Origin: an uncultured Desulfobacterales bacterium | GTDB lineage: Bacteria; Desulfobacterota; Desulfobacteria; Desulfobacterales; QNYZ01 | Reading direction: 5' to 3' | Assembly (NCBI GenBank): GCA_964577615.1 | Contig: CAZNZW010000002.1 | Coordinates: forward strand, 24,333 to 88,332 | Length of the DNA: 64,000 nucleotides | In this document: positions 1-64,000 of the stretch, one piece after another | Layout: the number at the start of each line of letters is the position of its first letter | Numbering within the stretch: position 1 is the first letter of the stretch | The notes under the pieces: model-generated | What the model saw: only the letters and a program-made list of their open reading frames with translations | Told to the model about the DNA's origin: nothing | Database searches by the model: none | Position numbers and translations under genes: made by a program

Positions 1-1
1 G

Positions 2-274
2 GGCCTGTCCCCGCTGCTGGTCAAAGAGATTTTTGCCATCATCCAGACGATTAACGCACAGGGCGTGACCATTTTACTGGTTGAACAGAACGCCCGGATG
101 GCGCTGGGGATTTCCGATACCGGCCTGATTCTGGAGAACGGCCGGTTTGTCATGAAAGGCAGATCCCGGACATTGATGGAAGACAAAGATGTGAAGGAAT
201 TTTACATGGGCATCCGCTCCGAGGCGTCCGCCAAGGGCTATCAACGCTGGAAACGGAAAAAAGCATGGAGATAG
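2..274 (+). CDS. livF: Branched-chain amino acid ABC transporter ATP-binding protein (LivF-like), 3' fragment; 5' end outside window
   Basis: Frame +2 is open from the window edge to the stop at 272-274. The translation GLSPLLVKEIFAIIQTINAQGVTILLVEQNARMALGISDTGLILENGRFVMKG...DVKEFYMG carries the 'ILLVEQNA' region typical of LivF/LivG ATPases. Confidence 0.75.
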   Translation, partial: GLSPLLVKEIFAIIQTINAQGVTILLVEQNARMALGISDTGLILENGRFVMKGRSRTLMEDKDVKEFYMGIRSEASAKGYQRWKRKKAWR

Positions 275-323
275 ACCGGCAATCGGCGCCAATGGAAACA
301 ACGGCCAGCGACGGTAAAAAATC

Positions 324-2147
324 ATGACGGCCAGCCATATCACCCGCCAGACTGTTCCCCAGGTCTTTAAAAAGGCCGTGTCGACTTTCGGCCACCGCGT
401 GGCCATGCGGCACAAGGCGCTGGGCCTGTGGCATGATATTTCCTGGATGCAGTACTACCGCCGGGTGCGGCGTGTCAGTGTGGCCCTGATATCAATGGGA
501 CTGAAAAAGGGCGGGCGCGTATCCATTATCGGCGATAACTGCCCGGAATGGATATTTGCCAGCATGGGCGTTCAGTGTGTCGGCGGCGTGGCCACCGGGG
601 TGTATGCCACCAATGCCTGGTCCCAGGTGGAATATGTGGTCAATAATTCCGAATCCGATTTTCTCTTTGTGGAAAATGAGGAACAGCTCGACAAGTGGCT
701 GATGTTTCGTGACAGGGCGCCGTCGCTTAAAAAGGTGATTGTCTGGGATACGGAAGGCCTGCGTAACTTCAAAGACCCACTGGTGATGACTTTTGACGAG
801 CTGCTCGCGATCGGGCGCAAAATAGATGACGCCGATCCGAGTCTGTTCGACGCCCGCTCGGTGGAAATTGATGGCGACGACCTGGCCGCGCTGATTTACA
901 CCTCCGGCACCACCGGTCCCCCCAAGGGCGCCATGCTGACCCATCGCAACTGCATCTGGATGGGACGGGCAATCACTTCGGCCAACCCGATGGCCAAAAA
1001 CGATGAAATCATGTCCTTTCTGCCCCTGTGTCATATTTTTGAGCAGCTTTTTTCGATTCTCGGACATATTACCGTCGGCTATACGGTGAATTTCGTGGAA
1101 CGACTGGATACTGTTACCGACAATATGCAGGAGATTTCGCCAACCGTCGCCCATGCCGTTCCCCGGATCTGGGAAAAGTATTACTCAGCGGTGCTGATTC
1201 GTATGTCCGACGCCACCTGGTTCAAACGAAAAGTGTTCCATCTGGCCTACGCGGTTGGACAAAAAAGGGCGGATCTGGCCATGCGCTTCAAGCCTGTTCC
1301 GGGATATCTGCAGGCGCTGGCTTATCTGGCCCATCTGACCGTTTTTCGCAAGCTCCAGGAACGGCTCGGATTTGAGCGGATCCGGGTGGCCTACTCGGGG
1401 GCGGCGCCCATTGCGCCGGTGGTACTGCGTTTTTTTCAATCCATTGGCGTGAACCTGATTGAAGGCTACGGGCAGACCGAGGGCACGGGGGTGACCTGCC
1501 TGTCGCCGCTGGGCCGGGTGAAATTCGGGACGGTGGGGCCGCCGTTGAAAGGATCCCAGATAAAAATTGCCGGTGACGGTGAAATTCTCGTCAAATCCCC
1601 GGGGGTATTCAAGGGGTATTTTAGAAACCCGGCCGCCACCGAAGCGGCGCTCAAAGACGGCTGGCTCTATTCGGGCGACGTCGGGGAAATCGATGCGGAC
1701 GGTTATCTGCGCATTACCGACCGTAAAAAGGATATTATCGTCACCGCCGGCGGCAAGAATATTTCACCGCAGTACATCGAAAACAAAATGAAAGCGAGTA
1801 TCTACATCAACGATGCCGTGGTCATCGGCGACCGGCGCAAATTTTTGTCGGCGCTGATCATGATCGACGAGGATAATGTCATCAAATACGCTCAGGACAA
1901 CAAGGTCCAGTTCTCCACCTACAAAGATCTGACCCGGGACGGACAGGTTGTCAAACTGATTCAAAAGGAAGTCGATCAGGTCAACGCCACTCTGGCCCGG
2001 GTGGAAAATATCCGCAAATTTACGATTCTGCCCAAAAAACTATACGAAGAAGACGGTGAGGTCACGCCCACGATGAAGGTCAAACGCAAATTCATCAACG
2101 ATGCTTTCTCTGACCTGATCGAAGCGATGTATAAGGGACCGCGGTGA
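324..2147 (+). CDS. Long-chain acyl-CoA synthetase (AMP-forming, FadD-like)
   Basis: 607-aa ORF with AMP-binding signatures 'LIYTSGTTGPPKGAMLTH', 'EGYGQTEGTG' and 'GWLYSGDVGEIDADGYLRITDRKKDIIVTAGGKNISP', plus C-terminal 'PTMKVKRK'. Confidence 0.85.
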   Translation: MTASHITRQTVPQVFKKAVSTFGHRVAMRHKALGLWHDISWMQYYRRVRRVSVALISMGLKKGGRVSIIGDNCPEWIFASMGVQCVGGVATGVYATNAWSQVEYVVNNSESDFLFVENEEQLDKWLMFRDRAPSLKKVIVWDTEGLRNFKDPLVMTFDELLAIGRKIDDADPSLFDARSVEIDGDDLAALIYTSGTTGPPKGAMLTHRNCIWMGRAITSANPMAKNDEIMSFLPLCHIFEQLFSILGHITVGYTVNFVERLDTVTDNMQEISPTVAHAVPRIWEKYYSAVLIRMSDATWFKRKVFHLAYAVGQKRADLAMRFKPVPGYLQALAYLAHLTVFRKLQERLGFERIRVAYSGAAPIAPVVLRFFQSIGVNLIEGYGQTEGTGVTCLSPLGRVKFGTVGPPLKGSQIKIAGDGEILVKSPGVFKGYFRNPAATEAALKDGWLYSGDVGEIDADGYLRITDRKKDIIVTAGGKNISPQYIENKMKASIYINDAVVIGDRRKFLSALIMIDEDNVIKYAQDNKVQFSTYKDLTRDGQVVKLIQKEVDQVNATLARVENIRKFTILPKKLYEEDGEVTPTMKVKRKFINDAFSDLIEAMYKGPR

Positions 2148-2168
2148 CGGCGGGCGGGATACGGAAAA

Positions 2169-2702
2169 GTGAGACAGATGACGGATATTTTTGACTTTAT
2201 GACAACCCATCACGTCGCGTACGCAAGACACGACCACCCGGCTGTTTTTACCGTTGCGGAGGCTGATCGGCTGGTACCGGATCTTCCCGGTGCCCGGACC
2301 AAAAATTTATTTTTAAGAGACGATAAAGGCAGACGCCATTTTCTGATCCTGATCCGGAGCGACAAGCGGGTCAATCTCAATAAGCTGGAAGGCCTGCTCG
2401 GCACAAAACGCATCCGCTTCGGGTCGGCACGGCGTCTGAAAAAACACCTGGGGGTCGATCCCGGCGCGGTGTCCCTTCTGGCCATTTACAATGATCCCCG
2501 GCACGCCGTGGAAGTCGTGATGGACCGGGATTTGTGGCAATCGGAAGCTTTCCTTTTTCACCCGCTGGTGAATACCAGCACCCTGGTGATGTCAAAGGCG
2601 GATATTGAGCGTTTCATGGCGGCCACCGGGCATGCGTTGACGGTTTTAGATGTTCCCGGTCAGGCACCCGTGGGTGGAGGGATTGTCAAGGCCGGCGTTT
2701 AA
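2169..2702 (+). CDS. YbaK/ProX-type aminoacyl-tRNA deacylase domain protein
   Basis: 177-aa ORF. 'ARTKNLFLRDDKGRRHFLILIRSDKRVNLNKLEGLLG' and 'FHPLVNTSTLVM' resemble the YbaK/ProX editing domain. The start is ambiguous (GTG 2169, ATG 2178 or ATG 2199). Confidence 0.65.
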   Translation: MRQMTDIFDFMTTHHVAYARHDHPAVFTVAEADRLVPDLPGARTKNLFLRDDKGRRHFLILIRSDKRVNLNKLEGLLGTKRIRFGSARRLKKHLGVDPGAVSLLAIYNDPRHAVEVVMDRDLWQSEAFLFHPLVNTSTLVMSKADIERFMAATGHALTVLDVPGQAPVGGGIVKAGV

Positions 2703-2724
2703 CAGGTAGAGCCGCCCCCTCTTG

Positions 2725-2886
2725 CTAACACCTGCCGCCCAGCACACAAACCTTCAGAAATTTTTTTTCCGCCCGCTTAAAATCCTTTTTCGAATAATGA
2801 TTCAGGTTTTCGGGTATCCGAAATTTTTTTCTGGCGGATTTAACCAGGCGCTTCACGCCCGTGTTCCCATATCTGGCTTTATCCAT
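2725..2886 (-). CDS. Small (53 aa) very basic hypothetical protein
   Basis: The ATG at 2886 follows a strong SD (minus strand GGGAGGTGGattcATG). The product is MDKARYGNTGVKRLVKSARKKFRIPENLNHYSKKDFKRAEKKFLKVCVLGGRC. It is co-directional with the sigma-54-driven ORF 120 bp upstream. I recognise no family. Confidence 0.45.
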   Translation of the reverse strand: MDKARYGNTGVKRLVKSARKKFRIPENLNHYSKKDFKRAEKKFLKVCVLGGRC

Positions 2887-3007
2887 GAATCCACCTCCCG
2901 TTAGAAATAACGAAAAAAGCATGTATCAGCTGGAGATGTTACCGATAAAACCTGCAGGCCGAATACACCCCGACCAACAGGATCTGCAGATGAGTCGCCA
3001 TTTTTGG

Positions 3008-3208
3008 TCAATTACTTACAGCGGCAATGATTTTCTGGGACTGCTGGATTAAATTCACGGCCTGCAGCTCGATTTCTTCCAGCTGCCTGCGGACGCGCTG
3101 GTCCAGATCTTCCCAGCTTTTGAATACCTGGCCGGTGGCCGCGCCGCCCACGTACACTTCCTTGTTGCGATTCATTTCAAGCTCACCGTTTCTGGCTTTG
3201 ATAATCAT
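3008..3208 (-). CDS. Small (66 aa) hypothetical protein, sigma-54-dependent by promoter prediction
   Basis: The ATG at 3208 has an SD (minus strand GAGAGGGAGcgctccATG). The C-terminal half 'EDLDQRVRRQLEEIELQAVNLIQQSQKII' looks helical or coiled-coil. A consensus sigma-54 promoter lies about 65 nt upstream. Confidence 0.5.
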   Translation of the reverse strand: MIIKARNGELEMNRNKEVYVGGAATGQVFKSWEDLDQRVRRQLEEIELQAVNLIQQSQKIIAAVSN

Positions 3209-3271
3209 GGAGCGCTCCCTCTCAAGTCATTCTTTTTCGGTTAACTGCGTGCATACCTGAAGAATAAATGT

Positions 3272-3287
3272 AGCAAACTCCGTGCCA
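3272..3287 (-). promoter_or_regulatory. Sigma-54 (-24/-12) promoter
   Basis: The minus strand reads 5'-CTGGCACGGAGTTTGCTAC-3'. This matches TGGCACG-N4-TTGCW exactly, with correct GG/GC spacing. It lies about 65 nt upstream of the ATG at 3208. Confidence 0.6.
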
Positions 3288-3555
3288 GCTGGCGGATATG
3301 TGGATAGTTGATTTAATATCAGTGAGATAGGTTTAATTTGTCTTTTTGCACCGACGGGATAGTGAAAAATATGAACTAAAATAGGGCAGAAACCGGACAA
3401 ATTATGGAAAAATTTTCACACCCGATCCATATTTAATCGAAACACATGCCATTCAGTCCTTGGGCGTACTGCCGGTATCATACGGAAGCGGCCTTTTGGC
3501 CTCGCACCTGAAATTGTCCGGCGGGATATAGTCGAACGTATCGGACAGGCCGGGT

Positions 3556-4719
3556 TTATCGATCATTGCCGGTGGGCGCTCCCGGGTAACGATCCGGTGT
3601 GGCCAGTTTGCCGGTAATCGCCTGAACCAGGTCATCCCGGCCCCGGCTTTTCAGCGGCTCGATCAGTTCCCGGTAAAAAGGCGGGCGGTGGCGGATGGTG
3701 ATGTCAAAGGGGGCGAGCATGTCCGGCGTGACATCGTCTTCGATAAAGGCGCGCGTCTGGTCCAGCCGGCCGAGGCCGACCAGGCCGAGCATGGTTCGCA
3801 CGCATTTTTCACACTTTCCGCAATTGAGCCGGTCGGGGACGTTGGCCAGGCAGACCCTGAAGTTCTGAAAGGCCGCCGGCCACTCGGAAACGATGCGCAG
3901 TTTTTCCATCCGGGGCAGTTCGGCATGGGCATGGTGAATACGCAGTTCATGGCTGGAATATAACGGGTCGAGCAGTGGGTGCGATCCGCAGGGGACCAGG
4001 TTGGGCAGGTCAAAGGAAGAGGCAATGTACAGCAGGTTGATCCGACTGGAAAACGCGTGGCCGGCCGCCGCCAGAACGGCGCCGAAAAAGTAATCCAGCC
4101 AGAGTGTCCGCTCGTCGCACAGATGGCGGATATTGGTATAGACGGGGATCAGGGAAATGTCGGCATCATCGGCCACCGCTGCCAGGGCCTGCCGGGCACG
4201 GTCAAAAACCGGATATTTCATGCCGCGTTCAACCACGCCGCCGATGTCGAACCCGTGAATGATCAGACCGTCCCGGATGGCGCCGGGGTGATCTGCCGGA
4301 AAGTGGCGCCGGTTCAGCCGCAGGGTGGCCAGCGAATCGATGCCGCCGGAGAGTACCATGGCCGCGCGGAGGGGCGACGGCGGTGTTGCAGCCTGCGCGC
4401 GCACCGGTATCTGAAGGTCAGGCGGCCGGTAGCGGCCGTGTGACCAGACGCGGACCAGGGCCATGGCCGTATCCAGCCCTTCTTTGAAATCAGGGCAGAT
4501 GGCGGGTGTCATGGCGATTCTTTTTTCCCCGAAATGCGTGGCGGGGATCAGGCTGCCCGCCAGAAAGGCTTCGGGAGAAATGGTGATACCGGCGCCAAAG
4601 GCGGCCGGTGTTTCGATATAGATGTCTTGCGCCGGTCGATCCCCGTCTTCCCAGACAACACGGGCCTGGACGCGGATCCGGTTGTTTTTTTCAATCCGTT
4701 TAAAATCAATTATCCGCAT
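3556..4719 (-). CDS. PP-loop (N-type ATP pyrophosphatase) family protein with QueC-like C-terminal Cys cluster; specific function unknown
   Basis: 387-aa ORF with SD AGGAGAA upstream. The PP-loop is 'MVLSGGIDSLATL' and the C-terminal cluster is 'CLANVPDRLNCGKCEKCVRTM' (CGxCxxC as in QueC). About 110 aa at the N-terminus have no motif I recognise. There is no N-terminal Cys glutaminase domain. Confidence 0.7.
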   Translation of the reverse strand: MRIIDFKRIEKNNRIRVQARVVWEDGDRPAQDIYIETPAAFGAGITISPEAFLAGSLIPATHFGEKRIAMTPAICPDFKEGLDTAMALVRVWSHGRYRPPDLQIPVRAQAATPPSPLRAAMVLSGGIDSLATLRLNRRHFPADHPGAIRDGLIIHGFDIGGVVERGMKYPVFDRARQALAAVADDADISLIPVYTNIRHLCDERTLWLDYFFGAVLAAAGHAFSSRINLLYIASSFDLPNLVPCGSHPLLDPLYSSHELRIHHAHAELPRMEKLRIVSEWPAAFQNFRVCLANVPDRLNCGKCEKCVRTMLGLVGLGRLDQTRAFIEDDVTPDMLAPFDITIRHRPPFYRELIEPLKSRGRDDLVQAITGKLATPDRYPGAPTGNDR

Positions 4720-5636
4720 GGATATTTCTCCTGTTTACCGGCCGTTATCCGTTCCACAACGCAGTCGATGATTTCCCCGGCGATATTCCGGCCCGTGGCG
4801 GCTTCGAGTCCTTTGAAACCAGGGGCGTAGTTGACTTCCACCACCAGGGGATCGCATCCTTTTTGCATCATCAGATCAACGCCGGCGATGTCGAGGCCCA
4901 CGGCCCGGGCTGCGCGGATCGACAGCTCCTGGATCGATGCCGGGGCGTCAAACAGGCGGCTGCGCCCACTGAGGTGGAAATTGGCCCGAAAATCCCCTGG
5001 CGCCGGGGTCAGGGCCTGGGCGCCGGCCACCCGGTTCCCAATCACCAGCACACGGATGTCCTGCCGGTCTTCCGGCGGCAGATAGCGCTGCACCAGAAGC
5101 CCCGGCCGCTTACCGGCCGGCCGGCCCAGATGCCCGGCCAGCATGGTCCGGGCCGTCTCGGCACTGTCGATCCTGAAAACCCCGCTGCCCTGGCGGTTGC
5201 TGACCTGTTTGATCACCACCGGATAGCCGCCCAGTTCATCGACGGCCCGGGGCAGCCCGGAAAAAGCATTGATGAAAACCGAATCGGGGAAGGGGATATC
5301 GGCCGCCGCCAGGGCCTGGAGGGTATAGAACTGATGCCGGCTGATCCGGATGGCGTCGAAATCGTTGATCACGGGAATGCCGGTCTGGCTGAACTGACGC
5401 ACCAGCGCCAGACACGACGGGCCGACATCGGCGCCCTGCCGGGGCAGGACGGCATCGGGAAGCGGATTTTCGTCTTCCCGGCAGAAAAATGCACTGCTGT
5501 TCAGGAAAGCGGGCCACAGCCGGTAAGGGTTCAGCACATCGACGATATGACCCTGCTGCGCGGCGGCCGCCATCAGCCGCCGGGTCGGGTGATAGGCCGG
5601 CCCCCTCACCGATATGATTCCAATTCGACAGGTCAT
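4710..5636 (-). CDS. RimK-family ATP-grasp ligase (alpha-L-glutamate-ligase-like)
   Basis: 308-aa ORF. 'GYPVVIKQVSNRQGSGVFRI', 'LLVQRYLPPEDRQDIRVLVIGNRVAGA', 'GDFRANFHLSG' and 'GLDIAGVDLMM...LVVEVNYAPGFKGLE' are the RimK ATP-grasp signatures. Its stop overlaps the next start by 10 nt, and its start overlaps the upstream stop (ATGA). Confidence 0.85.
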   Translation of the reverse strand: MTCRIGIISVRGPAYHPTRRLMAAAAQQGHIVDVLNPYRLWPAFLNSSAFFCREDENPLPDAVLPRQGADVGPSCLALVRQFSQTGIPVINDFDAIRISRHQFYTLQALAAADIPFPDSVFINAFSGLPRAVDELGGYPVVIKQVSNRQGSGVFRIDSAETARTMLAGHLGRPAGKRPGLLVQRYLPPEDRQDIRVLVIGNRVAGAQALTPAPGDFRANFHLSGRSRLFDAPASIQELSIRAARAVGLDIAGVDLMMQKGCDPLVVEVNYAPGFKGLEAATGRNIAGEIIDCVVERITAGKQEKYPCG

Positions 5637-6898
5637 GGTGTTTTTCTCCGCAGGTGTGCGGCCTGGGCTTCCGGCATCCAGACCCCCATTTGCTTGCCGG
5701 CGCGCGTGCTGAAAAACGAGGTGACCTTGCGGGTATTGTTGCGCCGGGCAATCGTCTGGGTGGCCCGGTTATCTTCGCTGATCAGGGAAAAAATGGGTCG
5801 ACCGTCGGCCCGGGCGGTGAGTGCCGCCAGCAGTTGGGTCGCGATACCCATCCCCCGGTACTCGGGTCGGACCGATGTGTACCCCCGTTCCAGATAATCG
5901 GACAGATCCAGACCGGTCTGTTCACTCAGAGCCGTGATATACTCGCGGCGGGGATGTTTGAGGCTGGAAACGGCTACCACCTGATCCAGTTCAGTCGCAT
6001 AGACAACCAGGAAAGCCCGCGTCAGATTATGCCGCATCCACCGGGTGCTCACGGAACCGCCGGCTTCGACCAGCTGGCAGATATCATCGAGGCGGGCGGC
6101 GGAAAGCGATTCGGGAGCGGCGGCCGGACGGGCAAAATGGCGCTGCATGTTTTCGCCAAGGGACACCACGCCCCGTGGCTGCTGCCGTACCCACCAGCGC
6201 CGGACGCGGACTGAGCCATAGGTGTCCAGATAGAGGAGCAGGTGCGCCGGCCCGGGCAGGGCGCGCCAGAACGGCCGGCCGGTAAGAAACGGCAGACGGG
6301 CGTGCTTTTCGGTCAGGGATTTGAAGGCAGCCTCCGGGCCTGGAAAACGGGCCGCGGCCGGCGTCGCCAATTGCCAGGAATGGACGATATTCGGATTGCC
6401 AATGGCAAAGCGCAGCAGGGCCGGGTCGGGATCCGATCCAGCGTCCGGGGGGAAAACCACGTGGTTCCAGATCCCGGCCTTTGCGTGCGCGCGCAAAATC
6501 CGGATCAGGCGGGGCAGCGGGCCACGCGGCGAGAGCCATTCGATGAGACGGATTCGGGACACGGAAACCGGCGCGTTGTCCGGGTCTGGGCCGGTATCAT
6601 CCAGCCGGACCCTCACCGCCAGCCCAGGGGCCGCCGATGGCAGTTCCAGCGCGGCATCAAGGGCGAGAACCTGGGCCCGGCTGAGCGGGGAAGACAGGTA
6701 TGCGGTTCCGATTTTCAGAAGCCGGGCCTGCGCCGTGATGTACGCGGCCGCGGATGTTGGCGAAACCGGCAATTCTGAAGGGTCATTTTCCGCAAAAACG
6801 GTCAAGACCCGTTCCAGTGACAGGGAGGGGAAATCGGGGGAAACCGGCGCCGGAGAGATTGGACGGATGTGAAGCGGGTGGTCTTCAAGCGGGTCCAT
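5633..6898 (-). CDS. Hypothetical protein with C-terminal GNAT acetyltransferase domain
   Basis: The C-terminal ~130 aa '...VVAVSSLKHP...RGYTSVRPEYRGMGIATQLLAALTA' carries the GNAT acetyl-CoA motif (R/Q-x-x-G-x-G/A). The ~270-aa N-terminal region is unrecognised. I prefer the ATG at 6898 with SD AGGGGGA over the TTG at 6904 used by the ORF track. Confidence 0.65.
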   Translation of the reverse strand: MDPLEDHPLHIRPISPAPVSPDFPSLSLERVLTVFAENDPSELPVSPTSAAAYITAQARLLKIGTAYLSSPLSRAQVLALDAALELPSAAPGLAVRVRLDDTGPDPDNAPVSVSRIRLIEWLSPRGPLPRLIRILRAHAKAGIWNHVVFPPDAGSDPDPALLRFAIGNPNIVHSWQLATPAAARFPGPEAAFKSLTEKHARLPFLTGRPFWRALPGPAHLLLYLDTYGSVRVRRWWVRQQPRGVVSLGENMQRHFARPAAAPESLSAARLDDICQLVEAGGSVSTRWMRHNLTRAFLVVYATELDQVVAVSSLKHPRREYITALSEQTGLDLSDYLERGYTSVRPEYRGMGIATQLLAALTARADGRPIFSLISEDNRATQTIARRNNTRKVTSFFSTRAGKQMGVWMPEAQAAHLRRKTP

Positions 6899-6956
6899 CG
6901 TCAAATCCCCCTGCTGTATCGGGTCATATGGGCTGTGAAAAACGTTTTCCGTCCAT

Positions 6957-6985
6957 ATTTTAAGCGGGAATTAATGCGATGTCAA
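6957..6985 (-). promoter_or_regulatory. Sigma-70-type promoter for the GNAT/RimK/PP-loop operon
   Basis: The minus strand reads TTGACA-tcgcattaattcccgct-TAAAAT. The -35 is perfect, the spacer is 17 nt and the -10 matches 5/6. It lies about 60 nt upstream of the ATG at 6898. Confidence 0.55.
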
Positions 6986-6998
6986 TCCGGCCGGATTG
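6983..6998. promoter_or_regulatory. Perfect 16-bp palindrome (candidate operator) in the divergent control region
   Basis: CAATCCGGCCGGATTG is perfectly self-complementary. It abuts and overlaps the -35 hexamer of the leftward promoter. Confidence 0.4.
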
Positions 6999-7044
6999 AT
7001 TGAATGCCCGGCCGGCCGGGCGCAGAATCCCGGCGATGTAAGGA

Positions 7045-7074
7045 TTGACGCGAATGGACGACAACTGTTACAGT
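7045..7074 (+). promoter_or_regulatory. Possible sigma-70-type promoter for the rightward array
   Basis: TTGACG-N18-TACAGT, about 75 nt upstream of the ATG at 7149. The -10 is weak. Confidence 0.3.
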
Positions 7075-7148
7075 TATCGGCATTCAGCGGAACACCGGCC
7101 CGGTTCCGCCGGTGGCCGGCGATGGGTCGCAGACAGAGACAAACAATC

Positions 7149-9152
7149 ATGAAATCGATTTATTTTTTATCATTAAATGCACTTGAATTTGTTCCTTACG
7201 CTTACGGGCTGCTGCGCAGTTTTGCGGAAACCGACCCGCGCGTTGCCGGCAGCTATGCCTGGCACGAACCGCTGACCCGCATCGAAGCCGTGGAAACAAC
7301 GGCTGCGAGAATCAAATCCCCGGATATTCTTTGCGCGTCCTGCTATGTCTGGAACGACAACCAGCAGGCGGCAATTATCCGGCGGGTCAAGGCCGCCCAT
7401 CCGGACTGCCGGGTGATTCTCGGCGGCCCGCATGTGCCGGATAACAGTGAGGGGTTTTTTGCCGCACGCCCTGAAGTGGATATTCTTGTTCACGGTGAAG
7501 GCGAATTACCCTTTTACCATCTGCTGCTGGCGTTGAGAGATGATTCTCCCCGGCTGGAGTCGATTGCCAATATCAGCTGCAATGCCAACGGGAAAACGCT
7601 GAAAACCCGCACCGCCCCCGGCCTGACGACGGCCTCCGGACAAAAAACAGAACCGGGCCAGCCGGCGTTCCTGCCGATCCCGAGCCCTTTTTTAAATGGG
7701 ATTTTTGACCGTTTTCTGGCCGACGGGGAAAAAAATAAAATCGGATTATGGGAAACCAACCGGGGCTGTCCGTATGCCTGCAGCTTCTGTGACTGGGGCG
7801 TGCGCAGCACCAATAAAATCAGGCGGCACGACATGAAGAAAATTGCCGCTGAAATCGATTATATTGCCCATCGGAAAATCGAAGATCTTTATATCACCGA
7901 TTGCAACTTCGGTATTCTGGAACGGGATCTTAAGATCACCGAAGAACTGGTTGCCGCCCGCCGGAAATATGGCTATCCCAAGCGGGTGCGGATCCAGTTT
8001 GCCAAGAATTCCAACGATACGGTTTTTGAAATCAGCCGGATGCTCCATGCCGAGGATATGCTGTGGGGCACCACCCTGTCGATGCAGAGTGTTGACGACG
8101 ATGTTCTGGCGGCTGTCAACCGGCGCCAGATCGGGACCCGTAACTACCAGCTTTTGAAAGACCGCTACCGGCAGGTGGACATTCCCACGTACACCGAGCT
8201 GATCCTCGGATTGCCGGCTGAAACCCGAACATCGTTTATCGATGGCATCTGTACCCTGATGGAAATCGGTATCCATGACGATATCCGTGTGTACGAACTG
8301 GCCCTGCTGCCCAATGCTCCCTTAAACCAGCCGCGCAAACGGGAAGCATTCGGTCTTAAGACAAAAGTGAGGGCCCTGCGCATTCCGTCCAGCGGGTGTG
8401 AAAAAGAGACGGTCGAAATCGTTTTTGAAACCAATACCCTGCCGCAGGCCGACTGGGCCTATTGCTATCTTTTTGAGGAAATGATCCAGGCCCTGCATAA
8501 CGGCGCCTATACGCGGTTTCTGTCCATTTATCTTAATGACACCGGCCAGATGTCCTACAGGCGGTTCTATAACCGGCTGCTGACCGTCATGCTGCATTCC
8601 AGCGACCCGGCCCATGCCGCTTTCAGACGGGTCCGCGACCTGATCGCCGCCTACTGCCGCGATGACAGCATTCCGCAGATCGCCAAAATGCTGACCCAGC
8701 CGGACATGTCGGCTTTTCTTGCCTCTTTCAACCCCAGACGGAAAGGGTGGCATCTGTGGACCTACCTCTGGCTGGCCGTCAGCGAGACGACCGATGCCTT
8801 TTATGCGGCACTGAGAACGTTTCTCGAAGGAGAAGGCATTGCCATCGATGCGGTCCTTGAGGATCTCCTGCACTATCAGCAGGAACTGATGCTGACGGTT
8901 GAATACGATCCGGGCCGGGGAAAGGAAGGCGTATACCGGTATAACTGGTTCGACTGTTTTTTTCACAATGCCCCGCTGAAACAGGAGGCGGTGACGCTTC
9001 AGTATACCGATACCCACATGGGCATTACCAATCGGTATCCGCTGGAAAAAGGCAATCGCCTGCGGTTTGTCAACGCCGCCATCGGGATTTCGTATCCCTA
9101 TACAAAGTTCAGGCACTTTTTTCATCAACCGGACCGGGTCGAAAAAAAATAG
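7149..9152 (+). CDS. B12-binding-domain radical SAM protein (class B), substrate unknown
   Basis: The start is taken at MKSIYFLSLN (ATG 7149); the track ORF from 6996 is an upstream extension. The N-terminal cobalamin-binding-like segment includes 'ILCASCYVWN...RVILGGPHV...DILVHGEGE'. The radical-SAM cluster motif is 'NRGCPYACSFCDWG'. A ~280-aa C-terminal extension has no further Cys clusters. Confidence 0.85.
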   Translation: MKSIYFLSLNALEFVPYAYGLLRSFAETDPRVAGSYAWHEPLTRIEAVETTAARIKSPDILCASCYVWNDNQQAAIIRRVKAAHPDCRVILGGPHVPDNSEGFFAARPEVDILVHGEGELPFYHLLLALRDDSPRLESIANISCNANGKTLKTRTAPGLTTASGQKTEPGQPAFLPIPSPFLNGIFDRFLADGEKNKIGLWETNRGCPYACSFCDWGVRSTNKIRRHDMKKIAAEIDYIAHRKIEDLYITDCNFGILERDLKITEELVAARRKYGYPKRVRIQFAKNSNDTVFEISRMLHAEDMLWGTTLSMQSVDDDVLAAVNRRQIGTRNYQLLKDRYRQVDIPTYTELILGLPAETRTSFIDGICTLMEIGIHDDIRVYELALLPNAPLNQPRKREAFGLKTKVRALRIPSSGCEKETVEIVFETNTLPQADWAYCYLFEEMIQALHNGAYTRFLSIYLNDTGQMSYRRFYNRLLTVMLHSSDPAHAAFRRVRDLIAAYCRDDSIPQIAKMLTQPDMSAFLASFNPRRKGWHLWTYLWLAVSETTDAFYAALRTFLEGEGIAIDAVLEDLLHYQQELMLTVEYDPGRGKEGVYRYNWFDCFFHNAPLKQEAVTLQYTDTHMGITNRYPLEKGNRLRFVNAAIGISYPYTKFRHFFHQPDRVEKK

Positions 9153-9162
9153 GAGAGTACCG

Positions 9163-10020
9163 ATGCCAACACTGATCAGATTGTCCCGGACCGCATGTGT
9201 TTTCCTGGCGCTTGTCTGTATCGTTTTTGGCGGTATCGATACTGGCTGGGCCGGGCCGCCGGCATCTTATACCAACTCACTGGGTATGGCATTTGTTCTG
9301 ATACCCGCCGGTACGTTTATCATGGGAAGTCCGGACGATGAAAAGGGGCGGGGAACATCCGAAGCCCGGCATAACGTCACGCTGACGCACCCTTTTTATA
9401 TTCAAACCACCGAAGTGACCGTTAAGCAGTGGCACCGGATCATGGGCCGTCCCCTGTTCGGCGGTCCCAGAAAACCGGATCAATTTCCGATCGTCAAGGT
9501 ATCGTGGTATGACGTCGCCAAATTCATCGCAAAGATGAATGCCCGCGGCGAGGGGACCTATCGCCTGCCCACCGATGCCGAATGGGAATACGCGGCCCGC
9601 GCGCGAAGCACCACAGCCTACAGCTGGGGGGCGGCCATCGATTGCGCCAGAGCCATGTTCAGTAATAATACGAATAAATCCAATAAGTGCGTGGAAGACG
9701 TGCGTGCAAAAGGCCTGAAAGCGGACATGCCGGCGCCGGTAAAAAGCTATCCGCCCAACAAATGGGGCCTGTTCGACATGCATGGAAATGTCTGGGAATG
9801 GTGTCAGGACGGGTTTGATCCCTACCGGCATCGGATGGATCCGTACCAGACATATGAGATAACCGACCCGGTAATCAGTCCCTCCGGCGGTAATCGAATC
9901 CGGCGGGGCGGCAGCTGGTTCGGGTCGGGGTATTCCTGCCGTTCCGCCAACCGCACCTACAGCAATCCGAACGTCCGTTACCGGACCACCGGTTTTCGTC
10001 TGGTCCGGGAAGCCCGATAA
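9163..10020 (+). CDS. Exported FGE-sulfatase-fold (SUMF1/EgtB/PvdO family) protein
   Basis: The ATG at 9163 follows SD AGGAGA. The signal peptide is 'MPTLIRLSRTACVFLALVCIVFGGIDTGWA'. Fold motifs are 'FIMGSPDDEKGR', 'YRLPTDAEWEYAAR', 'GLFDMHGNVWEWC', 'RGGSWFGSGYSCRSANR' and 'TGFRLVRE'. Confidence 0.85.
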   Translation: MPTLIRLSRTACVFLALVCIVFGGIDTGWAGPPASYTNSLGMAFVLIPAGTFIMGSPDDEKGRGTSEARHNVTLTHPFYIQTTEVTVKQWHRIMGRPLFGGPRKPDQFPIVKVSWYDVAKFIAKMNARGEGTYRLPTDAEWEYAARARSTTAYSWGAAIDCARAMFSNNTNKSNKCVEDVRAKGLKADMPAPVKSYPPNKWGLFDMHGNVWEWCQDGFDPYRHRMDPYQTYEITDPVISPSGGNRIRRGGSWFGSGYSCRSANRTYSNPNVRYRTTGFRLVREAR

Positions 10021-10060
10021 TCAATCGCCTTGTGAATAATACCAGAATCGAAAAAAATCG

Positions 10061-13000
10061 ATGACCAAACTCCTCAGCCGATGGCTCAATATCTACAAAA
10101 GCGAGATCGCGCTGTTTTTATGGGCTGCCGCACTTCTTTTCATCATCCGCAGCTGTGGGGTTTACCTGAACAACTATACGGAAACGACTTTTTTAAAGCG
10201 TTACGGGATAGAATATCTGCCCATTGTCAACATGGCCAACGCGGTGGTCACTTTTTTCATCATGGGCGTCATTACCGGTTTGATTGGGCGGTTTTCCGGG
10301 GCCCGGCTGCTGACCTATCTTTTTTTATTCTGCGGCCTTTCCATCGCGGGCATTCGTCTGATCATCCCTCTGGGATACGACCTGGTTTATCCGCTCCTGT
10401 TTATGCTCAAATCTCAATACGAAGTGGTACTGGCCCTGTTGTTCTGGAATCTGGCCAACGACATTTTCAATACGCGCCAGTCCAAACGGCTGTTTCCTTT
10501 GATCACCGCCGGCGGTATTGTGGGGCAGATTATCGGCAGTTTTTCCACTCCCATCATTGTCCGGAACATCTCCATCGACAACCTTTTGACGGTCTATCTG
10601 GCCATCACGCTGGTTGGCGCCCTTGTCATCAAGCTGATGCGAAACCGGTTTCCGACGCTTCTGTTCTCCACCCGGGAGCAGGCGAAGAAATCGTCCAGGG
10701 ACTCCATGGTGGGCGAAATCAAAAAAATGATCCCGCTGATCAAGACGTCTCCGCTGATCATGTTGATGATTATCCTGACCTTTATTCCCAACGTGGTCAT
10801 TCCCATCATGAATTATCAGTTTAACTACGCGGTCAACGATCAATTTGCCACTGAAATGAAACTGATTGAATTTTTTGGTTATTTTCGGGGCATCTTGAAT
10901 TCCATCAGCCTGGTGATCCTGCTGTTTGTCGGCCGGATTTACGGCCGCTGGGGGCTGCCCGTGGCGCTGATGTTTCATCCCTTTAATTACATGTTTGTTT
11001 TTCTGGCATTTTTTTTCCGGTTCGACGCCTTTACGGCCATCTATGCGCGTATGTCGTCAAATATTATCCGGTCAACGATCAATATTCCCACCATGGCCGT
11101 CCTGAACGGTCTTTTTCCAGATTCCTACCGGGAGTTGATCCGTCCCTTTCTCAGAGGAACCGTGGTCCGGATCGCCCTGTTTTTAGGCTCGGGGATGATC
11201 CTTCTGTCCACCGATCTTTTTCATCCCCGCTACCTCTCTCTGGTTGCCCTGCCTTTTGTCCTGATCTGGGTCATAACGCCCTTTATCCTCAAAAGGCGGT
11301 ATTCCCGTATTCTCCTCGATTTAATATCTCAAAACAGGGTCGATTTTAATTCTTTTGAACCCAAAGAAGTTCTTCATCTTTTCAAAGACAAGAACCTGAC
11401 GAAACATCTGGTTGATACCTTTGAATCTTCTCATGGGCAGGATTGTCTCTGGTATGCGCGGTTGATGCAGTCGCTGGGGATTTCCGATCTTGACAGCCGG
11501 ATTCTGGTAAAAATAGAAACGGAAAATGACGTCACCACCCGGATCGGCCTTCTCGATCTGCTTTCACGAGATGCCGCGGAAAGAGCCGTTGACATATTCA
11601 ACCGTTTATCCGAATCCGCCTCCCCCGACCTGAGCACGGCCCTGGTTCGAACCGCCGGCCGCCTGTCGCGGGATATCTTTCATGATTTCATTTTAAAACA
11701 ATATGAAACCAGTTCCTGCCCGGAAACCCGGGGGTATGCGGTGGCGGAGCTGTTTGAGCAAAATCCGGATACGTATCAGGAGACGATTCAGGCATGGCTG
11801 GCGTCAGACAATGCTGTTGAACGCAAGGCCGGCGTGGTGGCCGCCGGTCGCACGCACCGGGCAGCTTATGTTGATCAGTTGATGGCATTACTGTCTGGTG
11901 AAAAAGAACCCGCCGTCATTGCTGAGATCCTGACCGCTTTTCGTCGCCTGCAGGCGCCGGAACTGAACCAGGTGCTGCAGCCGTTCCTGAGGCATTCGAG
12001 TGAAACCGTACGGCTGAATGCTGTGGAGGCGTTTGAAATCAAAGATGACGCTTCCCTGCATGTCCTGCTGTTGCTTCTGGGAAACACTTCCGATAAAGTG
12101 GTTCGGAAAATCCGGGACAAAATCAAAAACGCGCCGTATCATAACAGTCAACTGCTTGTGGAAATGCTGGCCATACCCAAACGCCGTATTCGGGAGGGGA
12201 TCTTTCAGCTGATTGAAACGATGAATGTCAAGGATATTGACAGTGTTCAATATACTCACCGGCAGATCCGGCTATGCTACACCCATATTGCTGAAACCCT
12301 GGCTGTTTCAGGCTTTCCAGACAGTACATATAAAAATTTGCTGATCCAGCACCTCAATGAGCAGCGTATGCTTCGCGTCAATATTATTTTACGGGTGCTT
12401 TCAATTCTGGATCCCAGCGGCCGAATGAAGCTGATTTACCGGGGCCTGAATTCTTCAGATCGACACCGGAGAGGAAACAGCGTCGAGGCCCTTGAAAACC
12501 TGCTGGACAAACCGCTTTCCCGGGGCCTGATCCCACTGCTCGAAGAAATGGCGCCGGCGCGGCAGCTGGCGGTTGGGGAAAAATATTTCGACCTGCCGGT
12601 CATTCCCACCCGGCCGGCGCCGCTGGCCGAACATTTTTGTGGAAAGAAAGACTGGATTTCCTGTATCCTGATCCATCATATTTCAGAGAAAATCGCACCG
12701 GGCCAGATGCGTCCGAAGAAAATGGACGAAATATTTCCAATGGCGCCCAACGGCGCGCCCGCCAGCGATACGCAACCTGTTTTTTATTCAACTGCCGGGA
12801 AAATCAAGATGACAGACATGCTTACTCTGCCGGACAAGATCTTCAAGTTGAGAAAAGTTGAGATTTTCAAGGATCTCAGCGTCAGTGAACTGGCCGCTGT
12901 TGCCGCCATCACCGAGGAAGCGGAATTTTCCGAAGGAGATGTTGTTATTCGCGAAGGGGATATGAGCCAGGTCCTCTATCTGGTTATCGAAGGCGAAACG

Positions 13001-13294
13001 TCGGTTATCAAAAATATCGAAACCGACAGAGAGATGGAACTGGCGCGCATCGGCGCCAATGACTATTTCGGCGAAATGGCGCTTTTGGAAGACGGTCGGC
13101 CCCGCAGCGCCAGTATCCGCGTGGAAAAAAAATCCCGTTTTTTAACATTGCACAAGCAGGAACTTATGGATATTATCGACGAATATCCGAAAATCGCACT
13201 TAATTTCTGCCGGGTACTGACCCGGAGATTACGTGCGCTGGACGAAAAAGCCGGAGAAATCTGCAAGGATACGGATGCGGGTGACGGTCCCTGA
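10061..13294 (+). CDS. Multidomain membrane protein: TLC/Npt1-like (MFS-type) transporter domain + HEAT repeats + C-terminal cyclic-nucleotide-binding domain
   Basis: 1077 aa. About 12 hydrophobic segments include 'LLFWNLANDIFNTRQSKRLFPLITAGGIVGQIIG', which resembles the ATP/ADP-translocase (TLC) family motif. The middle has helical HEAT-like repeats ('AVERKAGVVAAGRT', 'SETVRLNAVEAFE', 'RHRRGNSVEALENL'). The C-terminal cNMP domain is 'FKDLSVSELAAVA...GDVVIREGD...YFGEMALLEDGRPRSASIRV'. Confidence 0.8.
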   Translation: MTKLLSRWLNIYKSEIALFLWAAALLFIIRSCGVYLNNYTETTFLKRYGIEYLPIVNMANAVVTFFIMGVITGLIGRFSGARLLTYLFLFCGLSIAGIRLIIPLGYDLVYPLLFMLKSQYEVVLALLFWNLANDIFNTRQSKRLFPLITAGGIVGQIIGSFSTPIIVRNISIDNLLTVYLAITLVGALVIKLMRNRFPTLLFSTREQAKKSSRDSMVGEIKKMIPLIKTSPLIMLMIILTFIPNVVIPIMNYQFNYAVNDQFATEMKLIEFFGYFRGILNSISLVILLFVGRIYGRWGLPVALMFHPFNYMFVFLAFFFRFDAFTAIYARMSSNIIRSTINIPTMAVLNGLFPDSYRELIRPFLRGTVVRIALFLGSGMILLSTDLFHPRYLSLVALPFVLIWVITPFILKRRYSRILLDLISQNRVDFNSFEPKEVLHLFKDKNLTKHLVDTFESSHGQDCLWYARLMQSLGISDLDSRILVKIETENDVTTRIGLLDLLSRDAAERAVDIFNRLSESASPDLSTALVRTAGRLSRDIFHDFILKQYETSSCPETRGYAVAELFEQNPDTYQETIQAWLASDNAVERKAGVVAAGRTHRAAYVDQLMALLSGEKEPAVIAEILTAFRRLQAPELNQVLQPFLRHSSETVRLNAVEAFEIKDDASLHVLLLLLGNTSDKVVRKIRDKIKNAPYHNSQLLVEMLAIPKRRIREGIFQLIETMNVKDIDSVQYTHRQIRLCYTHIAETLAVSGFPDSTYKNLLIQHLNEQRMLRVNIILRVLSILDPSGRMKLIYRGLNSSDRHRRGNSVEALENLLDKPLSRGLIPLLEEMAPARQLAVGEKYFDLPVIPTRPAPLAEHFCGKKDWISCILIHHISEKIAPGQMRPKKMDEIFPMAPNGAPASDTQPVFYSTAGKIKMTDMLTLPDKIFKLRKVEIFKDLSVSELAAVAAITEEAEFSEGDVVIREGDMSQVLYLVIEGETSVIKNIETDREMELARIGANDYFGEMALLEDGRPRSASIRVEKKSRFLTLHKQELMDIIDEYPKIALNFCRVLTRRLRALDEKAGEICKDTDAGDGP

Positions 13295-13378
13295 CAGATC
13301 GGCAGCCTGAACATGTTCCGGCCCGTTTCGGCCAATCGGTTGTTTGACATTTAAAAATTAAATTTTGAAGGCATTTCC

Positions 13379-14383
13379 ATGAAAATTGCTTTTATGATGG
13401 ACCATCTGGAAGATATCGACCCCGTCTGGGAGACAACCAGCCATTTGATGTACGAATCCAACCAGCGGGGACATACCGTCTATTTTCTTGAGCCCCACGA
13501 TATCTACATCCGAAAAAATAAGGTCATGGCCCGCATGTACGATGTTACGGTGGCGGCGGAGCAGTCCATAAAGCAGTACTGGCGGTCAGCCATCCGCTGT
13601 CTGAAGAAAGAAGGGCGGGTTTTTGAGTCGCTGTCCAAAATCGATGCGCTGTTTCTCCGAAAAAACCCCCCCCTCCAGTATCAGGCCATGGAATTTCTGT
13701 CTCCCTTTTCCGATCAGGTGTTTATGCTCAACCATACACTGGGGCAGATGCAGGGAAACGGCAAACTGTATACCTTGAATTTTCCCGATATCATCCCGGT
13801 CACCCATGTCTCCCGCGACCCGGCCCGTTTAAAAAAGATCATCGACGACTTCGGGGGCGCCATGGTCGTCAAACCGCTGCAGCGGTTCGGCGGCGAAGGC
13901 GTGATCAAGGTCAGCACCAGGGACCAGGAAAATCTGCTTTCGTTGATCAACTACTACGTTCGGGCCTATGAACCGTACCATAACCGTGAACCGATAATGG
14001 TACAGGAGTATCTTGACCAGGTGCGCACAGAAGGGGATATTCGTATTTTACTGCTCAACGGCGAAATTATCGGCGCCATGCAGCGCAAACCGTCCGCCGG
14101 CGAATTCCGGGCCAATGTCCATGCCGGGGCCAAGGTATTCAAGCACCGGGTAACCCCGGCGGAACGTAAAATCTGCCAGACCATCGGTGACCGGCTGAGG
14201 GCCGACGGTCTTTTTTTTGTGGGGATCGACATTATCGGGGACAGACTGGTTGAAATCAACTGCGTCAGCCCCGGCGGGATTCCCCGCATCAACAAGCTTG
14301 ACCACGTAAAGCTGGAAAAGGATGTGATCGATTTTATCGAAGACCGGGTAACCCGCATGAAAAATGGAAACGAGGGCCCATGA
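13379..14383 (+). CDS. gshB: Glutathione-synthetase-type (GshB family) ATP-grasp ligase
   Basis: 334 aa. The N-terminus 'MKIAFMMDHLEDIDPVWETTSHLMYESNQRGHTVYFLEPHDIY' and the C-terminal 'GDIRILLLNGEIIGAMQRKPSAGEFRANVHAGA...GLFFVGIDIIGDRLVEINCVSPGGI' closely follow E. coli GshB ('GLIFVGLDIIGDRLTEINVTSPTCI'). Substrate specificity is not proven. Confidence 0.7.
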   Translation: MKIAFMMDHLEDIDPVWETTSHLMYESNQRGHTVYFLEPHDIYIRKNKVMARMYDVTVAAEQSIKQYWRSAIRCLKKEGRVFESLSKIDALFLRKNPPLQYQAMEFLSPFSDQVFMLNHTLGQMQGNGKLYTLNFPDIIPVTHVSRDPARLKKIIDDFGGAMVVKPLQRFGGEGVIKVSTRDQENLLSLINYYVRAYEPYHNREPIMVQEYLDQVRTEGDIRILLLNGEIIGAMQRKPSAGEFRANVHAGAKVFKHRVTPAERKICQTIGDRLRADGLFFVGIDIIGDRLVEINCVSPGGIPRINKLDHVKLEKDVIDFIEDRVTRMKNGNEGP

Positions 14384-16125
14384 GGAGACGGAATATGTAC
14401 ATGCGGCCCTGGGTGAAAATCGCATTTCTACTGGCAACCGTTGCCCTGGTGACCGCCTGCCGGCCGGCCAGGGTGCCGGATTACCTTCGCGTCGGCCTGG
14501 TGGCCGAACCCAAGACGCTGCATATCTGGCTGGCCAGTGACCGCAACTCCAGAAAAATTCTGTCCCTGATCTATCAGCCATTGTACATCCGTGACCCGGT
14601 GACCTTGAAACAGGTCCCCTGGCTGGCGGCCGCCCCGCCCATTTACGATCCGACGACCATTTCCTATACGGTTACACTGCGCCCGGCCCGGTGGTCGGAC
14701 GGCAGCGAGGTGACATCGGCGGACGTGGCCTTTACCGGCCGGTTGATCCGCTCGTTTAAGATTCCGCGGCGCTACTCCCGCTGGAAATTTGTCAAAAAAA
14801 TTACCACGCCGGATAAACGGACGGTTGTCTTCTACCTGAAGTCGCCCAAGGCAATTTTTACCACCCGGACCCTGACGACTCCCATTGTTCCGCGGAAGCA
14901 GTGGCAGCCCATTGCGGCCGCAGCCAGAAAGAAGAAGAAGCCGCTCAAGGCCCTGCTCGATACCGCCATTTCTCATCCGATCGGCTGTGGGCCGTTTATT
15001 CTCAGGGAATGGCGACAGGGGACCTATCTGTACCTGACCCGGAACCCCTACTTTTTCGGTACCCATTCCCGCATTGCCGGCCGGTTGCTTGGCCCCTATG
15101 TCAACGGTCTGCTGTTCAAGATTTATGGCACGTCGGATGTTGCCATCCTTGCCCTGAAAAAGGGGACGCTTGACATGTTCTGGTGGACGCTGCAGCCGGG
15201 ATATATCGCTGATCTGCGTAAAGACACTCATATCCGGCTTTTTTCAAATGAAAAAAGTGCGCTGTATTTCATGGGGTTTAATCTGCGTCGACCGCCGTTC
15301 AGTGATGTCCGGTTGCGGCGGGCCATGGCCACCCTGATTGATAAAAAATTCATCACCCATCGCATTTTGCAGAACCAGGGGGCCCCCATGTACTCCATTG
15401 TTCCGGCCGAAAACAGGTTCTGGTGCTGTGAAGATGTTCCCCGCTATGGTGATGACCTGACATGGGAAGAGCGGGTCAGACGGGCTTTCCGGATTCTCTC
15501 CAATGCCGGGTATTCCTGGGATGTCCCGCCCGTGGGTGAGGATGGCCGCATTCGTCCGGCCAGCGGTTTTCGCCTGCCCGATGGAAAATTGATGGCCCGC
15601 TTTACCATCCTGACGCCTCCGGCGGATTACGATCCCTTAAGGGCCATGAGCGGGATGATGATCCAGCAATGGTTCAGGGCCCTGGGTATGCCGGCCTTTG
15701 CACGGCCCATGGCATTTGGCGCTCTGCTTAACCAGATAAAATCCGCACACGATTTTGATGTCTTCATACTGGGATACGGCAATTTATCCCTGGACCCGGA
15801 TTTCCTGCGCGTCTTTTTCTATTCCAAAAACGATAAACCCCGGGGGTGGAACATGTCCGGGTACCATAACCCCGATTTTGACCGGATTGCCAAGGCCTCC
15901 CGTTCGGCCATGAATCGTGAAGACCGCCGCAAACTGATTTTTGAGATGCAGAAAATGGTCATGGCCGATATCCCCTACCTGCCTTTGTATAAACCGTCAG
16001 TCGTTGAGGCGGTTCGCAAAGGGCGTTTTACGGGCTGGGTAAACATGATTGAAGGCATCGGCAACATCTGGTCGTTTTGTGAAGTCCGGCCGGTGGCCGG
16101 CCGGTCACCGGCGACTTCCCAATGA
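14380..16125 (+). CDS. ABC transporter substrate-binding lipoprotein, peptide/nickel (family 5; DppA/OppA/GsiB-like)
   Basis: The start overlaps the gshB-like stop (ATGA). Alternative ATGs at 14395 and 14401 follow SD GAGGAG. The lipoprotein signal is 'WVKIAFLLATVALVTAC'. The length (~580 aa) and operon context with DppBCDF-type partners support the call. Confidence 0.8.
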   Translation: MRRRNMYMRPWVKIAFLLATVALVTACRPARVPDYLRVGLVAEPKTLHIWLASDRNSRKILSLIYQPLYIRDPVTLKQVPWLAAAPPIYDPTTISYTVTLRPARWSDGSEVTSADVAFTGRLIRSFKIPRRYSRWKFVKKITTPDKRTVVFYLKSPKAIFTTRTLTTPIVPRKQWQPIAAAARKKKKPLKALLDTAISHPIGCGPFILREWRQGTYLYLTRNPYFFGTHSRIAGRLLGPYVNGLLFKIYGTSDVAILALKKGTLDMFWWTLQPGYIADLRKDTHIRLFSNEKSALYFMGFNLRRPPFSDVRLRRAMATLIDKKFITHRILQNQGAPMYSIVPAENRFWCCEDVPRYGDDLTWEERVRRAFRILSNAGYSWDVPPVGEDGRIRPASGFRLPDGKLMARFTILTPPADYDPLRAMSGMMIQQWFRALGMPAFARPMAFGALLNQIKSAHDFDVFILGYGNLSLDPDFLRVFFYSKNDKPRGWNMSGYHNPDFDRIAKASRSAMNREDRRKLIFEMQKMVMADIPYLPLYKPSVVEAVRKGRFTGWVNMIEGIGNIWSFCEVRPVAGRSPATSQ

Positions 16126-16150
16126 TTCGGCGATTTAAGGAACAGGTATA

Positions 16151-17128
16151 ATGGGTCTAAAAAAATATATTCTTCGGCGGCTGGCAGGGGTGATCGTTAT
16201 CTTTTTCATTATTCTGACCCTGCTGTTTATTCTGTTTCGTCTGGCCCCCGGAGATCCGGTGTCGCGGATGGTCGACCCCAGCCTGACGCCGGAGGATGCG
16301 ACCTACCTGATCGCGCAACTGGGACTGGACCAGCCCGTGGCGATCCAGTATCTCTACTATCTTAAGAATATCTGTACCGGGTTTATGGGGTTTTCCTTTC
16401 ACTACGGCCTGCCGGTGACCGATATCATCCTCGACCGGCTGCCCAACACGATCTACCTGTTTACCACTGCGGTGATTTTGTCGGCGCTGCTGGGTATTTT
16501 TCTTGGGAAAATTGCGGCCTGGCACCGGGGCACCGGTACCGATTCGGTAATGACCATTGTGGCGCTTTTCTGCCATACGCTCTTTCTCCCCTGGCTGGCC
16601 CTGATCATGATCTGGTTTTTTGGATACAGGGTCGGCTGGTTCCCGTTGTCCGGTATGATTTCGCCGGAATTGTGGGTGACGCCCTCAACCGGCGCGGCGG
16701 CAAAATTTTTCGATGTGCTGCACCACATGGCCCTGCCGCTGGTTACATTGATGGTTATCCATTTCGGCAGCTATCTCCTCATCATGCGGAGCAGCATGCT
16801 CGATACGCTGAACGAAGACTACATTATCACGGCCCGGGCCAAGGGGCTCGACGAAAAGCGTATCCGCGATCATCATGCCGCGCCCAACGCCGCCCTGCCA
16901 CTGGTGACCAGTATCGGACTCAGCCTTGCCTTTTCCCTCAACGGCGGGGCATTGACCGAAACGGTCTTTACCTGGCCCGGCATCGGCCGGGAGCTGGTCT
17001 TTGCCGTGAGCAGCAATGATTACCCGCTGGCCCAGGCCTGCTTTCTGCTTATTGCCGGTGTTGTCCTGGTGGCCAACCTGATTGTGGATGTTCTTTATGC
17101 GTATCTGGATCCCCGGATTCGATATTAA
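16151..17128 (+). CDS. Peptide ABC transporter permease (DppB/OppB-like)
   Basis: 325 aa. The canonical N-terminus is 'KYILRRLAGVIVIFFIILTLLFILFRLAPGDPV'. The EAA-loop region is 'EDYIITARAKGLDEKRIRDHH'. Confidence 0.85.
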   Translation: MGLKKYILRRLAGVIVIFFIILTLLFILFRLAPGDPVSRMVDPSLTPEDATYLIAQLGLDQPVAIQYLYYLKNICTGFMGFSFHYGLPVTDIILDRLPNTIYLFTTAVILSALLGIFLGKIAAWHRGTGTDSVMTIVALFCHTLFLPWLALIMIWFFGYRVGWFPLSGMISPELWVTPSTGAAAKFFDVLHHMALPLVTLMVIHFGSYLLIMRSSMLDTLNEDYIITARAKGLDEKRIRDHHAAPNAALPLVTSIGLSLAFSLNGGALTETVFTWPGIGRELVFAVSSNDYPLAQACFLLIAGVVLVANLIVDVLYAYLDPRIRY

Positions 17129-17145
17129 CCCCAAGGAGTCAAAAC

Positions 17146-18084
17146 ATGCCGGAAAATGCGGCGACACGATCATTTTCTACATCTCATCCCCGACGGTCAC
17201 ATCTTCTATACCGTTTTAGATCCGGATGGGCAGTGTACAGAGAAAATCTGCTGGGACGTATCGGCCTGATCCTGCTGGCCGTTTTTGGCCTCATGGCGGC
17301 TGCCAGCTTTATTCCTCCCCTGATTAATCCGATTTACGACCCCATGTCCGGGGTGGACCCGCTGATCTCCCATGCCACCTGGCCGAGCCTGCATCACTGG
17401 CTGGGCACGGATTTCATTGGCCGCGACATATTCAGCCAGCTGTTAACCGGCGCCCGGATCGCATTTATCGTGGGGGTTTCTTCTGCGTTCATGAGCATTG
17501 TGGTGGGGACCATCGTCGGCATGGTGGCCGGCTATGCCGGCGGGATTGTTGACACGCTGCTCATGCGCACGGCCGATATTGTCATGGTCATGCCGACCCT
17601 TCTCGTTATTCTGATTCTGGCCGCGCTTTTCGGGCAACTCAGCATATGGATTATTGTTCTGCTGATTGCCGTTTTCCGCTGGCCGGCGGTTGCCCGGGTG
17701 ATTCGGGCCCAGACCCTTTCCCTGAAACGACGCCCCTTTGTTGATGCGGCACGGGTGACCGGAGCCTCTGTTTTTCGAATTATTTTCCGGCATATCCTGC
17801 CCAACGTTCTGCCGCTGGCGCTTTTGTATATGACGTTCAGGGTCACTTCGGCGATTTTGATTGAAGCGGCCCTGGCCTTTCTGGGATTCGGCGATCCGGG
17901 AACGGTCAGCTGGGGGATGATGCTTCAATGGGTCTGGAAAACAGGGCATATGTTTCAGGCCCCGTACTGGCTGCTGCCACCGGGAATCTGCATCTCTTTG
18001 ATTACCCTGTCGTTTTATATGGTGGGCCGGGCCATGGATGAAGTGCTGGATCCCCGTTTGAGAAAAGAAAAAGGACCTGAATAA
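17146..18084 (+). CDS. Peptide ABC transporter permease (DppC/OppC-like)
   Basis: 312 aa, with 'GTDFIGRDIFSQLLTGARIAF' and 'PFVDAARVTGASVFRIIFRHILPN'. Confidence 0.85.
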   Translation: MPENAATRSFSTSHPRRSHLLYRFRSGWAVYRENLLGRIGLILLAVFGLMAAASFIPPLINPIYDPMSGVDPLISHATWPSLHHWLGTDFIGRDIFSQLLTGARIAFIVGVSSAFMSIVVGTIVGMVAGYAGGIVDTLLMRTADIVMVMPTLLVILILAALFGQLSIWIIVLLIAVFRWPAVARVIRAQTLSLKRRPFVDAARVTGASVFRIIFRHILPNVLPLALLYMTFRVTSAILIEAALAFLGFGDPGTVSWGMMLQWVWKTGHMFQAPYWLLPPGICISLITLSFYMVGRAMDEVLDPRLRKEKGPE

Positions 18085-18085
18085 C

Positions 18086-19066
18086 ATGGCGCTGCTGGAA
18101 GTATCTGATTTAACCATCGGCTACCGGATTCGCGACCGACGTATCAAAGCGGTCGATTCGGTATCATTTTCCCTTCGGCGGGGGGAAACGCTCGGACTGG
18201 TCGGAGAATCGGGCAGTGGTAAAACGACCATCGGCATGTCTCTTCTGCGGCTGCTGCCAGATAATGCTTCGGTTTTGTCCGGCACCCTTTTGTTTGACGG
18301 CCAGGATCTTCTGACCCTGTCCGATGAGGCGATTCGGGCGATTCGCGGCCGCAGGATCGCCATGATTTTTCAGGCGGCCATGAACGCGCTCAATCCGGTT
18401 CAGCGGGTCAACGAACAGGTGGCCGAAGCGCTGCGGGTTCATGACCCCGACCTGAGCCGGCAGGATGCCCTGCACAAAACACGGGCATTGTTTGACAGTG
18501 TGGGAATTCCTGACAGCCGTCATAACAACTACCCCCATCAGTACAGCGGCGGCATGAAACAGCGCGCCATTATTGCCATGGCATTGAGCTGCGGGCCGTC
18601 GCTTCTAATTGCCGATGAACCGACCACTGCGCTGGACGTCATTGTTCAGGGACAGATTCTGAAAGAGATCCGGACCATCCAGGAAAAGACGCAGGTGGCC
18701 ATGGTATTTATTTCACACGATATTTCCGTTGTGGCCGATATCTGCCACAATATCGCCGTGATGTATGGCGGCCGGATCATCGAAATCGGCCGACGGGAAG
18801 AGATCCTGGCGAGTCCGGCGCATCCGTATACCCGAATGCTCCTGGCCTCCAATCTGACCCTGGCCGACCATGTATATCAACTGCCGCCGCTTCCCGATCC
18901 GGACACGGCCCGGGACAGCTGCGGCGAGGAGCTGGCCGGCTGCCCGTTCTGGCCCCGCTGTCCGGAGAACAGCGCCCCCTGCCGGACCGATGTCACCCCG
19001 CGGGTCGCCCTTTCGTCATCCCACCATGTCTTCTGCCTTAACATGGAAAAAGGGTCTTCGATATGA
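18086..19066 (+). CDS. Peptide ABC transporter ATP-binding protein (DppD/OppD-like)
   Basis: Walker A 'GESGSGKTT', signature 'YSGGMKQR' and Walker B '[12 protein letters not shown]'. The C-terminal oligopeptide-type extension has Cys residues. Confidence 0.9.
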
Positions 19067-20052
19067 ATGCAACAGCATCGCCCATCATCAGAGTTGACCA
19101 GATCAGCAAAATATACCGTCCCCGGCACAGCCTCGGCAACGCACAACCCGCCGCCCCTGTGGTGGCGCTGAACCATGTGTCCCTCGATATCCGGCCGGGA
19201 GAGATATTCGGGCTGGTGGGAGGCAGCGGCAGTGGAAAAACCACGCTGGGACGCCTGCTGGTCAAACTGGACAAGGCCGACAGCGGCCAGATTTTTCTTC
19301 ACGGGCAGGATACCACCGGTCTCCGGGGCCGCGCGTTAAAGGCGCTGCGTGCCCGGGTGCAGATGGTGTTCCAGGATCCGTATCAGTCCCTGAATCCGCA
19401 GTTGACGATTTTTGAAACCGTGGCCGAACCCCTCATTGTCCATCGTGCGGGCGATCAAGACGTCCGCGTTAAAAAAGTGGCAGACGTACTGACAACTGTC
19501 GGGTTTCATCCGGCGGAGGACTATTTCTCCCGCTATCCCCATGAATTGTCCGGCGGTCAGCGTCAGCGCGCGGCCATTGCCCGGGCCATGGTATTGGACC
19601 CGGAATTTATCGTGGCGGATGAACCGACGTCCATGCTTGATGCCACCAGTTCTTTTCAGATTTTCAAAATCCTTTCGGATCTGAGAGAAAAAAACCGGGT
19701 GGCGTTTCTTTTTATAACGCACAGCCTGGCGGCGGCCAATTTTCTGTGCGACCGCATTGCCGTCATTTACCACGGCAACCTCGTGGAGATGGGCCCGGCG
19801 CGGCAGGTGATTCAGCATCCGGCGCACCCGTACACCATGGCGCTCATCGATGCTCTGCCGGCGTATTGTCAGCATGCGGCCTGCCGGTTTTACAATGCGC
19901 TCATGGAAACGGATCGCCAGCTGCCCGATCAGGACCACTGCCCGTTTTTTGTCAGTTGCCGGCGGGCGGATCCGGATCAGTGCGCGACCCGGCAACCCGC
20001 CATGACCCCTTTGACCGATACCCACAGCGTTGCCTGTTTTAAGGCGGGATAA
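19063..20052 (+). CDS. Peptide ABC transporter ATP-binding protein (DppF/OppF-like)
   Basis: Walker A 'GGSGSGKTT', signature 'LSGGQRQR' and Walker B 'FIVADEPTSMLD'. It overlaps the upstream stop by 4 nt. Confidence 0.9.
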   Translation: MNATASPIIRVDQISKIYRPRHSLGNAQPAAPVVALNHVSLDIRPGEIFGLVGGSGSGKTTLGRLLVKLDKADSGQIFLHGQDTTGLRGRALKALRARVQMVFQDPYQSLNPQLTIFETVAEPLIVHRAGDQDVRVKKVADVLTTVGFHPAEDYFSRYPHELSGGQRQRAAIARAMVLDPEFIVADEPTSMLDATSSFQIFKILSDLREKNRVAFLFITHSLAAANFLCDRIAVIYHGNLVEMGPARQVIQHPAHPYTMALIDALPAYCQHAACRFYNALMETDRQLPDQDHCPFFVSCRRADPDQCATRQPAMTPLTDTHSVACFKAG

Positions 20053-20097
20053 CCGAAATTTCCCGGCATTGCCGGGCGATTCTGGATAAACACGGGA

Positions 20098-21540
20098 ATG
20101 ACCATGAAAAAGGCCGCGGCGCCATCACCGGAAAAGCATAACAGCGTTCGCCGTGTTCTATTGACGGGGATCTTCTGGCGGATTCTGTTAATCGAAGCCG
20201 TATTGCTGGTCGGGTCTCTGGCGGCGCGATATTTCTCTGCCGGCCACAACCTGACCATGCTTTTCTGGTATGCGGTCCGGATTATTCTCCTGATCACCAT
20301 TATTATTGCCTTCATGGTTGTGACCCTTCGCCGGTTTCTCGATCAGAAAATTATTACCCCTCTGGAAATTATCGCCGACGCCAACCGTCAGTTCATGGCG
20401 GATGACACCCGGGGACGAACCCTGTCTTTATCTGACGATACGCCGCGGGAAATTCGTGAAATTGCGGCCACGCGCCTGAAAATGCTCAATGCGATTTTAA
20501 AAGTGTCCGGGGATCGTCTCAAACTGGCCAATTTCATCCGGGAGACTTTTGGCCGCTACATGCCCGGAAAAGTCGTTGATGAAATCCTGGAATCTCCCCG
20601 GGGGCGGCAGATCGGTGGCCGGCGGGAAACGGTGACTGTGCTGATGTCGGATTTACGGGGCTTTACCGGCCTGTCGGAAGATCGGAGCCCGGAAGATCTC
20701 GTGGGACTGCTGAACCTCTATCTCGACCGGATGTCCGAAGTGATTCACGCCTATGACGGGATTGTTGACGATTTTATCGGCGATGCCATTCTGGCTGTTT
20801 TCGGCGCGCCGGAAAAACATGACGATGATCCGGCCCGCGCCGTGGCCTGCGCCATTGCCATGCAGAAGGCCCTTCACGTTTTCAGCCGGGAAGCCATCCG
20901 GAAAGACGATCCGCCGCTTGAAATGGGGATCGGGATCGAAACCGGGCCGGTGATCATGGGAAATATCGGCTCGGAAACACGAATGAAATACAGTATTATC
21001 GGGGCCACGGTAAATGTCGCCTCCCGGCTGGAGTCTCAGACGATCGGCGGCCAGATTGTTATCGGCGAAACAACCCGCCAACTGGTCAAGGACAGTGTTC
21101 AGACCGACCCGCCGCTGCATATTATGATGAAGGGCATCCGCAACCCTCTGGTCTGCTATCCGGTGACGGGTATTGGCGCGCCGTACAATTTGACACTGTC
21201 ATCTGTCGGCGGTGCTGACCCGGCCCGGCGGGAACTGCCGGTGCAGTGCTGGGAAATCAAGGATAAAATCGTTGTTCCGGAACCGATATCCGGTCGGACC
21301 ATTACCCTGGACGAGCACCGGTTGACCATTGCCTTGAGCCGCCGGCTGCCGGTTCTGACCGATGTCAGGCTGCGGCTGGGCGGGGAGACGCCGCATCGGT
21401 TCGGTGATATCTATGCCAAGGTGATTGCCGTTGATACCCGATTGGATGGGCCTGTACATGTATTCAGAATCACGTATATCAATCGGAATGACTGCCGGTT
21501 GCTCCGGCGTTTTGCCCGTGAGACAAATGCCGGAGCGTAG
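20098..21540 (+). CDS. Membrane-anchored class III adenylate/guanylate cyclase with an unassigned ~130-aa C-terminal domain
   Basis: 480 aa with two N-terminal hydrophobic segments. The cyclase homology domain is 'VTVLMSDLRGFTGLSE...DDFIGDAILAVFGAP...GIGIETGPVIMGNIGSETRMKYSIIGATVNVASRLES'. The C-terminal 'ELPVQCWEIKDKIVVPEP...HVFRITYIN' is unrecognised and may be a PilZ-like beta-barrel. Confidence 0.8.
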   Translation: MTMKKAAAPSPEKHNSVRRVLLTGIFWRILLIEAVLLVGSLAARYFSAGHNLTMLFWYAVRIILLITIIIAFMVVTLRRFLDQKIITPLEIIADANRQFMADDTRGRTLSLSDDTPREIREIAATRLKMLNAILKVSGDRLKLANFIRETFGRYMPGKVVDEILESPRGRQIGGRRETVTVLMSDLRGFTGLSEDRSPEDLVGLLNLYLDRMSEVIHAYDGIVDDFIGDAILAVFGAPEKHDDDPARAVACAIAMQKALHVFSREAIRKDDPPLEMGIGIETGPVIMGNIGSETRMKYSIIGATVNVASRLESQTIGGQIVIGETTRQLVKDSVQTDPPLHIMMKGIRNPLVCYPVTGIGAPYNLTLSSVGGADPARRELPVQCWEIKDKIVVPEPISGRTITLDEHRLTIALSRRLPVLTDVRLRLGGETPHRFGDIYAKVIAVDTRLDGPVHVFRITYINRNDCRLLRRFARETNAGA

Positions 21541-21568
21541 ATCCGCCGACTGTTGAAAGGAGCCGCCC

Positions 21569-22333
21569 ATGTGCCGCATGCTGGCCATTTACGGAAAAAT
21601 AAATCACTGGAAGGAGATTGTCATGGCCTTCCGCCAACAGGCCGATACCGGCAAAGTACCTCCCAGGAAAGGCATGCTTCCCGGCCACAAAGACGGCTGG
21701 GGAATGGCCGCCGCCGATCTGCGGGGAAGGGCCATGGAGACGCTGATACGCCGGCCGGGTTCCGCAGCCGACGATCCGCTCTTCGAACAGACCCTGGCCG
21801 GGATCGATCCACAGCCGTCCATCTTCATCTGTCATCTTCGTAAAGCCAGTCCGGGTATTGCCGTGACGCCGGAAAATATCCACCCCTTCCTTGCCGGCGG
21901 GTGGGGATTTGTCCATAATGGAACGATTTATCAGGCCGAAAAACTTCCCCGCGCATCTGATCTCACGCCCACTTCGAGCGGCTCCGATTCCGAGTATTTT
22001 TTTCACTACCTGCTGTCGTGCCTGAAAAACAGGGCCGAACCCCGGGAAATGGTCCGGGTGCTGTCCGGGGCTGTTGCGCAAGTGGATATCGATTACACGG
22101 CCTTAAACGGTTTTCTGGCCAACGGCAGGGACCTGTTTGCCATCCGCAGGTATAGAACCCATGCGGCGTATTATACCCTGTATTGCCGCCAGATGCCCGG
22201 CGGCGTTCTTCTGGCCTCGGAACCTGTGTCGGCCGAAGGAATCCGCCGGGAAGACTGGGCGTTGATTGAAAACAATATGATCTTAAAAATTAGCGGCGAC
22301 CGGCCCCGGATTACGGCATGTCGTATCCGGTAA
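21569..22333 (+). CDS. Stand-alone class II (Ntn) glutamine amidotransferase-fold protein (YafJ/EgtC-like)
   Basis: 254 aa. The N-terminus 'MCRMLAIYG' puts the nucleophile Cys at position 2. 'HKDGWGMAA', 'HLRKAS' and 'NIHPF...FVHNGTI' are typical of GATase_4/6 proteins. Confidence 0.7.
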   Translation: MCRMLAIYGKINHWKEIVMAFRQQADTGKVPPRKGMLPGHKDGWGMAAADLRGRAMETLIRRPGSAADDPLFEQTLAGIDPQPSIFICHLRKASPGIAVTPENIHPFLAGGWGFVHNGTIYQAEKLPRASDLTPTSSGSDSEYFFHYLLSCLKNRAEPREMVRVLSGAVAQVDIDYTALNGFLANGRDLFAIRRYRTHAAYYTLYCRQMPGGVLLASEPVSAEGIRREDWALIENNMILKISGDRPRITACRIR

Positions 22334-22357
22334 CGCCGTCGCCCGGGAGGATTACCG

Positions 22358-23545
22358 ATGCTCAATCCCCACCTGGAACCGACCATTGTCAGGGAAGTGG
22401 CGCCGTTTGACATTGACGGTCTGGCCATGCCTTATCCGGATTTTGTTGCCCGTCTTTACAATTACTGCCGATCCCTGGGGTTTCACAAAGGGCGCATGAT
22501 GCCCTCCCGGGCGTTTTGTTCCGATGAGAATCAGGGCCTTCCCATCATTCTTCTTACCCAGCATTTCGGCGTTTTCCCGTTTAATCATGGCCGGGTGGGC
22601 GGCATTCTGGCTGTCGGGCGGCATGGGCCGCATGCCCAGCATGGCGACGATCTGGTGATTGTGCAGGCCAGTCATGTCGGGTATGACCCTGGCAGCGGTG
22701 AATATGGCACATATCGTCGCGCCCGCCTGACCGGGGATAACCGTTGCGCCTCCTGCGGCAAGCTGACCCATGTGATTGCCCCCTATCTGGCGCGCTATCG
22801 GTTTGCCCGGGATCGGATTTTTCTCAGCCGGGATGACAGCGACCGTTGCCTCGTTACAGTGAAAAATTCATTTGTCGATTTCGGATCCTGCCCGGTGGCG
22901 CATGGGTTTGTTTTACGCCTGCCCAATATGGTTGACCCGGATGCGCAGGGGCTGATCCGGCCGATTGCGGCGGCAAGCGCCACTCAGACGTATGAAATTT
23001 CCGCTGATTTCAAGCGGCGCCTGGAAGCCGGGGGCCACGTCTGGAAAACAGGGCGGGGGGCGCCCATTGGTGAGCTTCTGACAGCGGATCTTTTCTTTTT
23101 CAGAGAAAAATTTCACGCGACGGACGACGCGCTTTTGCTGGAAAGAAATCTGATCGAATTCATGCCGGCCATTGTCAGTGCCCGTTATCCGGCACTTGAG
23201 GCGGCCAAAACCAATATTCAACTGGAATTTGCCCGGGTGCTTGAGTCGATCCGCCGGTGTGAAGAATACAAAGGACGCAATCTTCTCTATATCTCCGGGC
23301 TCAATATCGATATCTCAGAATATCAGGGGGCGCCCCCAACCAGTTATTTTGTCCCCTGGGCGGCGCATGTTCAGCAGGCCGGTGCCGGTGGTGCGTCCCC
23401 GGATGACGCGCACCCGGTGGAGCAAAAAGACCTGTTTGCCGCGCTGATGGCACAAAGTCCGACCAATCCGGACCGGGCGGATCTGGATGAAAATATTCTC
23501 CGCATGCAGGAAGCGCCCCGCCTGGAAATCAGAGAAAGGGGGTAA
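22358..23545 (+). CDS. Hypothetical protein; possible LCIB/LCIC-like beta-carbonic-anhydrase-fold protein (tentative)
   Basis: 395 aa. Candidate Cys/His/Cys ligands sit in 'SRAFCSDENQG', 'QASHVGYDPG' and 'NRCASCGKL' (Cys54, His106, Cys130 by my count). This spacing recalls the beta-CA-type zinc site of LCIB proteins. The assignment is from memory and was not searched. Confidence 0.3.
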   Translation: MLNPHLEPTIVREVAPFDIDGLAMPYPDFVARLYNYCRSLGFHKGRMMPSRAFCSDENQGLPIILLTQHFGVFPFNHGRVGGILAVGRHGPHAQHGDDLVIVQASHVGYDPGSGEYGTYRRARLTGDNRCASCGKLTHVIAPYLARYRFARDRIFLSRDDSDRCLVTVKNSFVDFGSCPVAHGFVLRLPNMVDPDAQGLIRPIAAASATQTYEISADFKRRLEAGGHVWKTGRGAPIGELLTADLFFFREKFHATDDALLLERNLIEFMPAIVSARYPALEAAKTNIQLEFARVLESIRRCEEYKGRNLLYISGLNIDISEYQGAPPTSYFVPWAAHVQQAGAGGASPDDAHPVEQKDLFAALMAQSPTNPDRADLDENILRMQEAPRLEIRERG

Positions 23546-23585
23546 TCCGCCGTAATGCCGGCTGCCGGGAAACTGGCCGGCCGGT

Positions 23586-24782
23586 TTAAATTGTTTTTGT
23601 CCAGCGCGCCATGCGGTCAAATGCTTCGGTCAACTCCTTTTCTTCAGCGCCGAATGATATTCTCAGGTGGCCTTCCCCCTGGGGGCCGAAGGAACCGCCG
23701 GGAATGGTTATCACCCGGGCCTCGTTCAGGATTTGAATGGCCACGTCCCGGGATGGACGGTTGGTGAACAGATAGCGGGCCATGACGTAAAATGCCCCCC
23801 GGGGCGCAACATAGGCGAATGTGTCGGCCATCTCGTCCAGCCGTCGGCAGCAGAGGTTTTTTCGGGCCGTCAACGCGGCCGTCATCTGGTCAACACAATC
23901 CTGAGGCCCGGTCAGCGCCGCCAGCGCGGCGTATTGCGCGGGCGTGGGCGCGCAGATGGCCGATGCATCGTGGGCCTTCATGATCTCGGTCATCAATGCC
24001 GTCCCCGCGGTGAGATAGCCGACCCGCCAGCCGGTCAGGGCGTATTTCTTTGAAAAGGAAAAAACCGAAACAACATGATTCCGGAATTCGGGAATGGCCG
24101 CCGGGCTGCGCGGCATCGGGGTGTCGTAGGTAATATAATCGTAGGTTTCGTCGGATATAATGAGGATGTCCCGGGAAACGGCCAGCTCGCAAAGGGCGCG
24201 GGAATCAGCGTCATCAAAGACGGTTCCCGTGGGATTGCCGGGATTGCACAGGATAATCGCCCGGGTGCGATCGGTGACAGCCTCCGCAATGCGGTCGATA
24301 TCCAGTCCCCAGTCCGCGGTGCGCAGGGGCACGAAAACAGGCGTGCCTTCGGCCAGGATTACCTGTTCGATATGAGAAGCGTAGGTCGGCGACGGGAGAA
24401 TAACTTCATCGCCCCGGTCAACGACGGTCAGGATGGCTGCCATCAGGCCTTCCATGGCGCCAACGGTGACAAGTATCTCGCCGTCCGGATCGACCCGGAT
24501 GTCTTTTTCTTCCCAGAGGGTGGCGGCAATGCGCTCGCGCAGGGCAGGCATGCCGGCCTGGAGGGAATATTTGCTGGCCGCCGGAGTCTGGCGCAGGGTA
24601 TCACAGACCGCATCAATGATGTGGGCGGGTGCCGCAAAAGACGGCACCCCCTGTCCCAGGGACACGCACCCGCCGATCCGGCTGGCCAGAACCGGCATTT
24701 CCTTGGTTGCCGAAATTTCGATCCGGGCGACTCGGCGGCTGATTTTTGGGGCCGGTCCGGCCGGTATTGAATGGGATGTCAT
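23586..24782 (-). CDS. Class I/II PLP-dependent aminotransferase (aspartate/aromatic aminotransferase-like)
   Basis: 398 aa. The PLP-lysine motif is 'VFSFSKKYALTGWRVGY'. Also present are 'LCNPGNPTG' and 'PGGSFG...LRISF'. Confidence 0.85.
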   Translation of the reverse strand: MTSHSIPAGPAPKISRRVARIEISATKEMPVLASRIGGCVSLGQGVPSFAAPAHIIDAVCDTLRQTPAASKYSLQAGMPALRERIAATLWEEKDIRVDPDGEILVTVGAMEGLMAAILTVVDRGDEVILPSPTYASHIEQVILAEGTPVFVPLRTADWGLDIDRIAEAVTDRTRAIILCNPGNPTGTVFDDADSRALCELAVSRDILIISDETYDYITYDTPMPRSPAAIPEFRNHVVSVFSFSKKYALTGWRVGYLTAGTALMTEIMKAHDASAICAPTPAQYAALAALTGPQDCVDQMTAALTARKNLCCRRLDEMADTFAYVAPRGAFYVMARYLFTNRPSRDVAIQILNEARVITIPGGSFGPQGEGHLRISFGAEEKELTEAFDRMARWTKTI

Positions 24783-25187
24783 GGCGGAGATACTCCCTGG
24801 GGAATGTATAAAGGTGACAGCTGGTTGCGCACATCTCGTTTTTTCTGGCGTATAGGTAGCAAGCGGGGAATCCGGCTGTCAAGTGACAGGCGTTGGCCGG
24901 CGCCGGAAAAGAGGTTTTTTGCGCCCGGCTTTTCGGACTTGCCAAAGGTCCCGGCCTCCAGTATGGGAGAGGGGGCCTGGGGCCGGCTGACGCGTCCTCC
25001 CCGGCAGCGGCCATCGATCTGGTCTGTCAAATATTATTCGCTGACCGATCAAATACTCTTTACCGGCGTATATGGCGGTGTCGAACCGGCCGGAAAAGGA
25101 AAGATACCGGCCAGGACCGCCCCGGGCTAACCGAATCAAACTGAACAGCCGGCGGGGACTGTTGGCTGCCTGAAATGGACCGGCACC

Positions 25188-26156
25188 ATGTCTTTATTCC
25201 GTTGGGTCAAACGATACTGGTTTATGGCGGGGTTGATCACCGTCTGTCTGATGACGCTGGCCGATTCTTCGGGGCGGCTCGCTTTCTGCGGACGCTGGGT
25301 GAAGGAACACCATGGGCCTGACCTGGTGATTATCTTCATTTTTCTGTTTTCCGGACTTTCCCTGCGTCTGGACCCGCTGCGCCGGGGCGGGGCGGATCTG
25401 ACGGGTATCTGTCTGGCAGAGATCAATATTTTTATCGTGGCGCCGGTCGTGGCGGCGATGTTCGGCTGGCTGCCTCTGGACAGGGGCGTGATGATCGGAT
25501 TGTTTCTCGTGGCTGTCATGCCGTCAACCCTGAGCAGCGGCGTGGTCATGACAGCGGCGGCCGGCGGAAATGCGGCCCATGCCCTGATGATTACGATCCT
25601 GGCCAACAGCCTGGCCGTTGTCACGATTCCCCACGTCCTTTCCCTGCTGCTGCTCACCATCGGGAAATCGGTGGTCATCTCCATCGACAAAGGCGCCATC
25701 ATGCGCACGATCGGTCTGCTGGTTCTTCTGCCTCTGATTATCGGTATGCTTTTAAGCCGTTTTTTGTCCAGGATCCCGGCACGGGCCGATAAAGGGATCC
25801 ATATCGTTAACCAGTGCCTGATCCTGTTTATGGTCTGGGTCGGGTTTTCCCAGGCCCGGGAGCGGCTGATCCACAGCGGGGCGACCGTTGGCCTGATCGT
25901 GTTACTGGTATTTCTTTACCATGGGTGTCTCCTTGTTTCCGGATGGGGATGGATCCGGTTATCGAAAAGGAAAAAAGGGCAGCGGGAAAGTATTCTATTG
26001 ATGGGCGGGCAGAAAACCCTGCCCCTGTCGATTATTCTGCAGGTGTCTCTATTTCCGCAATATGGTCTGGCGCTGATTGTCTGCGTGCTTCATCACATTG
26101 TTCATCTGATGATGGATGGATATCTGGTCGAACACCTGAAAACATTTGACGCCTGA
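25188..26156 (+). CDS. Bile acid:Na+ symporter (BASS/SBF-like, YfeH-type) family transporter
   Basis: 322 aa polytopic protein. 'IFLFSGLSLRLDPLRRG', 'VAVMPSTLSSGVVMTAAAGGNAAHAL' and 'GGQKTLPLSI' parallel E. coli YfeH ('LFFMHGAKLSREAIIAG', 'ILPATVQSAIAFTSMAGGNVAAAV', 'GSKKSLANGI'). Confidence 0.7.
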   Translation: MSLFRWVKRYWFMAGLITVCLMTLADSSGRLAFCGRWVKEHHGPDLVIIFIFLFSGLSLRLDPLRRGGADLTGICLAEINIFIVAPVVAAMFGWLPLDRGVMIGLFLVAVMPSTLSSGVVMTAAAGGNAAHALMITILANSLAVVTIPHVLSLLLLTIGKSVVISIDKGAIMRTIGLLVLLPLIIGMLLSRFLSRIPARADKGIHIVNQCLILFMVWVGFSQARERLIHSGATVGLIVLLVFLYHGCLLVSGWGWIRLSKRKKGQRESILLMGGQKTLPLSIILQVSLFPQYGLALIVCVLHHIVHLMMDGYLVEHLKTFDA

Positions 26157-26247
26157 ATCAGGAGAACCGGGAGAGACGGGCCGGTTTATCCGGTGCAAGT
26201 GAATATTATTTCATATATATTATAATATATTATTTAGTATTTTATTA

Positions 26248-26277
26248 TTGACAATCCGTGCGTTTCTAAATTAATAC
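26248..26277 (+). promoter_or_regulatory. Possible sigma-70-type promoter within an AT-rich island upstream of the GntR operon
   Basis: TTGACA (26248-26253) followed at 17-18 nt by TTAATA/TAATAC. It is preceded by ~50 bp of almost pure A/T (UP-element-like). Confidence 0.35.
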
Positions 26278-26366
26278 TTGGCATCATCCACGGGGCAGCC
26301 ATGAAACAGATGCGGCGATGCCCCTGACTGGGTGGCTGGCTGCAACATAATGATAAAAAGAGAACA

Positions 26367-27089
26367 ATGGCCAAGATCGCACTCGCCGATAAAGCGTATC
26401 ATCGTATCAAGGAATGGATCCTGGGATTTCGTTTAAAACCGGGGACCCATCTGCCCATCGGCCAGCTGGCCGAGGCGTTGAAAATCAGCCGGACGCCGGT
26501 TCGGGAAGCCCTGAGCCGCCTGGAACAGGAATATCTCGTCGTCCGGGCGCCGATGAAGGGCTTTGCCGTCAAGGGGACCGATCTGAAAGAGATCGCCGAC
26601 CTGTTTGATGTGCGTACGGCCATTGAACTGCTTGCCGTTAAACAGGCCGCCAGGCGGATCAACGATAAAATCCGGAAACAGCTGGCAGCGAGCCTCAATG
26701 CAACGGCCGACTGGATAAAAAAAGGAGAGATTGCCCGCTCTCTGAAGCTTGAACAGAGTTTTCACATGAAGCTTCTGGAAGCCAGCGGCAATATTCCCCT
26801 GGCTGAAATCGGCCGGGGCATTCTCGAGCGGATCTGGGCCATTCAAACTTTCAACGTGGTGACCTCGGACATGCTGGCGCAGGCCCATGACGAACATCTG
26901 GCGATATTTCATACGTTATCGACAGGGAATCCGGAAGCGGCGGAAGCGCAGATGCGCGGGCATATGGACCAGACAACCCGCTCCCTGATGCGACGTCTGG
27001 AGGACCACAACGATGTGATTCAAAATGCCATTGCCTTTGACCCGTTGGCATGGAGCCAGGCGGGCGGGGAAGGGAGGGATACGCCATGA
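26367..27089 (+). CDS. GntR-family transcriptional regulator (FadR/FCD subfamily)
   Basis: 240 aa. The winged-helix motif is 'LPIGQLAEALKISRTPVREALSRLEQEYLV', followed by a helical FCD-like C-terminal domain. Confidence 0.85.
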   Translation: MAKIALADKAYHRIKEWILGFRLKPGTHLPIGQLAEALKISRTPVREALSRLEQEYLVVRAPMKGFAVKGTDLKEIADLFDVRTAIELLAVKQAARRINDKIRKQLAASLNATADWIKKGEIARSLKLEQSFHMKLLEASGNIPLAEIGRGILERIWAIQTFNVVTSDMLAQAHDEHLAIFHTLSTGNPEAAEAQMRGHMDQTTRSLMRRLEDHNDVIQNAIAFDPLAWSQAGGEGRDTP

Positions 27090-27865
27090 ACCATTCCGTT
27101 GAAAATAATTCAGGAGAGGGCAGCGGCCGGTGCGGCATCATCACCGGCGCGGCCAGCGGAATTGGTCAGGCCGCCGCTCTGTACCTGGCCCGTCGGGGCG
27201 CGAAGGTCGCGCTGATCGATGTCGATCAGGGCGGGCTGAAGGCCACCGCTGAAAGGATTGCGGCTGAAACCGATCTGCCCCCGCTGGTATTTGAAACCGA
27301 CGTGGCTGATGCGGCGGCCGTTGGCCGGGCAGTGGAAATGACGGCGTTCACTTTTGACAGAATCGATTTTCTGGTCAACTGCGCCGGTATTCTCAGAAAA
27401 ACGCCTTTTCTCGATATTTCGTTGACAGAATGGGACCTGATGACCCGTGTCAATCTGCGCGGTATTTTCATCTGTTGTCAGGCCGTGGCCCGGCAGATGG
27501 TCGCCCGGAAAAGCGGTGCCATTGTCAATATCTCCTCCCTGGCCGGCCGATCGGTCAGCCTGCTCGGGGGAGCCCATTACACATCGGTCAAACACGCCGT
27601 GGTCGGACTTTCCCGCCACATGGCCCTGGAGCTGGCGCCTTCCGGGATACGGGTCAACGCCTTTTGCCCCGGCGCCACGCTGACGCCGATGATTACCGGC
27701 GCTGTTTCGCCGGCACAGATCGAGACCGTGGCCCGGAATATTCCCAGGGGCCGGTGGGCGGTACCGGAGGAGCAGGCGGCCGTGATTGAATTTCTCATTT
27801 CCGATGCGGCGGTAAATATTACCGGCGCCTGTATCGACAGTAACGGCGGAACTTTGATGATCTGA
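27086..27865 (+). CDS. Short-chain dehydrogenase/reductase (SDR)
   Basis: I prefer the ATG at 27086, which overlaps the GntR stop (ATGA). Motifs are 'TGAASGIGQA' (TGxxxGxG), 'NCAG' and 'YTSVKHA' (YxxxK). Confidence 0.85.
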   Translation: MNHSVENNSGEGSGRCGIITGAASGIGQAAALYLARRGAKVALIDVDQGGLKATAERIAAETDLPPLVFETDVADAAAVGRAVEMTAFTFDRIDFLVNCAGILRKTPFLDISLTEWDLMTRVNLRGIFICCQAVARQMVARKSGAIVNISSLAGRSVSLLGGAHYTSVKHAVVGLSRHMALELAPSGIRVNAFCPGATLTPMITGAVSPAQIETVARNIPRGRWAVPEEQAAVIEFLISDAAVNITGACIDSNGGTLMI

Positions 27866-27999
27866 TGACCGGAAAGGATGGTGCCGGGCGTTCGTCCGCT
27901 GGCCCCGAAACGGTTTTACGGAAAATGTGGCATAATAACCGATGAAGGTTGATCTCGCCCGCAAGGGCCGTTGAGATTGCTTTGAATCAGGAGGCATAC

Positions 28000-28968
28000 A
28001 TGGCAGACAGTAAAAAAGTATTGCTTGATCTTTATCGTCAGATGGTCAGGGTCCGTCAATTCGAGACCATGGCCGGGGAGTATTTTTCCGCCGGGAAAAT
28101 ACCGGGATTTATTCATCTCTCCATTGGCCAGGAAGCGAGCAGTGTCGGCGTCTGTTCCTGCCTCCGGCCTGATGACTATGTGATTACAACTCACCGGGGC
28201 CATGGCCACATGATTGCCAAGGGGGCCGATGTGAACCGGATGGTGGCCGAGCTGTTCGGCAAAAAGGACGGCTATTGCAAAGGCAAGGGCGGTTCGATGC
28301 ATATTGCCGATTTTTCCATCGGTATTCTGGGCGCCAACGGCGTAGTGGCCGGGGGGCTTCCCATCATTACCGGCGCGGGGCTGTCCATCAAGATGCGCAA
28401 AACCGATCAGGTGGCCGTCTGCTTTTTTGGCGACGGCGCCACGAACCGCGGACCGGTGCATGAGGCAATGAATATGGCCTCGATCTGGAAACTGCCCGTC
28501 CTTTTTGTTGTTGAAAACAATCAGTGGGCATCCACCACGTCTTTGAAATATTCCTGCTCGGTAACGGATCTCTATCGCCGGGCCGCCGGCTATAACATGC
28601 CCGGAGAAAAAGTTGACGGCAACGATATTCTGGCGGTGCGTAAAGTCACGGCCCGGGCCGTGGCCCGGGCCCGGGCCGGCAACGGACCGACTTTCATTGA
28701 AAATAAAACCTACCGGATTAAAGGGCATTATGAAGGCGACCCGCAGCGGTACCGCACCGATGCGGAAGTCAAAAAATGGCAGTCGGATAAAGACCCGATT
28801 AACCGGTTCCGCCGGGTGTTGTTGAAAAAGAGGGCGCTGTCCAAAAAAGTGGTTGATCAGATTTCTGCTGAAGTGGCGGCTGAGCTGGCAGCGGCGGTGG
28901 CCTTTGCCGAAAACAGCCCCCTCCCCGAACCGGCCGATGCGCTGACTGATCTATACTATCAAGCATAA
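28000..28968 (+). CDS. Thiamine-diphosphate-dependent 2-oxoacid (pyruvate/acetoin) dehydrogenase E1 alpha subunit
   Basis: The ATG at 28000 follows SD AGGAGG. 'YRQMVRVRQFE' is present. The TPP motif is 'FFGDGATNRGPVHEAMNMASIWKLPVLFVVENNQWA'. Confidence 0.85.
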   Translation: MADSKKVLLDLYRQMVRVRQFETMAGEYFSAGKIPGFIHLSIGQEASSVGVCSCLRPDDYVITTHRGHGHMIAKGADVNRMVAELFGKKDGYCKGKGGSMHIADFSIGILGANGVVAGGLPIITGAGLSIKMRKTDQVAVCFFGDGATNRGPVHEAMNMASIWKLPVLFVVENNQWASTTSLKYSCSVTDLYRRAAGYNMPGEKVDGNDILAVRKVTARAVARARAGNGPTFIENKTYRIKGHYEGDPQRYRTDAEVKKWQSDKDPINRFRRVLLKKRALSKKVVDQISAEVAAELAAAVAFAENSPLPEPADALTDLYYQA

Positions 28969-28980
28969 AGGGAGAAACAG

Positions 28981-29961
28981 ATGACCGATAGAATATTATC
29001 CAGTTCCGCTGCGCTGGCCGAGGCGCTGCACGAGGAAATGACGCGGGACGAGAGCGTATTTATCATGGGCGAAGACCTGGTTTCCCATGCCGGTGTTTTT
29101 GGTCAGTTCAAGGGCCTTCCCGAAGCATTTCCAGGCCGGATTATCGATACGCCTATTTCAGAGGCCTGTATTGCCGGCTGCGGGGTCGGCGCTGCGTTGA
29201 CCGGTATGCGCCCCCTGGTTGATTTTCATTTTTCTGATTTTGTGACCTGCGGAATGGACGAGCTGTGCAACCAGGCCGCCAAGCTCCGGTATATGTTTGG
29301 CGGCCAGGTAAAGCTGCCGATGGTTGTCTGGTGTCCGGATGGCGCGGGCCTGCGTGCCGCGGCTCAGCATTCCCAGTCACTGGAAGCCTGGTTTGTCCAT
29401 GTGCCGGGCCTCAAGGTGGTTGTGCCCAGTGACCCCCGGGATGTCAAGGGGTTGATCAAGGCCGCTATCCGGGATGACAATCCGGTGATGTTTTTTCAAC
29501 ATAAAAAACTGTTTGCCATGGAAGGCCCGGTGCCCGAGGAAGACTATGTGATTCCCCTGGGAGAGGCGGCGGTTAAAAAAGAGGGAAAGGATGTGACCCT
29601 CCTGTGTTACGGCGCTGGATACTATCTGTGCCGGGAGGCTGCCGGGATATTGGAAAAGGAAAAGATTGACGTTGAAATCGTTGATTTGCGCACACTCAAA
29701 CCGCTGGACATGGAGACGATCGCCGCATCGATTGCCAAGACCCATCGGGCGGTCATTGTCCATGAGGCCTGTCTGACCGGTGGTTTTGGCGCCGAGCTGG
29801 CTGCCCGGATCCAGGATGAATTATTCGACGAACTCGATGCCCCGGTTAAACGCGTGGCGGCCCGGGATGTGCCCATCCCCTTTTCACCGCCCATGGAAGA
29901 TTTTGTGCTGCCAAGCGCGGGCGATGTGGCGGCGGCCGCCCATGCAGTCACCTATCGATAG
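28981..29961 (+). CDS. 2-oxoacid (pyruvate/acetoin) dehydrogenase E1 beta subunit
   Basis: 326 aa with 'VFIMGEDL', 'IIDTPISEACIAGCGVGAALTGMRP' and the C-terminal transketolase-type domain 'VDLRTLKPLD'. Confidence 0.85.
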   Translation: MTDRILSSSAALAEALHEEMTRDESVFIMGEDLVSHAGVFGQFKGLPEAFPGRIIDTPISEACIAGCGVGAALTGMRPLVDFHFSDFVTCGMDELCNQAAKLRYMFGGQVKLPMVVWCPDGAGLRAAAQHSQSLEAWFVHVPGLKVVVPSDPRDVKGLIKAAIRDDNPVMFFQHKKLFAMEGPVPEEDYVIPLGEAAVKKEGKDVTLLCYGAGYYLCREAAGILEKEKIDVEIVDLRTLKPLDMETIAASIAKTHRAVIVHEACLTGGFGAELAARIQDELFDELDAPVKRVAARDVPIPFSPPMEDFVLPSAGDVAAAAHAVTYR

Positions 29962-29973
29962 CAAGGAGTCATC

Positions 29974-31281
29974 ATGGCTGAGGAAATCAGGATACCCAAG
30001 CTCGGGCTCACCATGACGGATGCGGTGCTTTCCGGCTGGATGGTCTCCGCTGGAGAGGAAGTATCTGCCGATCAGGTGGTCTGTGCGCTTGAGACCGATA
30101 AGGTCTCTTTTGAAGTACCGGCGCCATGCACCGGCTGGCTGCACCCCGTTATTGCCGCCGGGATCCGGGTGGAAGTGGGAGAGGTCGTCGGCTACGTGGC
30201 GGCGGATGAAGCGGAACTGGACGATTTGAAAACCCGGTTTGCCGTGGCCGATACCGGCGCTGTTGAGGCAGGCGCGGCAGCAGCGTCGACGGAAGATGAT
30301 GCTGATGCGGCACCGGCGGCGGCACCCGCCGATTCGCCGGTATCCCCATCACCGGCGGCGGACGTTAAACCGCCGCCGGTCGTGAAAAAACAAACCGGCG
30401 ACCGGATCATCGCCTCACCGGCAGCCCGTAAGCGATGCGGGCAGATCGGCATTAAACTGGATGATATCCCGGGAACCGGTCCCGGCGGCCGGATTGTACT
30501 GGCCGATGTGGAAAAGTTCGCCGCGGCTGATTCCGTCCGACGCAGTACGGCGCGGTACGAATTTGAATCGGCGGTCCGGGAATCCGACCTGCTGACTGCC
30601 CGGGAGACGATTCCTATCCGGGGCATTCGAAAGATCATCGCCCGGAACATGAAGTTGAGTCAGACCAGTCAGGCGCAATTGACCCTGCAGACCGAAGCGT
30701 CGGCCCGGGATATCAGGGCGCTGAGAAAAGTGTTTAACGCCAGACGGGCAGATGATGCGCCCCGGGTGTCGTATAACGCCATTATTATCAAGGCGGCGGC
30801 ACAGGCATTGCGGTTATACCCGCTGATCAACGCATCTGTCGATGGTCACAAAATTAAAATATGGAACCAGGTGCATATTGGTGTTGCCATGGATTTCGGC
30901 CAGGGCCTGATTGTTCCCAAGGTTCGCCATGCGGATACCCTGTCCATCCCGGCCCTTTCAGAAGCGCTGGGCGATCTGGCCATGCGGGCCGGAAAGAAAC
31001 AATTGCTTCCCGATGAACTCGCCAGCGGCACGTTTACCATTACCAATCTGGGCGCCTGGGATATTGATCATTTTTCGCCCATTGTCAACTTTCCCGAAAG
31101 CGCGATTCTCGGTGTGGGCCGAATGGTTGAAAAACCGTGGATCCGGGATGGCGCGGTGGTGGCCGACTGGCGGATTTCCCTGAGCCTGACTTTTGACCAT
31201 CGCATTATCGACGGGGCGCTGGCCGCCCGGTTCCTGAAGGCCATCAAGGATCGGATCGAAGAGACGCGGCTGATGCTGTAG
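29974..31281 (+). CDS. Dihydrolipoamide acyltransferase (E2) component
   Basis: The lipoyl domain has 'VCALETDKVSFEVPAP', followed by an Ala/Pro-rich linker. The E3/E1-binding domain is 'IASPAARKRCGQIGIKLDDIPGTGPGGRIV'. The catalytic motif is 'LSLTFDHRIIDGA'. Confidence 0.9.
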   Translation: MAEEIRIPKLGLTMTDAVLSGWMVSAGEEVSADQVVCALETDKVSFEVPAPCTGWLHPVIAAGIRVEVGEVVGYVAADEAELDDLKTRFAVADTGAVEAGAAAASTEDDADAAPAAAPADSPVSPSPAADVKPPPVVKKQTGDRIIASPAARKRCGQIGIKLDDIPGTGPGGRIVLADVEKFAAADSVRRSTARYEFESAVRESDLLTARETIPIRGIRKIIARNMKLSQTSQAQLTLQTEASARDIRALRKVFNARRADDAPRVSYNAIIIKAAAQALRLYPLINASVDGHKIKIWNQVHIGVAMDFGQGLIVPKVRHADTLSIPALSEALGDLAMRAGKKQLLPDELASGTFTITNLGAWDIDHFSPIVNFPESAILGVGRMVEKPWIRDGAVVADWRISLSLTFDHRIIDGALAARFLKAIKDRIEETRLML

Positions 31282-31349
31282 TGCCGGGCCGGTCTTTCCG
31301 CGATGGTACTTTGTGATGCGAAGCGCATTTTAATAAGAAGGAGTAGGTA

Positions 31350-31682
31350 ATGACGGAACAGCGACATATTGATATTGCTCATCTGTTTAAAAAACTGGAA
31401 GCTGATTTTCCCGAGGCGCTGGGCGCGTTCAAAGCGTTGAGCCACTCACTTGAACAGGATGGCGCCCTGGACAGGAAAACCAAAGACCTGATCATGGTGG
31501 CCCTGGCCTGTGCCACCCGGTGTGAAAAATGCATGGCCGTTCATATCCGTAACGCCGTCATGAATAATGCCGGTAAAAGGGAAATCCTGGAGGCGGCCAT
31601 GTTGAACGTGCTTTTCAAGGGCGGGACGGGGATTATGGACATGCATGTTATCTATGAGGAATTGTACAATCATTTTGACTAA
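31350..31682 (+). CDS. Carboxymuconolactone decarboxylase (AhpD-like) family protein
   Basis: 110 aa. 'ALACATRCEKCMAVHI' contains the AhpD/CMD CxxCxxxH redox motif. Confidence 0.75.
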   Translation: MTEQRHIDIAHLFKKLEADFPEALGAFKALSHSLEQDGALDRKTKDLIMVALACATRCEKCMAVHIRNAVMNNAGKREILEAAMLNVLFKGGTGIMDMHVIYEELYNHFD

Positions 31683-31743
31683 CCGCCAGGCGGTTTCGGG
31701 CGCGTGCGGGCGGCGGCAGAAGAAATACCGGCGGTAACCGGGA

Positions 31744-31781
31744 AAGGCCGCAATCCATGTGGATTGCGGCCTTTGGTGTTT
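31744..31781. terminator. Bidirectional intrinsic terminator hairpin
   Basis: Perfect 13-bp stem AAGGCCGCAATCC/GGATTGCGGCCTT with a 4-nt loop. It is followed by TTTGGTGTTT on the + strand and a T-run on the - strand. It lies between the AhpD-like gene and the 3' end of tRNA-Met. Confidence 0.7.
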
Positions 31782-31783
31782 AG

Positions 31784-31860
31784 TGGTGGCGATGCAGGGA
31801 TTTGAACCCCGGACACTGCGGATATGAGCCGCATGCTCTGACCACCTGAGCTACATCGCC
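31784..31860 (-). tRNA. tRNA-Met (anticodon CAU), elongator type; a lysidine-modified tRNA-Ile2 cannot be excluded
   Basis: The 77-nt minus-strand sequence is GGCGATGTAGCTCAGGTGGTCAGAGCATGCGGCTCATATCCGCAGTGTCCGGGGTTCAAATCCCTGCATCGCCACCA. It folds as a cloverleaf with a 7-bp acceptor stem, anticodon loop CTCATAT, GGTTCAAAT T-loop and encoded CCA. It lacks the initiator features (no GGG/CCC anticodon stem, and positions 1-72 are paired). Confidence 0.9.
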
Positions 31861-31875
31861 GATTCTTTGCGTCGC

Positions 31876-31904
31876 TATCTACCAGCGCCGGGGGTTGGAG
31901 TCAA
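31876..31904 (-). promoter_or_regulatory. Possible sigma-70-type promoter for tRNA-Met
   Basis: The minus strand reads TTGACT-N17-TAGATA and ends about 15 nt before the tRNA 5' end. Confidence 0.45.
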
Positions 31905-31963
31905 GCCAAAAACAGCTGAGTCACCCGTAATTTTTCTTCCCGGTCTTTTATGGTCTGTCCCGG

Positions 31964-34909
31964 TTACCGGGCGACAGAGCGGATCACCTCAACGGAAAAT
32001 TCTTCGATGTCAGATGGCAGATTTGCAAAAACAATCATAAATGGCGCTGTTTTGCCAGGGGGCACTTTGAGACTGCCGGCGCCCGCTTTATTTGACAGGT
32101 TTTTCTGTATGTCGGCCAGGGCTTTGGTGCCCAGATCCTGATCAGAAAGGGAATTGCCGCAATAAACTGATCGGGCCTTGATCAGTTTTCCCCCCTTGGC
32201 AAAAATGTTGCCTTTGATCAGAATCGATCCCCGGGGCTGTTTGTACTGATTGAGCACTTTGCCGGTAATGACGAACAGCCGTCCCGAATTATTGCTGGTG
32301 ACGAACTTGCTGTCGATTCCCACTGTTTTCAGCTGCGCGTTACCCGGATCATTGGCCACCTGCTGCGTGCCGGCGCCCATCATGTTGCTCAAGTAGGGAA
32401 TTTTAATTCCCATCATATTGAATAGATACAGACCGCCCAGCAGCAGCGCTATGAGTAAAAGGGCAATCAATGACTTCCGGCTTTTCTTTTTTGGGAACGC
32501 GGCGTCTTCCACAACAGGGCCCAATGTTTTGGCTTCGGAGTCTTTGACGGGATCTAATTTCAGCCTGGCAGTTGTTTTGGATTCCTCCGCGGGTGACGTG
32601 CTGTCCAGAGGAGGCGGCCCGGCCGCGGCGGATTCAGCCGGCTTTTCGGCGCCTGTTTCAGCCTCGTCGGTCAGGGTCTTTTCCATTGCCATGTCAATGT
32701 CTTCGAAATCGAGGCTTCCGGATTCAATCGCCGGTTGACTTTTATTTACATCCGATAAATTTTCTTTGGAAGGCAGGTCCCCCGCTTTCGGGCTCTGGCT
32801 GTCTATCTCCAGATCTTCCAGGCTCAGGTCATCCATGCCCGGATCGGCCATTCCCTGGTCGCTCAGGCCCATATTTTCCACGGCCAGGGTATTGTTGTCT
32901 GCTTCCATGAGAGACTCATCGGTGACTTCCGCCGGCGCAAGCAGCTGGTCCAGAATGGGGAGGTCGATCTCGTCATCTTCGCTGTACCCGTCTTCCAGGT
33001 CGGGGCGTTCAAGGTTGACGTTAAGCACTTCCGCCTGTTTTCCCTTGTCAGTATCCAGCGTAATACTGACATCCTTGTCAAAGGCCTCTTTCGGGGCCGG
33101 GGCCACTTCTTCGATGTCTTCTATCTCAATATCCAGTGGCTCATCGGTATTGGGGGACTGGTCTTTGGCGTTTAACGGCGGTTCTGCCGGCTCGGCCGGC
33201 GCGGTGGCTTTCGGGCCAGGATCCAAATCCAGATCAAGCATGTCTACCTGTTTCGTATCCAGGCCAAACGCCTCATCCAGGCTTTCGTCTTCAAGGTCGT
33301 CAAAGTCCAGGTCAAGTCCTTCGATTTGCTGAGTGTCCAGAGAAATCTCCTCCGTGGATGGATCGGGTATTTCCGGGTCCAGCTGATCCAGTTCAAGGTC
33401 AAGATTCTTGATTTGTTTGGTGTCCAGGACGAAATTGTCATCCAGGACCTCGTCTTTACTATCCGGCTGTTCCGGTTCGAAATCGAAATCGATATCGTCA
33501 ATCTGTTCGGTACTCAGAATATCCTCTTCAGTAGAGCCCTCTGCTTCAGAAGCTTCGGGAGCGGCTTCGGGGATCTCCAGTTCTTCCAGCTGGATACCGA
33601 GATCGCTCAGTTGCTGTACTTCCGAGATGTTTTCTCCAGTGGCCGCCTCACTCGGCTGGGGAGGTATCTCTTCGATATTTTCCAGTTCTAAATCAAGGTC
33701 CTGAATCTGAATGGTGTCCAGATCGATATCACCGTCCAGTTCCACGTCTATATCCGGATGCTCAGGTTTGGATGCAGACAATTCTGATTTGAACATTTCA
33801 TCAAGTTCACCGTCAAGATCGGATAAGTCCAGCTCTTCGGATTCCACCTCATCGATCAGGCTGTCCAGCGCCATGCCAGGTTCACCGTCGAGATCCATTG
33901 ATTCCGATTCCGGTGCATCGCTTTTGTCGACAGACAAATCAGACATCTCATCGTTTCCGAGAATATTATCGAGTTTATCAGAAAGATCGCTAATTTCCTG
34001 ATCTTCTGTCGTCGTATCCATTGAATCGGTGTTTTGTGCTTCTTCGCTCAATGGCGCCGCCTGCGGCTTATGGGTATCGGGTCCCAGAAGCTCGTCAAGT
34101 CCGGCGGTCAGGTCAGCCATCTCAATATCTTCAGAATCAGTTAAAGATGCTGCCGCAGGGCCGGACGGCATGGCTTGTATTTCTGAATCAATGTCCTCAA
34201 GCTGGATTGAATCAAGGTCAATGCCGCCATCGGGTACTGGAGGTTCATCTCCCGCCCCATCAAGCTCGTCGCCAAGAGTAGACAGGTCCAGGACATCAAT
34301 GTCCGGATCATATCCTGCCGGGTCCGGTTCATTCGTGTCTGTCGCACTTTCCGCCAGGTCGCCGGATAACAGATCGAGGTCCTCATCGAGATCAGATAAA
34401 AGATCATCCTCTTCCTTCAGGCCGGGCTCTGCCATCCCTTTCGCCTGATCTGTTTCATCCGTTGCGGAAAGAAGATCATCCATCTCATCTGAACCAAGGA
34501 TTTTATCCAGTTCGTCAGTTAGATCGTGCATGGTCGGGTCTTCGGCCCCGCCGGTAGCCGGGGAGTCCAGGTGTTTCCCGTCCGTTGTTTCGTCCGATTG
34601 TGCGAATAGCGAAGCGGCGCCCGCCGCCGCTCCCAGTGTTCCACCGATCCCCGCTGCCAGATTCGATATTTTGCTGCCGCCGGGTTTTGCTGAAGACGCT
34701 GCATCGGGGACATCCGGTGTTGCCTCATCCGTCAGTTCCGTTCCGCTTGCCCGGGGCGACGGGGGGGGAGATTGGACATCTTCGGCAGAAGGGGGAAAGG
34801 CAACAAAAAGATGCTGGCATCTGGAGCATTTAACCCTGGACCCCGATGGCTTGATGCGGTCGTCATCAAGGAAATAATCCGTAGCGCACTGCTTGCAAGT
34901 AATGATCAT
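31964..34909 (-). CDS. Zinc-ribbon (MJ0042-type) / polyacidic repeat / single TM / DUF3426-like C-terminal domain protein
   Basis: The start is taken at MIITCKQC (ATG 34909, SD AGGAG). The zinc ribbon is 'CKQCATDYFLDDDRIKPSGSRVKCSRCQHLF' (CxxC-N19-CxxC). Over the next ~750 aa, about one residue in three or more is D/E by eye. The TM segment is 'SLIALLLIALLLGGLYLFNMMGI'. The last ~146 aa resemble DUF3426 ('GRLFVITGKVLN...PFMIVFANLP'). Confidence 0.85.
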   Translation of the reverse strand: MIITCKQCATDYFLDDDRIKPSGSRVKCSRCQHLFVAFPPSAEDVQSPPPSPRASGTELTDEATPDVPDAASSAKPGGSKISNLAAGIGGTLGAAAGAASLFAQSDETTDGKHLDSPATGGAEDPTMHDLTDELDKILGSDEMDDLLSATDETDQAKGMAEPGLKEEDDLLSDLDEDLDLLSGDLAESATDTNEPDPAGYDPDIDVLDLSTLGDELDGAGDEPPVPDGGIDLDSIQLEDIDSEIQAMPSGPAAASLTDSEDIEMADLTAGLDELLGPDTHKPQAAPLSEEAQNTDSMDTTTEDQEISDLSDKLDNILGNDEMSDLSVDKSDAPESESMDLDGEPGMALDSLIDEVESEELDLSDLDGELDEMFKSELSASKPEHPDIDVELDGDIDLDTIQIQDLDLELENIEEIPPQPSEAATGENISEVQQLSDLGIQLEELEIPEAAPEASEAEGSTEEDILSTEQIDDIDFDFEPEQPDSKDEVLDDNFVLDTKQIKNLDLELDQLDPEIPDPSTEEISLDTQQIEGLDLDFDDLEDESLDEAFGLDTKQVDMLDLDLDPGPKATAPAEPAEPPLNAKDQSPNTDEPLDIEIEDIEEVAPAPKEAFDKDVSITLDTDKGKQAEVLNVNLERPDLEDGYSEDDEIDLPILDQLLAPAEVTDESLMEADNNTLAVENMGLSDQGMADPGMDDLSLEDLEIDSQSPKAGDLPSKENLSDVNKSQPAIESGSLDFEDIDMAMEKTLTDEAETGAEKPAESAAAGPPPLDSTSPAEESKTTARLKLDPVKDSEAKTLGPVVEDAAFPKKKSRKSLIALLLIALLLGGLYLFNMMGIKIPYLSNMMGAGTQQVANDPGNAQLKTVGIDSKFVTSNNSGRLFVITGKVLNQYKQPRGSILIKGNIFAKGGKLIKARSVYCGNSLSDQDLGTKALADIQKNLSNKAGAGSLKVPPGKTAPFMIVFANLPSDIEEFSVEVIRSVAR
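33221..33727 (-). repeat. In-frame coding repeats inside the polyacidic protein
   Basis: Four copies of a ~16-aa motif x-LDT-x-Q(I/V)-xx-LDL(E/D)(L/F)D: 'IDLDTIQIQDLDLELE', 'FVLDTKQIKNLDLELD', 'ISLDTQQIEGLDLDFD' and 'FGLDTKQVDMLDLDLD'. A degenerate copy 'IDLDSIQLEDIDSEI' lies further N-terminal. A second duplicated motif is 'DLTDELDKILGSDEMDDL' / 'DLSDKLDNILGNDEMSDL'. Confidence 0.6.
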
Positions 34910-34994
34910 GTTAAGCTCCTGTGAAAGAATCGAGCGAATAAAACACAAATATCGGTGTGTCCGGCATTAAAAAATATTAATCAGGCTAGCAACA

Positions 34995-35010
34995 AGCAAT
35001 ATGCATGCCA
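34995..35010 (-). promoter_or_regulatory. Sigma-54 (-24/-12) promoter upstream of the polyacidic protein gene
   Basis: The minus strand reads 5'-TATGGCATGCATATTGCTTG-3', i.e. TGGCAT-N5-TTGCT. This is one mismatch to TGGCAC, with correct GG/GC spacing. It lies about 85 nt upstream of the ATG at 34909. Confidence 0.55.
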
Positions 35011-35114
35011 TAACATAAAAAGGATGGGCCGTATTTCCTGGTACAGGCAAAAAAAGCGTCAATATTTGTATTGTACAAGGCTTTTATAATACATCAACCA
35101 GACAAAATAGTTTG

Positions 35115-35178
35115 TAACGCCAAGAAATAATTGACTAAAACCAGATATCCGGTTGACCCGTCCATGACCTTGGCGTTA
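35115..35178. promoter_or_regulatory. 10-bp perfect inverted repeat pair (candidate enhancer/UAS for the sigma-54 promoter)
   Basis: TAACGCCAAG (35115-35124) and CTTGGCGTTA (35169-35178) are exact reverse complements separated by 44 nt. They lie about 105-170 bp upstream of the -24 element, where bEBP sites usually sit. Confidence 0.3.
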
Positions 35179-35446
35179 GAGCCACATAAAAGCGATATTG
35201 CCGATCACGGCACCCATTGCCATTTTCTCAATCAATATATATTAATAAAAACACTTCTTTGTCTTCTAAAGCAACAATGGCGGGATTTGTCAAATTAATT
35301 TTATGACCGGCGCGCATGCGTCAGCCGCTCTCCAGGGGGGGGATAAAAGAGATAATTTTCCTTACAATCCAAATTTTGTCTTTCCGAATACAATATCCGT
35401 ATTGATTTTGGGAGAAAGGTGCCGCCGGGTTATTCGTCGCAGCCCG

Positions 35447-36364
35447 TTAAAGGCCTGTTTCTGATAATTTTTTAACAAGTTCTGTCTGCAGCTCGGATAG
35501 CTTTGCAGGAATATCCACGTTGATTTTAACAAACAGATTGCCCCGGCGATCCGTATTCATGATCGGCAACCCCTGGCCTGCCAGGCGCATCTGGGTCTGG
35601 TGTCGGGTACCGGCCGGAATTTTAAGCCGTTTTTCACTGCCGTCCGGCGCTTGAATGGTGACATGGGTGCCCAGCAGAGATTCAGTCAGGCGGATGGTGC
35701 GGTTCAAATAAAGATCGGTCCCCTTGACGGAAAAATCAGGATCGGGTGTCATCCGGGCTTTAATATACAGATCCCCGGCCGGGCCGCCGTATGCGCTCGG
35801 TTCGCCCTTGCCCGCCAGGCGCAGTTTTTTTCCGGTAATCATGCCTTTGGGGACTTTGACGGTTAAATTTTCCGACCGTCCGTTGTGCTGAAAATTGATG
35901 TTCTTTCGGGCCCCGCTGAGTACTTCCGCCAGCGTCAGGGGCAGTTCATAGACCAGATCCGTCCCTTTGGCCGGGGCCTGCCGTGATCGGCCACAGCCTC
36001 CCATATTTCCAAAAGGATGGTTCCGGCCACCGCCGGAGGTAAACCGGAAGCCGCCCGGTTTTCCGCCGCCAAATCCGAATTCACGAAAAATATCGCCGAA
36101 ATCAAAATTACGGAAAATATCTTCCTGGGAATACCGCTGCTGGAATCCGCTGGAACCAAAAGTATCGTATTGCTGCCGCTTTTCCTTATCACTTAGCACC
36201 GCATATGCTTCGCTGATTTCTTTGAATTTTTCTTCCCCGGATTTGTCGCCCTTGGTGTGATCGGGGTGGTATTTCATCGCCAGTTTGCGATATGCTTTTT
36301 TAATTTCATTTGCAGATGCGTTTTTCTCAACGCCTAGCGCTTTATAGTAATCTGAGCTGGCCAT
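35447..36364 (-). CDS. cbpA: DnaJ-class co-chaperone without zinc-finger domain (CbpA-like)
   Basis: The start is taken at [12 protein letters not shown] (ATG 36364). The J-domain is '[31 protein letters not shown]' (HPD). A G/F-rich region and a DnaJ C-terminal domain follow. There are no CxxCxGxG repeats. Confidence 0.8.
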
Positions 36365-36445
36365 AAGGTTGCTTTTCCTGTTGGGTAAACCGGTTGGCAT
36401 GTCTGGTGAACTGACGGGTTCAAAGTAATTAAAAAACACATGATG

Positions 36446-38386
36446 TCAAGGGAATGAATCTTTTTGCCGGCCGGGCTTGCCGGCATTGAAAACCTTCAGG
36501 GCTACCATCAGCACGGAGATGGCGGCTGGCGTGATGCCTTCAATCCGGGAGGCCTGGCCCAGGGAAGCGGGACGGACCCTGCCCAGTTTCTGTTTTAATT
36601 CATTGGACAGGCCTGGAATATTTCCGAAGTCAAATTGGGGGGGTAATTTGATCCGTTCCAGGTCTTTATAGCGTGCAATTTCCCTGCGCTGACGTTGGAT
36701 ATAGCCTTCATATTTGATTTCAATCTGTACCTGATCGGTCACCTGGGCGGGCAGCGGCCGGGCGGCCGGGGCCAGGGCGTCGACCGCCTGGTAATCCAAC
36801 TGGGCCCGTTTGAGGAGCTGGCTCAAATGGACGCCGCTTTTCAGGGCGCTGCTGCCCCGGGCGTCAAGGTAGGCATTAACCGCCGGCGTCGGTTTGATAA
36901 CGGTATGCCGGACCCGGTCCATCTCGGCGGCGATCATTTTTTCGCGCGCGCGTACATCTTTGACCTTATCGGCGTCAATCAACCCCAGTTCATGACCGAT
37001 TTCCGCCAGTCGCCGATCGGCATTGTCTTCCCGCAGAATCAGTCGATATTCGGCTCTGGAGGTGAACATCCGGTAGGGTTCCCGGGTGCCCCGGGTGACC
37101 AGATCGTCGATCATGACGCCCATATAGGCCTGGGACCGGTCGAGAATAAACGGCGGACGCCCCTGCAGGCGGCAGGCGGCATTAATGCCGGCCCACAGCC
37201 CCTGGGCCGCCGCTTCTTCATACCCCGAGGTACCGTTGATCTGACCGGCCATGTACAGGCCGTCGATGGCCTTGGTTTCCAGGGTGGCTTTCAACTGCAG
37301 GGGATTGACAAAATCGTATTCAATGGCGTAGGCCGGGCGCATGATTTCGGCCGATTCCAGACCGGCCACCGCCCGGATCAGGGCGATCTGGATTTCCATG
37401 GGCAGGCTGTTGCCCAGACCGCTGGCATAGATCTCATCGGTTTGAAGCCCCTCGGGTTCCAGGATGACCTGATGCCGGTCCCGATCGGGAAATTTAACGA
37501 TTTTGTCTTCAAAAGACGGACAGTAGCGGGCTGAAACCCCTTTGATTTTTCCGCTGTAGAGGGCGGATCGCTTCAGGTTTTTTTCAACAAGCCGGTGAAC
37601 TGTTGAATTGGTATATCCAATATAACTGGGCAGCTGGGGCAGGGTGATTTTGTCGGTAAAGATCGAAAACGGGCGGGGATCAGGATCGGCGGGCTGGGCC
37701 GTGAAGGCGGAAAAATCGATGCTCGTTTTTTTCAGCCGGGGAGGGGTACCGGTTTTCATGCGGCCCAGCTCAAAACCGAGTTGTCGCATCTGGGCGGGCA
37801 GGCCGTAGGATGCAAATTCACCGGCGCGCCCGGCTTTGTATGAATGAAAACCGATATGGACCCGTCCGCTTAAAAACGTGCCCGTGGCCAGAATTACCGC
37901 CGGAGCCAGGTAACCAAACCCGGTCCGGTCGATGACCCCGGTGACGCGCCCCCGGCCGGCACCAGATGTTGAAGCAGACGGAGATTCTTCGACAACCAGT
38001 TCTTCAACGAGGCACTGTTTCAAATCCAGACCGGGCTGTTTTTCAATAACAGCCTTCATGACCGCGTGGTAGCGGCCTTTATCGTTCTGGGTGCGGGAAG
38101 AGTGGACGGCGGGGCCTTTCTTGGTGTTAAGGACCCGATACTGAATGGCGCTCTGGTCGGTCACGCGGGCCATCTGGCCGCCGAGGGCGTCGATTTCCCG
38201 GACAAGCTGGCCCTTGGCCATGCCGCCGATGGACGGGCTGCATGGCATGGCGGCCACCTTGTCCAGGTCGATGGCCAGAAGCAGAGTACGATGGCCCATC
38301 CGGGCAGCGGCCAGAGCGGCTTCGCATCCCGCGTGACCGGCACCGATCACGATAATATCGTACCTGTTTGAATAATATGCTGTCAT
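36446..38386 (-). CDS. mnmG: tRNA uridine 5-carboxymethylaminomethyl modification enzyme MnmG (GidA)
   Basis: 646 aa. The FAD motif is 'YDIIVIGAGHAGCEAALAAARMG'. 'GQINGTSGYEEAAAQG' and 'LSNELKQKLGRVRPASLGQASRIEGITPAAISVL' are also present. Confidence 0.95.
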   Translation of the reverse strand: MTAYYSNRYDIIVIGAGHAGCEAALAAARMGHRTLLLAIDLDKVAAMPCSPSIGGMAKGQLVREIDALGGQMARVTDQSAIQYRVLNTKKGPAVHSSRTQNDKGRYHAVMKAVIEKQPGLDLKQCLVEELVVEESPSASTSGAGRGRVTGVIDRTGFGYLAPAVILATGTFLSGRVHIGFHSYKAGRAGEFASYGLPAQMRQLGFELGRMKTGTPPRLKKTSIDFSAFTAQPADPDPRPFSIFTDKITLPQLPSYIGYTNSTVHRLVEKNLKRSALYSGKIKGVSARYCPSFEDKIVKFPDRDRHQVILEPEGLQTDEIYASGLGNSLPMEIQIALIRAVAGLESAEIMRPAYAIEYDFVNPLQLKATLETKAIDGLYMAGQINGTSGYEEAAAQGLWAGINAACRLQGRPPFILDRSQAYMGVMIDDLVTRGTREPYRMFTSRAEYRLILREDNADRRLAEIGHELGLIDADKVKDVRAREKMIAAEMDRVRHTVIKPTPAVNAYLDARGSSALKSGVHLSQLLKRAQLDYQAVDALAPAARPLPAQVTDQVQIEIKYEGYIQRQRREIARYKDLERIKLPPQFDFGNIPGLSNELKQKLGRVRPASLGQASRIEGITPAAISVLMVALKVFNAGKPGRQKDSFP

Positions 38387-38515
38387 GGGGTACCATTCAC
38401 ATTTAATTTAACGGGCGGCCGCCCGGCCATCCGGCTGAAATCCGGCAGGCTTGACCGGAAACCCTTATGTCTGCGGCATAGTATTACCCCGCCAGAGCGA
38501 GGTCAAGGATGACTG

Positions 38516-39442
38516 ATGGACACTGATAAAATCCGCTATTATGACCTGAATGCCTATTTGCGTGCGCACTTCGGCTGCCGGGTACAGAAAATCACCGTTG
38601 ATGCGGGGCTGACCTGCCCCAACCGGGACGGCACGGTCGCCACCGGCGGGTGCATCTATTGCAATTCGAAGGGGGCGGGTACTGGCGCGCATGCCCGGGG
38701 AATGTCGATCACCGAACAGATTCTTTCCGGTAAAGCCTTTGTCGGGCGCCGTTACCGGGCCAATAAATTTATTGCCTATTTTCAGTCTTTTTCCAATACC
38801 TATGCATCGACAGAGACCCTGACGCGGCTGTACGATGAGGCCCTGTCCGTCGAAGGCGTGGTGGGGCTGTCCATCGGTACGCGGCCCGATTGTGTGTCCG
38901 ATCCGGTTTTGTCACTTCTGGAATCCTATGCCCGGCGATGTCTGGTCTGGGTGGAATACGGCCTGCAGAGCGCCCATGACGATACGTTGCGCCGCATCAA
39001 CCGGGGCCATGACTGTCGGTGTTTCGAAGATGCCGTCGCCCGGACAAAGGGGCGGGGAATCAAAATCTGCGCCCACCTGATCCTGGGACTGCCCGGTGAA
39101 AATCGGGAGCAGATGCTGCAGACCGCCCGGGCTGTCGCGGCCATGGGCATCGACGGCGTCAAACTGCATTTATTGTACGTTGTACGGGGGACGCCCCTTG
39201 AACGAATGTATCATCAGGGCGGGTACACCTGCCTGGAACGGGACGAATATGTGTCTCTGGTGTGCGACGTGATCGAGCGCCTGCCCCCCCATGTTGTCAT
39301 CCAGCGCCTCACCGGGGACCCGCATCCCGAAGAGCTCGTGGCGCCGCACTGGCCCCTGGACAAGAACCGGACCCTCAACCTGATTCGGGAAGTTTTAGTG
39401 CGCCGGGATTCCCGGCAGGGAAAAAAGTATGAGCCGGTGTAG
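38516..39442 (+). CDS. Radical SAM protein, TIGR01212/YhcC family
   Basis: 308 aa. The N-terminus 'YYDLNAYLRAHFGCRVQKITVDAGLTCPNRDGTVATGGCIYCN' shows the family-specific Cys spacing. 'IAYFQSFSNTY' is also present. Confidence 0.8.
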   Translation: MDTDKIRYYDLNAYLRAHFGCRVQKITVDAGLTCPNRDGTVATGGCIYCNSKGAGTGAHARGMSITEQILSGKAFVGRRYRANKFIAYFQSFSNTYASTETLTRLYDEALSVEGVVGLSIGTRPDCVSDPVLSLLESYARRCLVWVEYGLQSAHDDTLRRINRGHDCRCFEDAVARTKGRGIKICAHLILGLPGENREQMLQTARAVAAMGIDGVKLHLLYVVRGTPLERMYHQGGYTCLERDEYVSLVCDVIERLPPHVVIQRLTGDPHPEELVAPHWPLDKNRTLNLIREVLVRRDSRQGKKYEPV

Positions 39443-39571
39443 CCGGGTTTTTCAGAAGCGGCATTGACATGCCGGGCATCCTGAATGGAATATTGGGTTG
39501 AATTTGAAAGCGATTTTTTCTATACTCATCCGCTTAACCACTATTTATGCATAGATAAACTACGAGGTCCC

Positions 39572-42565
39572 ATGACACTTCCAGATGGTAAAGCCGCCGA
39601 TAATTTTGACCTCTCATTCAAGGTTTTTCATGAGTTGATGGCCAAAAAAGTCAGCAATATTCTACTGCTCTCCAGTCCGTACGATGCGTTTATTTTAGAA
39701 GAAGAAGGGCGCCTGGCCGAGCGGATTATCAAAGAATACCGTGGCCTGAATCTTTCCCGTCCCCCCCGGCTGACCTGGGTGTCTTCGGCCCGTGAAGCCT
39801 TTTCCCGGCTGGAGAAAAAGAATTTTGACTTTGTCATTACCACGCCCCGGGTGGATGGCATGGAACCCCATACCTTTGCCCGCAGGGCCAGGAAGAAGTA
39901 CCCGGAACTGCCCATCTTTCTTTTAAGCCACAATCATGCTGACATGATGATGGACCTTGAGGACGATACGCTCGACCTCTACGAACGCATCCTGTTCTGG
40001 AACGGTAACGCGGATCTGCTGCTGGCCCAGGTCAAAAACGTTGAAGACCGCTGGAACATCGCCCGGGATACCGAACTGGCCAGGGTCCGGGTGATTATCA
40101 TGGTGGAAGACTCGCCTTACTATTATTCGTCCGTTCTGCCGCTTTTATATAAAGAGATTGTCCTGCAGACCCAGGCGGTGATGGAAGACGCCCTCAACGA
40201 AGAGCACCGCCTGCTGCGGATGCGGGCCCGCCCGAAAATTTTAACCGCCGTCTCCTTTGAGGAAGCGGAAAACTTATATCGACAGTACAAGCCGTATCTG
40301 CTCGGTGTTTTGTCCGATGCGCGGTTTCCCAAGAACGGGGAAATCTGTCCCCGGGCCGGCATCGAGCTGTTGTCGATGATCAAAAAAGACTCGCCGGATG
40401 TGCAGCTGTTGATGTTCTCTTCGGAAGAAGAAAACCGGGAAAGAGCCGAAGCCATCCCGGCCATGTTTGTCAACAAGAGCAGTCCGGCCCTGCATACGCA
40501 TATCCGGTCATTTTTTGTCAAATATCTCGGTTTCGGCGAGTTTATCTTCCGCATGCCGGATGGCCGGGAAATTGCCCGGGCATCCAACCTGAGGGAAATG
40601 GAGAAGGCGCTGCCGTCCATTCCCGATGAATCCATGCTCTACCATGCCGAGCATAATCATTATTCCACCTGGCTGATGGCCCGGGCGGAAATCATGCTGG
40701 CCACCAAGCTGCGGCCTTATAAAATCGCCGATTTTTCCAGTATTTCCGATATCCGTAATTTTCTGGTGTCCTGCTTTCACGAACGGCGCAAAGGGCGTCA
40801 GCGCGGAATCATCACCGATTTTGATTCGGCGGATTACGATCCGGATATTGACTTTGTCAAAATCGGGCGGGGATCATTGGGCGGCAAGGCCCGGGGACTG
40901 GCGTTTCTGTCTCAGATTTTAAAGGAATCCGAGGTGCTGCAGGAAAAATTTCCAGGCGTCAATATCATGGTTCCGGAAACCATGGTCGTATCTACGGAAG
41001 GTTTTGACGCCTTCATGACCGAAAACCGTCTCGACGGGTTTACTTCGTCCGATCCCAGCGATGAAGAAGTCTGCCATATTTTTTTAAATGGCCGGTTCCC
41101 CGACTGGCTCTACCGTGATCTGCAGAAATATCTTGAATTCAATACCTTTCCCTTGGCCGTTCGGTCGTCGAGCCTGCTCGAAGATGCCTATTTTCATCCC
41201 TTTGCCGGTATCTACCGCACCTATATGCTGCCCAACAATGATCCATCGCTGGAGCGGCGCATCGAGCAGATGGTGAAGGCGATTACCTGTGTGTATGCAT
41301 CGACATTTTTAAAAGACTCCCGCTCATTTGCCCGCAACACGCTCCACCGCACCGAGGAAGAAAAGATGGCCATCGTTATTCAGCGGCTCATGGGCGAAGC
41401 CCGCGACGGGTATTTCTACCCGACCCTGTCCGGCGTGGTCAAATCGTTTAACTTCTATCCGGTGGCGCCGATGGCATCCGACGACGGTATCGCTCATGTT
41501 GCCATGGGGCTGGGCAAAACCGTGGTGGACGGTATGGATGTCTTGCGTTTCTGCCCGAAATACCCCGAGCTGCTGCCCCAGTTTTCCACGGTGGATGATA
41601 TCCTTAAAAACGCCCAGCGATATGCCTATGCGCTCAACATGAACCAGTTGCCCGAAGATTTTGTCCATACGGATGATGCCACCCTGGTGCGGATGGATAT
41701 TGATGATATTTCCGATCATCCCGCGGTGCGGTACCTGAGCAGCACCTACCTGCCCCAGGACAACCGCATCCGGGACGGCTGGCAGCCGGACGGCTATCCA
41801 GTCATGACGTTCGCCCGGATTTTGAAACATAACGATTTTCCGCTGCCGGACATTTTGACCGAAGTACTGAAGATAGGCCGCAAGGGGCTGGGCGAGCATG
41901 TTGAAATCGAGTTTTGCGCCCATATCTATCCGGAAAAGGACCGGAAACCGGACTTCAGCCTGATTCAGATCCGGCCCATGGCCGTGCGGTGGAAAAAAGA
42001 CGGCATCCACATCGGTAAAAAGGAAATCGACCGGGCGGTGATCCATTCGGGTCAGGCGCTGGGGCTGAGCCGGAAAGACCGGATCACCGATATTGTCTAC
42101 GTGAAGCCCGATGATTTTGACCCGAACAAAACAGTGGAGATGGCCAGTGAGATAGGTGCCTTTAATGCCAAGCTGGAACAGGCCGGGCGAAAGTATCTGC
42201 TCATTGGCCCGGGCCGCTGGGGATCGGCGGACCGGTGGCTGGGGATTCCGGTAACATGGCGGCATATTGCCGGTGTGGATACCATCATCGAGACCTCTGT
42301 CAAGAACCTGCACGCCGACCCGTCCCAGGGGTCGCATTTTTTCCACAATATCACTTCCCTGGGGATCGGATATATCACTGTCCGGCCGGAAGCAGGGGAT
42401 CAGATCGACTGGCAGTGGCTTGACCGCCTGCCTGTGGTCGAAGAGAAAGCCCATGCCCGCCACGTTTCACTCGACCGTCCCATGTGCCTGATGATCGACG
42501 GTCATAATGCCCGGGCGGTGCTGATGCCGGAAGACGAAAACACCGAAATGGAAAACGATGCCTAA
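39572..42565 (+). CDS. Receiver-domain(s) + PEP/pyruvate-binding (PPDK_N, ATP-grasp) domain protein of unknown function
   Basis: I prefer the ATG at 39572 (the track ORF starts at 39485). The first REC-like module 'VSNILLLSSPYD...FDFVITTPRVDGMEP' has Thr where the phospho-Asp is expected. The second, 'VRVIIMVEDSPYY...LLGVLSDARFPKNGE', keeps an Asp. The PPDK_N hallmark is 'IGRGSLGGKARGLAFL...LAVRSSSLLED'. I see no canonical GGxTSHAA phosphohistidine motif. Confidence 0.75.
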   Translation: MTLPDGKAADNFDLSFKVFHELMAKKVSNILLLSSPYDAFILEEEGRLAERIIKEYRGLNLSRPPRLTWVSSAREAFSRLEKKNFDFVITTPRVDGMEPHTFARRARKKYPELPIFLLSHNHADMMMDLEDDTLDLYERILFWNGNADLLLAQVKNVEDRWNIARDTELARVRVIIMVEDSPYYYSSVLPLLYKEIVLQTQAVMEDALNEEHRLLRMRARPKILTAVSFEEAENLYRQYKPYLLGVLSDARFPKNGEICPRAGIELLSMIKKDSPDVQLLMFSSEEENRERAEAIPAMFVNKSSPALHTHIRSFFVKYLGFGEFIFRMPDGREIARASNLREMEKALPSIPDESMLYHAEHNHYSTWLMARAEIMLATKLRPYKIADFSSISDIRNFLVSCFHERRKGRQRGIITDFDSADYDPDIDFVKIGRGSLGGKARGLAFLSQILKESEVLQEKFPGVNIMVPETMVVSTEGFDAFMTENRLDGFTSSDPSDEEVCHIFLNGRFPDWLYRDLQKYLEFNTFPLAVRSSSLLEDAYFHPFAGIYRTYMLPNNDPSLERRIEQMVKAITCVYASTFLKDSRSFARNTLHRTEEEKMAIVIQRLMGEARDGYFYPTLSGVVKSFNFYPVAPMASDDGIAHVAMGLGKTVVDGMDVLRFCPKYPELLPQFSTVDDILKNAQRYAYALNMNQLPEDFVHTDDATLVRMDIDDISDHPAVRYLSSTYLPQDNRIRDGWQPDGYPVMTFARILKHNDFPLPDILTEVLKIGRKGLGEHVEIEFCAHIYPEKDRKPDFSLIQIRPMAVRWKKDGIHIGKKEIDRAVIHSGQALGLSRKDRITDIVYVKPDDFDPNKTVEMASEIGAFNAKLEQAGRKYLLIGPGRWGSADRWLGIPVTWRHIAGVDTIIETSVKNLHADPSQGSHFFHNITSLGIGYITVRPEAGDQIDWQWLDRLPVVEEKAHARHVSLDRPMCLMIDGHNARAVLMPEDENTEMENDA

Positions 42566-43238
42566 GAACAACGATCTTTTTACCCGGCTGAAACAGAAGT
42601 ACCGTCGTCCGCTGACGCTGACGGGCCGAAATTACCGCACGGCCCGCCGGATGCTGATTGACACCGCCGATATTCTCAATGCCGGGAAAATCAACTACTT
42701 CCTCGACGCCGGTGGTCTCCTGGGTCTTATCCGCGACGGCGACCTGATTCCCTGGGATGATGACCTTGATCTTTCCATCCCGGTGACGGAACTGCCCAGG
42801 TTGAGGAAGCTGTACGGCCGGTTCAGAAAACGGGGCTGGCGGATCAAGGAAGATTCCTTCATGCCTGCCGACGGCCCCTGCTGGCACAAAGGCGATTCCC
42901 GGTCGGTCAAGGTCCGTAACTCCTATTTTTTATGCTTTGGGCGGGGGCGGATTGTCATGGATGTGACCCTGACGTATCGGCACGACGGATATTTCTGGCG
43001 GGGAGCCATGGGGAAAATATGGCGGATCCCGGCCGTCTACTTTGATCGGCACGACACGATCGAATACGCCGGCCGGCAGATCCGTATCCCCGATCAGGTG
43101 GAATCCTACCTGACATTTCTCTATGGCAACTGGCGGGTGCCCGATAAAAATCATGACCCGATCAAGAACGACGGGAGCCTGTATGGCGACCTGGATTTAC
43201 CGGGCGGTAATTCATCCCATCATGCGGGAACCCGATGA
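42558..43238 (+). CDS. LicD-family phosphotransferase (phosphocholine/phospho-alditol transferase family)
   Basis: 226 aa. 'INYFLDAGGLLGLIRDGDLIPWDDDLDLSI' is the LicD nucleotidyltransferase-fold motif. The start overlaps the upstream gene by 8 nt. Confidence 0.8.
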   Translation: MPKNNDLFTRLKQKYRRPLTLTGRNYRTARRMLIDTADILNAGKINYFLDAGGLLGLIRDGDLIPWDDDLDLSIPVTELPRLRKLYGRFRKRGWRIKEDSFMPADGPCWHKGDSRSVKVRNSYFLCFGRGRIVMDVTLTYRHDGYFWRGAMGKIWRIPAVYFDRHDTIEYAGRQIRIPDQVESYLTFLYGNWRVPDKNHDPIKNDGSLYGDLDLPGGNSSHHAGTR

Positions 43239-44311
43239 TTGTCTATTTTGACACCCTGCACCTCTACTACCTTACCCAGTATCTCCCCGTGTACCGGGAG
43301 CTGGCCCGCCGCCGGTTATCGGTGGTTTTTGTTTTTTATCGGAATCCGGCATCTGATGCAGCGGCCAGATATATTATTGACACCGAGGAACTGCCGGCCG
43401 TCTGGGTGGATACGCCCGAAGACGCGGCGGCGCTGTACCGGCGGAAGGGCCCCGACTGGGTCGTTTTCGGCAACGGATTTGCGCCGCTGGCGAAACTGGG
43501 CTCCCCAACCCGGACCGCCCAGCTTTACCACGGGATCGGAATGAAGAACGATGTTTACCAGCCGGGGCTGATGAAAATGGATATCCGTTTTACCGAGGGA
43601 CCGCACTATACGGATATCCTGGCCCGCCTTTTTCCCGGGCGTCCGATGTGCGAGGTCGGGTACGCGAAACTCGATCCGCTTTTCGGTCCGGCGGAAGACC
43701 GGCCGGCTGTTGATCTTGCCGGGGCGGGGCTGTCGTCCTCCCGGCCGACGCTGCTCTATGCGCCGACTTTCTATCCCAGTTCCATCGAGATGATGCCCGA
43801 CGACCTGCCGGCCCGTTTTGCCGGGTTCAACCTGATTGTCAAGCCGCACATGTTTACTTACAGTAAACCCCGCTACGAAAAACAGCGCCGGAAACTCGCC
43901 AGATGGGCCACGCATGCCAATTGCCTGCTGGTCGAAGCCGCCGCGTTCAACCTTCTGCCGTACATGAACACGGCGGACCTGATGATCAGTGATGCGTCTT
44001 CGGCGTTGTTTGAATTTGCCGCCTTGAACAAACCGGTGATCTGGTGCGATTTTTTAAAGCTTCGCTGGACATACCGGGGGCCTTTCCGGTATCGTTTCCG
44101 GCGACGCATGGATCAGCGGATAGACCGCTATTCCGATATCGGCCGGCATGCGCCGGATTTTGAGACGCTCGGGGCATGCGTCAGGCATCAGCTGCGGCAT
44201 CGCGGCCAGTTTGAAGCCAAACGCCGGGAATACACCGCCCGGCTGATCGGTGTGACGGACGGGCGCGTATCCGTGCGGATTGCCGATTATCTTGAAACCA
44301 CGGCACAATAG
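43235..44311 (+). CDS. CDP-glycerol glycerophosphotransferase (TagB/TagF) family protein
   Basis: 358 aa. 'RPTLLYAPTFYPSS' and 'ADLMISDASSALFEFAALNKPVIWCDF' match the Glyphos_transf motifs (LYAPTxR and ITDYSSxxFD...KPxI). It overlaps the LicD-like stop by 4 nt. Confidence 0.7.
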   Translation: MIVYFDTLHLYYLTQYLPVYRELARRRLSVVFVFYRNPASDAAARYIIDTEELPAVWVDTPEDAAALYRRKGPDWVVFGNGFAPLAKLGSPTRTAQLYHGIGMKNDVYQPGLMKMDIRFTEGPHYTDILARLFPGRPMCEVGYAKLDPLFGPAEDRPAVDLAGAGLSSSRPTLLYAPTFYPSSIEMMPDDLPARFAGFNLIVKPHMFTYSKPRYEKQRRKLARWATHANCLLVEAAAFNLLPYMNTADLMISDASSALFEFAALNKPVIWCDFLKLRWTYRGPFRYRFRRRMDQRIDRYSDIGRHAPDFETLGACVRHQLRHRGQFEAKRREYTARLIGVTDGRVSVRIADYLETTAQ

Positions 44312-44328
44312 CACGCAAAGGGGATGAA

Positions 44329-45138
44329 ATGAATCAGACCACGCCCCATCCAGACGAGCGGCAGCGTCTGTCTGTCATTATTGTCGCCCAGGATGAAGCG
44401 GACCGCATCGGTCGCTGTCTGGCGTCGGTGAAGCCCATTGCCGACGAAATAATTGTTCTCGACAGCGGCAGCAGCGACGAAACAGTGGCAGTGGCCCGGC
44501 AGTTTACATCGCAGGTGCACGAAACCGACTGGCCGGGATACGGGCCGCAGAAACAGCGCGCGCTGGCCATGGCCACCGGCGACTGGGTCCTGTCCATCGA
44601 TGCCGACGAGGCCTTGACCCCCGCGCTGCAGAAAGAAATCGGGAACCGGCTGCAGACACCGCCGCCGGAGATCGCCTATCGCCTGCCCTGGGCCGTTATT
44701 GTTTTCGGCAAACGCCTCGATCATGGCCGCAGCGCCCGGGCGCCGCTGCGGCTTTTTCGCCGCGAGGGCGCCCGCTTCAGCGACGACATGGTCCACGAAA
44801 AAGTCATTCTGCCGCCGGGTAAGATCGGCCGGCTGACAGGACGCCTGAACCATTTTACGCATCGGGATTTTGGCCATTATCTGGGTAAAAATGCGAAGTA
44901 TGCCTGGCTGGGCGCCCAGAAACGGTACCGGGCCGGAAAAAACGGCCAGGGCCTGACCGGTGCTGTTTTCCGGGCGCTCTGGGTGTTTATCCAGGTGTAT
45001 ATTATTCGCGGCGGTTTTTTAGACGGCCGGGTGGGGTTCCTGGTGGCCGTTATGTACAGTCAGGGGGCATTTAATAAATATGCCGGTCTCTGGACCCTGC
45101 GGCGCGGGGATCGGATGAAGAAACAGAATCGGCCATAA
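44329..45138 (+). CDS. Family 2 glycosyltransferase (LPS core WaaE/KdtX-like)
   Basis: 269 aa with 'LSVIIVAQDEADRIGRCLASVKPIADEIIVLDSGSSDET' and 'WVLSIDADE' (DxD). Confidence 0.8.
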   Translation: MNQTTPHPDERQRLSVIIVAQDEADRIGRCLASVKPIADEIIVLDSGSSDETVAVARQFTSQVHETDWPGYGPQKQRALAMATGDWVLSIDADEALTPALQKEIGNRLQTPPPEIAYRLPWAVIVFGKRLDHGRSARAPLRLFRREGARFSDDMVHEKVILPPGKIGRLTGRLNHFTHRDFGHYLGKNAKYAWLGAQKRYRAGKNGQGLTGAVFRALWVFIQVYIIRGGFLDGRVGFLVAVMYSQGAFNKYAGLWTLRRGDRMKKQNRP

Positions 45139-45182
45139 CCCGGCTGCCGATCCGGCGGCCAACAGGACTCTCAAACCGGACC

Positions 45183-46244
45183 ATGCGATCGTATCTTCTC
45201 TTTGCGACCCAGTTATATGCTTTTGCGATTCTGCGACCGATTCAGGCGGCTATCCGGCAGCGGGGGGACCGGGCCGCCTGGTTTGTGTCTGATACCTTGA
45301 AATCGTATCTCCGGGCCGACGAAACGCTGCTGAAGACAATCGCCGCCGTTGAAAAATATCACCCTGCGGCCGTTTTTGTGGCCGGAAATGTGGTGCCCGA
45401 TTTTTTTCCCGGGATCAAGGTGGAAGTCTTTCACGGGTTCCACGTCTGGAAACGGGACCCGGCGCGGGGGCATTTCCGGTTGCGGGGATTTTTTGACCTG
45501 TACTGCACCCAGGGGCCGGATACGACCCGGCATTTTGAGGAACTGGCGAAAAAACACGGTTACTTCCGGGTTGTCGAGACCGGCTGGCCCAAAATGGATC
45601 CCCTTTTCAGCCCGGAGATTTTTGGTCAGGATGTCGTTTCCACTCCAGCCGTCGACCGATCCGATCCCCGGCCGGTTATCCTCTTGGCGTCGACCTTTAC
45701 CCCCCGGCTCAGCTGCGCCCGGCCCCTGCGGGAAACGGTGGCCGCCCTGGCCGCCACCGGAAAATGGCGCTGGATCGTGAATTTTCATCCCAAGATGGAT
45801 CGGTCTGTGGTGGCCGATTATCAGTCGATCCAGACGGATGATCTCAGCTATGTCGAGACCGATGATATCGTTCCTCTGCTTCGTCAGGCGGATCTCATCG
45901 TCGCGGATACCTCCTCAATCGTCTCCGAATTCTGTCTGCAGCAGAAGCCGGCCGTCACGTTCCGAAACCGCCGGCCCGGCGCGCATCTGATCGATATTTC
46001 CGATCCGGATGCGCTGGCGCCGGCCATTGAAACGGCCCTGTCCCGGCCGCCGGCACTGATGACGGCCATCCGGGAGTACGCCCGGCGGATTCATCCCTGC
46101 CGGGACGGGCAGTCCAGTGTCCGGGTACTGGCGGCCGTGGATCAATGGATGGCGGCCGGGCGCCGGGGGCTGGCGCGTAAACCGCTCAACCTGGTGCGCC
46201 GCCTGAAAATCAGAAAAGAGATGGGATATTACCGCTGGAGATAG
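45183..46244 (+). CDS. Second CDP-glycerol glycerophosphotransferase (TagB/TagF)-like protein
   Basis: 353 aa. 'PVILLASTFTPRLS' and 'ADLIVADTSSIVSEFCLQQKPAVTF' sit in the same relative positions as in the 43235 gene. It is more divergent. Confidence 0.55.
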   Translation: MRSYLLFATQLYAFAILRPIQAAIRQRGDRAAWFVSDTLKSYLRADETLLKTIAAVEKYHPAAVFVAGNVVPDFFPGIKVEVFHGFHVWKRDPARGHFRLRGFFDLYCTQGPDTTRHFEELAKKHGYFRVVETGWPKMDPLFSPEIFGQDVVSTPAVDRSDPRPVILLASTFTPRLSCARPLRETVAALAATGKWRWIVNFHPKMDRSVVADYQSIQTDDLSYVETDDIVPLLRQADLIVADTSSIVSEFCLQQKPAVTFRNRRPGAHLIDISDPDALAPAIETALSRPPALMTAIREYARRIHPCRDGQSSVRVLAAVDQWMAAGRRGLARKPLNLVRRLKIRKEMGYYRWR

Positions 46245-46292
46245 GCGGACCGGTGTGGTTTCGCGCCGGTTGCTTTCAGCCGGGTTCTGTTT

Positions 46293-47033
46293 TCAATCTG
46301 AATCTTCTTCCTGTCTGAGCCGGGGATAGATTATTTCCCGGGCCCGCGTCAGGTGGGAGACCATATCGATTTCCGTCCAGATCAGGTCGTCTATTTTATC
46401 CACCCGGACGGGGTCCTGCCGGGAAATCGTGGTCAATGCGGTTTCGTAATCGATCTGCCGGGCCAGGGGGATGTCCGCCGCGTAGAGGCGGCAGATCCGG
46501 GTAAATGTACCAAGGGACAACCGGGTGATGCCGGCCAGTTCGCCGAATACCTGTCCGAGAGCCGATCTGTCTTTGGACATCTTCACCAGCACGCCGTCCG
46601 TATCGGTTTCGATATACACTTCATCCCGCGAATCGGTACGGCCGCTGGCCAGAACCACATTCCGGCCGTCAGTCTGCTGGAGGTGCTCAATCGCCCGTTT
46701 TTCATAAAGGAGATCGGATTCCAGAAGAAGAAAATCCGTGGTGATCAGGTCCCGCAGGTTGAAAAGCGTATAAAAACTGTTGGTCTGATCGTAGATCGGA
46801 TTTTTTCTCAGGATGATGCGGGCATCCCGGGCGGCAAGGGCTTCATAATAACCGGCCTCGTATCCGGTCCCGATGATGAAACGCTGAATGCCGTTTTCCG
46901 ACAGAATGCGGATCGATCGTTCGATGAGCGTGACTCCGCCGATTTGAATAAATCCCTTGGGATGGCTGTCGAGATGTTCATTGATGCGCAGGCCCAGGCC
47001 GGCGGCCATGATGACGGCGGTGTTGAGTTGCAT
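46293..47033 (-). CDS. Nucleotidyltransferase (LicC / phospho-alcohol cytidylyltransferase-like)
   Basis: The start is taken at MQLNTAVIMAAG (ATG 47033). 'AVIMAAGLGLRI...PKGFIQIGGVTLIERSI' is the G-x-G-x-R sugar/phospho-alcohol nucleotidyltransferase motif. 'IIGTGY' is also present. Confidence 0.7.
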   Translation of the reverse strand: MQLNTAVIMAAGLGLRINEHLDSHPKGFIQIGGVTLIERSIRILSENGIQRFIIGTGYEAGYYEALAARDARIILRKNPIYDQTNSFYTLFNLRDLITTDFLLLESDLLYEKRAIEHLQQTDGRNVVLASGRTDSRDEVYIETDTDGVLVKMSKDRSALGQVFGELAGITRLSLGTFTRICRLYAADIPLARQIDYETALTTISRQDPVRVDKIDDLIWTEIDMVSHLTRAREIIYPRLRQEEDSD

Positions 47034-47089
47034 GTTTTTTCCCGTTTGATGACGTTTATTTCTGGCTGTCCATACCATGTCAATGGGGG

Positions 47090-47119
47090 TTGCTCAATAT
47101 CGATTTATTTTGCTATCAT
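47090..47119 (+). promoter_or_regulatory. Possible sigma-70-type promoter
   Basis: TTGCTC-N18-TATCAT in the divergent spacer upstream of the sulfatase-family gene. Confidence 0.35.
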
Positions 47120-47258
47120 CGCCCGGCATCGGAAAGGATTTGATGGCGCCGATATAGACACCGGGCCGGGAATGTTTCTTTTGGCATAAAGAGTGGATGG
47201 ATCCGGAAAACAACCGGCGGAGATTATTTTTCGGCAGACGGGATTGAAGACAATAGAT

Positions 47259-49154
47259 ATGAACGGACACAGACGCTTTGGCCCCCGGATGGCGGCCCGC
47301 GGCAGGCTGTTGCGCTGGGCCGGCGGGTTCACGGTATTCAACGCCCTTGTACTGATGGCGGTCATCAGCCGGTATTTTCGCTTTGCCGGATCGATCGGCG
47401 GTGCGCTGCCCCTGTTTTACGCGGCAACCATTCTCATCGGGCACGCATTTTTTCTGGCCGGCGGGATCGGGCTGGCGATCCTTGTGCCGGTTATTCTGAT
47501 CTGGCCCAATCGGTTTTTTGTCTGGGGCATCGGGGTGTCAGCGGCCCTGGCCGGGATTGCCGGTCTGATGCTTGATTTTGTGGTGTATTCCCAGTATCGC
47601 GTTCATTTGAATAAAGTCATGCTTGACCTGATCATCAGCGGCGGACGGGATGTTTTTGATCTTGCCTGGCAGAACTATCTGATGGCCTTTGTGGCTGTGG
47701 CGGGTATTCTGGCTGTTGAAACTGTGGCGGCCTGGCTTTTATGGCGAACGATTGTTGAACGGTCGCGTCGCCTCAAAGGGATTGCCATTGGCCTTATAGT
47801 CGGTATCTTTTTCCTGTCCGCCGGCCATGGGATCCATGCCTGGGCGGATGCCACCTGTTATCGTCCCGTCACCGCCATGGACCGCCATTTTCCCCTTTAC
47901 TATCCACTGACAGCCAAACGGGTATTGCAGAAATACGGTCTGGTCGACCTGACCCGCAATCGGGTCCGGCGCCAGTTAAAAATCCATGCTGTCGCCGGAA
48001 AAACCATCCGGTATCCGCTCAGTCCACTGACCTTTGCCCCTGTTGATAAACAATTAAATGTGCTGGTGATCGCCATTGATTCCTGGCGGTTTGACATGCT
48101 GACCCCGATGGTAACCCCGCACATTTACCGCTTTATTACCCGGCACCCGGCCTGGCGGTTCAACAACCATTTGAGCGGTGGCAACGGAACCCGGATCGGT
48201 ATTTTTTCGCTTTTTTACGGTTTGTCCGGTGTGCATTGGAACGCCATGGCCAATGAGCAGACCGGGCCGGTCCTGATCCGTGAGTTTTTGAAGCGGAAGT
48301 ACCAGATGGGCATATTCGCCAGCGCCAAACTGACCACCCCGCCGTTCAACCGGACGGTGTTTAACGACATTGAAAACCTGCGGTCATTTTCCAGGGGGAC
48401 CGGCGCCTGGGGGCGGGATCTGAATGCGCTGGCCGACTGGTCGCGCTGGATCAGGGCGCGCGATCCAGCGCGGCCTTTTTTTGGATTTCTTTTCTTTGAT
48501 TCGGCCCATGCCTATACGTTTCCACCGGATTACCCCCGGATTTTCAAGCCGGTCTGGGATGAGGTCAACTATCTGTCCCTGGGACCTGATTTTGATCCGC
48601 TGCCTTTTCTCAACCGATACAAGGTGGCGGTTCATTTTATCGATTCGCTGGTCGGGCAGGTATTGTCGGACCTCACGCAATCCGGTCTGCTGGAGAATAC
48701 GATAATCATTTTTACCGGCGATCACGGGCAGGAGTTCAACGATAACAAACGCAATTTCTGGGGACACGGCGGCAATTATACAGACTACCAGATCAAGGTT
48801 CCTCTGGCCGTTTACTGGCCGGGACGCGGTAAAATCACTGTGGATTATCCCACCAGTCATCTGGATATCGTTCCGACCCTGATGCGGGATGTCTTCGGAT
48901 GCCGCAATCCCATTCCCGACTACAGCGACGGCCACCATCTGCTGACACCCGGCGGCCGCGACTGGCTCGTTGTGGGCGGGTATTTCAACTATGCGATTCG
49001 GGAGCGCGACCGGATCACCATGTCGTATGCCACCGGAAACTACGAAATCTTCGATCTGACCAATGGCGTGCTTAAAAACGCCAAGCTGCATTACAAAGTG
49101 GTTAAGCAGGTCATGGATCAGGCCGCCCGGTTTTATCGGGGGCCGTCATCCTGA
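47259..49154 (+). CDS. Membrane-anchored sulfatase/alkaline-phosphatase-superfamily protein (DUF3413/YejM-PbgA- or phosphoglycerol/phosphoethanolamine-transferase-like)
   Basis: The N-terminus has ~5 TM helices ('LLRWAGGFTVFNALVLMAVISRYFRF', as in YejM). The periplasmic sulfatase domain has 'NVLVIAIDSWRFDML', 'FFDSAHAY' and 'IIIFTGDHGQEF'. The start is uncertain (GTG 47193, ATG 47259 or ATG 47289). Confidence 0.75.
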   Translation: MNGHRRFGPRMAARGRLLRWAGGFTVFNALVLMAVISRYFRFAGSIGGALPLFYAATILIGHAFFLAGGIGLAILVPVILIWPNRFFVWGIGVSAALAGIAGLMLDFVVYSQYRVHLNKVMLDLIISGGRDVFDLAWQNYLMAFVAVAGILAVETVAAWLLWRTIVERSRRLKGIAIGLIVGIFFLSAGHGIHAWADATCYRPVTAMDRHFPLYYPLTAKRVLQKYGLVDLTRNRVRRQLKIHAVAGKTIRYPLSPLTFAPVDKQLNVLVIAIDSWRFDMLTPMVTPHIYRFITRHPAWRFNNHLSGGNGTRIGIFSLFYGLSGVHWNAMANEQTGPVLIREFLKRKYQMGIFASAKLTTPPFNRTVFNDIENLRSFSRGTGAWGRDLNALADWSRWIRARDPARPFFGFLFFDSAHAYTFPPDYPRIFKPVWDEVNYLSLGPDFDPLPFLNRYKVAVHFIDSLVGQVLSDLTQSGLLENTIIIFTGDHGQEFNDNKRNFWGHGGNYTDYQIKVPLAVYWPGRGKITVDYPTSHLDIVPTLMRDVFGCRNPIPDYSDGHHLLTPGGRDWLVVGGYFNYAIRERDRITMSYATGNYEIFDLTNGVLKNAKLHYKVVKQVMDQAARFYRGPSS

Positions 49155-49176
49155 TGGAAAGGGAAAGACCACTCGC

Positions 49177-50259
49177 ATGAAAAAGAAGCTGCCTTTCGAT
49201 CATCCGCCGGAAAGTGTCTGTATCCTGCGACTGTCGGCCCTGGGGGATGTCTGTAACCTGGTACCGGTGATCCGTACCCTGCAGACCCATTGGCCGGCCA
49301 CCCGGATTACCTGGATTATCGGTCGACTGGAATCCCGGCTGGTGGGAGATATTCCAGGCGTGGAGTTTATCGTTTTTGATAAAAAGGCTGGACTCCCCGG
49401 TGTTTTACAGCTAAGAAAAACCCTTGCCGGGCGGCGGTTTTCCGTCCTGCTGCACATGCAGGCGGCGCTGCGGGCCAGTCTGGTCTCCCTGGTTGTCCCC
49501 GCGACTGTCAGAGTGGGGTTTCACCGCAGCATGGCCAAGGATTGTCAATGGCTGTTTACCGGCGCCACGACCCGGGCGCTGACCCATCCCCATGTGGTGG
49601 ATGGTTTTTTTTCGTTTCTCGAAACCATTGGTCTGCCGCAGCGGGATCTGAGATGGGATATTCCCCTTCCGGAAGCCGCACGAAAAACAGCGGAACGGCT
49701 GCTGGGAGAACTGACAGCGGGTTATATGGTTGTCAGCCCGTGCAGCAGTGTTCGCCGGCGCAACTTCCGTAACTGGCCGGCACGTAAATATGCCCGCCTG
49801 ATTGATGACGCGGCCGACCGGTACCAGGTGCCAACGGTACTGACGGGCGGGCCCGGCGCCGGGGAAGGGGATATGGGCCGCCGGATTGTTGCGCATTGCC
49901 GCCACCGGCCGCTGAACCTGATCGGCCGCACGGACGTCAAGGCGCTGCTGGCGGTAATTGCCGGCGCCCGTGCCGTGGTATCGCCCGATTCGGGGCCGGT
50001 TCATCTGGCCAACGCCGTGGGCGTGCCGCCGGTGGGCCTGTATGCCGGCAGCAATCCGCTGCGCACCGGCCCGTATCTGCACCGGGAGTGGGTGGTCAAC
50101 GTGTATCCCGAGGCGGTCCGCCGCCGCTTTGGAAAATCGGTGGACGAGATTCCCTGGGGGAAACGGGTGCGGGACCCCGATGTGGTGGATTTAATCCGCC
50201 TGGCGGATGTATCCGCAAAACTGGACCGGGTGTTTGCCGGAAGGAATAATCGTTTATGA
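49177..50259 (+). CDS. Family 9 glycosyltransferase (LPS heptosyltransferase-like)
   Basis: The start is taken at MKKKLPFD (ATG 49177). Motifs are 'ILRLSALGDVCNLVPVIRTLQTHWPATRITWIIG' and 'VVSPDSGPVHLANAVGVPPVGLYAGSNP'. Confidence 0.8.
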   Translation: MKKKLPFDHPPESVCILRLSALGDVCNLVPVIRTLQTHWPATRITWIIGRLESRLVGDIPGVEFIVFDKKAGLPGVLQLRKTLAGRRFSVLLHMQAALRASLVSLVVPATVRVGFHRSMAKDCQWLFTGATTRALTHPHVVDGFFSFLETIGLPQRDLRWDIPLPEAARKTAERLLGELTAGYMVVSPCSSVRRRNFRNWPARKYARLIDDAADRYQVPTVLTGGPGAGEGDMGRRIVAHCRHRPLNLIGRTDVKALLAVIAGARAVVSPDSGPVHLANAVGVPPVGLYAGSNPLRTGPYLHREWVVNVYPEAVRRRFGKSVDEIPWGKRVRDPDVVDLIRLADVSAKLDRVFAGRNNRL

Positions 50260-51512
50260 TTCAAAATAAATATTTTCGGAGCAGCCTCATCGCCCTTTTG
50301 ATTCTGTTTCCGGCAATGGCCAACCTTTACAAGAACATGGGGAGCGGCACCCTGATTCTGCTGACCCTGGCCGGGCTGGGGGTTGGTTTCCGGTCTCCCC
50401 GGCCGGTATTCAGTCGCGCTGAAAAGTGGTTGATGGGATTTTTTGTTGCATATCTGTCGGTTTACCTGCTGTCGGCCGGGCTCCATGTGCTTACCGGGGT
50501 ATTGGGAGAGATCCGGGGCCGCCACTTTGAGAAGGAAGCCTACCTGCTGACCTTTATTCCGATCGGCTTTTTTTTCCGCCGCCTGCAGGTTCCCCAGCGG
50601 GTTCTCTGGTGGGGCGTTTCCCTGGGGGGGATTCTGGCCGGATGTTATGCCATGGCTGATTTCGGCTGGATTGATATCGGCTACCGGGTGCGCGGCGCCT
50701 ACAATCCGATCATGTTCGGGTGCCTGTCTCTGACCATGGCGTTTATGGCGATCCAGGGATACCGCTTTTTCCGCCGGCGTCATGTCCTGCTGGTCAGCGT
50801 CCCGCTGGCCGGCTTTTTTCTGGGGACGGTGGCGAGTATTTTAACGGGCAGCCGCGGCGCCTGGATCGCCACGGTTGCGTTTTTCGGGATCACCCTCTGT
50901 CATCTGGGGAAGAATCTCAGGCGCCTGGAACTGGCCCTGATCGCCGGCACCTTCTGTCTGGCGCTTCTGGGCGCGTATCTGGTGCCGTCCACCGGCGTGG
51001 CCGATCGCTTTCACCTGGCCCGGAATGATCTTCAAAAATATGCCCGGGGAGATGTGACGGTCGAGAACAGCGTGGGCCTGCGGCTGGCATCGTGGAAAGC
51101 CTGCCTTCAGATGGTGAAAAAGCATCCGCTGCTGGGCATTGGACCGGGGAATTACCGGCCGACCATCGTGGCCATGTCCAAAGCCGGCCGGTTACCCTAT
51201 GCCGTGGATGTCTATTATACCCAGCCGCACAATATTTACCTGGCGGTGCTTGTGGACAGCGGTATTACCGGTCTGGCGGTGCTGCTGGCGATTCTCTTTC
51301 TACCCGTGGGAATATTTTTTGACCGGATCCGCAGGACAAAGCCCGATCCGCCGGCCGCGGCCTATGCCGGGCTGATCCTGTCGGTCGGATACATCCATTT
51401 CGGACTCACCGAAACGATCTTTGGCCGCAACCTTTTCGTGGCCTTTTACGTGATCATGCTGTCGATGCTGCTGACCTTGTCGGCGGCCAGTGAAACTGCG
51501 GCCGGGCAATAA
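50256..51512 (+). CDS. O-antigen ligase (WaaL/Wzy_C) family membrane protein
   Basis: 418 aa polytopic protein with 'TGSRGAWIA', 'HPLLGIGPGNY' and 'PHNIYLAVLVDSGITG'. It overlaps the upstream stop by 4 nt. Confidence 0.8.
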   Translation: MIQNKYFRSSLIALLILFPAMANLYKNMGSGTLILLTLAGLGVGFRSPRPVFSRAEKWLMGFFVAYLSVYLLSAGLHVLTGVLGEIRGRHFEKEAYLLTFIPIGFFFRRLQVPQRVLWWGVSLGGILAGCYAMADFGWIDIGYRVRGAYNPIMFGCLSLTMAFMAIQGYRFFRRRHVLLVSVPLAGFFLGTVASILTGSRGAWIATVAFFGITLCHLGKNLRRLELALIAGTFCLALLGAYLVPSTGVADRFHLARNDLQKYARGDVTVENSVGLRLASWKACLQMVKKHPLLGIGPGNYRPTIVAMSKAGRLPYAVDVYYTQPHNIYLAVLVDSGITGLAVLLAILFLPVGIFFDRIRRTKPDPPAAAYAGLILSVGYIHFGLTETIFGRNLFVAFYVIMLSMLLTLSAASETAAGQ

Positions 51513-52598
51513 TCATCCGGCGGCGGCGGGGCCGGCAGACTGCCGGGTATCGGCCGGATAACTGCCGAGATTTTTCAGCGTAACGGTCAGTGCGGCCATC
51601 TTTTTCAACACTTCCTGAACGTCTGCATCCTGCCCGGATCCTTCGAAGTCAAGGAAAAAACAATAATTGCCCGGATCGGACCGCAGCGGCATGGAGGCAA
51701 TCCGGGTGAGGTTGATCCCTGCGTCGGCAAACAGGCCAAGGGCGGCATACAGCCGGCCGGCGCGGTGAGGCGTAACAAAAATGACCGATGTTTTGTCGCC
51801 GCGCGCCGTACATGGCCGGGGGGAAATCAACAGGAAACGGGTGGAGTTGGCCGGTCCGTCCGCGATGCCTTCTTTGAGGACGGTAAGATCGTACAGATCG
51901 GCACACAGGCGGCTGGCAATGGCCGCCGTGGCGTGCGGGTTTTCCCGGGCCAGCATTTTGGCGGCGCCGGCCGTGTCGTAATACGGATACGGTTCCATCT
52001 GGTGGCGTGCCAGAAAATGGCGGCATTGGGCCAGTGCCTGGGGATGGGAATAGACCACGCGAATATCTTCCATACGCGTGGATGCCGGTGCCAGCAGACA
52101 GTGGTTGACGGTAATAATCGCCTCGCCGGTAACGTGCAGGGGTGTCTTTGTCAGCAGATCGTTGACCGGGGTCACCGCCCCTTCCAGGGAGTTCTCCACC
52201 GGCACCACGCCGATGTCCAGGTTGCCGGTTTCGACTTCCCGGAACACATCGGTAAATTCGGGGCAGGGGAGGTAGGCGCCGTCCGGCACCAGACGGCGGG
52301 CCGCCATCTCGCTGAAGGCGCCATGCTCGCCTTGAAAGGCCACCAGGGGACGGTCTTTTCCCTGGAGCCGCTTGCTTTCTTCTATAATGGTCTGCATCAG
52401 CTGCCGGGTAAATGTCCGTTCCACCAGGTCGCGGCTCATGCGGTCGATCCGGGCCAGAATGTCCTGTTCCCGCCGGGTGTCGGTGACCGAGGTTTTGAAT
52501 TTTTTGGTGCGCAGGGCCAGGCCCATCCGTTCCTGCAGCAGGACCAGCAGTTCCCGGTCAATTTTATCAATATTGGCGCGAATTTCATTGAGTTTCAT
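51513..52598 (-). CDS. pheA: Bifunctional chorismate mutase / prephenate dehydratase (P-protein)
   Basis: The start is taken at MKLNEIRANIDKIDRELL (ATG 52598), which is the CM_2 domain. The PDT domain is 'LVAFQGEHGAFSEMAA'. The ACT domain is 'KTSVIFVTPHRAGRLYAALGLFADAGINLTRIASMP'. Confidence 0.9.
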   Translation of the reverse strand: MKLNEIRANIDKIDRELLVLLQERMGLALRTKKFKTSVTDTRREQDILARIDRMSRDLVERTFTRQLMQTIIEESKRLQGKDRPLVAFQGEHGAFSEMAARRLVPDGAYLPCPEFTDVFREVETGNLDIGVVPVENSLEGAVTPVNDLLTKTPLHVTGEAIITVNHCLLAPASTRMEDIRVVYSHPQALAQCRHFLARHQMEPYPYYDTAGAAKMLARENPHATAAIASRLCADLYDLTVLKEGIADGPANSTRFLLISPRPCTARGDKTSVIFVTPHRAGRLYAALGLFADAGINLTRIASMPLRSDPGNYCFFLDFEGSGQDADVQEVLKKMAALTVTLKNLGSYPADTRQSAGPAAAG

Positions 52599-52683
52599 TC
52601 GATTGTCTCTCTTCGAATTAATAGGTTGCCGCCGGTTTTTCAGATGAATACCCTCTTTACAGCGCGGTGGCCCAAAAAACAAG

Positions 52684-53571
52684 TTATCCGATGGTGCCCA
52701 GGTAAATGGCAATCGGTATGGTAAAAATGCTGAGGATGGTCGAGAGCAGAACCATGCCGGCGGCAAAGCGGGAATCGATGCCGTAGCGCAGGGGCAGCAC
52801 CACCGAGAAGACAGCCGAGGGCAGGCAGGAGGCGATCAGGATGACGGCGCGGGCCGTGCCGTCGATGCCGAGGATGGAAACGGCTGCCCACCCGGCCGCA
52901 AATCCAAAGACAAACCGGAGGATCAGCCCGGCGATGAGGTGCGGGTCGGGGCGCAGGCCGTGTTTGTTGAGTGAGCATCCCAGGGCAAAAGTGGCCAGGG
53001 CTGGCGCACTGGCCCCGCAATATTCGATGGCCCGCAGCCAGGTAGACGGCAGGTGGACACCGGCCGACCGGCCGGCAAACCCGATGACAACAGCCCAGAG
53101 CAGGGGGGATTTGACCATTTCGGCCAGCCCTTTAAACGTAAAACCCGCGCTGACGACGAGGATGCCGATGGTGAAGATGTATAAGGTCTGCACCTGATCG
53201 TAAATGATGATCAGGTTCATGGCGGTTACCCCGCCCCACAGTTCCATCAGGGGGATGCCGAGAAAACCGGAATTCATAAAAATAATGGGAAGGGTAAAAG
53301 TCCGGAAGTCCAGCCGGAACCACCGGCAGTAAAGTGCCGAAAGAAGCAGAAGGGTCAGCACGACAATACTGACGGCCGCGCCCATTTTCAGGGTCTGGAC
53401 GAGGTTGATCCTGGAGGTGATCAGGGCGTGAAAAACGAGCATCGGCATGAAGAAGTCGGTTACGGACCGCACCAGCGTCTCCTCGTTGAGGGCGAACAGG
53501 CGGGAGAAGGCAAAACCGCCCAGAACGAGCAGGATCAGCGGCAGCAGCATATAAAAGGAATCCACTATCAT
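52684..53571 (-). CDS. AEC (auxin efflux carrier) family transporter
   Basis: About 295 aa with ~10 hydrophobic segments. 'FMNSGFLGIPL' and 'ASCLPSAVFSVVLP' resemble the membrane transport protein (Mem_trans) family. I prefer the ATG at 53571 (MIVDSFYML). Confidence 0.65.
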   Translation of the reverse strand: MIVDSFYMLLPLILLVLGGFAFSRLFALNEETLVRSVTDFFMPMLVFHALITSRINLVQTLKMGAAVSIVVLTLLLLSALYCRWFRLDFRTFTLPIIFMNSGFLGIPLMELWGGVTAMNLIIIYDQVQTLYIFTIGILVVSAGFTFKGLAEMVKSPLLWAVVIGFAGRSAGVHLPSTWLRAIEYCGASAPALATFALGCSLNKHGLRPDPHLIAGLILRFVFGFAAGWAAVSILGIDGTARAVILIASCLPSAVFSVVLPLRYGIDSRFAAGMVLLSTILSIFTIPIAIYLGTIG

Positions 53572-53708
53572 GGTCGGTCTCCGTGGCGCGGCCGGTGAAT
53601 GCAGGGAAAAAACTAGGTTGTCCAATGCCTACCCGCCGGGAATCGGCACCGGAGGTAATTTGTTCAGGAAACGGCCCGGCCGTTTATCGAAAAAATGATG
53701 TTGACGGC

Positions 53709-53762
53709 AAAGAATAAAGCCCTTGCGGAAAATGGATGACATCTGCAAGGGCTTTATTCTTT
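53709..53762 (-). terminator. Long perfect hairpin immediately downstream of tRNA-Leu (probable terminator)
   Basis: 18-bp perfect stem AAAGAATAAAGCCCTTGC / GCAAGGGCTTTATTCTTT with an 18-nt loop. It starts 3 nt after the tRNA 3' end. Confidence 0.5.
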
Positions 53763-53764
53763 AA

Positions 53765-53851
53765 TGGTGCCGAAGGCCGGAATTGAACCGGCACGGGCGT
53801 AGCCCACTACCCCCTCAAGATAGCGTGTCTACCAAGTTCCACCACTTCGGC
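53765..53851 (-). tRNA. tRNA-Leu (anticodon GAG)
   Basis: The 87-nt minus-strand sequence is GCCGAAGTGGTGGAACTTGGTAGACACGCTATCTTGAGGGGGTAGTGGGCTACGCCCGTGCCGGTTCAATTCCGGCCTTCGGCACCA. It has a long variable arm, anticodon loop TTGAGGG, GGTTCAATT T-loop and encoded CCA. Confidence 0.9.
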
Positions 53852-53866
53852 ATATTGGGAAAACGA

Positions 53867-54229
53867 TTATTTGTCTTTCTGGGTTCCTTCCGATGTGCTC
53901 GTGCTCGGCGGAGTGGCTTTGTCTGCGGATTTTTCCGGTGTTGCCGATGAGGTTTGCGCAGCGGGCGTCTCGACGCCGGTCATGACGGAACTGGTCGTCT
54001 GGTGGCTGGATACATACGCCAGCGCCAGCGATGTGGCCATAAATACAACGGCTGCCGCTGTCGTGGCCTTGCCCAGGAAGGTGGATGCGCCCGTGGAACC
54101 AAACAGGGTCTGGCTGCCGCCGCCCCCGAATGCGGCGCCCATATCGGCGCCCTTGCCGGTCTGCAGAAGAACGATCATAATCAGTGCGATACTGACAACA
54201 ACGTGGAGAATAATTAAAAGAATCGACAT
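53867..54229 (-). CDS. secG: Preprotein translocase subunit SecG
   Basis: 'ILLIILHVVVSIALIMIVLLQTGKGADMGAAFGGGGSQTLFG' is the SecG signature. The C-terminal tail is Ser/Thr/Ala-rich. Confidence 0.9.
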   Translation of the reverse strand: MSILLIILHVVVSIALIMIVLLQTGKGADMGAAFGGGGSQTLFGSTGASTFLGKATTAAAVVFMATSLALAYVSSHQTTSSVMTGVETPAAQTSSATPEKSADKATPPSTSTSEGTQKDK

Positions 54230-54244
54230 AATTTTTCCGGTTTT

Positions 54245-55009
54245 TTATTTATAGCAAATCAGTTGGCTGAATGTTTCCGCGTCAAGACTGGCCCCCCCGA
54301 CCAGCGCGCCGTCTATATCCGGCTGGCTCATCAGCTCCTTGACGTTATTCGGTTTAACGCTCCCCCCATACAGGATTCGAATGGACTTGGCAAGTGAATT
54401 TCCAAAATTTGTTTCAATCCATTGTCGAATGGCCGCATGGACGCTCTGGGCGATATCGGCCGTCGCGGCTTTTCCCGTACCGATGGCCCACACCGGCTCA
54501 TAGGCAATAACCAGCGAAGCCAGCGCTTCGGCGGTAAAGCCGTCCAGCCCTTTTTTCAGCTGCCGCTGCAGGACCGGCAGCGTTTTGTCATCTTCACGTT
54601 CACTGGCGGTTTCGCCAATGCAGAGCACGGGAACAAGGCCGGCATCGATGGCCGCAGCTGTTTTTCTGTTCACACCGGTATCGGTTTCACCAAAATACTG
54701 ACGCCGCTCGGAATGGCCGATAATGACATATCGGCAGCCAACGGCCACCAGCATTGCCGGGGAAATCTCACCGGTAAATGCCCCTTCGGTTTCCCAGAAC
54801 AGGTTCTGGGCGCCCAGGGTCACCGGGGTGCCACTGATTTCGGCGGCCACGCCGGCAAGAGCGGTAAATGCCGGCGCCACCATCACATCCACGTCCCGGG
54901 TATCCTTTACCAGGGAAACAAGCCGGCGGGCGGTTTCGGCCGCCTCGGTCTGGGTTTTAAACATTTTCCAGTTTCCGGCAATCATCGGTTTTCGGAGAGA
55001 CATAGCCAC
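54245..55009 (-). CDS. tpiA: Triosephosphate isomerase
   Basis: 254 aa with 'IAGNWKM', 'IIGHSERR' and 'AYEPVWAIGTG'. Confidence 0.95.
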   Translation of the reverse strand: MAMSLRKPMIAGNWKMFKTQTEAAETARRLVSLVKDTRDVDVMVAPAFTALAGVAAEISGTPVTLGAQNLFWETEGAFTGEISPAMLVAVGCRYVIIGHSERRQYFGETDTGVNRKTAAAIDAGLVPVLCIGETASEREDDKTLPVLQRQLKKGLDGFTAEALASLVIAYEPVWAIGTGKAATADIAQSVHAAIRQWIETNFGNSLAKSIRILYGGSVKPNNVKELMSQPDIDGALVGGASLDAETFSQLICYK

Positions 55010-55076
55010 CTCTGTCTGATCTGATCAGTGTTTTTTGCGATAAAAATAATTATGTAAAATCAATACACTATGTCAA

Positions 55077-56078
55077 TCAGGATTGTCCGACCATGGCTGC
55101 CAGATCCAGCAGGCGGTTGGAATATCCGGTTTCGTTGTCATACCAGGACATGACCTTGACCATGTCATCGATGACGTAGGTACTGAGCGAATCCACGTTT
55201 GAAGAAATGGTTACGCCATTGTAGTCGATGGAGACCAGGGGCTCTTCGCTGTATCCCAGGAGCCCTTTCAAGGGGCCTTCGGCCGCTTCTTTCAGGGCGT
55301 TGTTCACGTCTGAAACCGTTACGCCTTTTTTCTCAATGTTGACGACCAGATCCACGATGGACACATTGGGCGTGGGGACGCGGATCGCCAGACCGTTGAG
55401 CTTGCCGGAAAGCTCGGGCAGCACCAGGGCGACGGCTTTTGCGGCGCCGGTGGTTGTCGGGATCATCGACATGGCGGCCGCCCGGGCCCGGCGCAGGTCT
55501 TTGTGGGGAAAATCGACCAGGCGCTGGCCACCGGTGTATGCATGCACGGTTGTCATCAACCCCTGTCTGATACCAAAATTTTCCAGCAGGACCTTGGCCA
55601 CGGGGGCCAGACAATTGGTGGTACAGGAGGCGTTGGAAATGATATGATGGGTTTTGGGGTCGTATTGGCTTGAATTGACGCCCATGACAATGGTGATGTC
55701 CGGCTCCTTGGCCGGCGCTGAAATGACGACTTTACGCGCGCCGGCCGCCAGATGCTTGGCGGCACCTTCCCGGTCCCTGAAAATACCGGTGCATTCAGCC
55801 ACGACATCGACTCCGTTATCCTGCCAGTTTAATTTGGCCGGGTCGGAAATTGTTGTGTAGGGAATGGCCCGGCCATCGACAATAATGGCGTTGTCTCCCG
55901 TTTCCACCGTGTGCGCCAGACGACCGTGAACCGAGTCGTACTTGAGCAGATGGGCCATGGTTTTAATATCCGTCAGATCGTTGATGCCGACAACGTCCAC
56001 CTCGGGGTGGGCCAGGGCGGCCCTGAATACCATACGGCCGATACGGCCGAACCCGTTTATACCGATTTTTACGCTCAT
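55077..56078 (-). CDS. gap: Glyceraldehyde-3-phosphate dehydrogenase (type I)
   Basis: 333 aa with 'IGINGFGRIGR', 'SNASCTTNCLAP' and 'WYDNETGYS'. Confidence 0.95.
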   Translation of the reverse strand: MSVKIGINGFGRIGRMVFRAALAHPEVDVVGINDLTDIKTMAHLLKYDSVHGRLAHTVETGDNAIIVDGRAIPYTTISDPAKLNWQDNGVDVVAECTGIFRDREGAAKHLAAGARKVVISAPAKEPDITIVMGVNSSQYDPKTHHIISNASCTTNCLAPVAKVLLENFGIRQGLMTTVHAYTGGQRLVDFPHKDLRRARAAAMSMIPTTTGAAKAVALVLPELSGKLNGLAIRVPTPNVSIVDLVVNIEKKGVTVSDVNNALKEAAEGPLKGLLGYSEEPLVSIDYNGVTISSNVDSLSTYVIDDMVKVMSWYDNETGYSNRLLDLAAMVGQS

Positions 56079-56181
56079 GATTTCTCCTTATGTGGGTAAA
56101 ATTTGGATCTGTTTCGATGCCGGGACGGTTTTTTTCGTCAGTGCCCGGAGCAATTGTGACCAATGACAGGGGGGCAGCCCG

Positions 56182-56607
56182 TCAGCACGACTCTCGCTTG
56201 TTTCCCTTTAAAATCCGTGACGCCATCGCGATACTTTTCTTCCCGTATTCTTCAAGTGCCTGGACCATCTCCGTCAGGTTTTTACCCTCCCGGGTATCGA
56301 TTGCCTTAATCAGGATGGGGAGGTTGACGCCGGTCAGCACCTCCACCCGGTCCTCTTCCAGAAACGAGTAGCTCAGGTTCGAAGGCGTCCCGCCGAACAT
56401 GTCGGTTAAAATTAAGACCCCCCGGGGGTGGTATACTGATTTGATTCCCGCACTGATTTTATCATGCAGCTTCTGGACATCATCCTTTAAATCAATGGAT
56501 ATCGCCATCACGGATTCAGGCCTGGCGCCGATAATAAATCCGGCGGCATCGATCAGTACCGAGCCGATCTGTTCATGGGTGACAAGTAATATACCAATCA
56601 TTTTCAA
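56182..56607 (-). CDS. PTS EIIA component, mannose/fructose family
   Basis: 141 aa. The N-terminus 'MIGILLVTHEQIG' carries the phospho-His of the EIIA-Man fold. 'VLILTDMFGGTPSN' is also present. Confidence 0.8.
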   Translation of the reverse strand: MKMIGILLVTHEQIGSVLIDAAGFIIGARPESVMAISIDLKDDVQKLHDKISAGIKSVYHPRGVLILTDMFGGTPSNLSYSFLEEDRVEVLTGVNLPILIKAIDTREGKNLTEMVQALEEYGKKSIAMASRILKGNKRESC

Positions 56608-56634
56608 TCTTTCAATAGTGGTTGATATGATTTT

Positions 56635-57513
56635 TTAATTACGGTTAATATCCCGATGCGTGACCACGACTTCGCGATCCGGACGGGCAATATGCGTGTA
56701 TACTTCCTGCGCAATGACCACTGACCGGTGGTGGCCGCCGGTACATCCAATGGCAATCGTCAGGTACGCCTTTCCTTCTTTTTTATATAATGGCATCAGA
56801 TAGTCAAGCAAATCCAGATAGCGGGCCATAAATCGGCTGGTCTGGGCGTCTTGCAGGACGAATGATTTCACCTGCTCGGCCGTGCCGGTCAGGGGCCTGA
56901 GCACCGGATCAAAATAGGGGTTCTTTAAAAAGCGGACATCCATAATATGGTCGGCATCATGGGGGATGCCATGCATGAAACCAAATGACATAATATGGAT
57001 ACGCATGGGAATGTCAATGTTGTGGGCCCGGGCAATCTGCTGGATAACGCTTTTCAGGTCGTGCACCGTATATCGACTGGTGTCGATAATCCGGTCCGCT
57101 TCATTTTCCAGGTGGCGCAATTGTTTTTTGTCTGCCTCGATACTCGCCAGAAGGTTGGTCCCGTCGTGAAACGGATGGTGCCGCCGGGTTTGACTGTAAC
57201 GCTGCATCAGGGTTTCGGTGTCTGCGCAAAGGAAAAGCAGGGTGAACGCAAACCCCTGTGTTTTCAGATTGCGGATAATATTCTGGTATGAATTGAGGAA
57301 ATTTTTTTCCCGTGAATCCATGACAAACGCGTAGCCCTTGGCCGTCAATCCCCTGCTTGTAATCAGTTCTGTAAATTTAGGTAAAAGGGCCATCGGCATA
57401 TTGTCCACACAATAGAAACCGGTGTCTTCCAGGGCCGCGAGTGCGGTGCTCTTCCCGGAACCGGCATGGCCGGTGATGATAATGAACTGCAGTGATTCGG
57501 AAGGCGAGGGCAC
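56635..57513 (-). CDS. rapZ: RNase adapter protein RapZ (YhbJ)
   Basis: 292 aa with Walker A 'GHAGSGKST', 'DVRFLKNPY' and C-terminal 'IGCTGGHHRSV'. Confidence 0.9.
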   Translation of the reverse strand: MPSPSESLQFIIITGHAGSGKSTALAALEDTGFYCVDNMPMALLPKFTELITSRGLTAKGYAFVMDSREKNFLNSYQNIIRNLKTQGFAFTLLFLCADTETLMQRYSQTRRHHPFHDGTNLLASIEADKKQLRHLENEADRIIDTSRYTVHDLKSVIQQIARAHNIDIPMRIHIMSFGFMHGIPHDADHIMDVRFLKNPYFDPVLRPLTGTAEQVKSFVLQDAQTSRFMARYLDLLDYLMPLYKKEGKAYLTIAIGCTGGHHRSVVIAQEVYTHIARPDREVVVTHRDINRN

Positions 57514-57516
57514 CGG

Positions 57517-57975
57517 TTAAAAATCCTCATCGCTGGACTGGATAACCGTGTATACTTCATCGGCATTCCGGGCGTTTATCAACGCCTGACGGAACAGGTC
57601 GTTTTTTAACAGCCGGGAAATCCGGGCCAGGAGCTTGAGGTGCAGGCCGGCGGCCTCTTCGGGCGCCAGGAGGAGAAAGAAAATGTACGTCCGTTTGCCG
57701 TCAATGGATTCGAAATCGACGCCTTTGCGGCTCAAGCCAACCCCCATCACAAGGGAAGGCAGGCCTTTCAGTTTGCCGTGGGGAATACCGATGCCATTGC
57801 CGATACCCGTGCTTCCCAGCCGTTCGCGGCTCATGATGCCCTCTACCAGGGTGTTTTGATCCGTATGCGTCAGCTGCGCAATGGGGGTGATTAATTCCTC
57901 GATCACCCCCATCTTGTCCGTTGCTTTCAAATCGGTGACAATGGCTTCTTTTTTCAGCATGTCTAACAGTTTCAT
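57517..57975 (-). CDS. ptsN: Nitrogen-related PTS EIIA (EIIA-Ntr)
   Basis: 152 aa. 'ERLGSTGIGNGIGIPHGK' contains the active-site His. The gene order rpoN-hpf-ptsN-rapZ supports the call. Confidence 0.85.
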   Translation of the reverse strand: MKLLDMLKKEAIVTDLKATDKMGVIEELITPIAQLTHTDQNTLVEGIMSRERLGSTGIGNGIGIPHGKLKGLPSLVMGVGLSRKGVDFESIDGKRTYIFFLLLAPEEAAGLHLKLLARISRLLKNDLFRQALINARNADEVYTVIQSSDEDF

Positions 57976-57982
57976 GGGGAAA

Positions 57983-58510
57983 CTACCTGTTGGGTTGAAT
58001 CAGTCCAAAGTCTCCGTTTTTGCGCCGGTATAATACATTAACCGTTTCGCTGCGGGCATCCGTAAAGACGAGGAAATTATCTTTGATTAATTCTAACTGC
58101 ATGATCGCCTCTTCGATGTCCATGGGCTTGTATTCGATGGACTGGACGACGATGCGCTGGGCGGTTTCGGGTGCCGCCGGGGCTTCTTCGGTGAGCGCCT
58201 GTATTTTTCCCCGTCGCTGGCCTTTATGGTCACGGACCTTTTCCCTGTTTTTCTTGATCTGAATATCTAATTTGTCCATCACTTTATCGATGGAAGAGTA
58301 CATATCCTCGGTTTCTTCCTTACCCATTATATTTAAACGGTCACCGATAATGTTAATCTCTGCCGTGTGACGAAATTTTTCCACGGAAAGAACGACATTG
58401 GCACTGGCCGGATTGTCCAGATATTTATCGAATCGATCCAGTTTCGAGCTGACGTAATTCGACAGATGGTCTGATGGTTCGATTTTTTTAAAAGTAACAG
58501 ATGTTTGCAT
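57983..58510 (-). CDS. hpf: Ribosome hibernation promoting factor (long HPF)
   Basis: The start is taken at MQTSVTFKKIEPSD (ATG 58510, SD AGGAGG); the 273-aa track ORF is an upstream extension. It has an S30AE domain and a C-terminal dimerisation domain 'VVQSIEYKPMDIEEAIMQLELIKDNFLVFTD'. Confidence 0.9.
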   Translation of the reverse strand: MQTSVTFKKIEPSDHLSNYVSSKLDRFDKYLDNPASANVVLSVEKFRHTAEINIIGDRLNIMGKEETEDMYSSIDKVMDKLDIQIKKNREKVRDHKGQRRGKIQALTEEAPAAPETAQRIVVQSIEYKPMDIEEAIMQLELIKDNFLVFTDARSETVNVLYRRKNGDFGLIQPNR

Positions 58511-58712
58511 GCAGGCCTCCTTTTTATTAAAGAAACAGTTTAAGGGTGCGCCTAACGGGGGTGAGACAGTGTTTTTGTTCCTGGGTTGCCAGTTGACTGT
58601 ATCGGGTGGTCTGGGAAAATATCGAAATACGCCGGGCCTTTCTGCGCAATGAGGTTTTAACCGATGCGCGTCGGAGGATTGGAATCGGTCATTCATGCAG
58701 GCGCATGATGGA

Positions 58713-60140
58713 TCAACAAAGCTGTTTGCGTTTGCTCGATGGTAAAATATTAAGCAGTTCCCGGTATTTTGCAACTGTCCGTCTGGCAATATTGATGTTG
58801 TCATTTTCTAAGATTTCGCAGATTTTCTTGTCGCTGTATGGTTTTTTCGGGTTTTCCGATTCAATAATATGTTTGATTTTATCTTTGACGCTGGCCGAAG
58901 CAATCGCCTCGCCATGAAATCGATTGATGGGACTGTTGAAAAAATACTTCAACTCGAAAATGCCCTGGGGCGTGTATGCGTATTTGTTGGTTGTGACGCG
59001 GCTGATTGTTGATTCATGCATCTCAATATCTTCGGCCACATCCCGCAATACCATCGGTTTTAGGTGGCCGACGCCCTTTTCGAAAAAATCCCGCTGAAAA
59101 CGCAGAATGCTTTCCATGACCCGGTAAATGGTTTTTTTCCGCTGGTAAACGCTTCGGATGAGCCAGGTGGCCGAGCGAAGTTTTTCGCGGATATACTCTT
59201 TTTCCTTGCCTGATACCTGGTCGGCTCCCGTGAGACATCTGCGATAAAGCGCATTGATCCTCAATCGGGGCAGGCCGTTATCGTTGAGCAGGATGACGAA
59301 TTCGTCGTCGTATTTATAAACATGCACATCGGGCGTGATGTGTCGCGGCGGTTCATCTGAATATAGCCGCCCCGGTTTGGGTTCCAGCCCCTGGATGATC
59401 TTAACGGCCTGCAGTACCTGCTGGCGATCGGCGCCGAGCGCCCGGCAGATGGCGGTGATGTTCCGGTTTTCGAGATTTGTCAGGTGGTGCGAAATAATAT
59501 CTTCCACCAGGCTGTTTTCCAGCCCCAGGTGTCTGGCCTGGATCAGAAGCGATTCCGGCAGATTGCGGGCGCATATGCCCAGTGGATCGAACCGCTGCAT
59601 TAAGCCGAGCACCTGCTCGACGGTTTCCGGTGACGTGGTGACCAGCCCGGCAATTTCATCCACGGAGACATCCAGATACCCATCGGCAGTCAGGTTTCCC
59701 ACAATCAGACTGCCGATTTCTTTTTCCAGGTCACTGGGGCCGGTCATCATCAGCTGCCAGAGCAGGTGGTCCTGCAGGGATTGTTTTTTAACCAGAAAAC
59801 GGTCAAATTCAGTATGCTCCCGCCGCTCGATTTCATAACTGGTCCGGCCGGGGGTGTTGTATTCATCGATAAAATTACGCCAGTCGACGTCGTCGGGGAT
59901 ATTGCCGTCAAACTCGACTTCATCCGGGCCTTTTGTTTCAGCGGTCTCGGATTCTTTCTTAACCGGTTGTATTTCTTCCTCAACAGCTTCTTCGAGTACC
60001 GGATTCTCCTGCAGTTCCTGCTGAATTGTTTCCATCAGCTCCAGGCGGGATAACTGCAGAAGTTTAATCGCCATCTGAAGCTGGGGCGTCATCACCAGCT
60101 GCTGGGTCAGTTTGAGTTGTTGTCTGAGTTCAAGAGCCAT
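58713..60140 (-). CDS. rpoN: RNA polymerase sigma-54 factor
   Basis: 475 aa. Region I is 'LKLTQQLVMTPQLQMAIKLLQLSRLEL', followed by an acidic region II. The RpoN box is 'ARRTVAKYR'. Confidence 0.95.
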   Translation of the reverse strand: MALELRQQLKLTQQLVMTPQLQMAIKLLQLSRLELMETIQQELQENPVLEEAVEEEIQPVKKESETAETKGPDEVEFDGNIPDDVDWRNFIDEYNTPGRTSYEIERREHTEFDRFLVKKQSLQDHLLWQLMMTGPSDLEKEIGSLIVGNLTADGYLDVSVDEIAGLVTTSPETVEQVLGLMQRFDPLGICARNLPESLLIQARHLGLENSLVEDIISHHLTNLENRNITAICRALGADRQQVLQAVKIIQGLEPKPGRLYSDEPPRHITPDVHVYKYDDEFVILLNDNGLPRLRINALYRRCLTGADQVSGKEKEYIREKLRSATWLIRSVYQRKKTIYRVMESILRFQRDFFEKGVGHLKPMVLRDVAEDIEMHESTISRVTTNKYAYTPQGIFELKYFFNSPINRFHGEAIASASVKDKIKHIIESENPKKPYSDKKICEILENDNINIARRTVAKYRELLNILPSSKRKQLC

Positions 60141-60141
60141 T

Positions 60142-60867
60142 TTATGATAACCGAAATTCGTCCCCTAAATAGATACGTCTGGCGGTTTCGCTGGCGGCGA
60201 TCTTTTCCGGAGATCCGGATTCGATGACTTTTCCATCACTTAAGATGTAAGCCTTGTCGCAAACCGTCAAGGTTTCCCTGACGTTGTGGTCTGATATCAG
60301 GGTACCGATGCCACGATCTTTCAAATGTCCGATGATTTTTTTAATGTCGATGACAGCCAGCGGATCAATCCCGGCAAAGGGCTCATCCAGCAGCATGAAG
60401 GCCGGATTCGTGACCAGGGCCCGTGAAATTTCCAGCCGGCGTTTTTCACCGCCGGACAGCACGGCGGCTTTCTGGCTTCCCAGATGTTTGATACCCAGCT
60501 CTTCAAGCAGCTGATCGGCTCTCTTTTTCTGATCGGCACCGGACAGCGGCATGGTTTCAAGAATGGCCAGCAGGTTCTGGCGGACAGTGAGTTTTCGAAA
60601 AATGGATGTTTCCTGGGGCAGATAGCCGACCCCTTTGCGGGCCCGCTGGTACATGGGGTTATCGGTTATATCCACGTCATCGAAAAAAACCTGGCCGCTA
60701 TCGGGCCGAATCATGCCGATGCTCATGTAGAACGTTGTTGTTTTCCCGGCGCCGTTGGGCCCCAGAAGGCCCACAACACGTCCGCTCTCTATATCCATGT
60801 TGACGGAATCGACCACGCGGCGTCCGCCATAGGTTTTCTGAAGGTTTTTTAATGCGAGCCGGTGCAC
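60142..60867 (-). CDS. lptB: LPS export ABC transporter ATP-binding protein LptB
   Basis: 241 aa with 'GPNGAGKTT', 'LSGGEKRRLEISRAL' and 'LLDEPFAGIDP'. It lies between lptA and rpoN. Confidence 0.9.
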   Translation of the reverse strand: MHRLALKNLQKTYGGRRVVDSVNMDIESGRVVGLLGPNGAGKTTTFYMSIGMIRPDSGQVFFDDVDITDNPMYQRARKGVGYLPQETSIFRKLTVRQNLLAILETMPLSGADQKKRADQLLEELGIKHLGSQKAAVLSGGEKRRLEISRALVTNPAFMLLDEPFAGIDPLAVIDIKKIIGHLKDRGIGTLISDHNVRETLTVCDKAYILSDGKVIESGSPEKIAASETARRIYLGDEFRLS

Positions 60868-60910
60868 CGTTGTCTATCCTAATGTTGTCATGTGAACGTT
60901 TTTTGGAAAA

Positions 60911-61489
60911 CTACTGTTTCTTAAGCCCTTTGTCCGGATAAATGATGGCTTCCACCTGCTCTCCCTCGTTGCGCTCCACGTGAATCTGGCCATCCGTCCA
61001 CATGACGATTTTATTCCCGGTAATAAAAGTATTGCCGCTGGATACCTTGGCCGGGGTGCCGGTGAGAATGATTTTTTTATCCACCAGCCTGTATTCGGCC
61101 CGTTTGGCAAAGGCAACGCGGTTATCCATCCGGATCTTGACGCTTTCCATCGCAATAATCCGTTCAATGGAATTGTCGCCCGGACTCGATTGTCCCTCAA
61201 CCAGCGAGCCTTTTTTAAAAAAGAGTTTCAAGCGTTGACAGGTAATCACCGTATCTCCCTGAACCGCCCGGACATGTCCCTTGAACTCGGCGGTGTTTTT
61301 CGTGCTGTTGGCTACCAGTGTATCCGATTTGATCTGTATTTTATCCTTTTCGGAATGGATGTTCGAATACAACGGATTTTCATCTGCCCCGGCGGCCTGA
61401 ATCCAAAAGCCGCCGCTGATTAAACCGGCTGTTGCCAGGATCACGACAAGCAGCCCCCCTAAACTAGAATAATAATTTTTTGTCTCCAC
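60911..61489 (-). CDS. lptA: LPS transport periplasmic protein LptA (OstA-like)
   Basis: 192 aa with a signal-like N-terminus and an OstA_N beta-jellyroll pattern ('IKSDTLVANSTKNTAEFKGHVRAVQGDTVITCQRL'). Gene order supports the call. Confidence 0.75.
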   Translation of the reverse strand: METKNYYSSLGGLLVVILATAGLISGGFWIQAAGADENPLYSNIHSEKDKIQIKSDTLVANSTKNTAEFKGHVRAVQGDTVITCQRLKLFFKKGSLVEGQSSPGDNSIERIIAMESVKIRMDNRVAFAKRAEYRLVDKKIILTGTPAKVSSGNTFITGNKIVMWTDGQIHVERNEGEQVEAIIYPDKGLKKQ

Positions 61490-62063
61490 TGAAGATACCC
61501 ATGACGTTGCCCTTAAAAAGGGACTGGTTTTTGGTTAAATTGTAAATCATGGAGTCGGCCATCAAAGTCGATGATCTGTCTGTAATAGCCAGCGGCGTCG
61601 GTGATGTCAACGTACGGCTCCGGTCCTCGTATCTTAATGCGTCGGTAATCATTTTATAATTCTTGTTAATTATAACGACATTTCCAGATACCTCAATATC
61701 TTTTGTGTCGGTCTGGATCGTTCCCCGGTCGGCCGTCAGCTTGACTTCGCCGCCATCTTTTAAAAAAAATATGACGGAAACATCTTTCAGCCGGGCCATT
61801 TTTTTATTTTTGACCATTTCCGCCGACGCGGCTTCCAGTTTCCATTCCGTTCGACCTTCGCGGGTGGACACCTGGTACAATCGATTCATGGATGTCTCCG
61901 AATCCGGCGTATTTTGATGCGGGGCCGGCGGTGGTGGAGGCGGTGGCTGGCGATGGCGCATCAACAGCGCCGTCATCGCCAGAATACCAACAATCATCCC
62001 GACGGAAACAAACAGAATAATGGTTCGACTCTTCAGTTTCATAGGATATGTTTTCGATTTCAA
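61464..62063 (-). CDS. lptC: LPS export system protein LptC
   Basis: 199 aa with the N-terminal TM anchor 'IILFVSVGMIVGILAMTALLM', a poly-Pro spacer and an LptC-like beta domain. Its position between kdsC and lptA supports the call. Confidence 0.7.
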   Translation of the reverse strand: MKSKTYPMKLKSRTIILFVSVGMIVGILAMTALLMRHRQPPPPPPPAPHQNTPDSETSMNRLYQVSTREGRTEWKLEAASAEMVKNKKMARLKDVSVIFFLKDGGEVKLTADRGTIQTDTKDIEVSGNVVIINKNYKMITDALRYEDRSRTLTSPTPLAITDRSSTLMADSMIYNLTKNQSLFKGNVMGIFSGDKKLLF

Positions 62064-62105
62064 ACGCTCCCGTTAAAATTTGAAATGGCCGGGCAGCCGA
62101 TCTCT

Positions 62106-62657
62106 TCAGTCAATAAACCGACGGTGCTTTATCTGGCCAATCATCGGTTCCCACAGATGCCGGGCTTTTAAAATCGCGTCACAAACTTCACGAACCGCGC
62201 CCCGGCCTCCGTTCAGGCGGGTAACCGCGCCGGCCGCCTGCCGGACGTCTTCGTGGGCATCCGCAACGGCGATGGGCAGGGCGACCCGGGCCATCAGGGA
62301 CAGGTCAGGCAGATCATCGCCGATGAAGGCCATGTCGCTGGCGGCGATTCCCGTTTCAGCCACCAGGGCGTCTAAAATATCCGCTTTATGCCGCAGCCCG
62401 TCATAAACCAGCCGGATCCCTAAATTTTCACATCGATGCCGCAGCGCATCGCCCATGCGGCCGGTGGCGATGCATATCTTTATATCGGCCATCTGCAGCA
62501 ACTTCAGGCCAAATCCGTCTTTGACATTAAAAACTTTTGTTTCACTGCCATCGTCGTGGTAAATAATACTCCCGTCGGTTAAAACCCCATCCACATCGAG
62601 AATGAGCAGGCGAATTCGTTTTAATGCCGCTTCGGCACCGGCGGTGAGAAAATTCAT
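62106..62657 (-). CDS. kdsC: 3-deoxy-D-manno-octulosonate 8-phosphate phosphatase
   Basis: 183 aa with HAD motifs 'LLILDVDGVLTDG' and 'AFIGDDLPD'. It lies adjacent to kdsA. Confidence 0.85.
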   Translation of the reverse strand: MNFLTAGAEAALKRIRLLILDVDGVLTDGSIIYHDDGSETKVFNVKDGFGLKLLQMADIKICIATGRMGDALRHRCENLGIRLVYDGLRHKADILDALVAETGIAASDMAFIGDDLPDLSLMARVALPIAVADAHEDVRQAAGAVTRLNGGRGAVREVCDAILKARHLWEPMIGQIKHRRFID

Positions 62658-63484
62658 CCGGGCTGCCCGATTGCCCGCCGGATGGCCACCAGCTCTTTTA
62701 AAAGCGGTTCCAGGGCGGTGAGCGGCAATGAATTCGGGCCGTCGCAGAGGGCCTGATCCGGATCGGGGTGTACTTCCATGAAAATGCCGTCCGCCCCTGC
62801 CGCAACGGCGGCCCGGGCCAGCAGCGGGGCGTATTCGCGCTGACCGCCGGAGCGGTCGCCGCTTCCTCCGGGGAGCTGGACGCTGTGGGTGGCATCAAAA
62901 ATAACGGGAACGCCCGTATCCCGAATGATCTGAATTCCCCGAAAATCAACAACCAGATTGTTATATCCGAAACTGGATCCGCGTTCTGTCACCGTCACCT
63001 GCCGGTTGCCGGTGGAATAAATTTTTTCTGTAATATTAGCGACATCCCAGGGGGATAGAAACTGGCCCTTTTTAATATTCAGCGGCTTTTTCATTCGGGC
63101 CGCGGCCAGAAGGAAGTCCGTCTGACGACATAAGAAAGCGGGTACCTGGATAATATCAAGTACTTCGGCCGCAACGGCGGCCTGCTCGGCAACGTGAATA
63201 TCCGAAATGACCGGGACGCCCAGCCGATGTTTGACTTCGGATAGAATTTCCAGCCCTTTTTCCATGCCGGGGCCGCGGAAAGAGTGGATGGACGTCCGGT
63301 TGGCCTTGTCAAAGGATGCCTTGAATATAAAGGGGATGTCGAGTTTCCGGGTCAGATCGCGCAGGAACCGGGCTGTTTGAAAGGTAATGTCGGCATTTTC
63401 AATGACACAGGGGCCCATGATAAACACCAGTGGATGGCCCTGGCCGATGGCAATGGTATCAATATAAATCGGGTGAAAGGTCAT
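62654..63484 (-). CDS. kdsA: 2-dehydro-3-deoxyphosphooctonate aldolase (KDO-8-phosphate synthase)
   Basis: The start is taken at MTFHPIYIDT (ATG 63484); the track ORF extends 85 codons further upstream. Motifs are 'GPCVIEN', 'FKASFDKANRTS', 'PAFLCRQTD' and 'DATHSVQLPGG'. Confidence 0.9.
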   Translation of the reverse strand: MTFHPIYIDTIAIGQGHPLVFIMGPCVIENADITFQTARFLRDLTRKLDIPFIFKASFDKANRTSIHSFRGPGMEKGLEILSEVKHRLGVPVISDIHVAEQAAVAAEVLDIIQVPAFLCRQTDFLLAAARMKKPLNIKKGQFLSPWDVANITEKIYSTGNRQVTVTERGSSFGYNNLVVDFRGIQIIRDTGVPVIFDATHSVQLPGGSGDRSGGQREYAPLLARAAVAAGADGIFMEVHPDPDQALCDGPNSLPLTALEPLLKELVAIRRAIGQPG

Positions 63485-63711
63485 TTTTTCTCTTTCGGTA
63501 CAGTTTTTGCAATGTCTGAAGACAAATTTATATGGTCTCATCTGAAATGTCAAGCTGTGAAAATATCGAAAGACCCCTTGATTACGGGGAGGATACTTGT
63601 TATCTGCTTGTTTTACGGGCGATTGAGGCTGCCCGAATGGAAAGATATTCGCGACCATCTCAACCGGTGGTCTGATGATGACCTTGTTTCGGTCAGATCC
63701 AATATGTATAA

Positions 63712-64000
63712 ATGAGGATATCCGTGTACGCTTATTCACAAAAAAAGAGCTATAAAAAGCGGTTGTTGGCTTTTTTAGCCGTTCTGTTTCTGCTCCCGAT
63801 TCTTTTTATGCTGGTGACGCGTCTGGAGGGAGAAAAGCCGGCCGTGACCCTGAACCTCACTTCACCGTATCTGGGAATCTTAAAAGAGTTGAAAGTTAAG
63901 ATCAGCGATCAAAAAAGCGGCGTGCGAAACGTCCGTATTGCGCTCAGCGAAAATGGCAGGGAAATTGATCTGCTTGAAGAGCATTTTAACCAGGGCGGGC
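63712..64000 (+). CDS. Membrane-anchored hypothetical protein, 5' fragment (runs off the window; possibly the N-terminal region of an M23-type peptidase)
   Basis: The frame is open from ATG 63712 (or GTG 63724, which has SD GAGGA) to the window end. The translation is (MRIS)VYAYSQKKSYKKRLLAFLAVLFLLPILFMLVTRLEGEKPAVTLNL...KISDQKSGVRNVRIALSENGREI, with one TM anchor. The family assignment is a guess. Confidence 0.4.
   Translation, partial: MRISVYAYSQKKSYKKRLLAFLAVLFLLPILFMLVTRLEGEKPAVTLNLTSPYLGILKELKVKISDQKSGVRNVRIALSENGREIDLLEEHFNQGG

Follow-up and report, generated by a model that had tools for sequence, protein, structure and literature searches.

A conserved, probable sigma-54 promoter and a putative enhancer site upstream of two orphan small-protein genes in Desulfobacterales

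What is a textbook-looking sigma-54 promoter doing in front of two genes for very small proteins, and is it a promoter at all? We address this question at a locus from an uncultured Desulfobacterales bacterium; the window (the whole stretch of DNA that was analysed) is 64,000 nucleotides long. In marine sediments, Desulfobacterales are major sulfate reducers. A sigma-54 promoter stays silent unless a dedicated ATPase activator switches it on, and a conserved promoter plus enhancer therefore marks genes that are needed under one specific signal. The original prediction proposed such a promoter dedicated to a 66-aa and a 53-aa open reading frame, here called ORF-A and ORF-B. Our reading, to which we give a probability of about 75%, is that the region forms a transcription unit which depends on sigma-54, is activated from an enhancer and expresses two small cytoplasmic proteins. 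The features that this reading draws on are as follows, beginning with the neighbouring operon and following the minus strand downstream, with the distant rpoN gene last.

3556..6904, minus strand: neighbouring operon with genes for a GNAT-like protein (423 aa), a RimK-family ATP-grasp protein (308 aa) and a PP-loop-motif protein (387 aa)
3403..3420, minus strand: TGTGAAAATTTTTCCATA, upstream activator sequence, putative site of an enhancer-binding protein (bEBP), 10/12 of TGTGAA-N6-TTCACA
3357..3378, minus strand: tagttcatatttttcactatcc, second conserved block, T-rich, with a TTTTCAC half-site, ~80 bp upstream of the -24 element
3301..3329, no strand: AT-rich DNA between enhancer and promoter, with two weak IHF-like matches
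3317-3329, plus strand: TATCAGTGAGATA, weak IHF-like match, 7/9
3313-3301, minus strand: AATCAACTATCCA, weak IHF-like match, 7/9
3272..3288, minus strand: CTGGCACGGAGTTTGCT, sigma-54 promoter, -24 GG at 3286-3285 and -12 GC at 3274-3273
3215..3219, minus strand: GGGAG, Shine-Dalgarno of ORF-A; GGAGC is invariant in a six-locus alignment
3008..3208, minus strand: ORF-A, 66 aa, orphan small-protein family
2887..3007, minus strand: A-B spacer, 121 nt, with neither a sigma-54 nor a sigma-70 motif
2891..2899, minus strand: GGGAGGTGG, Shine-Dalgarno of ORF-B; AACGGGAGGT is invariant in seven loci
2725..2886, minus strand: ORF-B, 53 aa, orphan family
58713..60140, minus strand: rpoN, sigma-54, 475 aa, with the Pfam domains Sigma54_AID, Sigma54_CBD and Sigma54_DBD

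We begin with the promoter element itself. The full -24/-12 match claimed for the minus strand stands, although its position had been given one base off: the 16-mer TGGCACGGAGTTTGCT occupies 3287..3272 (the 17-mer that includes the leading C occupies 3288..3272), agrees with TGGCAC-N5-TTGCW at 11/11 specified positions, and has exactly 10 bp between its GG and GC doublets. It is intergenic and co-oriented with ORF-A and ORF-B, its 3' end lies 63 nt from the ATG of ORF-A, and from the placement of the element transcription is predicted to start near 3261. Within the 64-kb window this is the single exact match to the consensus, where 0.14 would be expected; still, 13/100 shuffled windows also contain at least one exact match, so the window alone leaves chance open. 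We judge the promoter genuine from comparative data across loci rather than from its uniqueness in the window. Six further lineages (L001, L002, L003, L011, L015 and L026) have the pattern TGGCAY-N5-TTGC at a distance of 59-69 nt upstream of the ATG, and the promoter is retained in all close-clade orthologues although synonymous sites are saturated (pS 0.6-0.8). More widely, among loci of the two protein families collected with degenerate DNA patterns, a site matching at least 9/11 consensus positions precedes 33/44 A-family loci (3.4% in shuffles) and 57/87 B-first loci of the B family (5% in shuffles). About a quarter of the A loci and a third of the B loci have no good site within 300 nt, and in several of the loci scored negative for the promoter a composite site was found further upstream. 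Conservation of the element where synonymous sites are saturated supports the claim of a genuine promoter and, judged by this comparison, we take it to be a real sigma-54 promoter of the enhancer-dependent kind.

Next we consider what the promoter would express. Both reading frames carry a clear coding signature, with dN/dS of 0.05-0.15 for ORF-A and 0.04-0.11 for ORF-B (the ORF-B rows that involve L011 were read from a wrong start codon and are invalid), synonymous sites being saturated in each case. With these values, 0.04-0.15 overall, and with homologues in many Desulfobacterales metagenome-assembled genomes, the original prediction that the 66-aa frame and the Lys/Arg-rich 53-aa frame are real genes is upheld. 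The A family comprises 30 representatives and 39 genome loci, the B family 36 clusters and 120 or more metagenome stretches, both almost exclusively from Desulfobacterales. Neither protein has a match in Pfam, NCBIfam, PHROGs or PADLOC, Foldseek comparison of the AF2 models with the PDB gave nothing with E <0.9, PDB profile searches returned noise only, and a literature search found nothing on either family. ORF-B can also be read as 65 aa with a start at 2922, an extension that is not retained in orthologues. We found no support for the name "RuvB subunit" that JGI gives to some B proteins.

The two proteins differ in charge and in predicted shape. ORF-A is roughly neutral to acidic (family median net charge -3), ends in ...AAVSN, and is modelled by AF2 (pLDDT 87.9) with four short beta strands and, after them, a long helix at the C-terminus. 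ORF-B contains 17 Lys/Arg residues, which give it a net charge of +13 and a pI of 10.5 (family median net charge +4); its AF2 model (pLDDT 79.4) has three helices, and the family shares the invariant core FRI[PS]ENLNHYS..D...AEKKFLK. The charge of B together with its predicted helical hairpin suggests binding to nucleic acid, to the ribosome or to an acidic partner, and A would be a partner or modulator, dimerising through its helix. The two would act together.

How tightly, then, are A and B linked on the DNA? A-then-B order, as in the window, occurs in 8 distinct lineages, and the reverse order at 11 or more loci with a spacer of ~16 nt. Most B loci are solo, as are 34/44 A loci (roughly three quarters or more). 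In the window the A-B spacer shows no significant fold, no noteworthy covariation and no promoter motif. ORF-B is probably transcribed by read-through from the ORF-A promoter. The spacer does hold a non-significant hairpin (z = -1.3) followed by UUUUAU, which could serve as a leaky terminator and so end part of the transcription there; after ORF-B we found no convincing terminator. We also considered that the unit might specify an sRNA or riboswitch instead of protein and rejected this: an Rfam scan of the window returned only a tRNA elsewhere, the spacer is without significant or covarying structure, and the coding signature is strong.

The neighbouring enzymes raise a different possibility for what the small proteins are for. 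As had been described, an operon on the same strand ends close by; 268 bp separate its end at 3556 from the promoter, which itself lies within the 345-bp gap that follows this operon. Its RimK-family ligase matches TIGR00768 with 162 bits, above the cutoff, and does not reach the equivalog cutoffs of RimK, LysX, MptN and CofF; the 387-aa protein has SGGIDS and CGKCEKC motifs and no match in any library, so that its "PP-loop" label is a matter of motifs alone. A and/or B could be RiPP-like or LysW-like precursor or scaffold peptides modified by the GNAT-like, RimK-type ATP-grasp and PP-loop-motif enzymes, perhaps with a divergent B12-radical-SAM methylase as a further modifier, and the sigma-54 promoter would supply substrate on demand. 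The genetic linkage speaks for this: at every A-then-B locus with enough upstream sequence (the window, L001, L002/L026, L003/L015/L075, L011, L152 and L170) the 387-aa gene lies directly upstream, usually together with the RimK and GNAT-like genes, and the association persists where identity has fallen to 63% for the enzymes and to about 45% for A. In L001 an insertion splits the RimK gene from the 387-aa gene, and the latter stays together with A and B. The C-terminus of B, CV[LI]GGRC, is invariant in the linked subclade, and the stretch between the enzyme operon and A showed no terminator.

Against this stand several observations on the families as a whole. Most A- and B-family members occur in unrelated neighbourhoods without these enzymes, and similar Cys-containing B tails (CIIGQRC, CIIGGKC) are found there too; family-wide, the tail of B varies and the conserved part is the helical core rather than a variable core peptide. 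The C-terminus of A is unconserved across the linked subclade, both proteins are predicted by AF2 to fold, and we noted neither a protease nor an exporter nor a RiPP recognition element. A and B also have, after the 345-bp gap, a promoter and enhancer of their own that they share with unlinked family members, and synteny could be mere inheritance within one clade. Both frames are conserved; linkage to the enzyme operon was found in the A-then-B subclade and nowhere else. Since the operon accompanies A and B only there, we consider a precursor role unlikely, in agreement with the original prediction, which had ranked it below its other proposals, a regulator, an anti-adaptor or a stress peptide. 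Even in the form that is confined to the A-then-B subclade, with sigma-54-induced A/B acting as carrier or scaffold substrates of the adjacent PP-loop-motif, RimK-type and GNAT-like enzymes and the B12-radical-SAM methylase, we give it about one chance in ten. If it were true, it would describe a new class of small proteins, made by the ribosome and then tailored by enzymes, with an enhancer-binding protein gating their supply; A and B would have been drawn from a broader regulon of free-standing small proteins in Desulfobacterales.

We now return to the reading of the region as an enhancer-activated unit and ask where the activator would bind. The DNA upstream of the promoter had been described as unusually AT-rich, and it is: GC content is 0.35-0.39 over 3226-3450, compared with about 0.55-0.65 in the flanks. 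The repeated elements reported in it fare differently. GTGAAAA/TTTTCAC elements are present, and the distal copy belongs to a conserved 18-bp palindrome at 3420..3403; GGATAGT indeed has two copies, which read ACTATCC on the minus strand and fall within about 3357-3365 and 3301-3309, but neither is conserved at orthologous loci. The palindrome is a candidate for the activator site that had been expected in this DNA; it occupies 3403-3420, with its centre 124 bp upstream of the TGG in the -24 element. It is not peculiar to the window. In the close-clade alignment of upstream regions this block stays conserved, and the 18-bp palindrome TrTGAA-N6-TTCACA is found at 10/12 or better in 52/76 distinct promoter-anchored units, from both families, compared with 1.1% in shuffles. 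Its distances upstream of the -24 element cluster at 70, 80, 104-106, 114 and 125 bp, that is, in roughly 10-bp steps with about 105 bp being typical. A literature search found nothing on this palindrome.

Two further elements lie between the palindrome and the promoter. The T-rich block tagttcatatttttcactatcc has invariant columns T192, T194, T195, C197 and A198 in an alignment of six orthologous upstream regions; it scores <7/12 against the full palindrome, and perhaps serves the activator as a second and weaker half-site. Closer to the promoter, the IHF-like matches of the window are weak, and across the families 42/72 units have a site scoring 8/9 or better, placed 34-35 bp upstream of the TGG (22% in shuffles).

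Could the palindrome belong to some other regulator, such as a CRP/FNR-type dimer or a repressor, and could some or all of the promoter-like elements be something other than sigma-54 promoters? Its half-sites TGTGA/TCACA equal those of the CRP consensus, and no enhancer-binding protein gene lies nearby. Moreover, at 15 or more A loci the canonical GG at -25/-24 is replaced by TG (variant GTGCAC-N5-TTGCA), which is unusual for sigma-54. However, these variants sit at the same positions as the canonical promoter sites, and no sigma-70 promoter was found in this region of the window. The half-sites are separated by N8 where the CRP site has N6. The distance to the -24 element, 70-125 bp and stepped by roughly 10 bp, and the presence of an IHF-like site in the interval give the geometry of an enhancer and not that of class I or class II CRP activation. 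We therefore regard another regulator as improbable, somewhat more so than the precursor role discussed above. Least probable of all, at odds that we consider very long, is a toxin-antitoxin-like addiction or neutralisation pair in which the basic protein is held in check by an acidic partner: adjacent small genes of opposite charge tendency (B median +4 and window +13, A median -3) that are linked in both gene orders would suit it, but the 34/44 solo A loci and mostly solo B loci preclude obligate pairing, there is no Pfam, PADLOC or PHROGs match, the neighbourhoods are chromosomal and housekeeping with no mobile elements noted, and sigma-54 enhancer control is atypical of such modules.

The preferred reading, a sigma-54-dependent and enhancer-activated unit, also needs its trans-acting factors. 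The sigma factor is encoded within the window: the Pfam domains of rpoN are matched with E values of 3e-16 to 4e-62, and the protein contains the RpoN box ARRTVAKYR. No enhancer-binding protein gene (AAA+ with GAFTGA) was found within the 64-kb window, and such a gene is present in only 4/181 loci; in L001 and L002 an orphan one lies about 5.5-7 kb downstream of ORF-A. No larger sets of enhancer-binding proteins are known than those of Desulfobacteria, with 50-69 in each genome (PMC12316311).

Together these elements suggest the following sequence of events. Sigma-54 RNA polymerase would bind TGGCACGGAGTTTGCT and remain there as a closed complex, while an enhancer-binding protein encoded elsewhere in the genome would bind the palindrome TGTGAAAATTTTTCCATA 124 bp upstream. 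Bending of the intervening AT-rich DNA, probably aided by IHF, would allow the activator to contact sigma-54 and to use ATP to open the promoter, and the resulting transcript from near 3261 would encode ORF-A and then, by read-through of the 121-nt spacer, ORF-B. Comparison across loci shows purifying selection on the promoter, the putative enhancer site and both coding regions. Because dozens of loci in Desulfobacterales carry these proteins and the putative enhancer site upstream of them, with the same promoter-plus-enhancer design before A- and B-family genes, the data point to one shared, previously undescribed small-protein regulon, the whole set of which would be controlled by a single orthologous activator.

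For experiments, the 18-bp enhancer offers a handle with which to pull down the activator, to list the regulon in complete genomes and to approach the inducing condition, usually the hard part when a function is to be assigned to a small protein. The GTGCAC variants, if active, would provide a test of how strict sigma-54 is in its need for the GG doublet.

Finally, we compare the locus with systems that are already known. The closest likeness is to PspF-dependent pspA and similar promoters that use sigma-54, an enhancer-binding protein and IHF: there too one finds a -24/-12 element, a palindrome for the activator some 80-130 bp upstream of it, AT-rich bendable DNA or an IHF site between the two, small effector proteins and, as is predicted here, an activator encoded elsewhere. 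The Psp proteins, however, have no sequence or fold in common with A and B, and the PspF/pspA system is one operon, whereas here many scattered units of one gene each share the enhancer. The palindrome itself invites comparison with the upstream activator sequence of NifA, TGT-N10-ACA, and with the CRP site, TGTGA-N6-TCACA. It shares with them the outer TGT...ACA, the TGTGA/TCACA half-sites and a helix-phased location about 100 bp upstream, but its spacing (TGT-N12-ACA, equivalently TGTGA-N8-TCACA) means that it fits neither consensus, and no nif genes are associated with it. RimK-family ligases are known to act on small proteins, RimK on ribosomal protein S6 and LysX on LysW, with acidic C-terminal residues as the acceptors. 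Here as there, a small protein is encoded beside a RimK-family ligase; unlike the acidic ends of S6 and LysW, A ends in ...AAVSN and B in ...GGRC, and the linkage to the ligase is limited to one subclade. Lastly, A and B resemble the orphan bacterial small proteins of 50-70 aa that have come from comparative genomics and ribosome profiling in being short, conserved, without domain annotation and confined to one clade. What sets them apart from these is their regulatory input, sigma-54 with a defined enhancer, which is unusually well defined and common to two families.

The region reads as the original prediction described it, save for a one-base offset: a sigma-54 promoter stands ahead of two small genes, ORF-A and ORF-B (here A and B; families A and B are their homologues). 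Reading of the sequence and its open reading frames gives the following layout.

3556, minus strand: stop codon of the 387-aa gene of the neighbouring enzyme operon
345-bp stretch, minus strand: gap between the 387-aa gene and A, with GC down to 0.35-0.39 (flanks: 0.55-0.65)
3420-3403, minus strand: copy of the palindrome TGTGAA-N6-TTCACA (TGTGAAAATTTTTCCATA), centred 124 bp upstream of the promoter TGG
3288-3272, minus strand: sigma-54 element C-TGGCACGGAGTTTGCT
3219-3215, minus strand: GGGAG, Shine-Dalgarno sequence of A
3208-3008, minus strand: A, 66 aa
2899-2891, minus strand: GGGAGGTGG, last part of the 121-nt A-B spacer
2886-2725, minus strand: B, 53 aa

Besides the promoter 16-mer, no sequence in the window matches TGGCAC-N5-TTGCW exactly, but because 0.14 such matches are expected and 13 of 100 shuffles of the window hold at least one, the window alone does not prove function. 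Elsewhere, a weaker sigma-54-like site (TGGCATGCATATTGCT, 34995-35010, minus strand) lies about 85 nt upstream of a gene (31964-34909, minus strand) for an extremely acidic repeat protein of about 980 aa, with an N-terminal zinc-ribbon (MIITCKQCATDYF...CSRCQHLF) and a C-terminal membrane segment.

Compared codon by codon across seven orthologous loci, A has a dN/dS of 0.05-0.15 and B one of 0.04-0.11, with synonymous sites saturated (pS 0.6-0.8); the B rows for the related locus L011 are an artefact of a wrong start codon and are not valid. Together with homologues (four close ones of A at 71-73% identity, six of B at 54-81%) and Shine-Dalgarno sequences that are invariant across the aligned orthologous loci, these values establish both predicted ORFs as genes. 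A longer, 65-aa reading of B is not kept in orthologues, and Rfam has no match in the A/B region.

An exhaustive profile search returned 30 representatives of family A, mostly 61-114 aa, which have in common MIIK-x4-ELE-x6-VY-x-G-x4-GQ-x-F, with a helical tail after it. A degenerate DNA pattern located 39 A loci in species-representative genomes, all 39 metagenome-assembled and nearly all labelled Desulfobacterales, Desulfobacteraceae or Deltaproteobacteria. Family B comprises 36 clusters by profile search and at least 120 stretches in a metagenome scan, with the invariant core F-R-I-[PS]-E-N-L-x-x-Y-S-x-x-D-x-x-x-A-E-K-K-F-L-K. Neither family matches anything in Pfam, NCBIfam, PHROGs, PADLOC or PDB sequences, and we found no description of them in the literature. 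The JGI name "RuvB subunit" on some B-family proteins (P0022, P0023, P0028) is unsupported: domain and structure searches with B-family proteins gave no RuvB match. Some family A members (P0050, P0060; L028 4358-, L049) carry C-terminal extensions with repeated RRSGxDRR / ERR motifs.

A is near neutral (pI 6.2), with a predicted fold of four short strands and a 34-residue helix (AlphaFold2, pLDDT 87.9); B has 17 Lys/Arg residues, a net charge of +13, a pI of 10.5 and a predicted fold of three helices (pLDDT 79.4). Neither model matches a solved structure. B, so strongly positive and with a helical hairpin, may bind nucleic acid, an acidic partner or the ribosome, and A may act as a partner, forming dimers by way of its helix; both roles are guesses.

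The promoter is conserved well beyond the window. In the close clade (L001, L002, L003, L011, L015, L026), the start codon of A follows TGGCAY-N5-TTGC by 59-69 nt. Scanning up to 300 nt upstream of 44 A loci, we find a site with at least 9 of 11 consensus positions in 33, against 3.4% of shuffles, mostly 45-94 nt from the ATG; where B comes first, such a site precedes 57 of 87 distinct loci (5% of shuffles), mostly 46-119 nt from the ATG. Several loci scored as negative have the site farther upstream, beyond a long leader. At least 15 A loci (L023, L024, L025, L029, L031, L032, L042, L043, L045, L051-L053, L055, L057, L060) carry the variant GTGCAC-N5-TTGCA (GTGCACGCTTTTTGCA), in which TG replaces the near-invariant GG at -25/-24, in the same position relative to enhancer and ATG as canonical sites. 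A second variant, with TTGA or TTGT at -12 (TGGCAY-N5-TTGA/T), occupies that position in four A loci (L033, L038, L048, L056).

The DNA upstream was said to hold repeated elements, and might hold an activator motif. One proposed element, GTGAAAA, is real and belongs to the window copy of the palindrome, itself a candidate activator site; the other, GGATAGT, is unconserved in orthologous loci. With units anchored on the -24 element and 190 nt upstream scored, 52 of 76 distinct units, from both families, match the palindrome at 10 of its 12 positions or better, against 1.1% of shuffles. Measured from the TGG, the copies group at preferred distances upstream: most are centred at 104-106 bp, with further clusters at 70, 80, 114 and 125 bp. 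Such a spacing, in increments of roughly one helical turn, is what face-of-the-helix activation predicts. Alignment of orthologous upstream regions shows conservation of another block as well, rich in T and carrying a TTTTCAC half-site, about 80 bp upstream. In 42 of 72 units, and in 22% of shuffles, an IHF-like WATCAANNNNTTR matching at least 8 of 9 positions precedes the TGG by 34-35 bp; the window's own IHF-like sites reach only 7 of 9. A 9/12 palindrome copy (TGTGAAAAACGTTTTCCG, 6934-6951) sits in the divergent gap between the GNAT-like and B12-radical-SAM genes, with no sigma-54-like site of 8/11 or better nearby. We found no description of the palindrome in the literature.

Promoter, enhancer and coding regions are conserved, the design is shared by two families, and rpoN is present: the window encodes a complete RpoN (58713-60140, minus strand, 475 aa, all three Pfam domains) in its usual cluster (56635-60867, minus strand), lptB(-like ABC ATPase)-rpoN-hpf (S30AE)-ptsN (EIIA-2)-rapZ. 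We favour, at a probability of roughly 0.75, a model in which a sigma-54 promoter is activated from the palindrome. Sigma-54 holoenzyme would wait on the promoter in a closed complex, which an enhancer-binding protein at the palindrome, with the intervening DNA bent, would open upon a signal, and the resulting mRNA would yield A and B. We infer a single activator and hence a single regulon. No GAFTGA-type activator gene lies within the 64-kb window; an orphan one lies 5.5-7 kb downstream in L001 and L002, and an activator gene is present at only 4 of 181 loci. Desulfobacteria encode 50-69 enhancer-binding activators per genome (PMC12316311), so that a sigma-54 promoter is common in this group.

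A precedes B by about 115-125 nt in eight distinct lineages (window, L001, L002/L026, L003/L015/L075, L011, L086, L152, L170), and B precedes A by about 16 nt, with the promoter ahead of B, in at least 11 loci (L041, L050, L061, L081, L084, L091, L100, L106, L146, L169, L179). Linkage in two gene orders argues for a shared function, yet at most B loci, and at 34 of the 44 A loci, the gene stands alone. Because the window spacer contains no promoter motif and no significant structure, B would most simply be read through from the A promoter, the two genes presumably being co-transcribed. An ORF of 89 aa in L054 (3226-3744, plus strand), more probably about 69 aa long with its start at MSIEMLDKRF..., contains two GFI-x3-Q-x3-L repeats and is preceded by its own palindrome and sigma-54 composite, which suggests that the regulon may include more small proteins. 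Relatives also have a third small gene with its own sigma-54 promoter (TGGCAYrTTATTTGCT; L001 11126-11377, minus strand; L002 9424-9672, minus strand; L003/L005; L026), encoding a Cys-rich protein of 60-64 aa (MEYPWESEDA.SQCLQCDNFNFGDRD..GPLTCRVF); the window has no copy.

Could A and B instead serve the adjacent enzymes as precursor or scaffold peptides? Three genes make up the operon upstream, for a GNAT-like protein, a RimK-family ATP-grasp ligase (TIGR00768, 162 bits) and the 387-aa protein (3556-4719, minus strand), whose SGGIDS and C-x10-CGKCEKC motifs are reminiscent of QueC-type enzymes; a KedN5-family B12-radical-SAM methylase is encoded divergently. Searches of Pfam, NCBIfam, PADLOC and PDB sequences gave nothing for the 387-aa "PP-loop" protein, which is therefore another orphan family. 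Linkage to this operon holds in part: neighbour clustering places the enzymes beside A only in the A-then-B subclade, where no exception occurs even when the 387-aa protein has fallen to 63% identity (L152, L170); everywhere else the genes around A and B are unrelated housekeeping ones. In L001, three two-component genes (795-6391), one for an HD-domain response regulator and two for hybrid histidine kinases, are inserted between the RimK and 387-aa genes, with the 387-aa gene, A and B still contiguous. Against the subclade synteny stand the family-wide distribution apart from the enzymes, the separate promoter, the folded models, and B proteins with similar Cys-bearing tails that also occur without the enzymes; we therefore regard a precursor or scaffold role as improbable.

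Under the favoured model of palindrome-driven sigma-54 activation, the enhancer is both defined and widespread, so that direct tests become possible for the activator, for the regulon and for what the two orphan small proteins do. The A/B unit is built like the classical sigma-54/activator/IHF promoters, of which pspA is one example. The palindrome resembles the NifA (TGT-N10-ACA) and CRP (TGTGA-N6-TCACA) sites but differs from both in spacing, being TGT-N12-ACA in the terms of the first and N8 in those of the second. The regulation would be of a known, textbook kind, attached here to two uncharacterised families of small proteins.

Follow-up and report, generated by a model that had tools for sequence, protein, structure and literature searches.

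[quoted passage not shown] The NTT-HEAT fusions form a monophyletic group in that study, which offered regulation by cAMP as a speculation and characterized none of them. Our literature search found no functional study or biochemical data for any member of the NTT-HEAT-cNBD family, and nothing relevant on cGMP in sulfate reducers. To our knowledge, very few effectors are known in bacterial cGMP signaling.

We analyzed a 64-kb stretch of DNA from an uncultured Desulfobacterales bacterium (the window, to which all coordinates refer). One of its products, hereafter the target, has the same three domains in the same order as the fusions of Major et al. (2017; PMC5381601). It is a further member of the known NTT-HEAT-cNBD family, and the fusion architecture itself is not new. 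An earlier note on this DNA knew of no functionally characterized member, which appears correct; the architecture had already been reported (Major et al., 2017; PMC5381601). The homologues of the target (Deltaproteobacteria, Nitrospirae and Aminicenantes) agree with Table 1 of that study, kinship being judged by architecture and taxonomic range. The linkage described below, to a Cya2-like cyclase, an FGE-fold protein, ATP-grasp and PP-loop enzymes and an Opp-type importer, is not mentioned there.

Canonical NTTs (AtNTT1, Chlamydia Npt1/NTT1 and Rickettsia Tlc; TCDB 2.A.12; structures 9j3j-9j3o) share with the target a 12-TM MFS fold and the motif FW..AN..(A/S)K(R/K)(F/L)(Y/F)PL. They lack its cytoplasmic regulatory tail of ~650 residues, and the host of the target is free-living. 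The sperm Na+/H+ exchanger SLC9C1, the HCN and CNG channels, SthK and MloK1 resemble the target in that a cNBD of this fold follows a membrane transport domain at the cytoplasmic C terminus, and cNBD-regulated transporters and channels appear, through the cNBD, among its Foldseek matches. In these systems, however, the transport domain is a CPA exchanger or a tetrameric channel rather than an MFS/NTT carrier, and a C-linker takes the place of the long HEAT solenoid that connects membrane domain and cNBD in the target.

Results

Domain architecture of the target

The earlier note had given the position, strand and length of the target ORF correctly, and the two motifs that it quoted are present in the translation (Table 1). 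Its proposal of TLC-like, HEAT and cNMP-binding domains was checked with HMMs, and all three score above the Pfam cut-offs: TLC (PF03219, residues 121-337) with 45.2 bits against 21, HEAT_2 (PF13646, residues 605-683) with 35.8 bits against 27.7, and cNMP_binding (PF00027, residues 955-1042) with 65.7 bits against 27.5. The TLC match is partial and covers profile positions 160-387 of 491. That note's reading depended on a membrane domain of TLC or MFS type and on an intact phosphate-binding cassette; the former is recognized by the TLC model and has an NTT-like fold, and the cassette residues are all in place on alignment.

Table 1. Features of the target and its gene neighborhood, in window coordinates
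Feature	Position	Strand	Details
Target ORF	10061..13294	+	ATG start, 1077 aa; NTT(TLC)-HEAT-cNBD fusion protein
12-TM MFS-fold domain, NTT/TLC type	10061..11335	+	aa 1-425
Signature FWNLANDIFNTRQSKRLFPLITAGG	10442..10516	+	aa 128-152; end of TM4, cytoplasmic loop 4-5, start of TM5
HEAT-like alpha-solenoid	11360..12733	+	aa 434-891; ~26 helices, predicted cytoplasmic; HEAT_2, AF2 and alphaRep profile matches
cNBD	12827..13276	+	aa 923-1072; beta-roll and C-helix
Phosphate-binding cassette FGEMALLEDGRPRSASI	13067..13117	+	aa 1003-1019
Class III nucleotidyl cyclase, Cya2-like	20098..21540	+	membrane-anchored (2 TM); Guanylate_cyc 98.8 bits
B12-binding radical SAM enzyme	7149..9152	+	similar to KedN5-family C-methyltransferases; first gene of array
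FGE-sulfatase-fold protein (PvdO/GldK-like)	9163..10020	+	285 aa; secreted or membrane-anchored
Glutathione-synthetase-like ATP-grasp ligase	13379..14383	+	GshB equivalog 267.8 bits against cut-off of 272; 17/31 loci
Opp/Dpp-type ABC importer	14380..20052	+	SBP_bac_5 binding protein, two permeases, two ATPases; 17/31 loci
Last two array genes	21569..23545	+	class II glutamine amidotransferase (weakly EgtC-like); weakly LCIB-like protein
Divergent PP-loop ATP pyrophosphatase	3556..4719	-	387 aa; PP-loop SGGIDS, Cx9CxxCxxC motif
RimK-family alpha-L-glutamate ligase (ATP-grasp)	4710..5636	-	TIGR00768 162 bits against 143; 14/31 loci
Uncharacterized protein	5633..6904	-	~421 aa; weak C-terminal GNAT match; 17/31 loci

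The AlphaFold2 model lays out 12 TM helices (residues 13-423), helical repeats (434-891), a disordered linker (892-918) and a beta-roll cNBD (923-1072). With a pTM of 0.50 and the disordered linker, the model does not fix the packing of the HEAT region against the carrier. The predicted topology of the membrane domain is N-in/C-in, with 23 Lys and Arg residues inside and 6 outside; this bias places the HEAT region and the cNBD in the cytoplasm. Conservation, expressed as the mean majority-residue fraction per column, is highest in the TM region (0.77) and lowest in the linker (0.39); the cNBD (0.72) and the HEAT region (0.57) lie between. This regional pattern, together with the preserved cassette, points to selection for both transport and sensing.

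Kinship of the membrane domain to nucleotide transporters was also apparent at the level of fold. The best Foldseek matches to the target were AtNTT1 structures 9j3l and 9j3m (TMt 0.70-0.71, the alignment at 0.71 spanning 474 columns), with 9j3n next (0.66). When a family profile of the N-terminal domain was run against the whole PDB, only the NTT structures 9j3n and 9j3j matched (E 1.8e-6 and 3.9e-5), and most homologues of the target carry precomputed TLC matches as well. The signature FWNLANDIFNTRQSKRLFPLITAGG aligns with FWGFAN(Q/E)I...AK(K/R)FYPL in AtNTT1 and Chlamydia NTT1. The Asn of its FW..AN motif (N133) is common to the target and the solved NTTs, and RQSKR in loop 4-5 is invariant in the family alignment; loop 10-11 has further invariant basic residues (R357, R361 and R365), and R370 at the start of TM11 is located on the same, cytoplasmic face. 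Identity to the characterized NTTs is 15-17%, with sequence-level coverage of TM4-TM10 only, and the target, at 39.4 bits, falls far below the 387.2-bit cut-off of TIGR00769 (NTP/NDP exchange transporter superfamily). The similarity is remote, so the substrate class of the characterized NTTs is not transferable to the target; from family membership, the default guess would be an anionic, nucleotide-like compound.

The whole family, including members of only 23% identity, retains the HEAT domain (~460 residues). Designed alphaRep HEAT proteins matched at E 1e-45 to 1e-74 when the whole-protein family profile was searched against the PDB; these matches come from the profile only, the HEAT region of the target giving no PDB match as a single sequence.

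The cNBD matched PKG, PKA-R and CRP in sequence searches and superposed on cAMP-bound MtbCRP and GlxR with an rmsd of 1.8 A (Foldseek). Its fold, an eight-stranded beta-roll followed by the C-helix, was modeled with a pLDDT of 83-90 over most of residues 923-1060, dipping to 76-78 around residues 1001-1020. Among 32 family members the cassette residues G1004, E1005, R1015 and A1017 do not vary, and at least 90% have retained S1016. The pattern FGEMAL..R[S/T/A]A[T/S] recurs across 85 homologues, the exceptions being one GQMAL copy and one gapped sequence. A Ser after the cassette Arg is compatible both with cGMP-type sites (PKG, CNG) and with CRP-type cAMP sites, and the homologues showed no tendency for the cassette sequence to vary with the type of cyclase.

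A Cya2-like cyclase in the same gene array

The target is encoded in an uninterrupted plus-strand array that runs from 7149 to 23545 and in which no gap exceeds 84 nt. The array also contains the class III cyclase to which the earlier note had drawn attention, and these two genes account for the single cNBD and the single cyclase domain of the window. The closest PDB relative of the cyclase is Synechocystis Cya2 (2W01, E 5.8e-57); the match spans the transducer element and the catalytic core, and the FGRY cyclase-transducer motif is present. The two enzymes differ at the N terminus, where the window cyclase has two TM helices and a short loop instead of a CHASE2 sensor, and in the base-specifying pair, which is Asp/Ser (VDDFIGD, KYSIIG) rather than Glu/Gly.

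In Cya2, base specificity is set by E488, and the E488K substitution turns the enzyme into an adenylyl cyclase (PMC5995499). The Cya2 pair (Glu488/Gly562) is found in 17 linked orthologues (IDEFIGD / KYGIVG), and the Asp/Ser pair in five, the window cyclase and its four closest relatives. The Lys that marks adenylyl cyclases precedes the second metal-binding Asp by four residues; at this position the window cyclase has Asp, and just one of the 33 linked cyclases has this substrate-specifying residue. Since the enzyme is Cya2-like and its specificity residues are of a non-adenylyl type, cGMP or another non-cAMP nucleotide is at least as likely a product as cAMP. Judged by these residues, most orthologues would be expected to make cGMP. 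For the window cyclase the residues give no such prediction, because Asp and not Glu occupies the specificity position. The earlier note had named cAMP or cGMP as the signal from this neighbor; given the missing Lys and the proximity to Cya2, cGMP or an unspecified cNMP is the better wording than cAMP.

Conservation of the cyclase link and of the gene cluster

The NTT-HEAT-cNBD architecture was found in more than 120 homologues, with full-length relatives down to 23% identity. A representative search returned 707 clusters at 50% identity (E <= 1e-30), a set that may include a minority of multi-cNBD proteins. Relatives of the target are encoded in 393 GTDB species genomes, and the family reaches cyanobacteria, Chlamydia and oomycetes.

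Linkage was assessed in 31 fully flanked loci, and a cyclase was counted as orthologous from 45% identity upward, with 90% or more of its length aligned. Thirteen loci have such a cyclase no more than 10 kb from the target homologue, and 17 have no cyclase within this distance. The gene orders seen are cyclase-FGE-target, ABC-cyclase-GAF-FGE-target, FGE-target-cyclase and FGE-target-GshB-ABC-cyclase. The linkage thus persists through at least four gene orders at 45-52% protein identity, which makes inertia a hard explanation and lends weight to the functional link between target and cyclase that the earlier note had proposed. Non-orthologous cyclases directly adjoin the target homologue in another clade (loci L026, L044, L054 and L078). 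Genomic context tracks the phylogeny of the target protein, and the cluster is absent altogether from more distant family members (26-33% identity).

The FGE-fold gene occurs in 19 of the 31 loci, always 0.4-0.7 kb upstream of the target homologue, and directly upstream of it in the cyclase-linked clade. The B12-binding radical SAM gene is confined to closer relatives (4/31 loci), and the glutamine amidotransferase and LCIB-like genes to the closest. The PP-loop protein gave no sequence match in Pfam, NCBIfam or the PDB. Its best fold match was the PP-loop enzyme NcsA (E 4.5e-3), with NAD synthetase and TilS much weaker (E 0.13-0.3); the model is mediocre (pLDDT 70) and the fold matches are weak, and the protein is assigned to superfamily level only. 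In a second clade, a PP-loop homologue (26-30% identical) is encoded directly downstream of the target homologue. A RiPP interpretation of the cluster was set aside, as the two small ORFs downstream of the PP-loop gene are conserved in the closest clade only. Two cultured bacteria represent these arrangements: Desulfosarcina widdelii PP31 carries the cyclase-linked cluster, and strain NaphS2 carries the gene in the second, PP-loop context.

Discussion

On balance, we lean toward the view that the target is an inner-membrane carrier of the NTT/TLC branch that is switched, via its cNBD, by the product of the neighboring cyclase. The Cya2-like cyclase of the cluster is probably the source of the signal. 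Anchored in the membrane and encoded in the same operon-like array, it would produce a 3',5'-cyclic nucleotide, which would occupy the phosphate-binding cassette of the target. Movement of the C-helix could then travel along the HEAT solenoid, reach the carrier at its cytoplasmic face (RQSKR, R357/R361/R365 and R370) and turn transport on or off. The target would then act at the membrane as the effector of a conserved module, which also includes the FGE-fold protein, two ATP-grasp ligases, the PP-loop enzyme and the Opp-type importer. The domain identities, the predicted topology, the conserved cNMP-contacting residues, the gene linkage and the specificity residues of the cyclase are observations, whereas we infer direct gating, the ligand, the substrate and the direction of transport.

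A more specific version of this model is tentative, and we regard it as possible rather than probable. NTT-HEAT-cNBD proteins of the Desulfobacterales and their relatives might be dedicated receptors of a Cya2-type guanylyl cyclase, forming a bacterial cGMP pair. The pair would switch a carrier that serves a conserved peptide ligation/uptake module, in which the FGE-fold protein would be periplasmic, and that moves a product or precursor of the pathway, not ATP.

The target could instead be a transceptor or scaffold, with an NTT-like domain that senses or anchors, HEAT repeats that recruit the soluble enzymes or the ABC importer, and a cNMP that controls assembly. HEAT repeats are classical protein-protein interaction surfaces (Major et al., PMC5381601), and such a role would suit both the length and the family-wide retention of this domain and the persistent gene linkage to soluble ligases and the PP-loop enzyme in two separate clades. 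We nevertheless consider it unlikely: no other part of the protein is as conserved as the TM domain, in which many polar and charged residues are invariant, a pattern typical of an active carrier and not of a mere anchor.

A second alternative is that the cyclase neighborhood is inherited synteny without coupling and that the cNBD reads the global cNMP pool or a ligand other than a cNMP. Some CRP/FNR-type domains do bind other ligands, and both the 17 loci that lack a nearby cyclase and the distant family members that lack the cluster are consistent with this view. It is, however, hard to reconcile with a linkage that outlasts so many changes of gene order at such protein divergence, with the different cyclases found directly adjacent in another clade, or with a cassette that has the canonical cNMP-contacting Glu and Arg, and we judge it quite improbable.

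Least credible to us is a classical energy-scavenging importer of ATP/ADP or NTP, with cAMP matching uptake to energy demand, as envisaged by Major et al. (2017) and, in the form of a cAMP- or cGMP-gated transporter or transceptor, in the earlier note: the domain belongs to the TLC/NTT family and shares its loop 4-5 signature with AtNTT1 and Chlamydia NTT1, but it bears very little similarity to the ATP/ADP exchangers, nearly all linked cyclases are without the Lys of adenylyl cyclases, and the hosts, free-living members of the Desulfobacterales and their relatives whose genomes reach 7.7 Mb, are not energy parasites.

For the cyclase-switched carrier that we favor, the conserved association with both a Cya2-like cyclase and a specific group of enzymes leads to concrete, testable hypotheses about ligand, substrate and physiological role. 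The cultured hosts PP31 and NaphS2 could be used to find all three for this family of proteins.

Domain Architecture and Conservation of the Fusion Protein

The NTT(TLC)-HEAT-cNBD fusion is encoded by an ORF with exactly the coordinates and length given in the earlier note, and the TLC, HEAT, and cNMP-binding domains that the note proposed all score above the curated Pfam cut-offs (see table). The motifs it quoted were found at residues 128–152 and 1003–1019, and MFS_1 was below threshold across the same membrane region. An AlphaFold2 model was built from 32 family members (mean pLDDT 77, pTM 0.50). Because its predicted loops carry 23 Lys and Arg residues on the cytoplasmic face versus 6 on the outer face, the protein is predicted to be N-in/C-in with the HEAT repeats and cNMP-binding domain (cNBD) in the cytoplasm, the placement that a cNMP sensor requires.

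Features of the fusion gene, its product (aa positions), and the surrounding genes
Feature	Position	Strand	Details
Two small ORFs downstream of PP-loop gene	2725–2886; 3008–3208	-	53 aa and 66 aa
PP-loop protein	3556–4719	-	387 aa, unannotated; SGGIDS, Cx9CxxCxxC
RimK-family ligase		-	
GNAT-like protein		-	~421 aa, unannotated; weak GNAT match
Divergent promoter-like sites	6957–7074		
Gene array	7149–23545	+	
1, B12/radical-SAM enzyme		+	
2, FGE-sulfatase-fold protein	9163–10020	+	signal peptide or membrane anchor, aa 4–22
3, fusion protein	10061–13294	+	1077 aa
Twelve long transmembrane helices	aa 13–423		AlphaFold2
TLC	aa 121–337		Pfam, 45.2 bits (cut-off 21)
~26 shorter helices as repeats	aa 434–891		AlphaFold2
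HEAT_2	aa 605–683		Pfam, 35.8 bits (cut-off 27.7)
Disordered linker	aa 892–918		AlphaFold2
Beta-roll and C-terminal helix	aa 923–1072		AlphaFold2
cNMP_binding	aa 955–1042		Pfam, 65.7 bits (cut-off 27.5)
4, glutathione-synthetase-like ATP-grasp ligase	13379–14383	+	267.8 bits (GshB cut-off 272)
5, Opp/Dpp-type ABC importer, five genes		+	SBP_bac_5
6, class III cyclase	20098–21540	+	Guanylate_cyc, 98.8 bits
7, class II amidotransferase		+	
8 (last), weakly LCIB-like protein	22358–23545	+	395 aa; 28.8 bits (cut-off 25)

Searches of the PDB with the membrane domain, as a single sequence or as a family profile, returned only AtNTT1 (9j3j, E = 7.6e-4 and 3.9e-5, respectively) and Chlamydia pneumoniae NTT1 (9j3n, E = 1.1e-3 and 1.8e-6). 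Foldseek against all PDB chains also placed AtNTT1 first (TMt 0.70–0.71, ~470 columns) and Chlamydia NTT1 next (0.66). Both are ATP/ADP translocators and share with the fusion protein the loop 4–5 signature FW(N/G)(L/F)AN...(S/A)K(R/K)(L/F)(F/Y)PL, but its identity to them is just 15–17%, and its score with TIGR00769, the NTP/NDP-exchanger model, was 39 bits, where the cut-off is 387. These comparisons place the membrane domain in the NTT branch as a divergent member, for which homology does not predict the substrate.

The cNBD matched PKG, PKA-R, and CRP domains in sequence searches and superposed on cAMP-bound CRP and GlxR at 1.8 Å (Foldseek). Its phosphate-binding cassette, FGEMALLEDGRPRSASI, contains the Glu that contacts the ribose as well as the Arg that contacts the phosphate. 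F1003, G1004, E1005, M1006, L1008, R1015, and A1017 do not vary among 32 aligned relatives (47–100% identity), at least 90% of which also have S1016; the genome-derived set of 85 homologues shows the cassette pattern FGEMAL..R[S/T/A]A[T/S] with hardly an exception. The mean fraction of the majority residue per column, used as the measure of conservation, is 0.77 for the carrier, 0.72 for the cNBD, 0.57 for the HEAT region, and 0.39 for the linker, a pattern that suits a working transporter and a working sensor. It is also possible that the protein is a HEAT-based scaffold or transceptor.

Relation to a Published Family

NTT-HEAT and NTT-HEAT-cNBD fusions were described by Major et al. (2017; PMC5381601) as a monophyletic group widespread in bacteria, cyanobacteria, Chlamydia, and oomycetes; their set held 33 deltaproteobacterial NTT sequences, and no fusion member had then been characterized. 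They proposed cAMP, made by an adenylate cyclase, as a possible ligand through which the cNBD would adjust ATP uptake. Both the architecture and the hypothesis of the earlier note had thus been published. Its statement that no member has been characterized stands in the literature searched, where papers after 2017 yielded only citations of that work. The protein studied here is an additional member of this so far uncharacterized family.

A word-indexed search retrieved 895 relatives, the best 120 of which almost all have this domain set and a length of ~1070 aa. An exhaustive search of representatives gave 707 clusters at 50% identity (E ≤ 1e-30), which may include a few multi-cNBD proteins, with full-length relatives reaching down to 23% identity. 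In GTDB, 393 species genomes encode a relative. The 80 best of these belong almost entirely to Desulfobacterales, Desulfatiglandales, and Desulfohalobiaceae; among them are the cultured hosts Desulfosarcina widdelii PP31 and strain NaphS2.

Gene Neighborhood

No intergenic gap in the array exceeds 84 nt, and between the genes there is no convincing terminator; a terminator-like hairpin follows the last one. Upstream of the array, the genes for the GNAT-like, RimK-family, and PP-loop proteins are oriented divergently. The 64-kb window has exactly one cyclase domain and exactly one cNBD. The FGE-fold protein best matches PvdO and GldK/PorK, not true formylglycine-generating enzymes, and presumably retains only one of the two catalytic cysteines of human FGE. 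The GshB-like ligase scores just under NCBI's equivalog cut-off for glutathione synthase, and there is no gamma-glutamylcysteine ligase near its gene. The start of the longest possible ORF for the ABC binding protein shares bases with the stop codon of the ligase gene; the start that was called follows that codon by 11 nt. The last gene product weakly matches LCIB/LCIC, a beta-carbonic-anhydrase-like domain that occurs in the CO2-concentrating mechanisms of algae.

The fold of the divergently encoded PP-loop protein weakly matches PP-loop enzymes (NcsA, E = 4.5e-3; NAD synthetase and TilS, much weaker), and sequence searches of Pfam, NCBIfam, and the PDB gave no match. SGGIDS lies at residues 123–128 and the C-terminal motif is C289-x9-C299-x2-C302-x2-C305; C243 is invariant too. 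More than 1000 homologues exist, all unannotated. Of the two small ORFs, one product (53 aa) is very basic and ends in CVLGGRC; both are kept at 42–76% identity in four related loci (L005, L006, L009, L010) and are not conserved in more distant ones.

The window's proteins were compared by tblastn with 85 related loci, and counts were made on the 31 with at least 9 kb on each side. The FGE-fold gene is present in 19, always directly upstream of the fusion homologue; the GshB-like ligase, ABC importer, and GNAT-like protein each occur in 17, the RimK-family ligase in 14, an orthologous cyclase (at least 45% identity, at least 90% coverage) in 13, and the PP-loop protein in 10. Gene order varies: FGE-fusion-GshB-ABC-cyclase (window, L003–L006), cyclase-FGE-fusion-GshB-ABC (L007, L032), GshB-ABC-cyclase-FGE-fusion (L035, L039, L041, L088), ABC-cyclase-GAF protein-FGE-fusion (L008, L060), and FGE-fusion-cyclase (L047). 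It is possible that the proximity of the cyclase is coincidental synteny. Linkage outlasts this shuffling at 45–52% protein identity, which favors functional coupling over inherited order as the explanation.

The GAF-domain protein (~780 aa), encoded between cyclase and FGE-fold gene in a related 7.7-Mb genome (L008, 6618–8948) and in Desulfosarcina widdelii (L060, 6510–8873), could be a second cNMP receptor of the module.

Context follows phylogeny in a neighbor-joining tree of the fusion proteins. The window's clade has the FGE-fold gene and orthologous cyclase; a second keeps GshB, ABC, and RimK, often with another kind of cyclase as immediate neighbor; and all that a third keeps is a PP-loop homologue (26–30% identical), located directly downstream, after which comes a radical SAM gene (L053). 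The cluster is absent around family members at 26–33% identity from other phyla. Next to a 33%-identical member of another lineage (L089) lie genes for a ThiI-type PP-loop enzyme (1121–2290) and a radical SAM/SPASM protein (7861–9477), which recalls the PP-loop and radical SAM pairing near the Desulfobacterales genes, although this may be coincidence.

Specificity of the Linked Cyclases

The class III cyclase reported in the earlier note is real; across the catalytic core and the FGRY transducer element it matches Synechocystis Cya2 (2W01, E = 5.8e-57). Cya2 is a guanylyl cyclase whose base specificity is set by Glu488; the E488K exchange makes it an adenylyl cyclase (PMC5995499; PMC4284465). 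We aligned 33 cyclases adjoining fusion homologues, the window's own included. The Glu/Gly pair of Cya2 (IDEFIGD / KYGIVG) occurs in 17, Gln/Ala in nine non-orthologous neighbors, Asp/Ser in five (the window and its four closest relatives), and Asp/Gly and Lys/Gly in one each, the last being the sole case with the adenylyl-type Lys. Orthologues at 48–57% identity to the window's enzyme have Glu/Gly, whereas its own Asp is neither the adenylyl-cyclase Lys nor the guanylyl-cyclase Glu. These residues make cGMP the more likely linked messenger in most lineages, a reading that does not extend to the Asp/Ser enzyme of the window. On the receptor side, the Ser/Thr after the cassette Arg fits cGMP-type sites yet occurs in CRP too, so it is not decisive between cGMP and cAMP.

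A classical ATP importer tuned by cAMP is possible but disfavored, as the hosts are free-living with large genomes and the linked cyclases are non-adenylyl.

The best-supported reading is that the fusion protein is a cNMP-regulated NTT-type carrier, the membrane effector of the neighboring cyclase in a larger conserved module. The cyclase product would be the ligand of the cNBD, and its binding would gate transport via the HEAT solenoid, possibly through the invariant basic cytoplasmic loops 4–5 and 10–11. Shown directly are which domains the protein has, its predicted topology, the retention of ligand-contacting residues, a linkage kept through rearrangement, and the residues at the cyclase specificity positions; the ligand, the gating, and the kind of substrate are inferred. 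What the earlier note observed has held, and its interpretation, a transporter or transceptor directly gated by the cAMP/cGMP of the neighboring cyclase, is supported in part. Beyond the published family, the analysis adds a conserved cyclase-FGE-transporter core, guanylyl-cyclase-type specificity residues, and recurring ligase, PP-loop, and ABC neighbors, which turn a vague hypothesis about this protein into specific experiments.

Follow-up and report, generated by a model that had tools for sequence, protein, structure and literature searches.

A putative membrane-tethered scaffold protein with a zinc ribbon and a long acidic linker in Desulfobacterales, and a candidate sigma-54 promoter in one sub-clade

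Polar and envelope organisers are known from the alpha-proteobacteria (PopZ, ZitP), the gamma-proteobacteria (HubP, FimV), Myxococcus, and Gram-positive bacteria. CpaM, a partner of ZitP, is alpha-proteobacterial, and to our knowledge PopZ has been reported only from the alpha-proteobacteria. PopZ is reported to be absent from Myxococcus (PMC11135422). In Caulobacter crescentus, the zinc ribbon of ZitP (CC_2215) binds PopZ, while its DUF3426 domain recruits CpaM for pili (PMC5182063; PMC5182065). These two functions are separable; the protein has the zinc ribbon at residues 1-37, a linker of ~68 aa and a TM helix at residues 106-127 (PMC5182063; PMC5182065). Binding to PopZ requires W35 and a basic patch formed by K18, R24, R27, and R34 (PMC5182065), and the C-terminal DUF3426 domain is periplasmic (PMC5182063). 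HubP and FimV contain an acidic region with 25% D+E and a pI of ~3.5, the length and repeat number of which vary between related species (PMC12918733). In GltJ, the zinc ribbon functions as a switch, its binding partner being an 18-aa motif in the linker of the same protein (PMC11135422).

The gene described here was found in a 64-kb stretch of DNA from an uncultured Desulfobacterales bacterium, the whole of which is referred to as the window. The coding sequence (31964..34909, minus strand) specifies 981 aa plus a stop codon and comprises a zinc ribbon, an acidic disordered linker, a TM helix, and a DUF3426 domain, an order proposed in an earlier note on this DNA and borne out by Pfam, hydrophobicity, and AF2; the features which that note had placed in the gene were all recovered at its positions. 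The ORF finder call (31964-34948, minus strand) gave 994 aa with a TTG start. The true start of the 981-aa protein is the ATG at 34909, because an AGGAG lies 7-11 nt upstream and the N-terminus MIITC(K/E)QC is conserved in all orthologues. The main parts of the gene are:

34916..34920, minus strand: ribosome-binding site AGGAG (upstream sequence of this locus and of orthologous loci)
34790..34909, minus strand: MJ0042-type zinc ribbon, residues 1-40, cytoplasmic (Pfam, NCBIfam, AF2, family logo)
32495..34789, minus strand: polyanionic linker, predicted disordered, residues 41-805, about 765-770 aa (composition, AF2)
32414..32479, minus strand: single TM helix, residues 811-832 (hydrophobicity, AF2)
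31967..32344, minus strand: DUF3426 beta-sandwich, residues 856-981, periplasmic by topology (Pfam, AF2)

The zinc ribbon was matched by Zn_ribbon_4/5 in Pfam (residues 1-37, E 5e-13) and by MJ0042_CXXC in NCBIfam, and was modelled by AF2 with a pLDDT of 92-95. The CxxC-N19-CxxC pattern that had been described corresponds to C5, C8, C28, and C31; the 981-aa protein also has F35 and the basic residues R18, K20, R25, K27, and R30 in this domain. The zinc ribbon aligns without gaps with the ZitP zinc ribbon structure 2NB9 (E 1.9e-9) and matches that of GltJ/AgmX, 7ZOK (E 1e-6), and is homologous, one residue to one, with both. Beyond the four cysteines, the family logo shows G23 (100%), F35 (99%, with W at 0%), K25 (93%), and R27 (90%). 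At the other end, the KKKSRK on the N side of the sole hydrophobic segment (~811-832) indicates an N-in, C-out topology; the N-in orientation proposed earlier thus holds, both by the positive-inside rule and by likeness to ZitP. The DUF3426 domain (residues 814-975 in Pfam, E 2.6e-12), being C-terminal to an N-in TM helix, must be periplasmic. AF2 predicts 6 strands and 2 short helices in residues 856-981, with a pLDDT of ~96.

The combination of zinc ribbon, TM helix, and DUF3426 had been considered a known but uncharacterised family; Caulobacter ZitP, a protein investigated by genetics as well as by structural work, is in fact built in this way (PMC5182063; PMC5182065). The two proteins share the placement of C5, C8, C28, and C31, have an aromatic side chain at 35 and a basic one at 27, and continue after their single TM helix into a periplasmic DUF3426 that forms the C-terminal part. 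They differ in the linker, ~68 aa in ZitP and about 770 acidic residues here, and in the replacement of W35, R24, and R34 by F35, S24, and L34, respectively, next to the R18 and K27 found here; the PopZ-binding determinants of ZitP are therefore partly kept, without being present as a set. ZitP is cell-cycle-controlled, and the cited ZitP papers describe no sigma-54 control of it.

The HubP/FimV proteins of Vibrio, Shewanella, and Pseudomonas are likewise bitopic. Their periplasmic domain is small; the cytoplasmic part is very long, unstructured, and acidic, has imperfect repeats, varies in length, and ends, away from the membrane, in a small client-binding domain. However, their topology is opposite to the N-in, C-out arrangement found here, the periplasmic domain is LysM instead of DUF3426, and the distal one is the FimV TPR domain instead of a zinc ribbon. 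No LysM or FimV model was matched in Pfam or NCBIfam at E<=1, the only hits being to zinc-ribbon models, to DUF3426, and, weakly and at the N-terminus, to GltJ. On account of these differences the similarity is one of design, not of homology. Several family members are already labelled 'FimV' in the JGI annotation. With GltJ/AgmX, from the gliding machinery of Myxococcus xanthus, the protein shares an N-terminal MJ0042 zinc ribbon, a membrane location, and a disordered linker, whereas the GYF domain is absent here and the C-terminal part differs; the GltJ equivalog NF033761 (NCBIfam) scored 26.4 bits, over residues 1-92 only, against a cutoff of 450.

Residues 41-810 contain 16.5% D and 12.6% E (29% D+E) as well as 11.8% L, with a net charge of about -188. 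AF2 agrees with the disorder anticipated for this region: between residues 49 and 805 almost every position has a pLDDT <50, and no secondary structure is modelled. The acidic expansion had been singled out as an unusual part of the gene, a view that did not survive a check of its lineage-specificity: among the best 120 homologues an acidic linker was found in 119 of the 119 in which a TM helix was detected, and a search using just the C-terminal domain gave 83 full-length representatives, every one of them with such a linker (118-788 aa, median 424; D+E 20-47%, median 35.6%). The acidic linker is thus a trait of the whole family, which numbers 1470 representative clusters at E<=1e-10 with the same C-terminal query, rather than a peculiarity of the 981-aa gene. 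Over the family, linker length ranges from 118 to 838 aa, an approximately seven-fold spread; this lack of conservation argues against a precise structural role and leaves acidity as perhaps the sole selected property. In one family member, P0007, a unit of ~30 aa can be read about five times in tandem.

Within the linker, the following elements were recognized:

34472..34528, minus strand: MHDLTDELDKILGSDEMDDL motif, residues 128-146 (ELDKI(L/F)G invariant in 8 orthologues)
34262..34291, minus strand: LDLSTLGDEL, residues 207-216, copy of the family-wide ELDLSDLExxL (motif scan)
33935..33994, minus strand: ISDLSDKLDNILGNDEMSDL, residues 306-325, second copy of the MHDLTDELDKILGSDEMDDL motif (HMM match at 303-322)
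33803..33832, minus strand: LDLSDLDGEL, residues 360-369, second copy of the family-wide motif (motif scan)
33224..33721, minus strand: four LDTxQIxxLDL(E/D)(L/F) repeats, residues 397-562, sub-clade-specific (ortholog alignment, motif scan)
32906..33094, minus strand: conserved island, residues 606-668 (63 aa; …AEVLNVNLERPDL…IDLPILDQLLAPAEVTDESL; alignment of 8 orthologues)

Both kinds of internal repeat that had been reported are present: LDTxQIxxLDL(E/D)(L/F) occurs at residues 397, 495, 524, and 550 and, in degenerate form, at 232, and DLTDELDKILGSDEMDDL (residues 128-146) has a duplicate in DLSDKLDNILGNDEMSDL (residues 307-325). By eye, residues ~124-243 and ~303-410 resemble a duplicated ~110-aa module; TRF found nothing meaningful in the way of DNA tandem repeats. 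The ELDLSDLExxL-type motif was found 530 times, in 182 of 205 proteins, against 3.8 copies expected from composition-matched shuffles (~140-fold enrichment), with D at +1 in 99% and S at +3 in 92% of the copies; the hDhEh pattern occurred 1704 times against 149 expected. The former motif also exists in a Desulfatirhabdium relative, and the relative L002 retains it within K-rich, far less acidic surroundings. Its family form, (E)LDLS(D)L(E)x(M/L)L, has the look of an amphipathic helix with an N-cap; AF2 gives the linker motifs neither helix nor contact, all with pLDDT <50. The 63-aa island, although located in the disordered region and modelled with low confidence, is 57-78% identical among orthologues, the level of the folded domains. 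With a family-wide motif, sub-clade motifs (ELDKILG and LDTxQIxxLDLEL x4), and this island, the linker is not random. Nor is it hypervariable junk conserved neither in length nor in composition: the homologues keep the composition, though not the length, together with the motif and the island.

From this architecture, which is observed, we infer a scaffold function, and give roughly even chances to the proposal that the protein spans the inner membrane once and serves there as a ZitP-type scaffold, working like HubP/FimV. The periplasmic DUF3426 would anchor the protein to, or recruit, an envelope partner, as the DUF3426 of ZitP does with CpaM. The conserved basic face of the zinc ribbon (K20, K25, and R27) and the invariant F35 may bind an acidic or linear-motif ligand; since the ZitP zinc ribbon binds PopZ and that of GltJ its own linker, candidate ligands include the motifs in the linker of this very protein, for which the GltJ switch offers, by analogy, a precedent. 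The long acidic tether would present several docking motifs to cytoplasmic clients, as the acidic repeats of HubP/FimV do. The conserved hydrophobic-acidic motifs and the ~seven-fold length variation make the roles proposed earlier, as a cation buffer, a DNA mimic, or a ruler, a poorer fit than a motif-bearing scaffold.

The strongest competitor, still unlikely, is that charge alone matters. The protein would then be a membrane-tethered polyanion with an electrostatic or entropic action, either a buffer or store of Mg2+, Ca2+, Fe2+, or polyamines or an entropic bristle keeping nucleoid and ribosomes off a membrane patch, and the motifs would be by-products of the expansion of D/E/L-rich repeats. 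This reading agrees with the evident repeat expansion, as in P0007, with a linker structureless in AF2, and with the 20-47% D+E that is retained across the whole family as length and sequence diverge. By contrast, it does not lead one to expect the retention of specific residues in a motif enriched ~140-fold over shuffles, an island conserved like folded domains, a leucine content of 12%, atypical of a pure polyanion, or the persistence of the motif in the K-rich L002; moreover, no metal-handling genes are adjacent to the gene.

The regulation of the gene involves three further features:

35263..35293, minus strand: inferred sigma-70-like promoter P1 (TTGACA at 35288-35293, then TTTAGA or TAGAAG; A/T-rich stretch upstream)
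34995..35010, minus strand: sigma-54 -24/-12 element TGGCATGCATATTGCT, with its end 85 nt upstream of the ATG (conservation)
58713..60140, minus strand: rpoN, encoding sigma-54 with AID, CBD, and DBD domains, complete gene in an lptB-rpoN-hpf-rapZ cluster

On the coding strand upstream of the gene, the element has the -24 GG and the -12 GC of the TGGCAC-N5-TTGCW context. The window holds two copies of TGGCAY-N5-TTGCW where 0.19 would be expected; scaled to ~540 nt, the chance expectation of a single copy in the correct orientation is about 1e-3. TGGCAY-N5-TTGCT is present in seven of seven close orthologous loci, which form a sub-clade, 85-111 nt upstream of the ATG, while their proteins are only 38-51% identical overall and the DNA flanking the element is no longer alignable. 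This conservation amid diverged flanks, together with the presence in the window of rpoN, the trans factor needed by a sigma-54 promoter, supports the -24/-12 element put forward earlier. To call the gene sigma-54-driven is incomplete, as sigma-54 control is specific to the sub-clade, none of five distant orthologous loci having the element, and a sigma-70-like promoter lies upstream family-wide. The -35 region of P1 is kept in every family locus, right after the dnaJ-like gene, and the family-wide form is TTGACA-N17-TAGxxx, further upstream than the sigma-54 element. The gene order GIDA-DnaJ-(hpt)-ZnR/DUF3426-tRNA-Met recurs in the loci examined. In other lineages the ancestral sigma-70-like promoter would drive an hpt-ZnR operon; the sigma-54 promoter would have arisen downstream of it in the sub-clade without hpt here, where transcription would begin ~75 nt upstream of the ATG.

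A 10-bp inverted repeat, TAACGCCAAG/CTTGGCGTTA, is present upstream as had been described (arms at 35115-35124 and 35169-35178, 44 nt between them), but the enhancer role suggested for it finds no support: dinucleotide-preserving shuffles of the same intergenic region yielded a perfect inverted repeat of at least 10 bp within 100 nt in 158 of 2000 cases (p~0.08), so that it is not above chance, and neither a counterpart nor a conserved enhancer-like dyad was identified in six orthologous loci. The repeat at 35115..35178 probably lies outside the system. Conserved blocks do occur upstream.

There is a small chance that TGGCAT-N5-TTGCT is not a working sigma-54 promoter; all transcription of the gene would then come from the sigma-70-like promoter further upstream and yield an mRNA with a long leader. 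The distant homologues, with the TTGACA-based promoter after the dnaJ-like gene and without the sigma-54 element, would be explained in this way, as would the absence of a bEBP (GAFTGA-encoding) gene from the 64-kb window and of an identified conserved upstream dyad. What such a reading leaves unexplained is the 16-nt element itself, kept in 7/7 loci at 85-111 nt from the ATG despite diverged proteins and unalignable flanks, with a chance expectation of about 1e-3, and accompanied by rpoN.

Slightly less probable still is a plain ZitP orthologue, acting in Tad/Cpa-type pilus biogenesis or motility through its end domains only, with the linker a neutral expansion: the protein shares both end domains, in identical order, with ZitP, where their functions are separable across a linker of only ~68 aa (PMC5182063; PMC5182065), but a neutral insert would not remain acidic in 83/83 representatives or be expected to carry conserved motifs and islands, the W35, R24, and R34 needed for PopZ binding are not kept, and no pilus genes were found in the scanned parts of the window. 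More generally, pilus, flagellar, chemotaxis, and partition genes were found neither within 10 kb nor among the larger window ORFs scanned.

The scaffold proposal can be carried further, to a rather improbable but specific form, in which the protein is a Desulfobacterota single-polypeptide counterpart of PopZ/HubP. The zinc ribbon, with its conserved basic and aromatic face, would take as ligands the ELDLSDLExxL motifs on adjacent molecules; as each chain has one receptor and several ligands, and as the TM helix and DUF3426 would add clustering, a multivalent network or condensate tethered to the membrane would form. It would organise a pole or an envelope machine and keep the nucleoid out, its abundance being set in the sub-lineage by a sigma-54 activator.

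The family is large, unstudied, and located in a conserved housekeeping neighbourhood of sulfate-reducing Desulfobacterales, a group for which literature searches returned no comparable polar or envelope organiser. The locus would illustrate promoter turnover, an ancestral sigma-70-type hpt-ZnR operon having gained a sigma-54 promoter in the sub-clade without hpt here. Because a ZitP-type receptor domain is here combined with an acidic tether resembling that of HubP, and the tether's linear motif is sharply defined, specific peptides and point mutants suggest themselves. Should the motif prove to be a ligand of the zinc ribbon, switching within one molecule, as in GltJ, would extend to the much wider MJ0042 class.

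The minus-strand open reading frame at 31964-34948 most plausibly begins with the ATG at 34909, which gives a protein of 981 aa, since an AGGAG lies 7-11 nt upstream of this codon and the N-terminus MIITC(K/E)QC is common to all orthologues. The public gene call for the orthologue P0004 lacks the N-terminus; the called start is at L005 6001, and the conserved ATGATCATTACCTGTAAGCAATGCGCC start, hence the zinc ribbon, is found 105 nt upstream, at 5896. The zinc ribbon, long acidic region, single transmembrane helix and C-terminal beta domain described in the earlier note were all recovered by Pfam, NCBIfam (which detects an MJ0042 CXXC domain), composition and an AlphaFold2 model built from a 51-sequence alignment, and its internal repeats are also present. 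The parts of the protein are as follows:

Residues 1-37: Zn_ribbon_4/5 (Pfam, E 5e-13), modelled as beta strands with pLDDT 92-95
Residues 41-810: linker, net charge -188, with 16.5% D, 12.6% E, 11.8% L and 4.7% K+R; nearly all of residues 49-805 modelled below pLDDT 50, with no secondary structure
Residues 128-146 and 306-325: two copies of an ELDKILG-type motif
Residues 397, 495, 524 and 550: LDTxQIxxLDLEL-type repeats, with a degenerate copy at 232
Residues 811-832: transmembrane helix, modelled as a helix
Residues 814-975: DUF3426 (Pfam, E 2.6e-12)
Residues 856-981: C-terminal domain, modelled as a beta-sandwich with two short helices, pLDDT ~96

The sole hydrophobic segment (~811-832) is preceded by KKKSRK, which implies an N-in orientation; prediction thus agrees with the disorder and topology proposed earlier. 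The model gave no support for a stable contact between zinc ribbon and linker. When the DUF3426 alignment was used as a sequence profile against the PDB, chance matches alone were obtained (E>0.3), and DUF3426 was the only recurring domain in Pfam searches of 25 C-terminal domains at E<=1. A periplasmic juxtamembrane motif, (I/V)(K/R)IPY(L/I)SD, occurs once in this protein (GIKIPYLSN, residues 834-842) and in 2-3 tandem copies in some homologues, such as IRIPYISDIKIPYLSDLDVKIPYLSDW at residues ~660-700 of P0092. Within the acidic linker there is also a Gly/Ala-rich, mildly hydrophobic patch, LAAGIGGTLGAAAGAASLF (residues 85-103; window ~34601-34657, minus strand); the linker of the close orthologue at locus L001 has a similar patch, LAAGIGAASAAAAALAG, but elsewhere along its length.

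The acidic expansion had been counted among the unusual features of this gene, a view that did not survive comparison with its relatives. Linkers of 314-838 aa with 24-45% D+E occur in all 119 of the best 120 homologues in which a transmembrane helix was found. Because this first search was possibly biased by its acidic query, residues 800-981 alone were used in an exhaustive search of 1.84 billion representatives, yielding 2254 matches at E<=1e-3, of which 1470 reach E<=1e-10. Among newly retrieved proteins in the best 150 matches, 83 are full-length with a zinc ribbon, and every one has an acidic linker (118-788 aa, median 424; D+E 20-47%, median 35.6%). The homologues are Desulfobacterales wherever their sources give names. 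The acidic linker is a trait of the whole family and not of this gene alone. As to whether homologues conserve the length and composition of the region, a point raised in the earlier note, the answer is divided: composition is conserved and length is not.

Alignment of eight orthologues gives identities with the window protein of 30-45% over the whole linker, 60-90% in the zinc ribbon and 61-68% in the C-terminal domain; a 63-aa island at residues 606-668 (…AEVLNVNLERPDL…IDLPILDQLLAPAEVTDESL), with 57-78%, equals the folded domains in conservation. ELDKI(L/F)G, LDLSxLxDE, IDLDTIQI and the LDTxQI repeats form further, near-invariant islands among these orthologues. The conserved islands are limited to the sub-clade of close orthologues (9-11 of 254 proteins, varying by block), and a homology search with linker residues 583-670 as query gave no match. 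Family-wide, alternating hydrophobic-acidic pentads number 1704, against 149 expected from composition-matched shuffles, and for the motif (E)LDLS(D)L(E)x(M/L)L(D/E), where 3.8 copies would be expected, 530 were counted. Of the 205 full-length members 182 have the motif, 97 of them at least three times, and its D and S positions are occupied by these residues in 99% and 92% of copies. The LDLSDL-type motif is kept even in a Desulfatirhabdium relative in which the N-terminal half of the linker is lysine-rich and not purely acidic. An S-x-x-E pattern and the hydrophobic positions i, i+3 and i+4 after it give the motif the look of an amphipathic helix with an N-cap, and it resembles eukaryotic LD motifs. 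The excess of this motif, together with an island as conserved as folded domains, speaks against the linker being hypervariable junk.

The architecture had been called known but uncharacterised, which overlooks ZitP of Caulobacter. The ZitP zinc ribbon, solved by NMR (2NB9), matches that of the window protein with no gaps (E 1.9e-9); the zinc ribbon of Myxococcus GltJ/AgmX (7ZOK) matches as well (E 1e-6), and cysteines 5, 8, 28 and 31 keep their positions. ZitP has exactly the same domain order (zinc ribbon 1-37, transmembrane helix 106-127, DUF3426 128-245) and studied partners: PopZ, a matrix protein of the pole, is bound by the zinc ribbon by way of W35 and the basic residues K18, R24, R27 and R34, and CpaM is brought in by the periplasmic DUF3426 so that Cpa pili can be assembled (PMC5182063, PMC5182065). 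However, position 35 is F in the window protein, R24 and R34 are not retained and the linker is eleven times longer, so that, on sequence grounds, it is probably not a simple ZitP orthologue. Across 202 family members position 35 is F in 99% and W in 0%, and beyond the zinc ligands K20 (83%), K25 (93%) and R27 (90%) are also conserved. The PopZ N-terminal helix was dropped as an analogue of the linker motif, the N-terminal 26 residues of PopZ being unused by ZitP.

Membership of the FimV/HubP family was rejected, Pfam and NCBIfam reporting no LysM or FimV domain, as was membership of GltJ, for which the N-terminal NCBIfam match reaches 26 bits against a cutoff of 450. In GltJ, the zinc ribbon docks onto a motif of 18 residues (L86-L103) within the protein's own disordered linker, from which MglA-GTP displaces it (PMC11135422). 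HubP/FimV proteins combine a periplasmic anchor domain, a transmembrane helix, long unstructured acidic repeats of varying length and, at the distal end, a small domain that binds clients (PMC12918733), a design mirrored here, although the orientation is opposite and the end domains are unrelated. By analogy, the window protein would work like a hub, yet outside the HubP/FimV family.

The locus comprises the following features:

31743-31774: bidirectional terminator with a 14-bp stem, after the tRNA gene
31784-31860, minus strand: tRNA-Met (CAT)
34921-34950, minus strand: ~30 nt of 5' UTR, TTTTATTCGCTCGATTCTTTCAC, just before the ribosome-binding site
34995-35010, minus strand: sigma-54-like element TGGCATGCATATTGCT
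~35228-35305, minus strand: block B, non-coding
~35263-35300: sigma-70-like promoter, AAAATTAATTTGACAAA…TTTAGA
~35360-35408, minus strand: block A, non-coding
35447-36364, minus strand: CbpA-type J-protein (DnaJ and DnaJ_C, no zinc-finger domain match)
56635-60867, minus strand: canonical lptB-rpoN-hpf-rapZ cluster (ABC_tran; Sigma54 AID, CBD and DBD; S30AE; RapZ), with rpoN complete

The window has two copies of TGGCAY-N5-TTGCW, where 0.19 would be expected. The element before the zinc ribbon gene has counterparts in L001 (TGGCACAAGTTTTGCT), L004, L005 and L006 (TGGCACAACTTTTGCT), and L028 and L029 (TGGCATAATTATTGCT), upstream of the ATG by 85-111 nt in every sub-clade locus, while the proteins are just 38-51% identical overall and the DNA flanking the element is unalignable. 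The sigma-54 promoter is probably real; it is sub-clade-specific, being absent from the distant loci L007, L008, L009, L030 and L031. No gene for a sigma-54 activator was found in the window. The 10-bp inverted repeat (35115-35124 and 35169-35178) proposed as an enhancer does exist, but was rejected in this role: it arises in 7.9% of shuffles, and six orthologous loci were found to lack it. The second perfect element, TGGCACGGAGTTTGCT (3272-3287, minus strand), precedes a 66-aa ORF (3008-3208, minus strand) by 64 nt.

Sigma-54 is probably only half of the picture, since all loci share a sigma-70-like promoter directly after the dnaJ-like gene (TTGACA-17-TAGATT in L007, TTGACA-17-TAGCAT in L008, equivalents in L009, L030 and L031). 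In four of the five distant loci the zinc ribbon gene directly follows an hpt-like phosphoribosyltransferase gene (L007 4468-5004, with a 4-nt overlap; L008 4463-4984; L009 4462-4983; L031 5427-5984); the stretch compared in the window is 34910-35446. This gene is absent at the locus in the sub-clade and in L030, and tblastn detected no hpt relic in the window's intergenic region. The sub-clade leader without hpt, of 540-730 nt, houses the sigma-54 promoter. L001 and L004-L006 match blocks A and B, which lie between the dnaJ-like gene and this promoter, at 85-98% identity, although the flanking proteins are just 43-51% identical. Block A includes TGT-N10-ACA and AGACAAA repeats, block B covers the -35 of the sigma-70-like promoter together with the ~40 nt that come next, and both might be regulator sites. 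Rfam searches of the intergenic region and the whole window matched the tRNA alone, leaving both blocks unmatched, and when metagenome DNA was scanned for the 21-mer that is invariant in block B, all 17 matches were chance ones, lacking both a zinc ribbon and similarity in the flanks. The 5' UTR segment TTTTATTCGCTCGATTCTTTCAC is near-invariant in the five closest loci; no consensus structure was found for the 5' UTR across 7 loci.

The order mnmG(GIDA)-dnaJ/cbpA-like-(hpt)-ZnR/DUF3426-tRNA-Met recurs across the family, with GIDA-DnaJ ahead in 9/9 loci and the J-protein adjoining in every locus with enough upstream sequence. The locus is a core housekeeping neighbourhood. It contains no pilus or flagellar genes, which speaks neither for nor against a polarity role, and a replication-origin context near mnmG was rejected, the skew showing no inflection. 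In 10 of the 11 loci scanned (the window, L001, L004, L006-L010, L028, L030 and L031), the tRNA-Met and the zinc ribbon gene share a strand, with the tRNA 60-230 nt 3' of the gene, and its G1-C72 pair indicates that it is not an initiator. The window copy has its own promoter-like site, TTGACT-17-TAGATA. L010, a metagenome contig 99.96% identical to the window, departs a few bases past the tRNA 3' end (window 31779, L010 13131 onward) into a DUF6538/phage-integrase gene, a DNA_pol_B_2-like gene of 875 aa and another integrase, as if a sister strain carried an integrative element at this tRNA. In the distant locus L009, too, a DUF6538 integrase occupies this position.

No description of the acidic Desulfobacterales subfamily was found in the literature searched (including work on DUF3426, MJ0042, PF13719 and polarity in Desulfovibrio). 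Taken singly, the parts are known, namely the end domains of ZitP, an acidic tether like that of HubP and a sigma-54 promoter; their combination, the defined linker motif and the promoter turnover are new. Building on the domain homologies, topology logic, predicted disorder and motif conservation established here, the periplasmic DUF3426 would engage an envelope partner, the acidic tether would present several docking motifs and the zinc ribbon would bind an acidic or linear-motif ligand, EELDLSDLDGELDEMF and HDLTDELDKILGSDE, beside residues 606-668, being candidates. The last step has a strong precedent, since the GltJ zinc ribbon binds its own linker motif (PMC11135422). That the protein serves these bacteria as a scaffold is a proposition to which we give about even credence.
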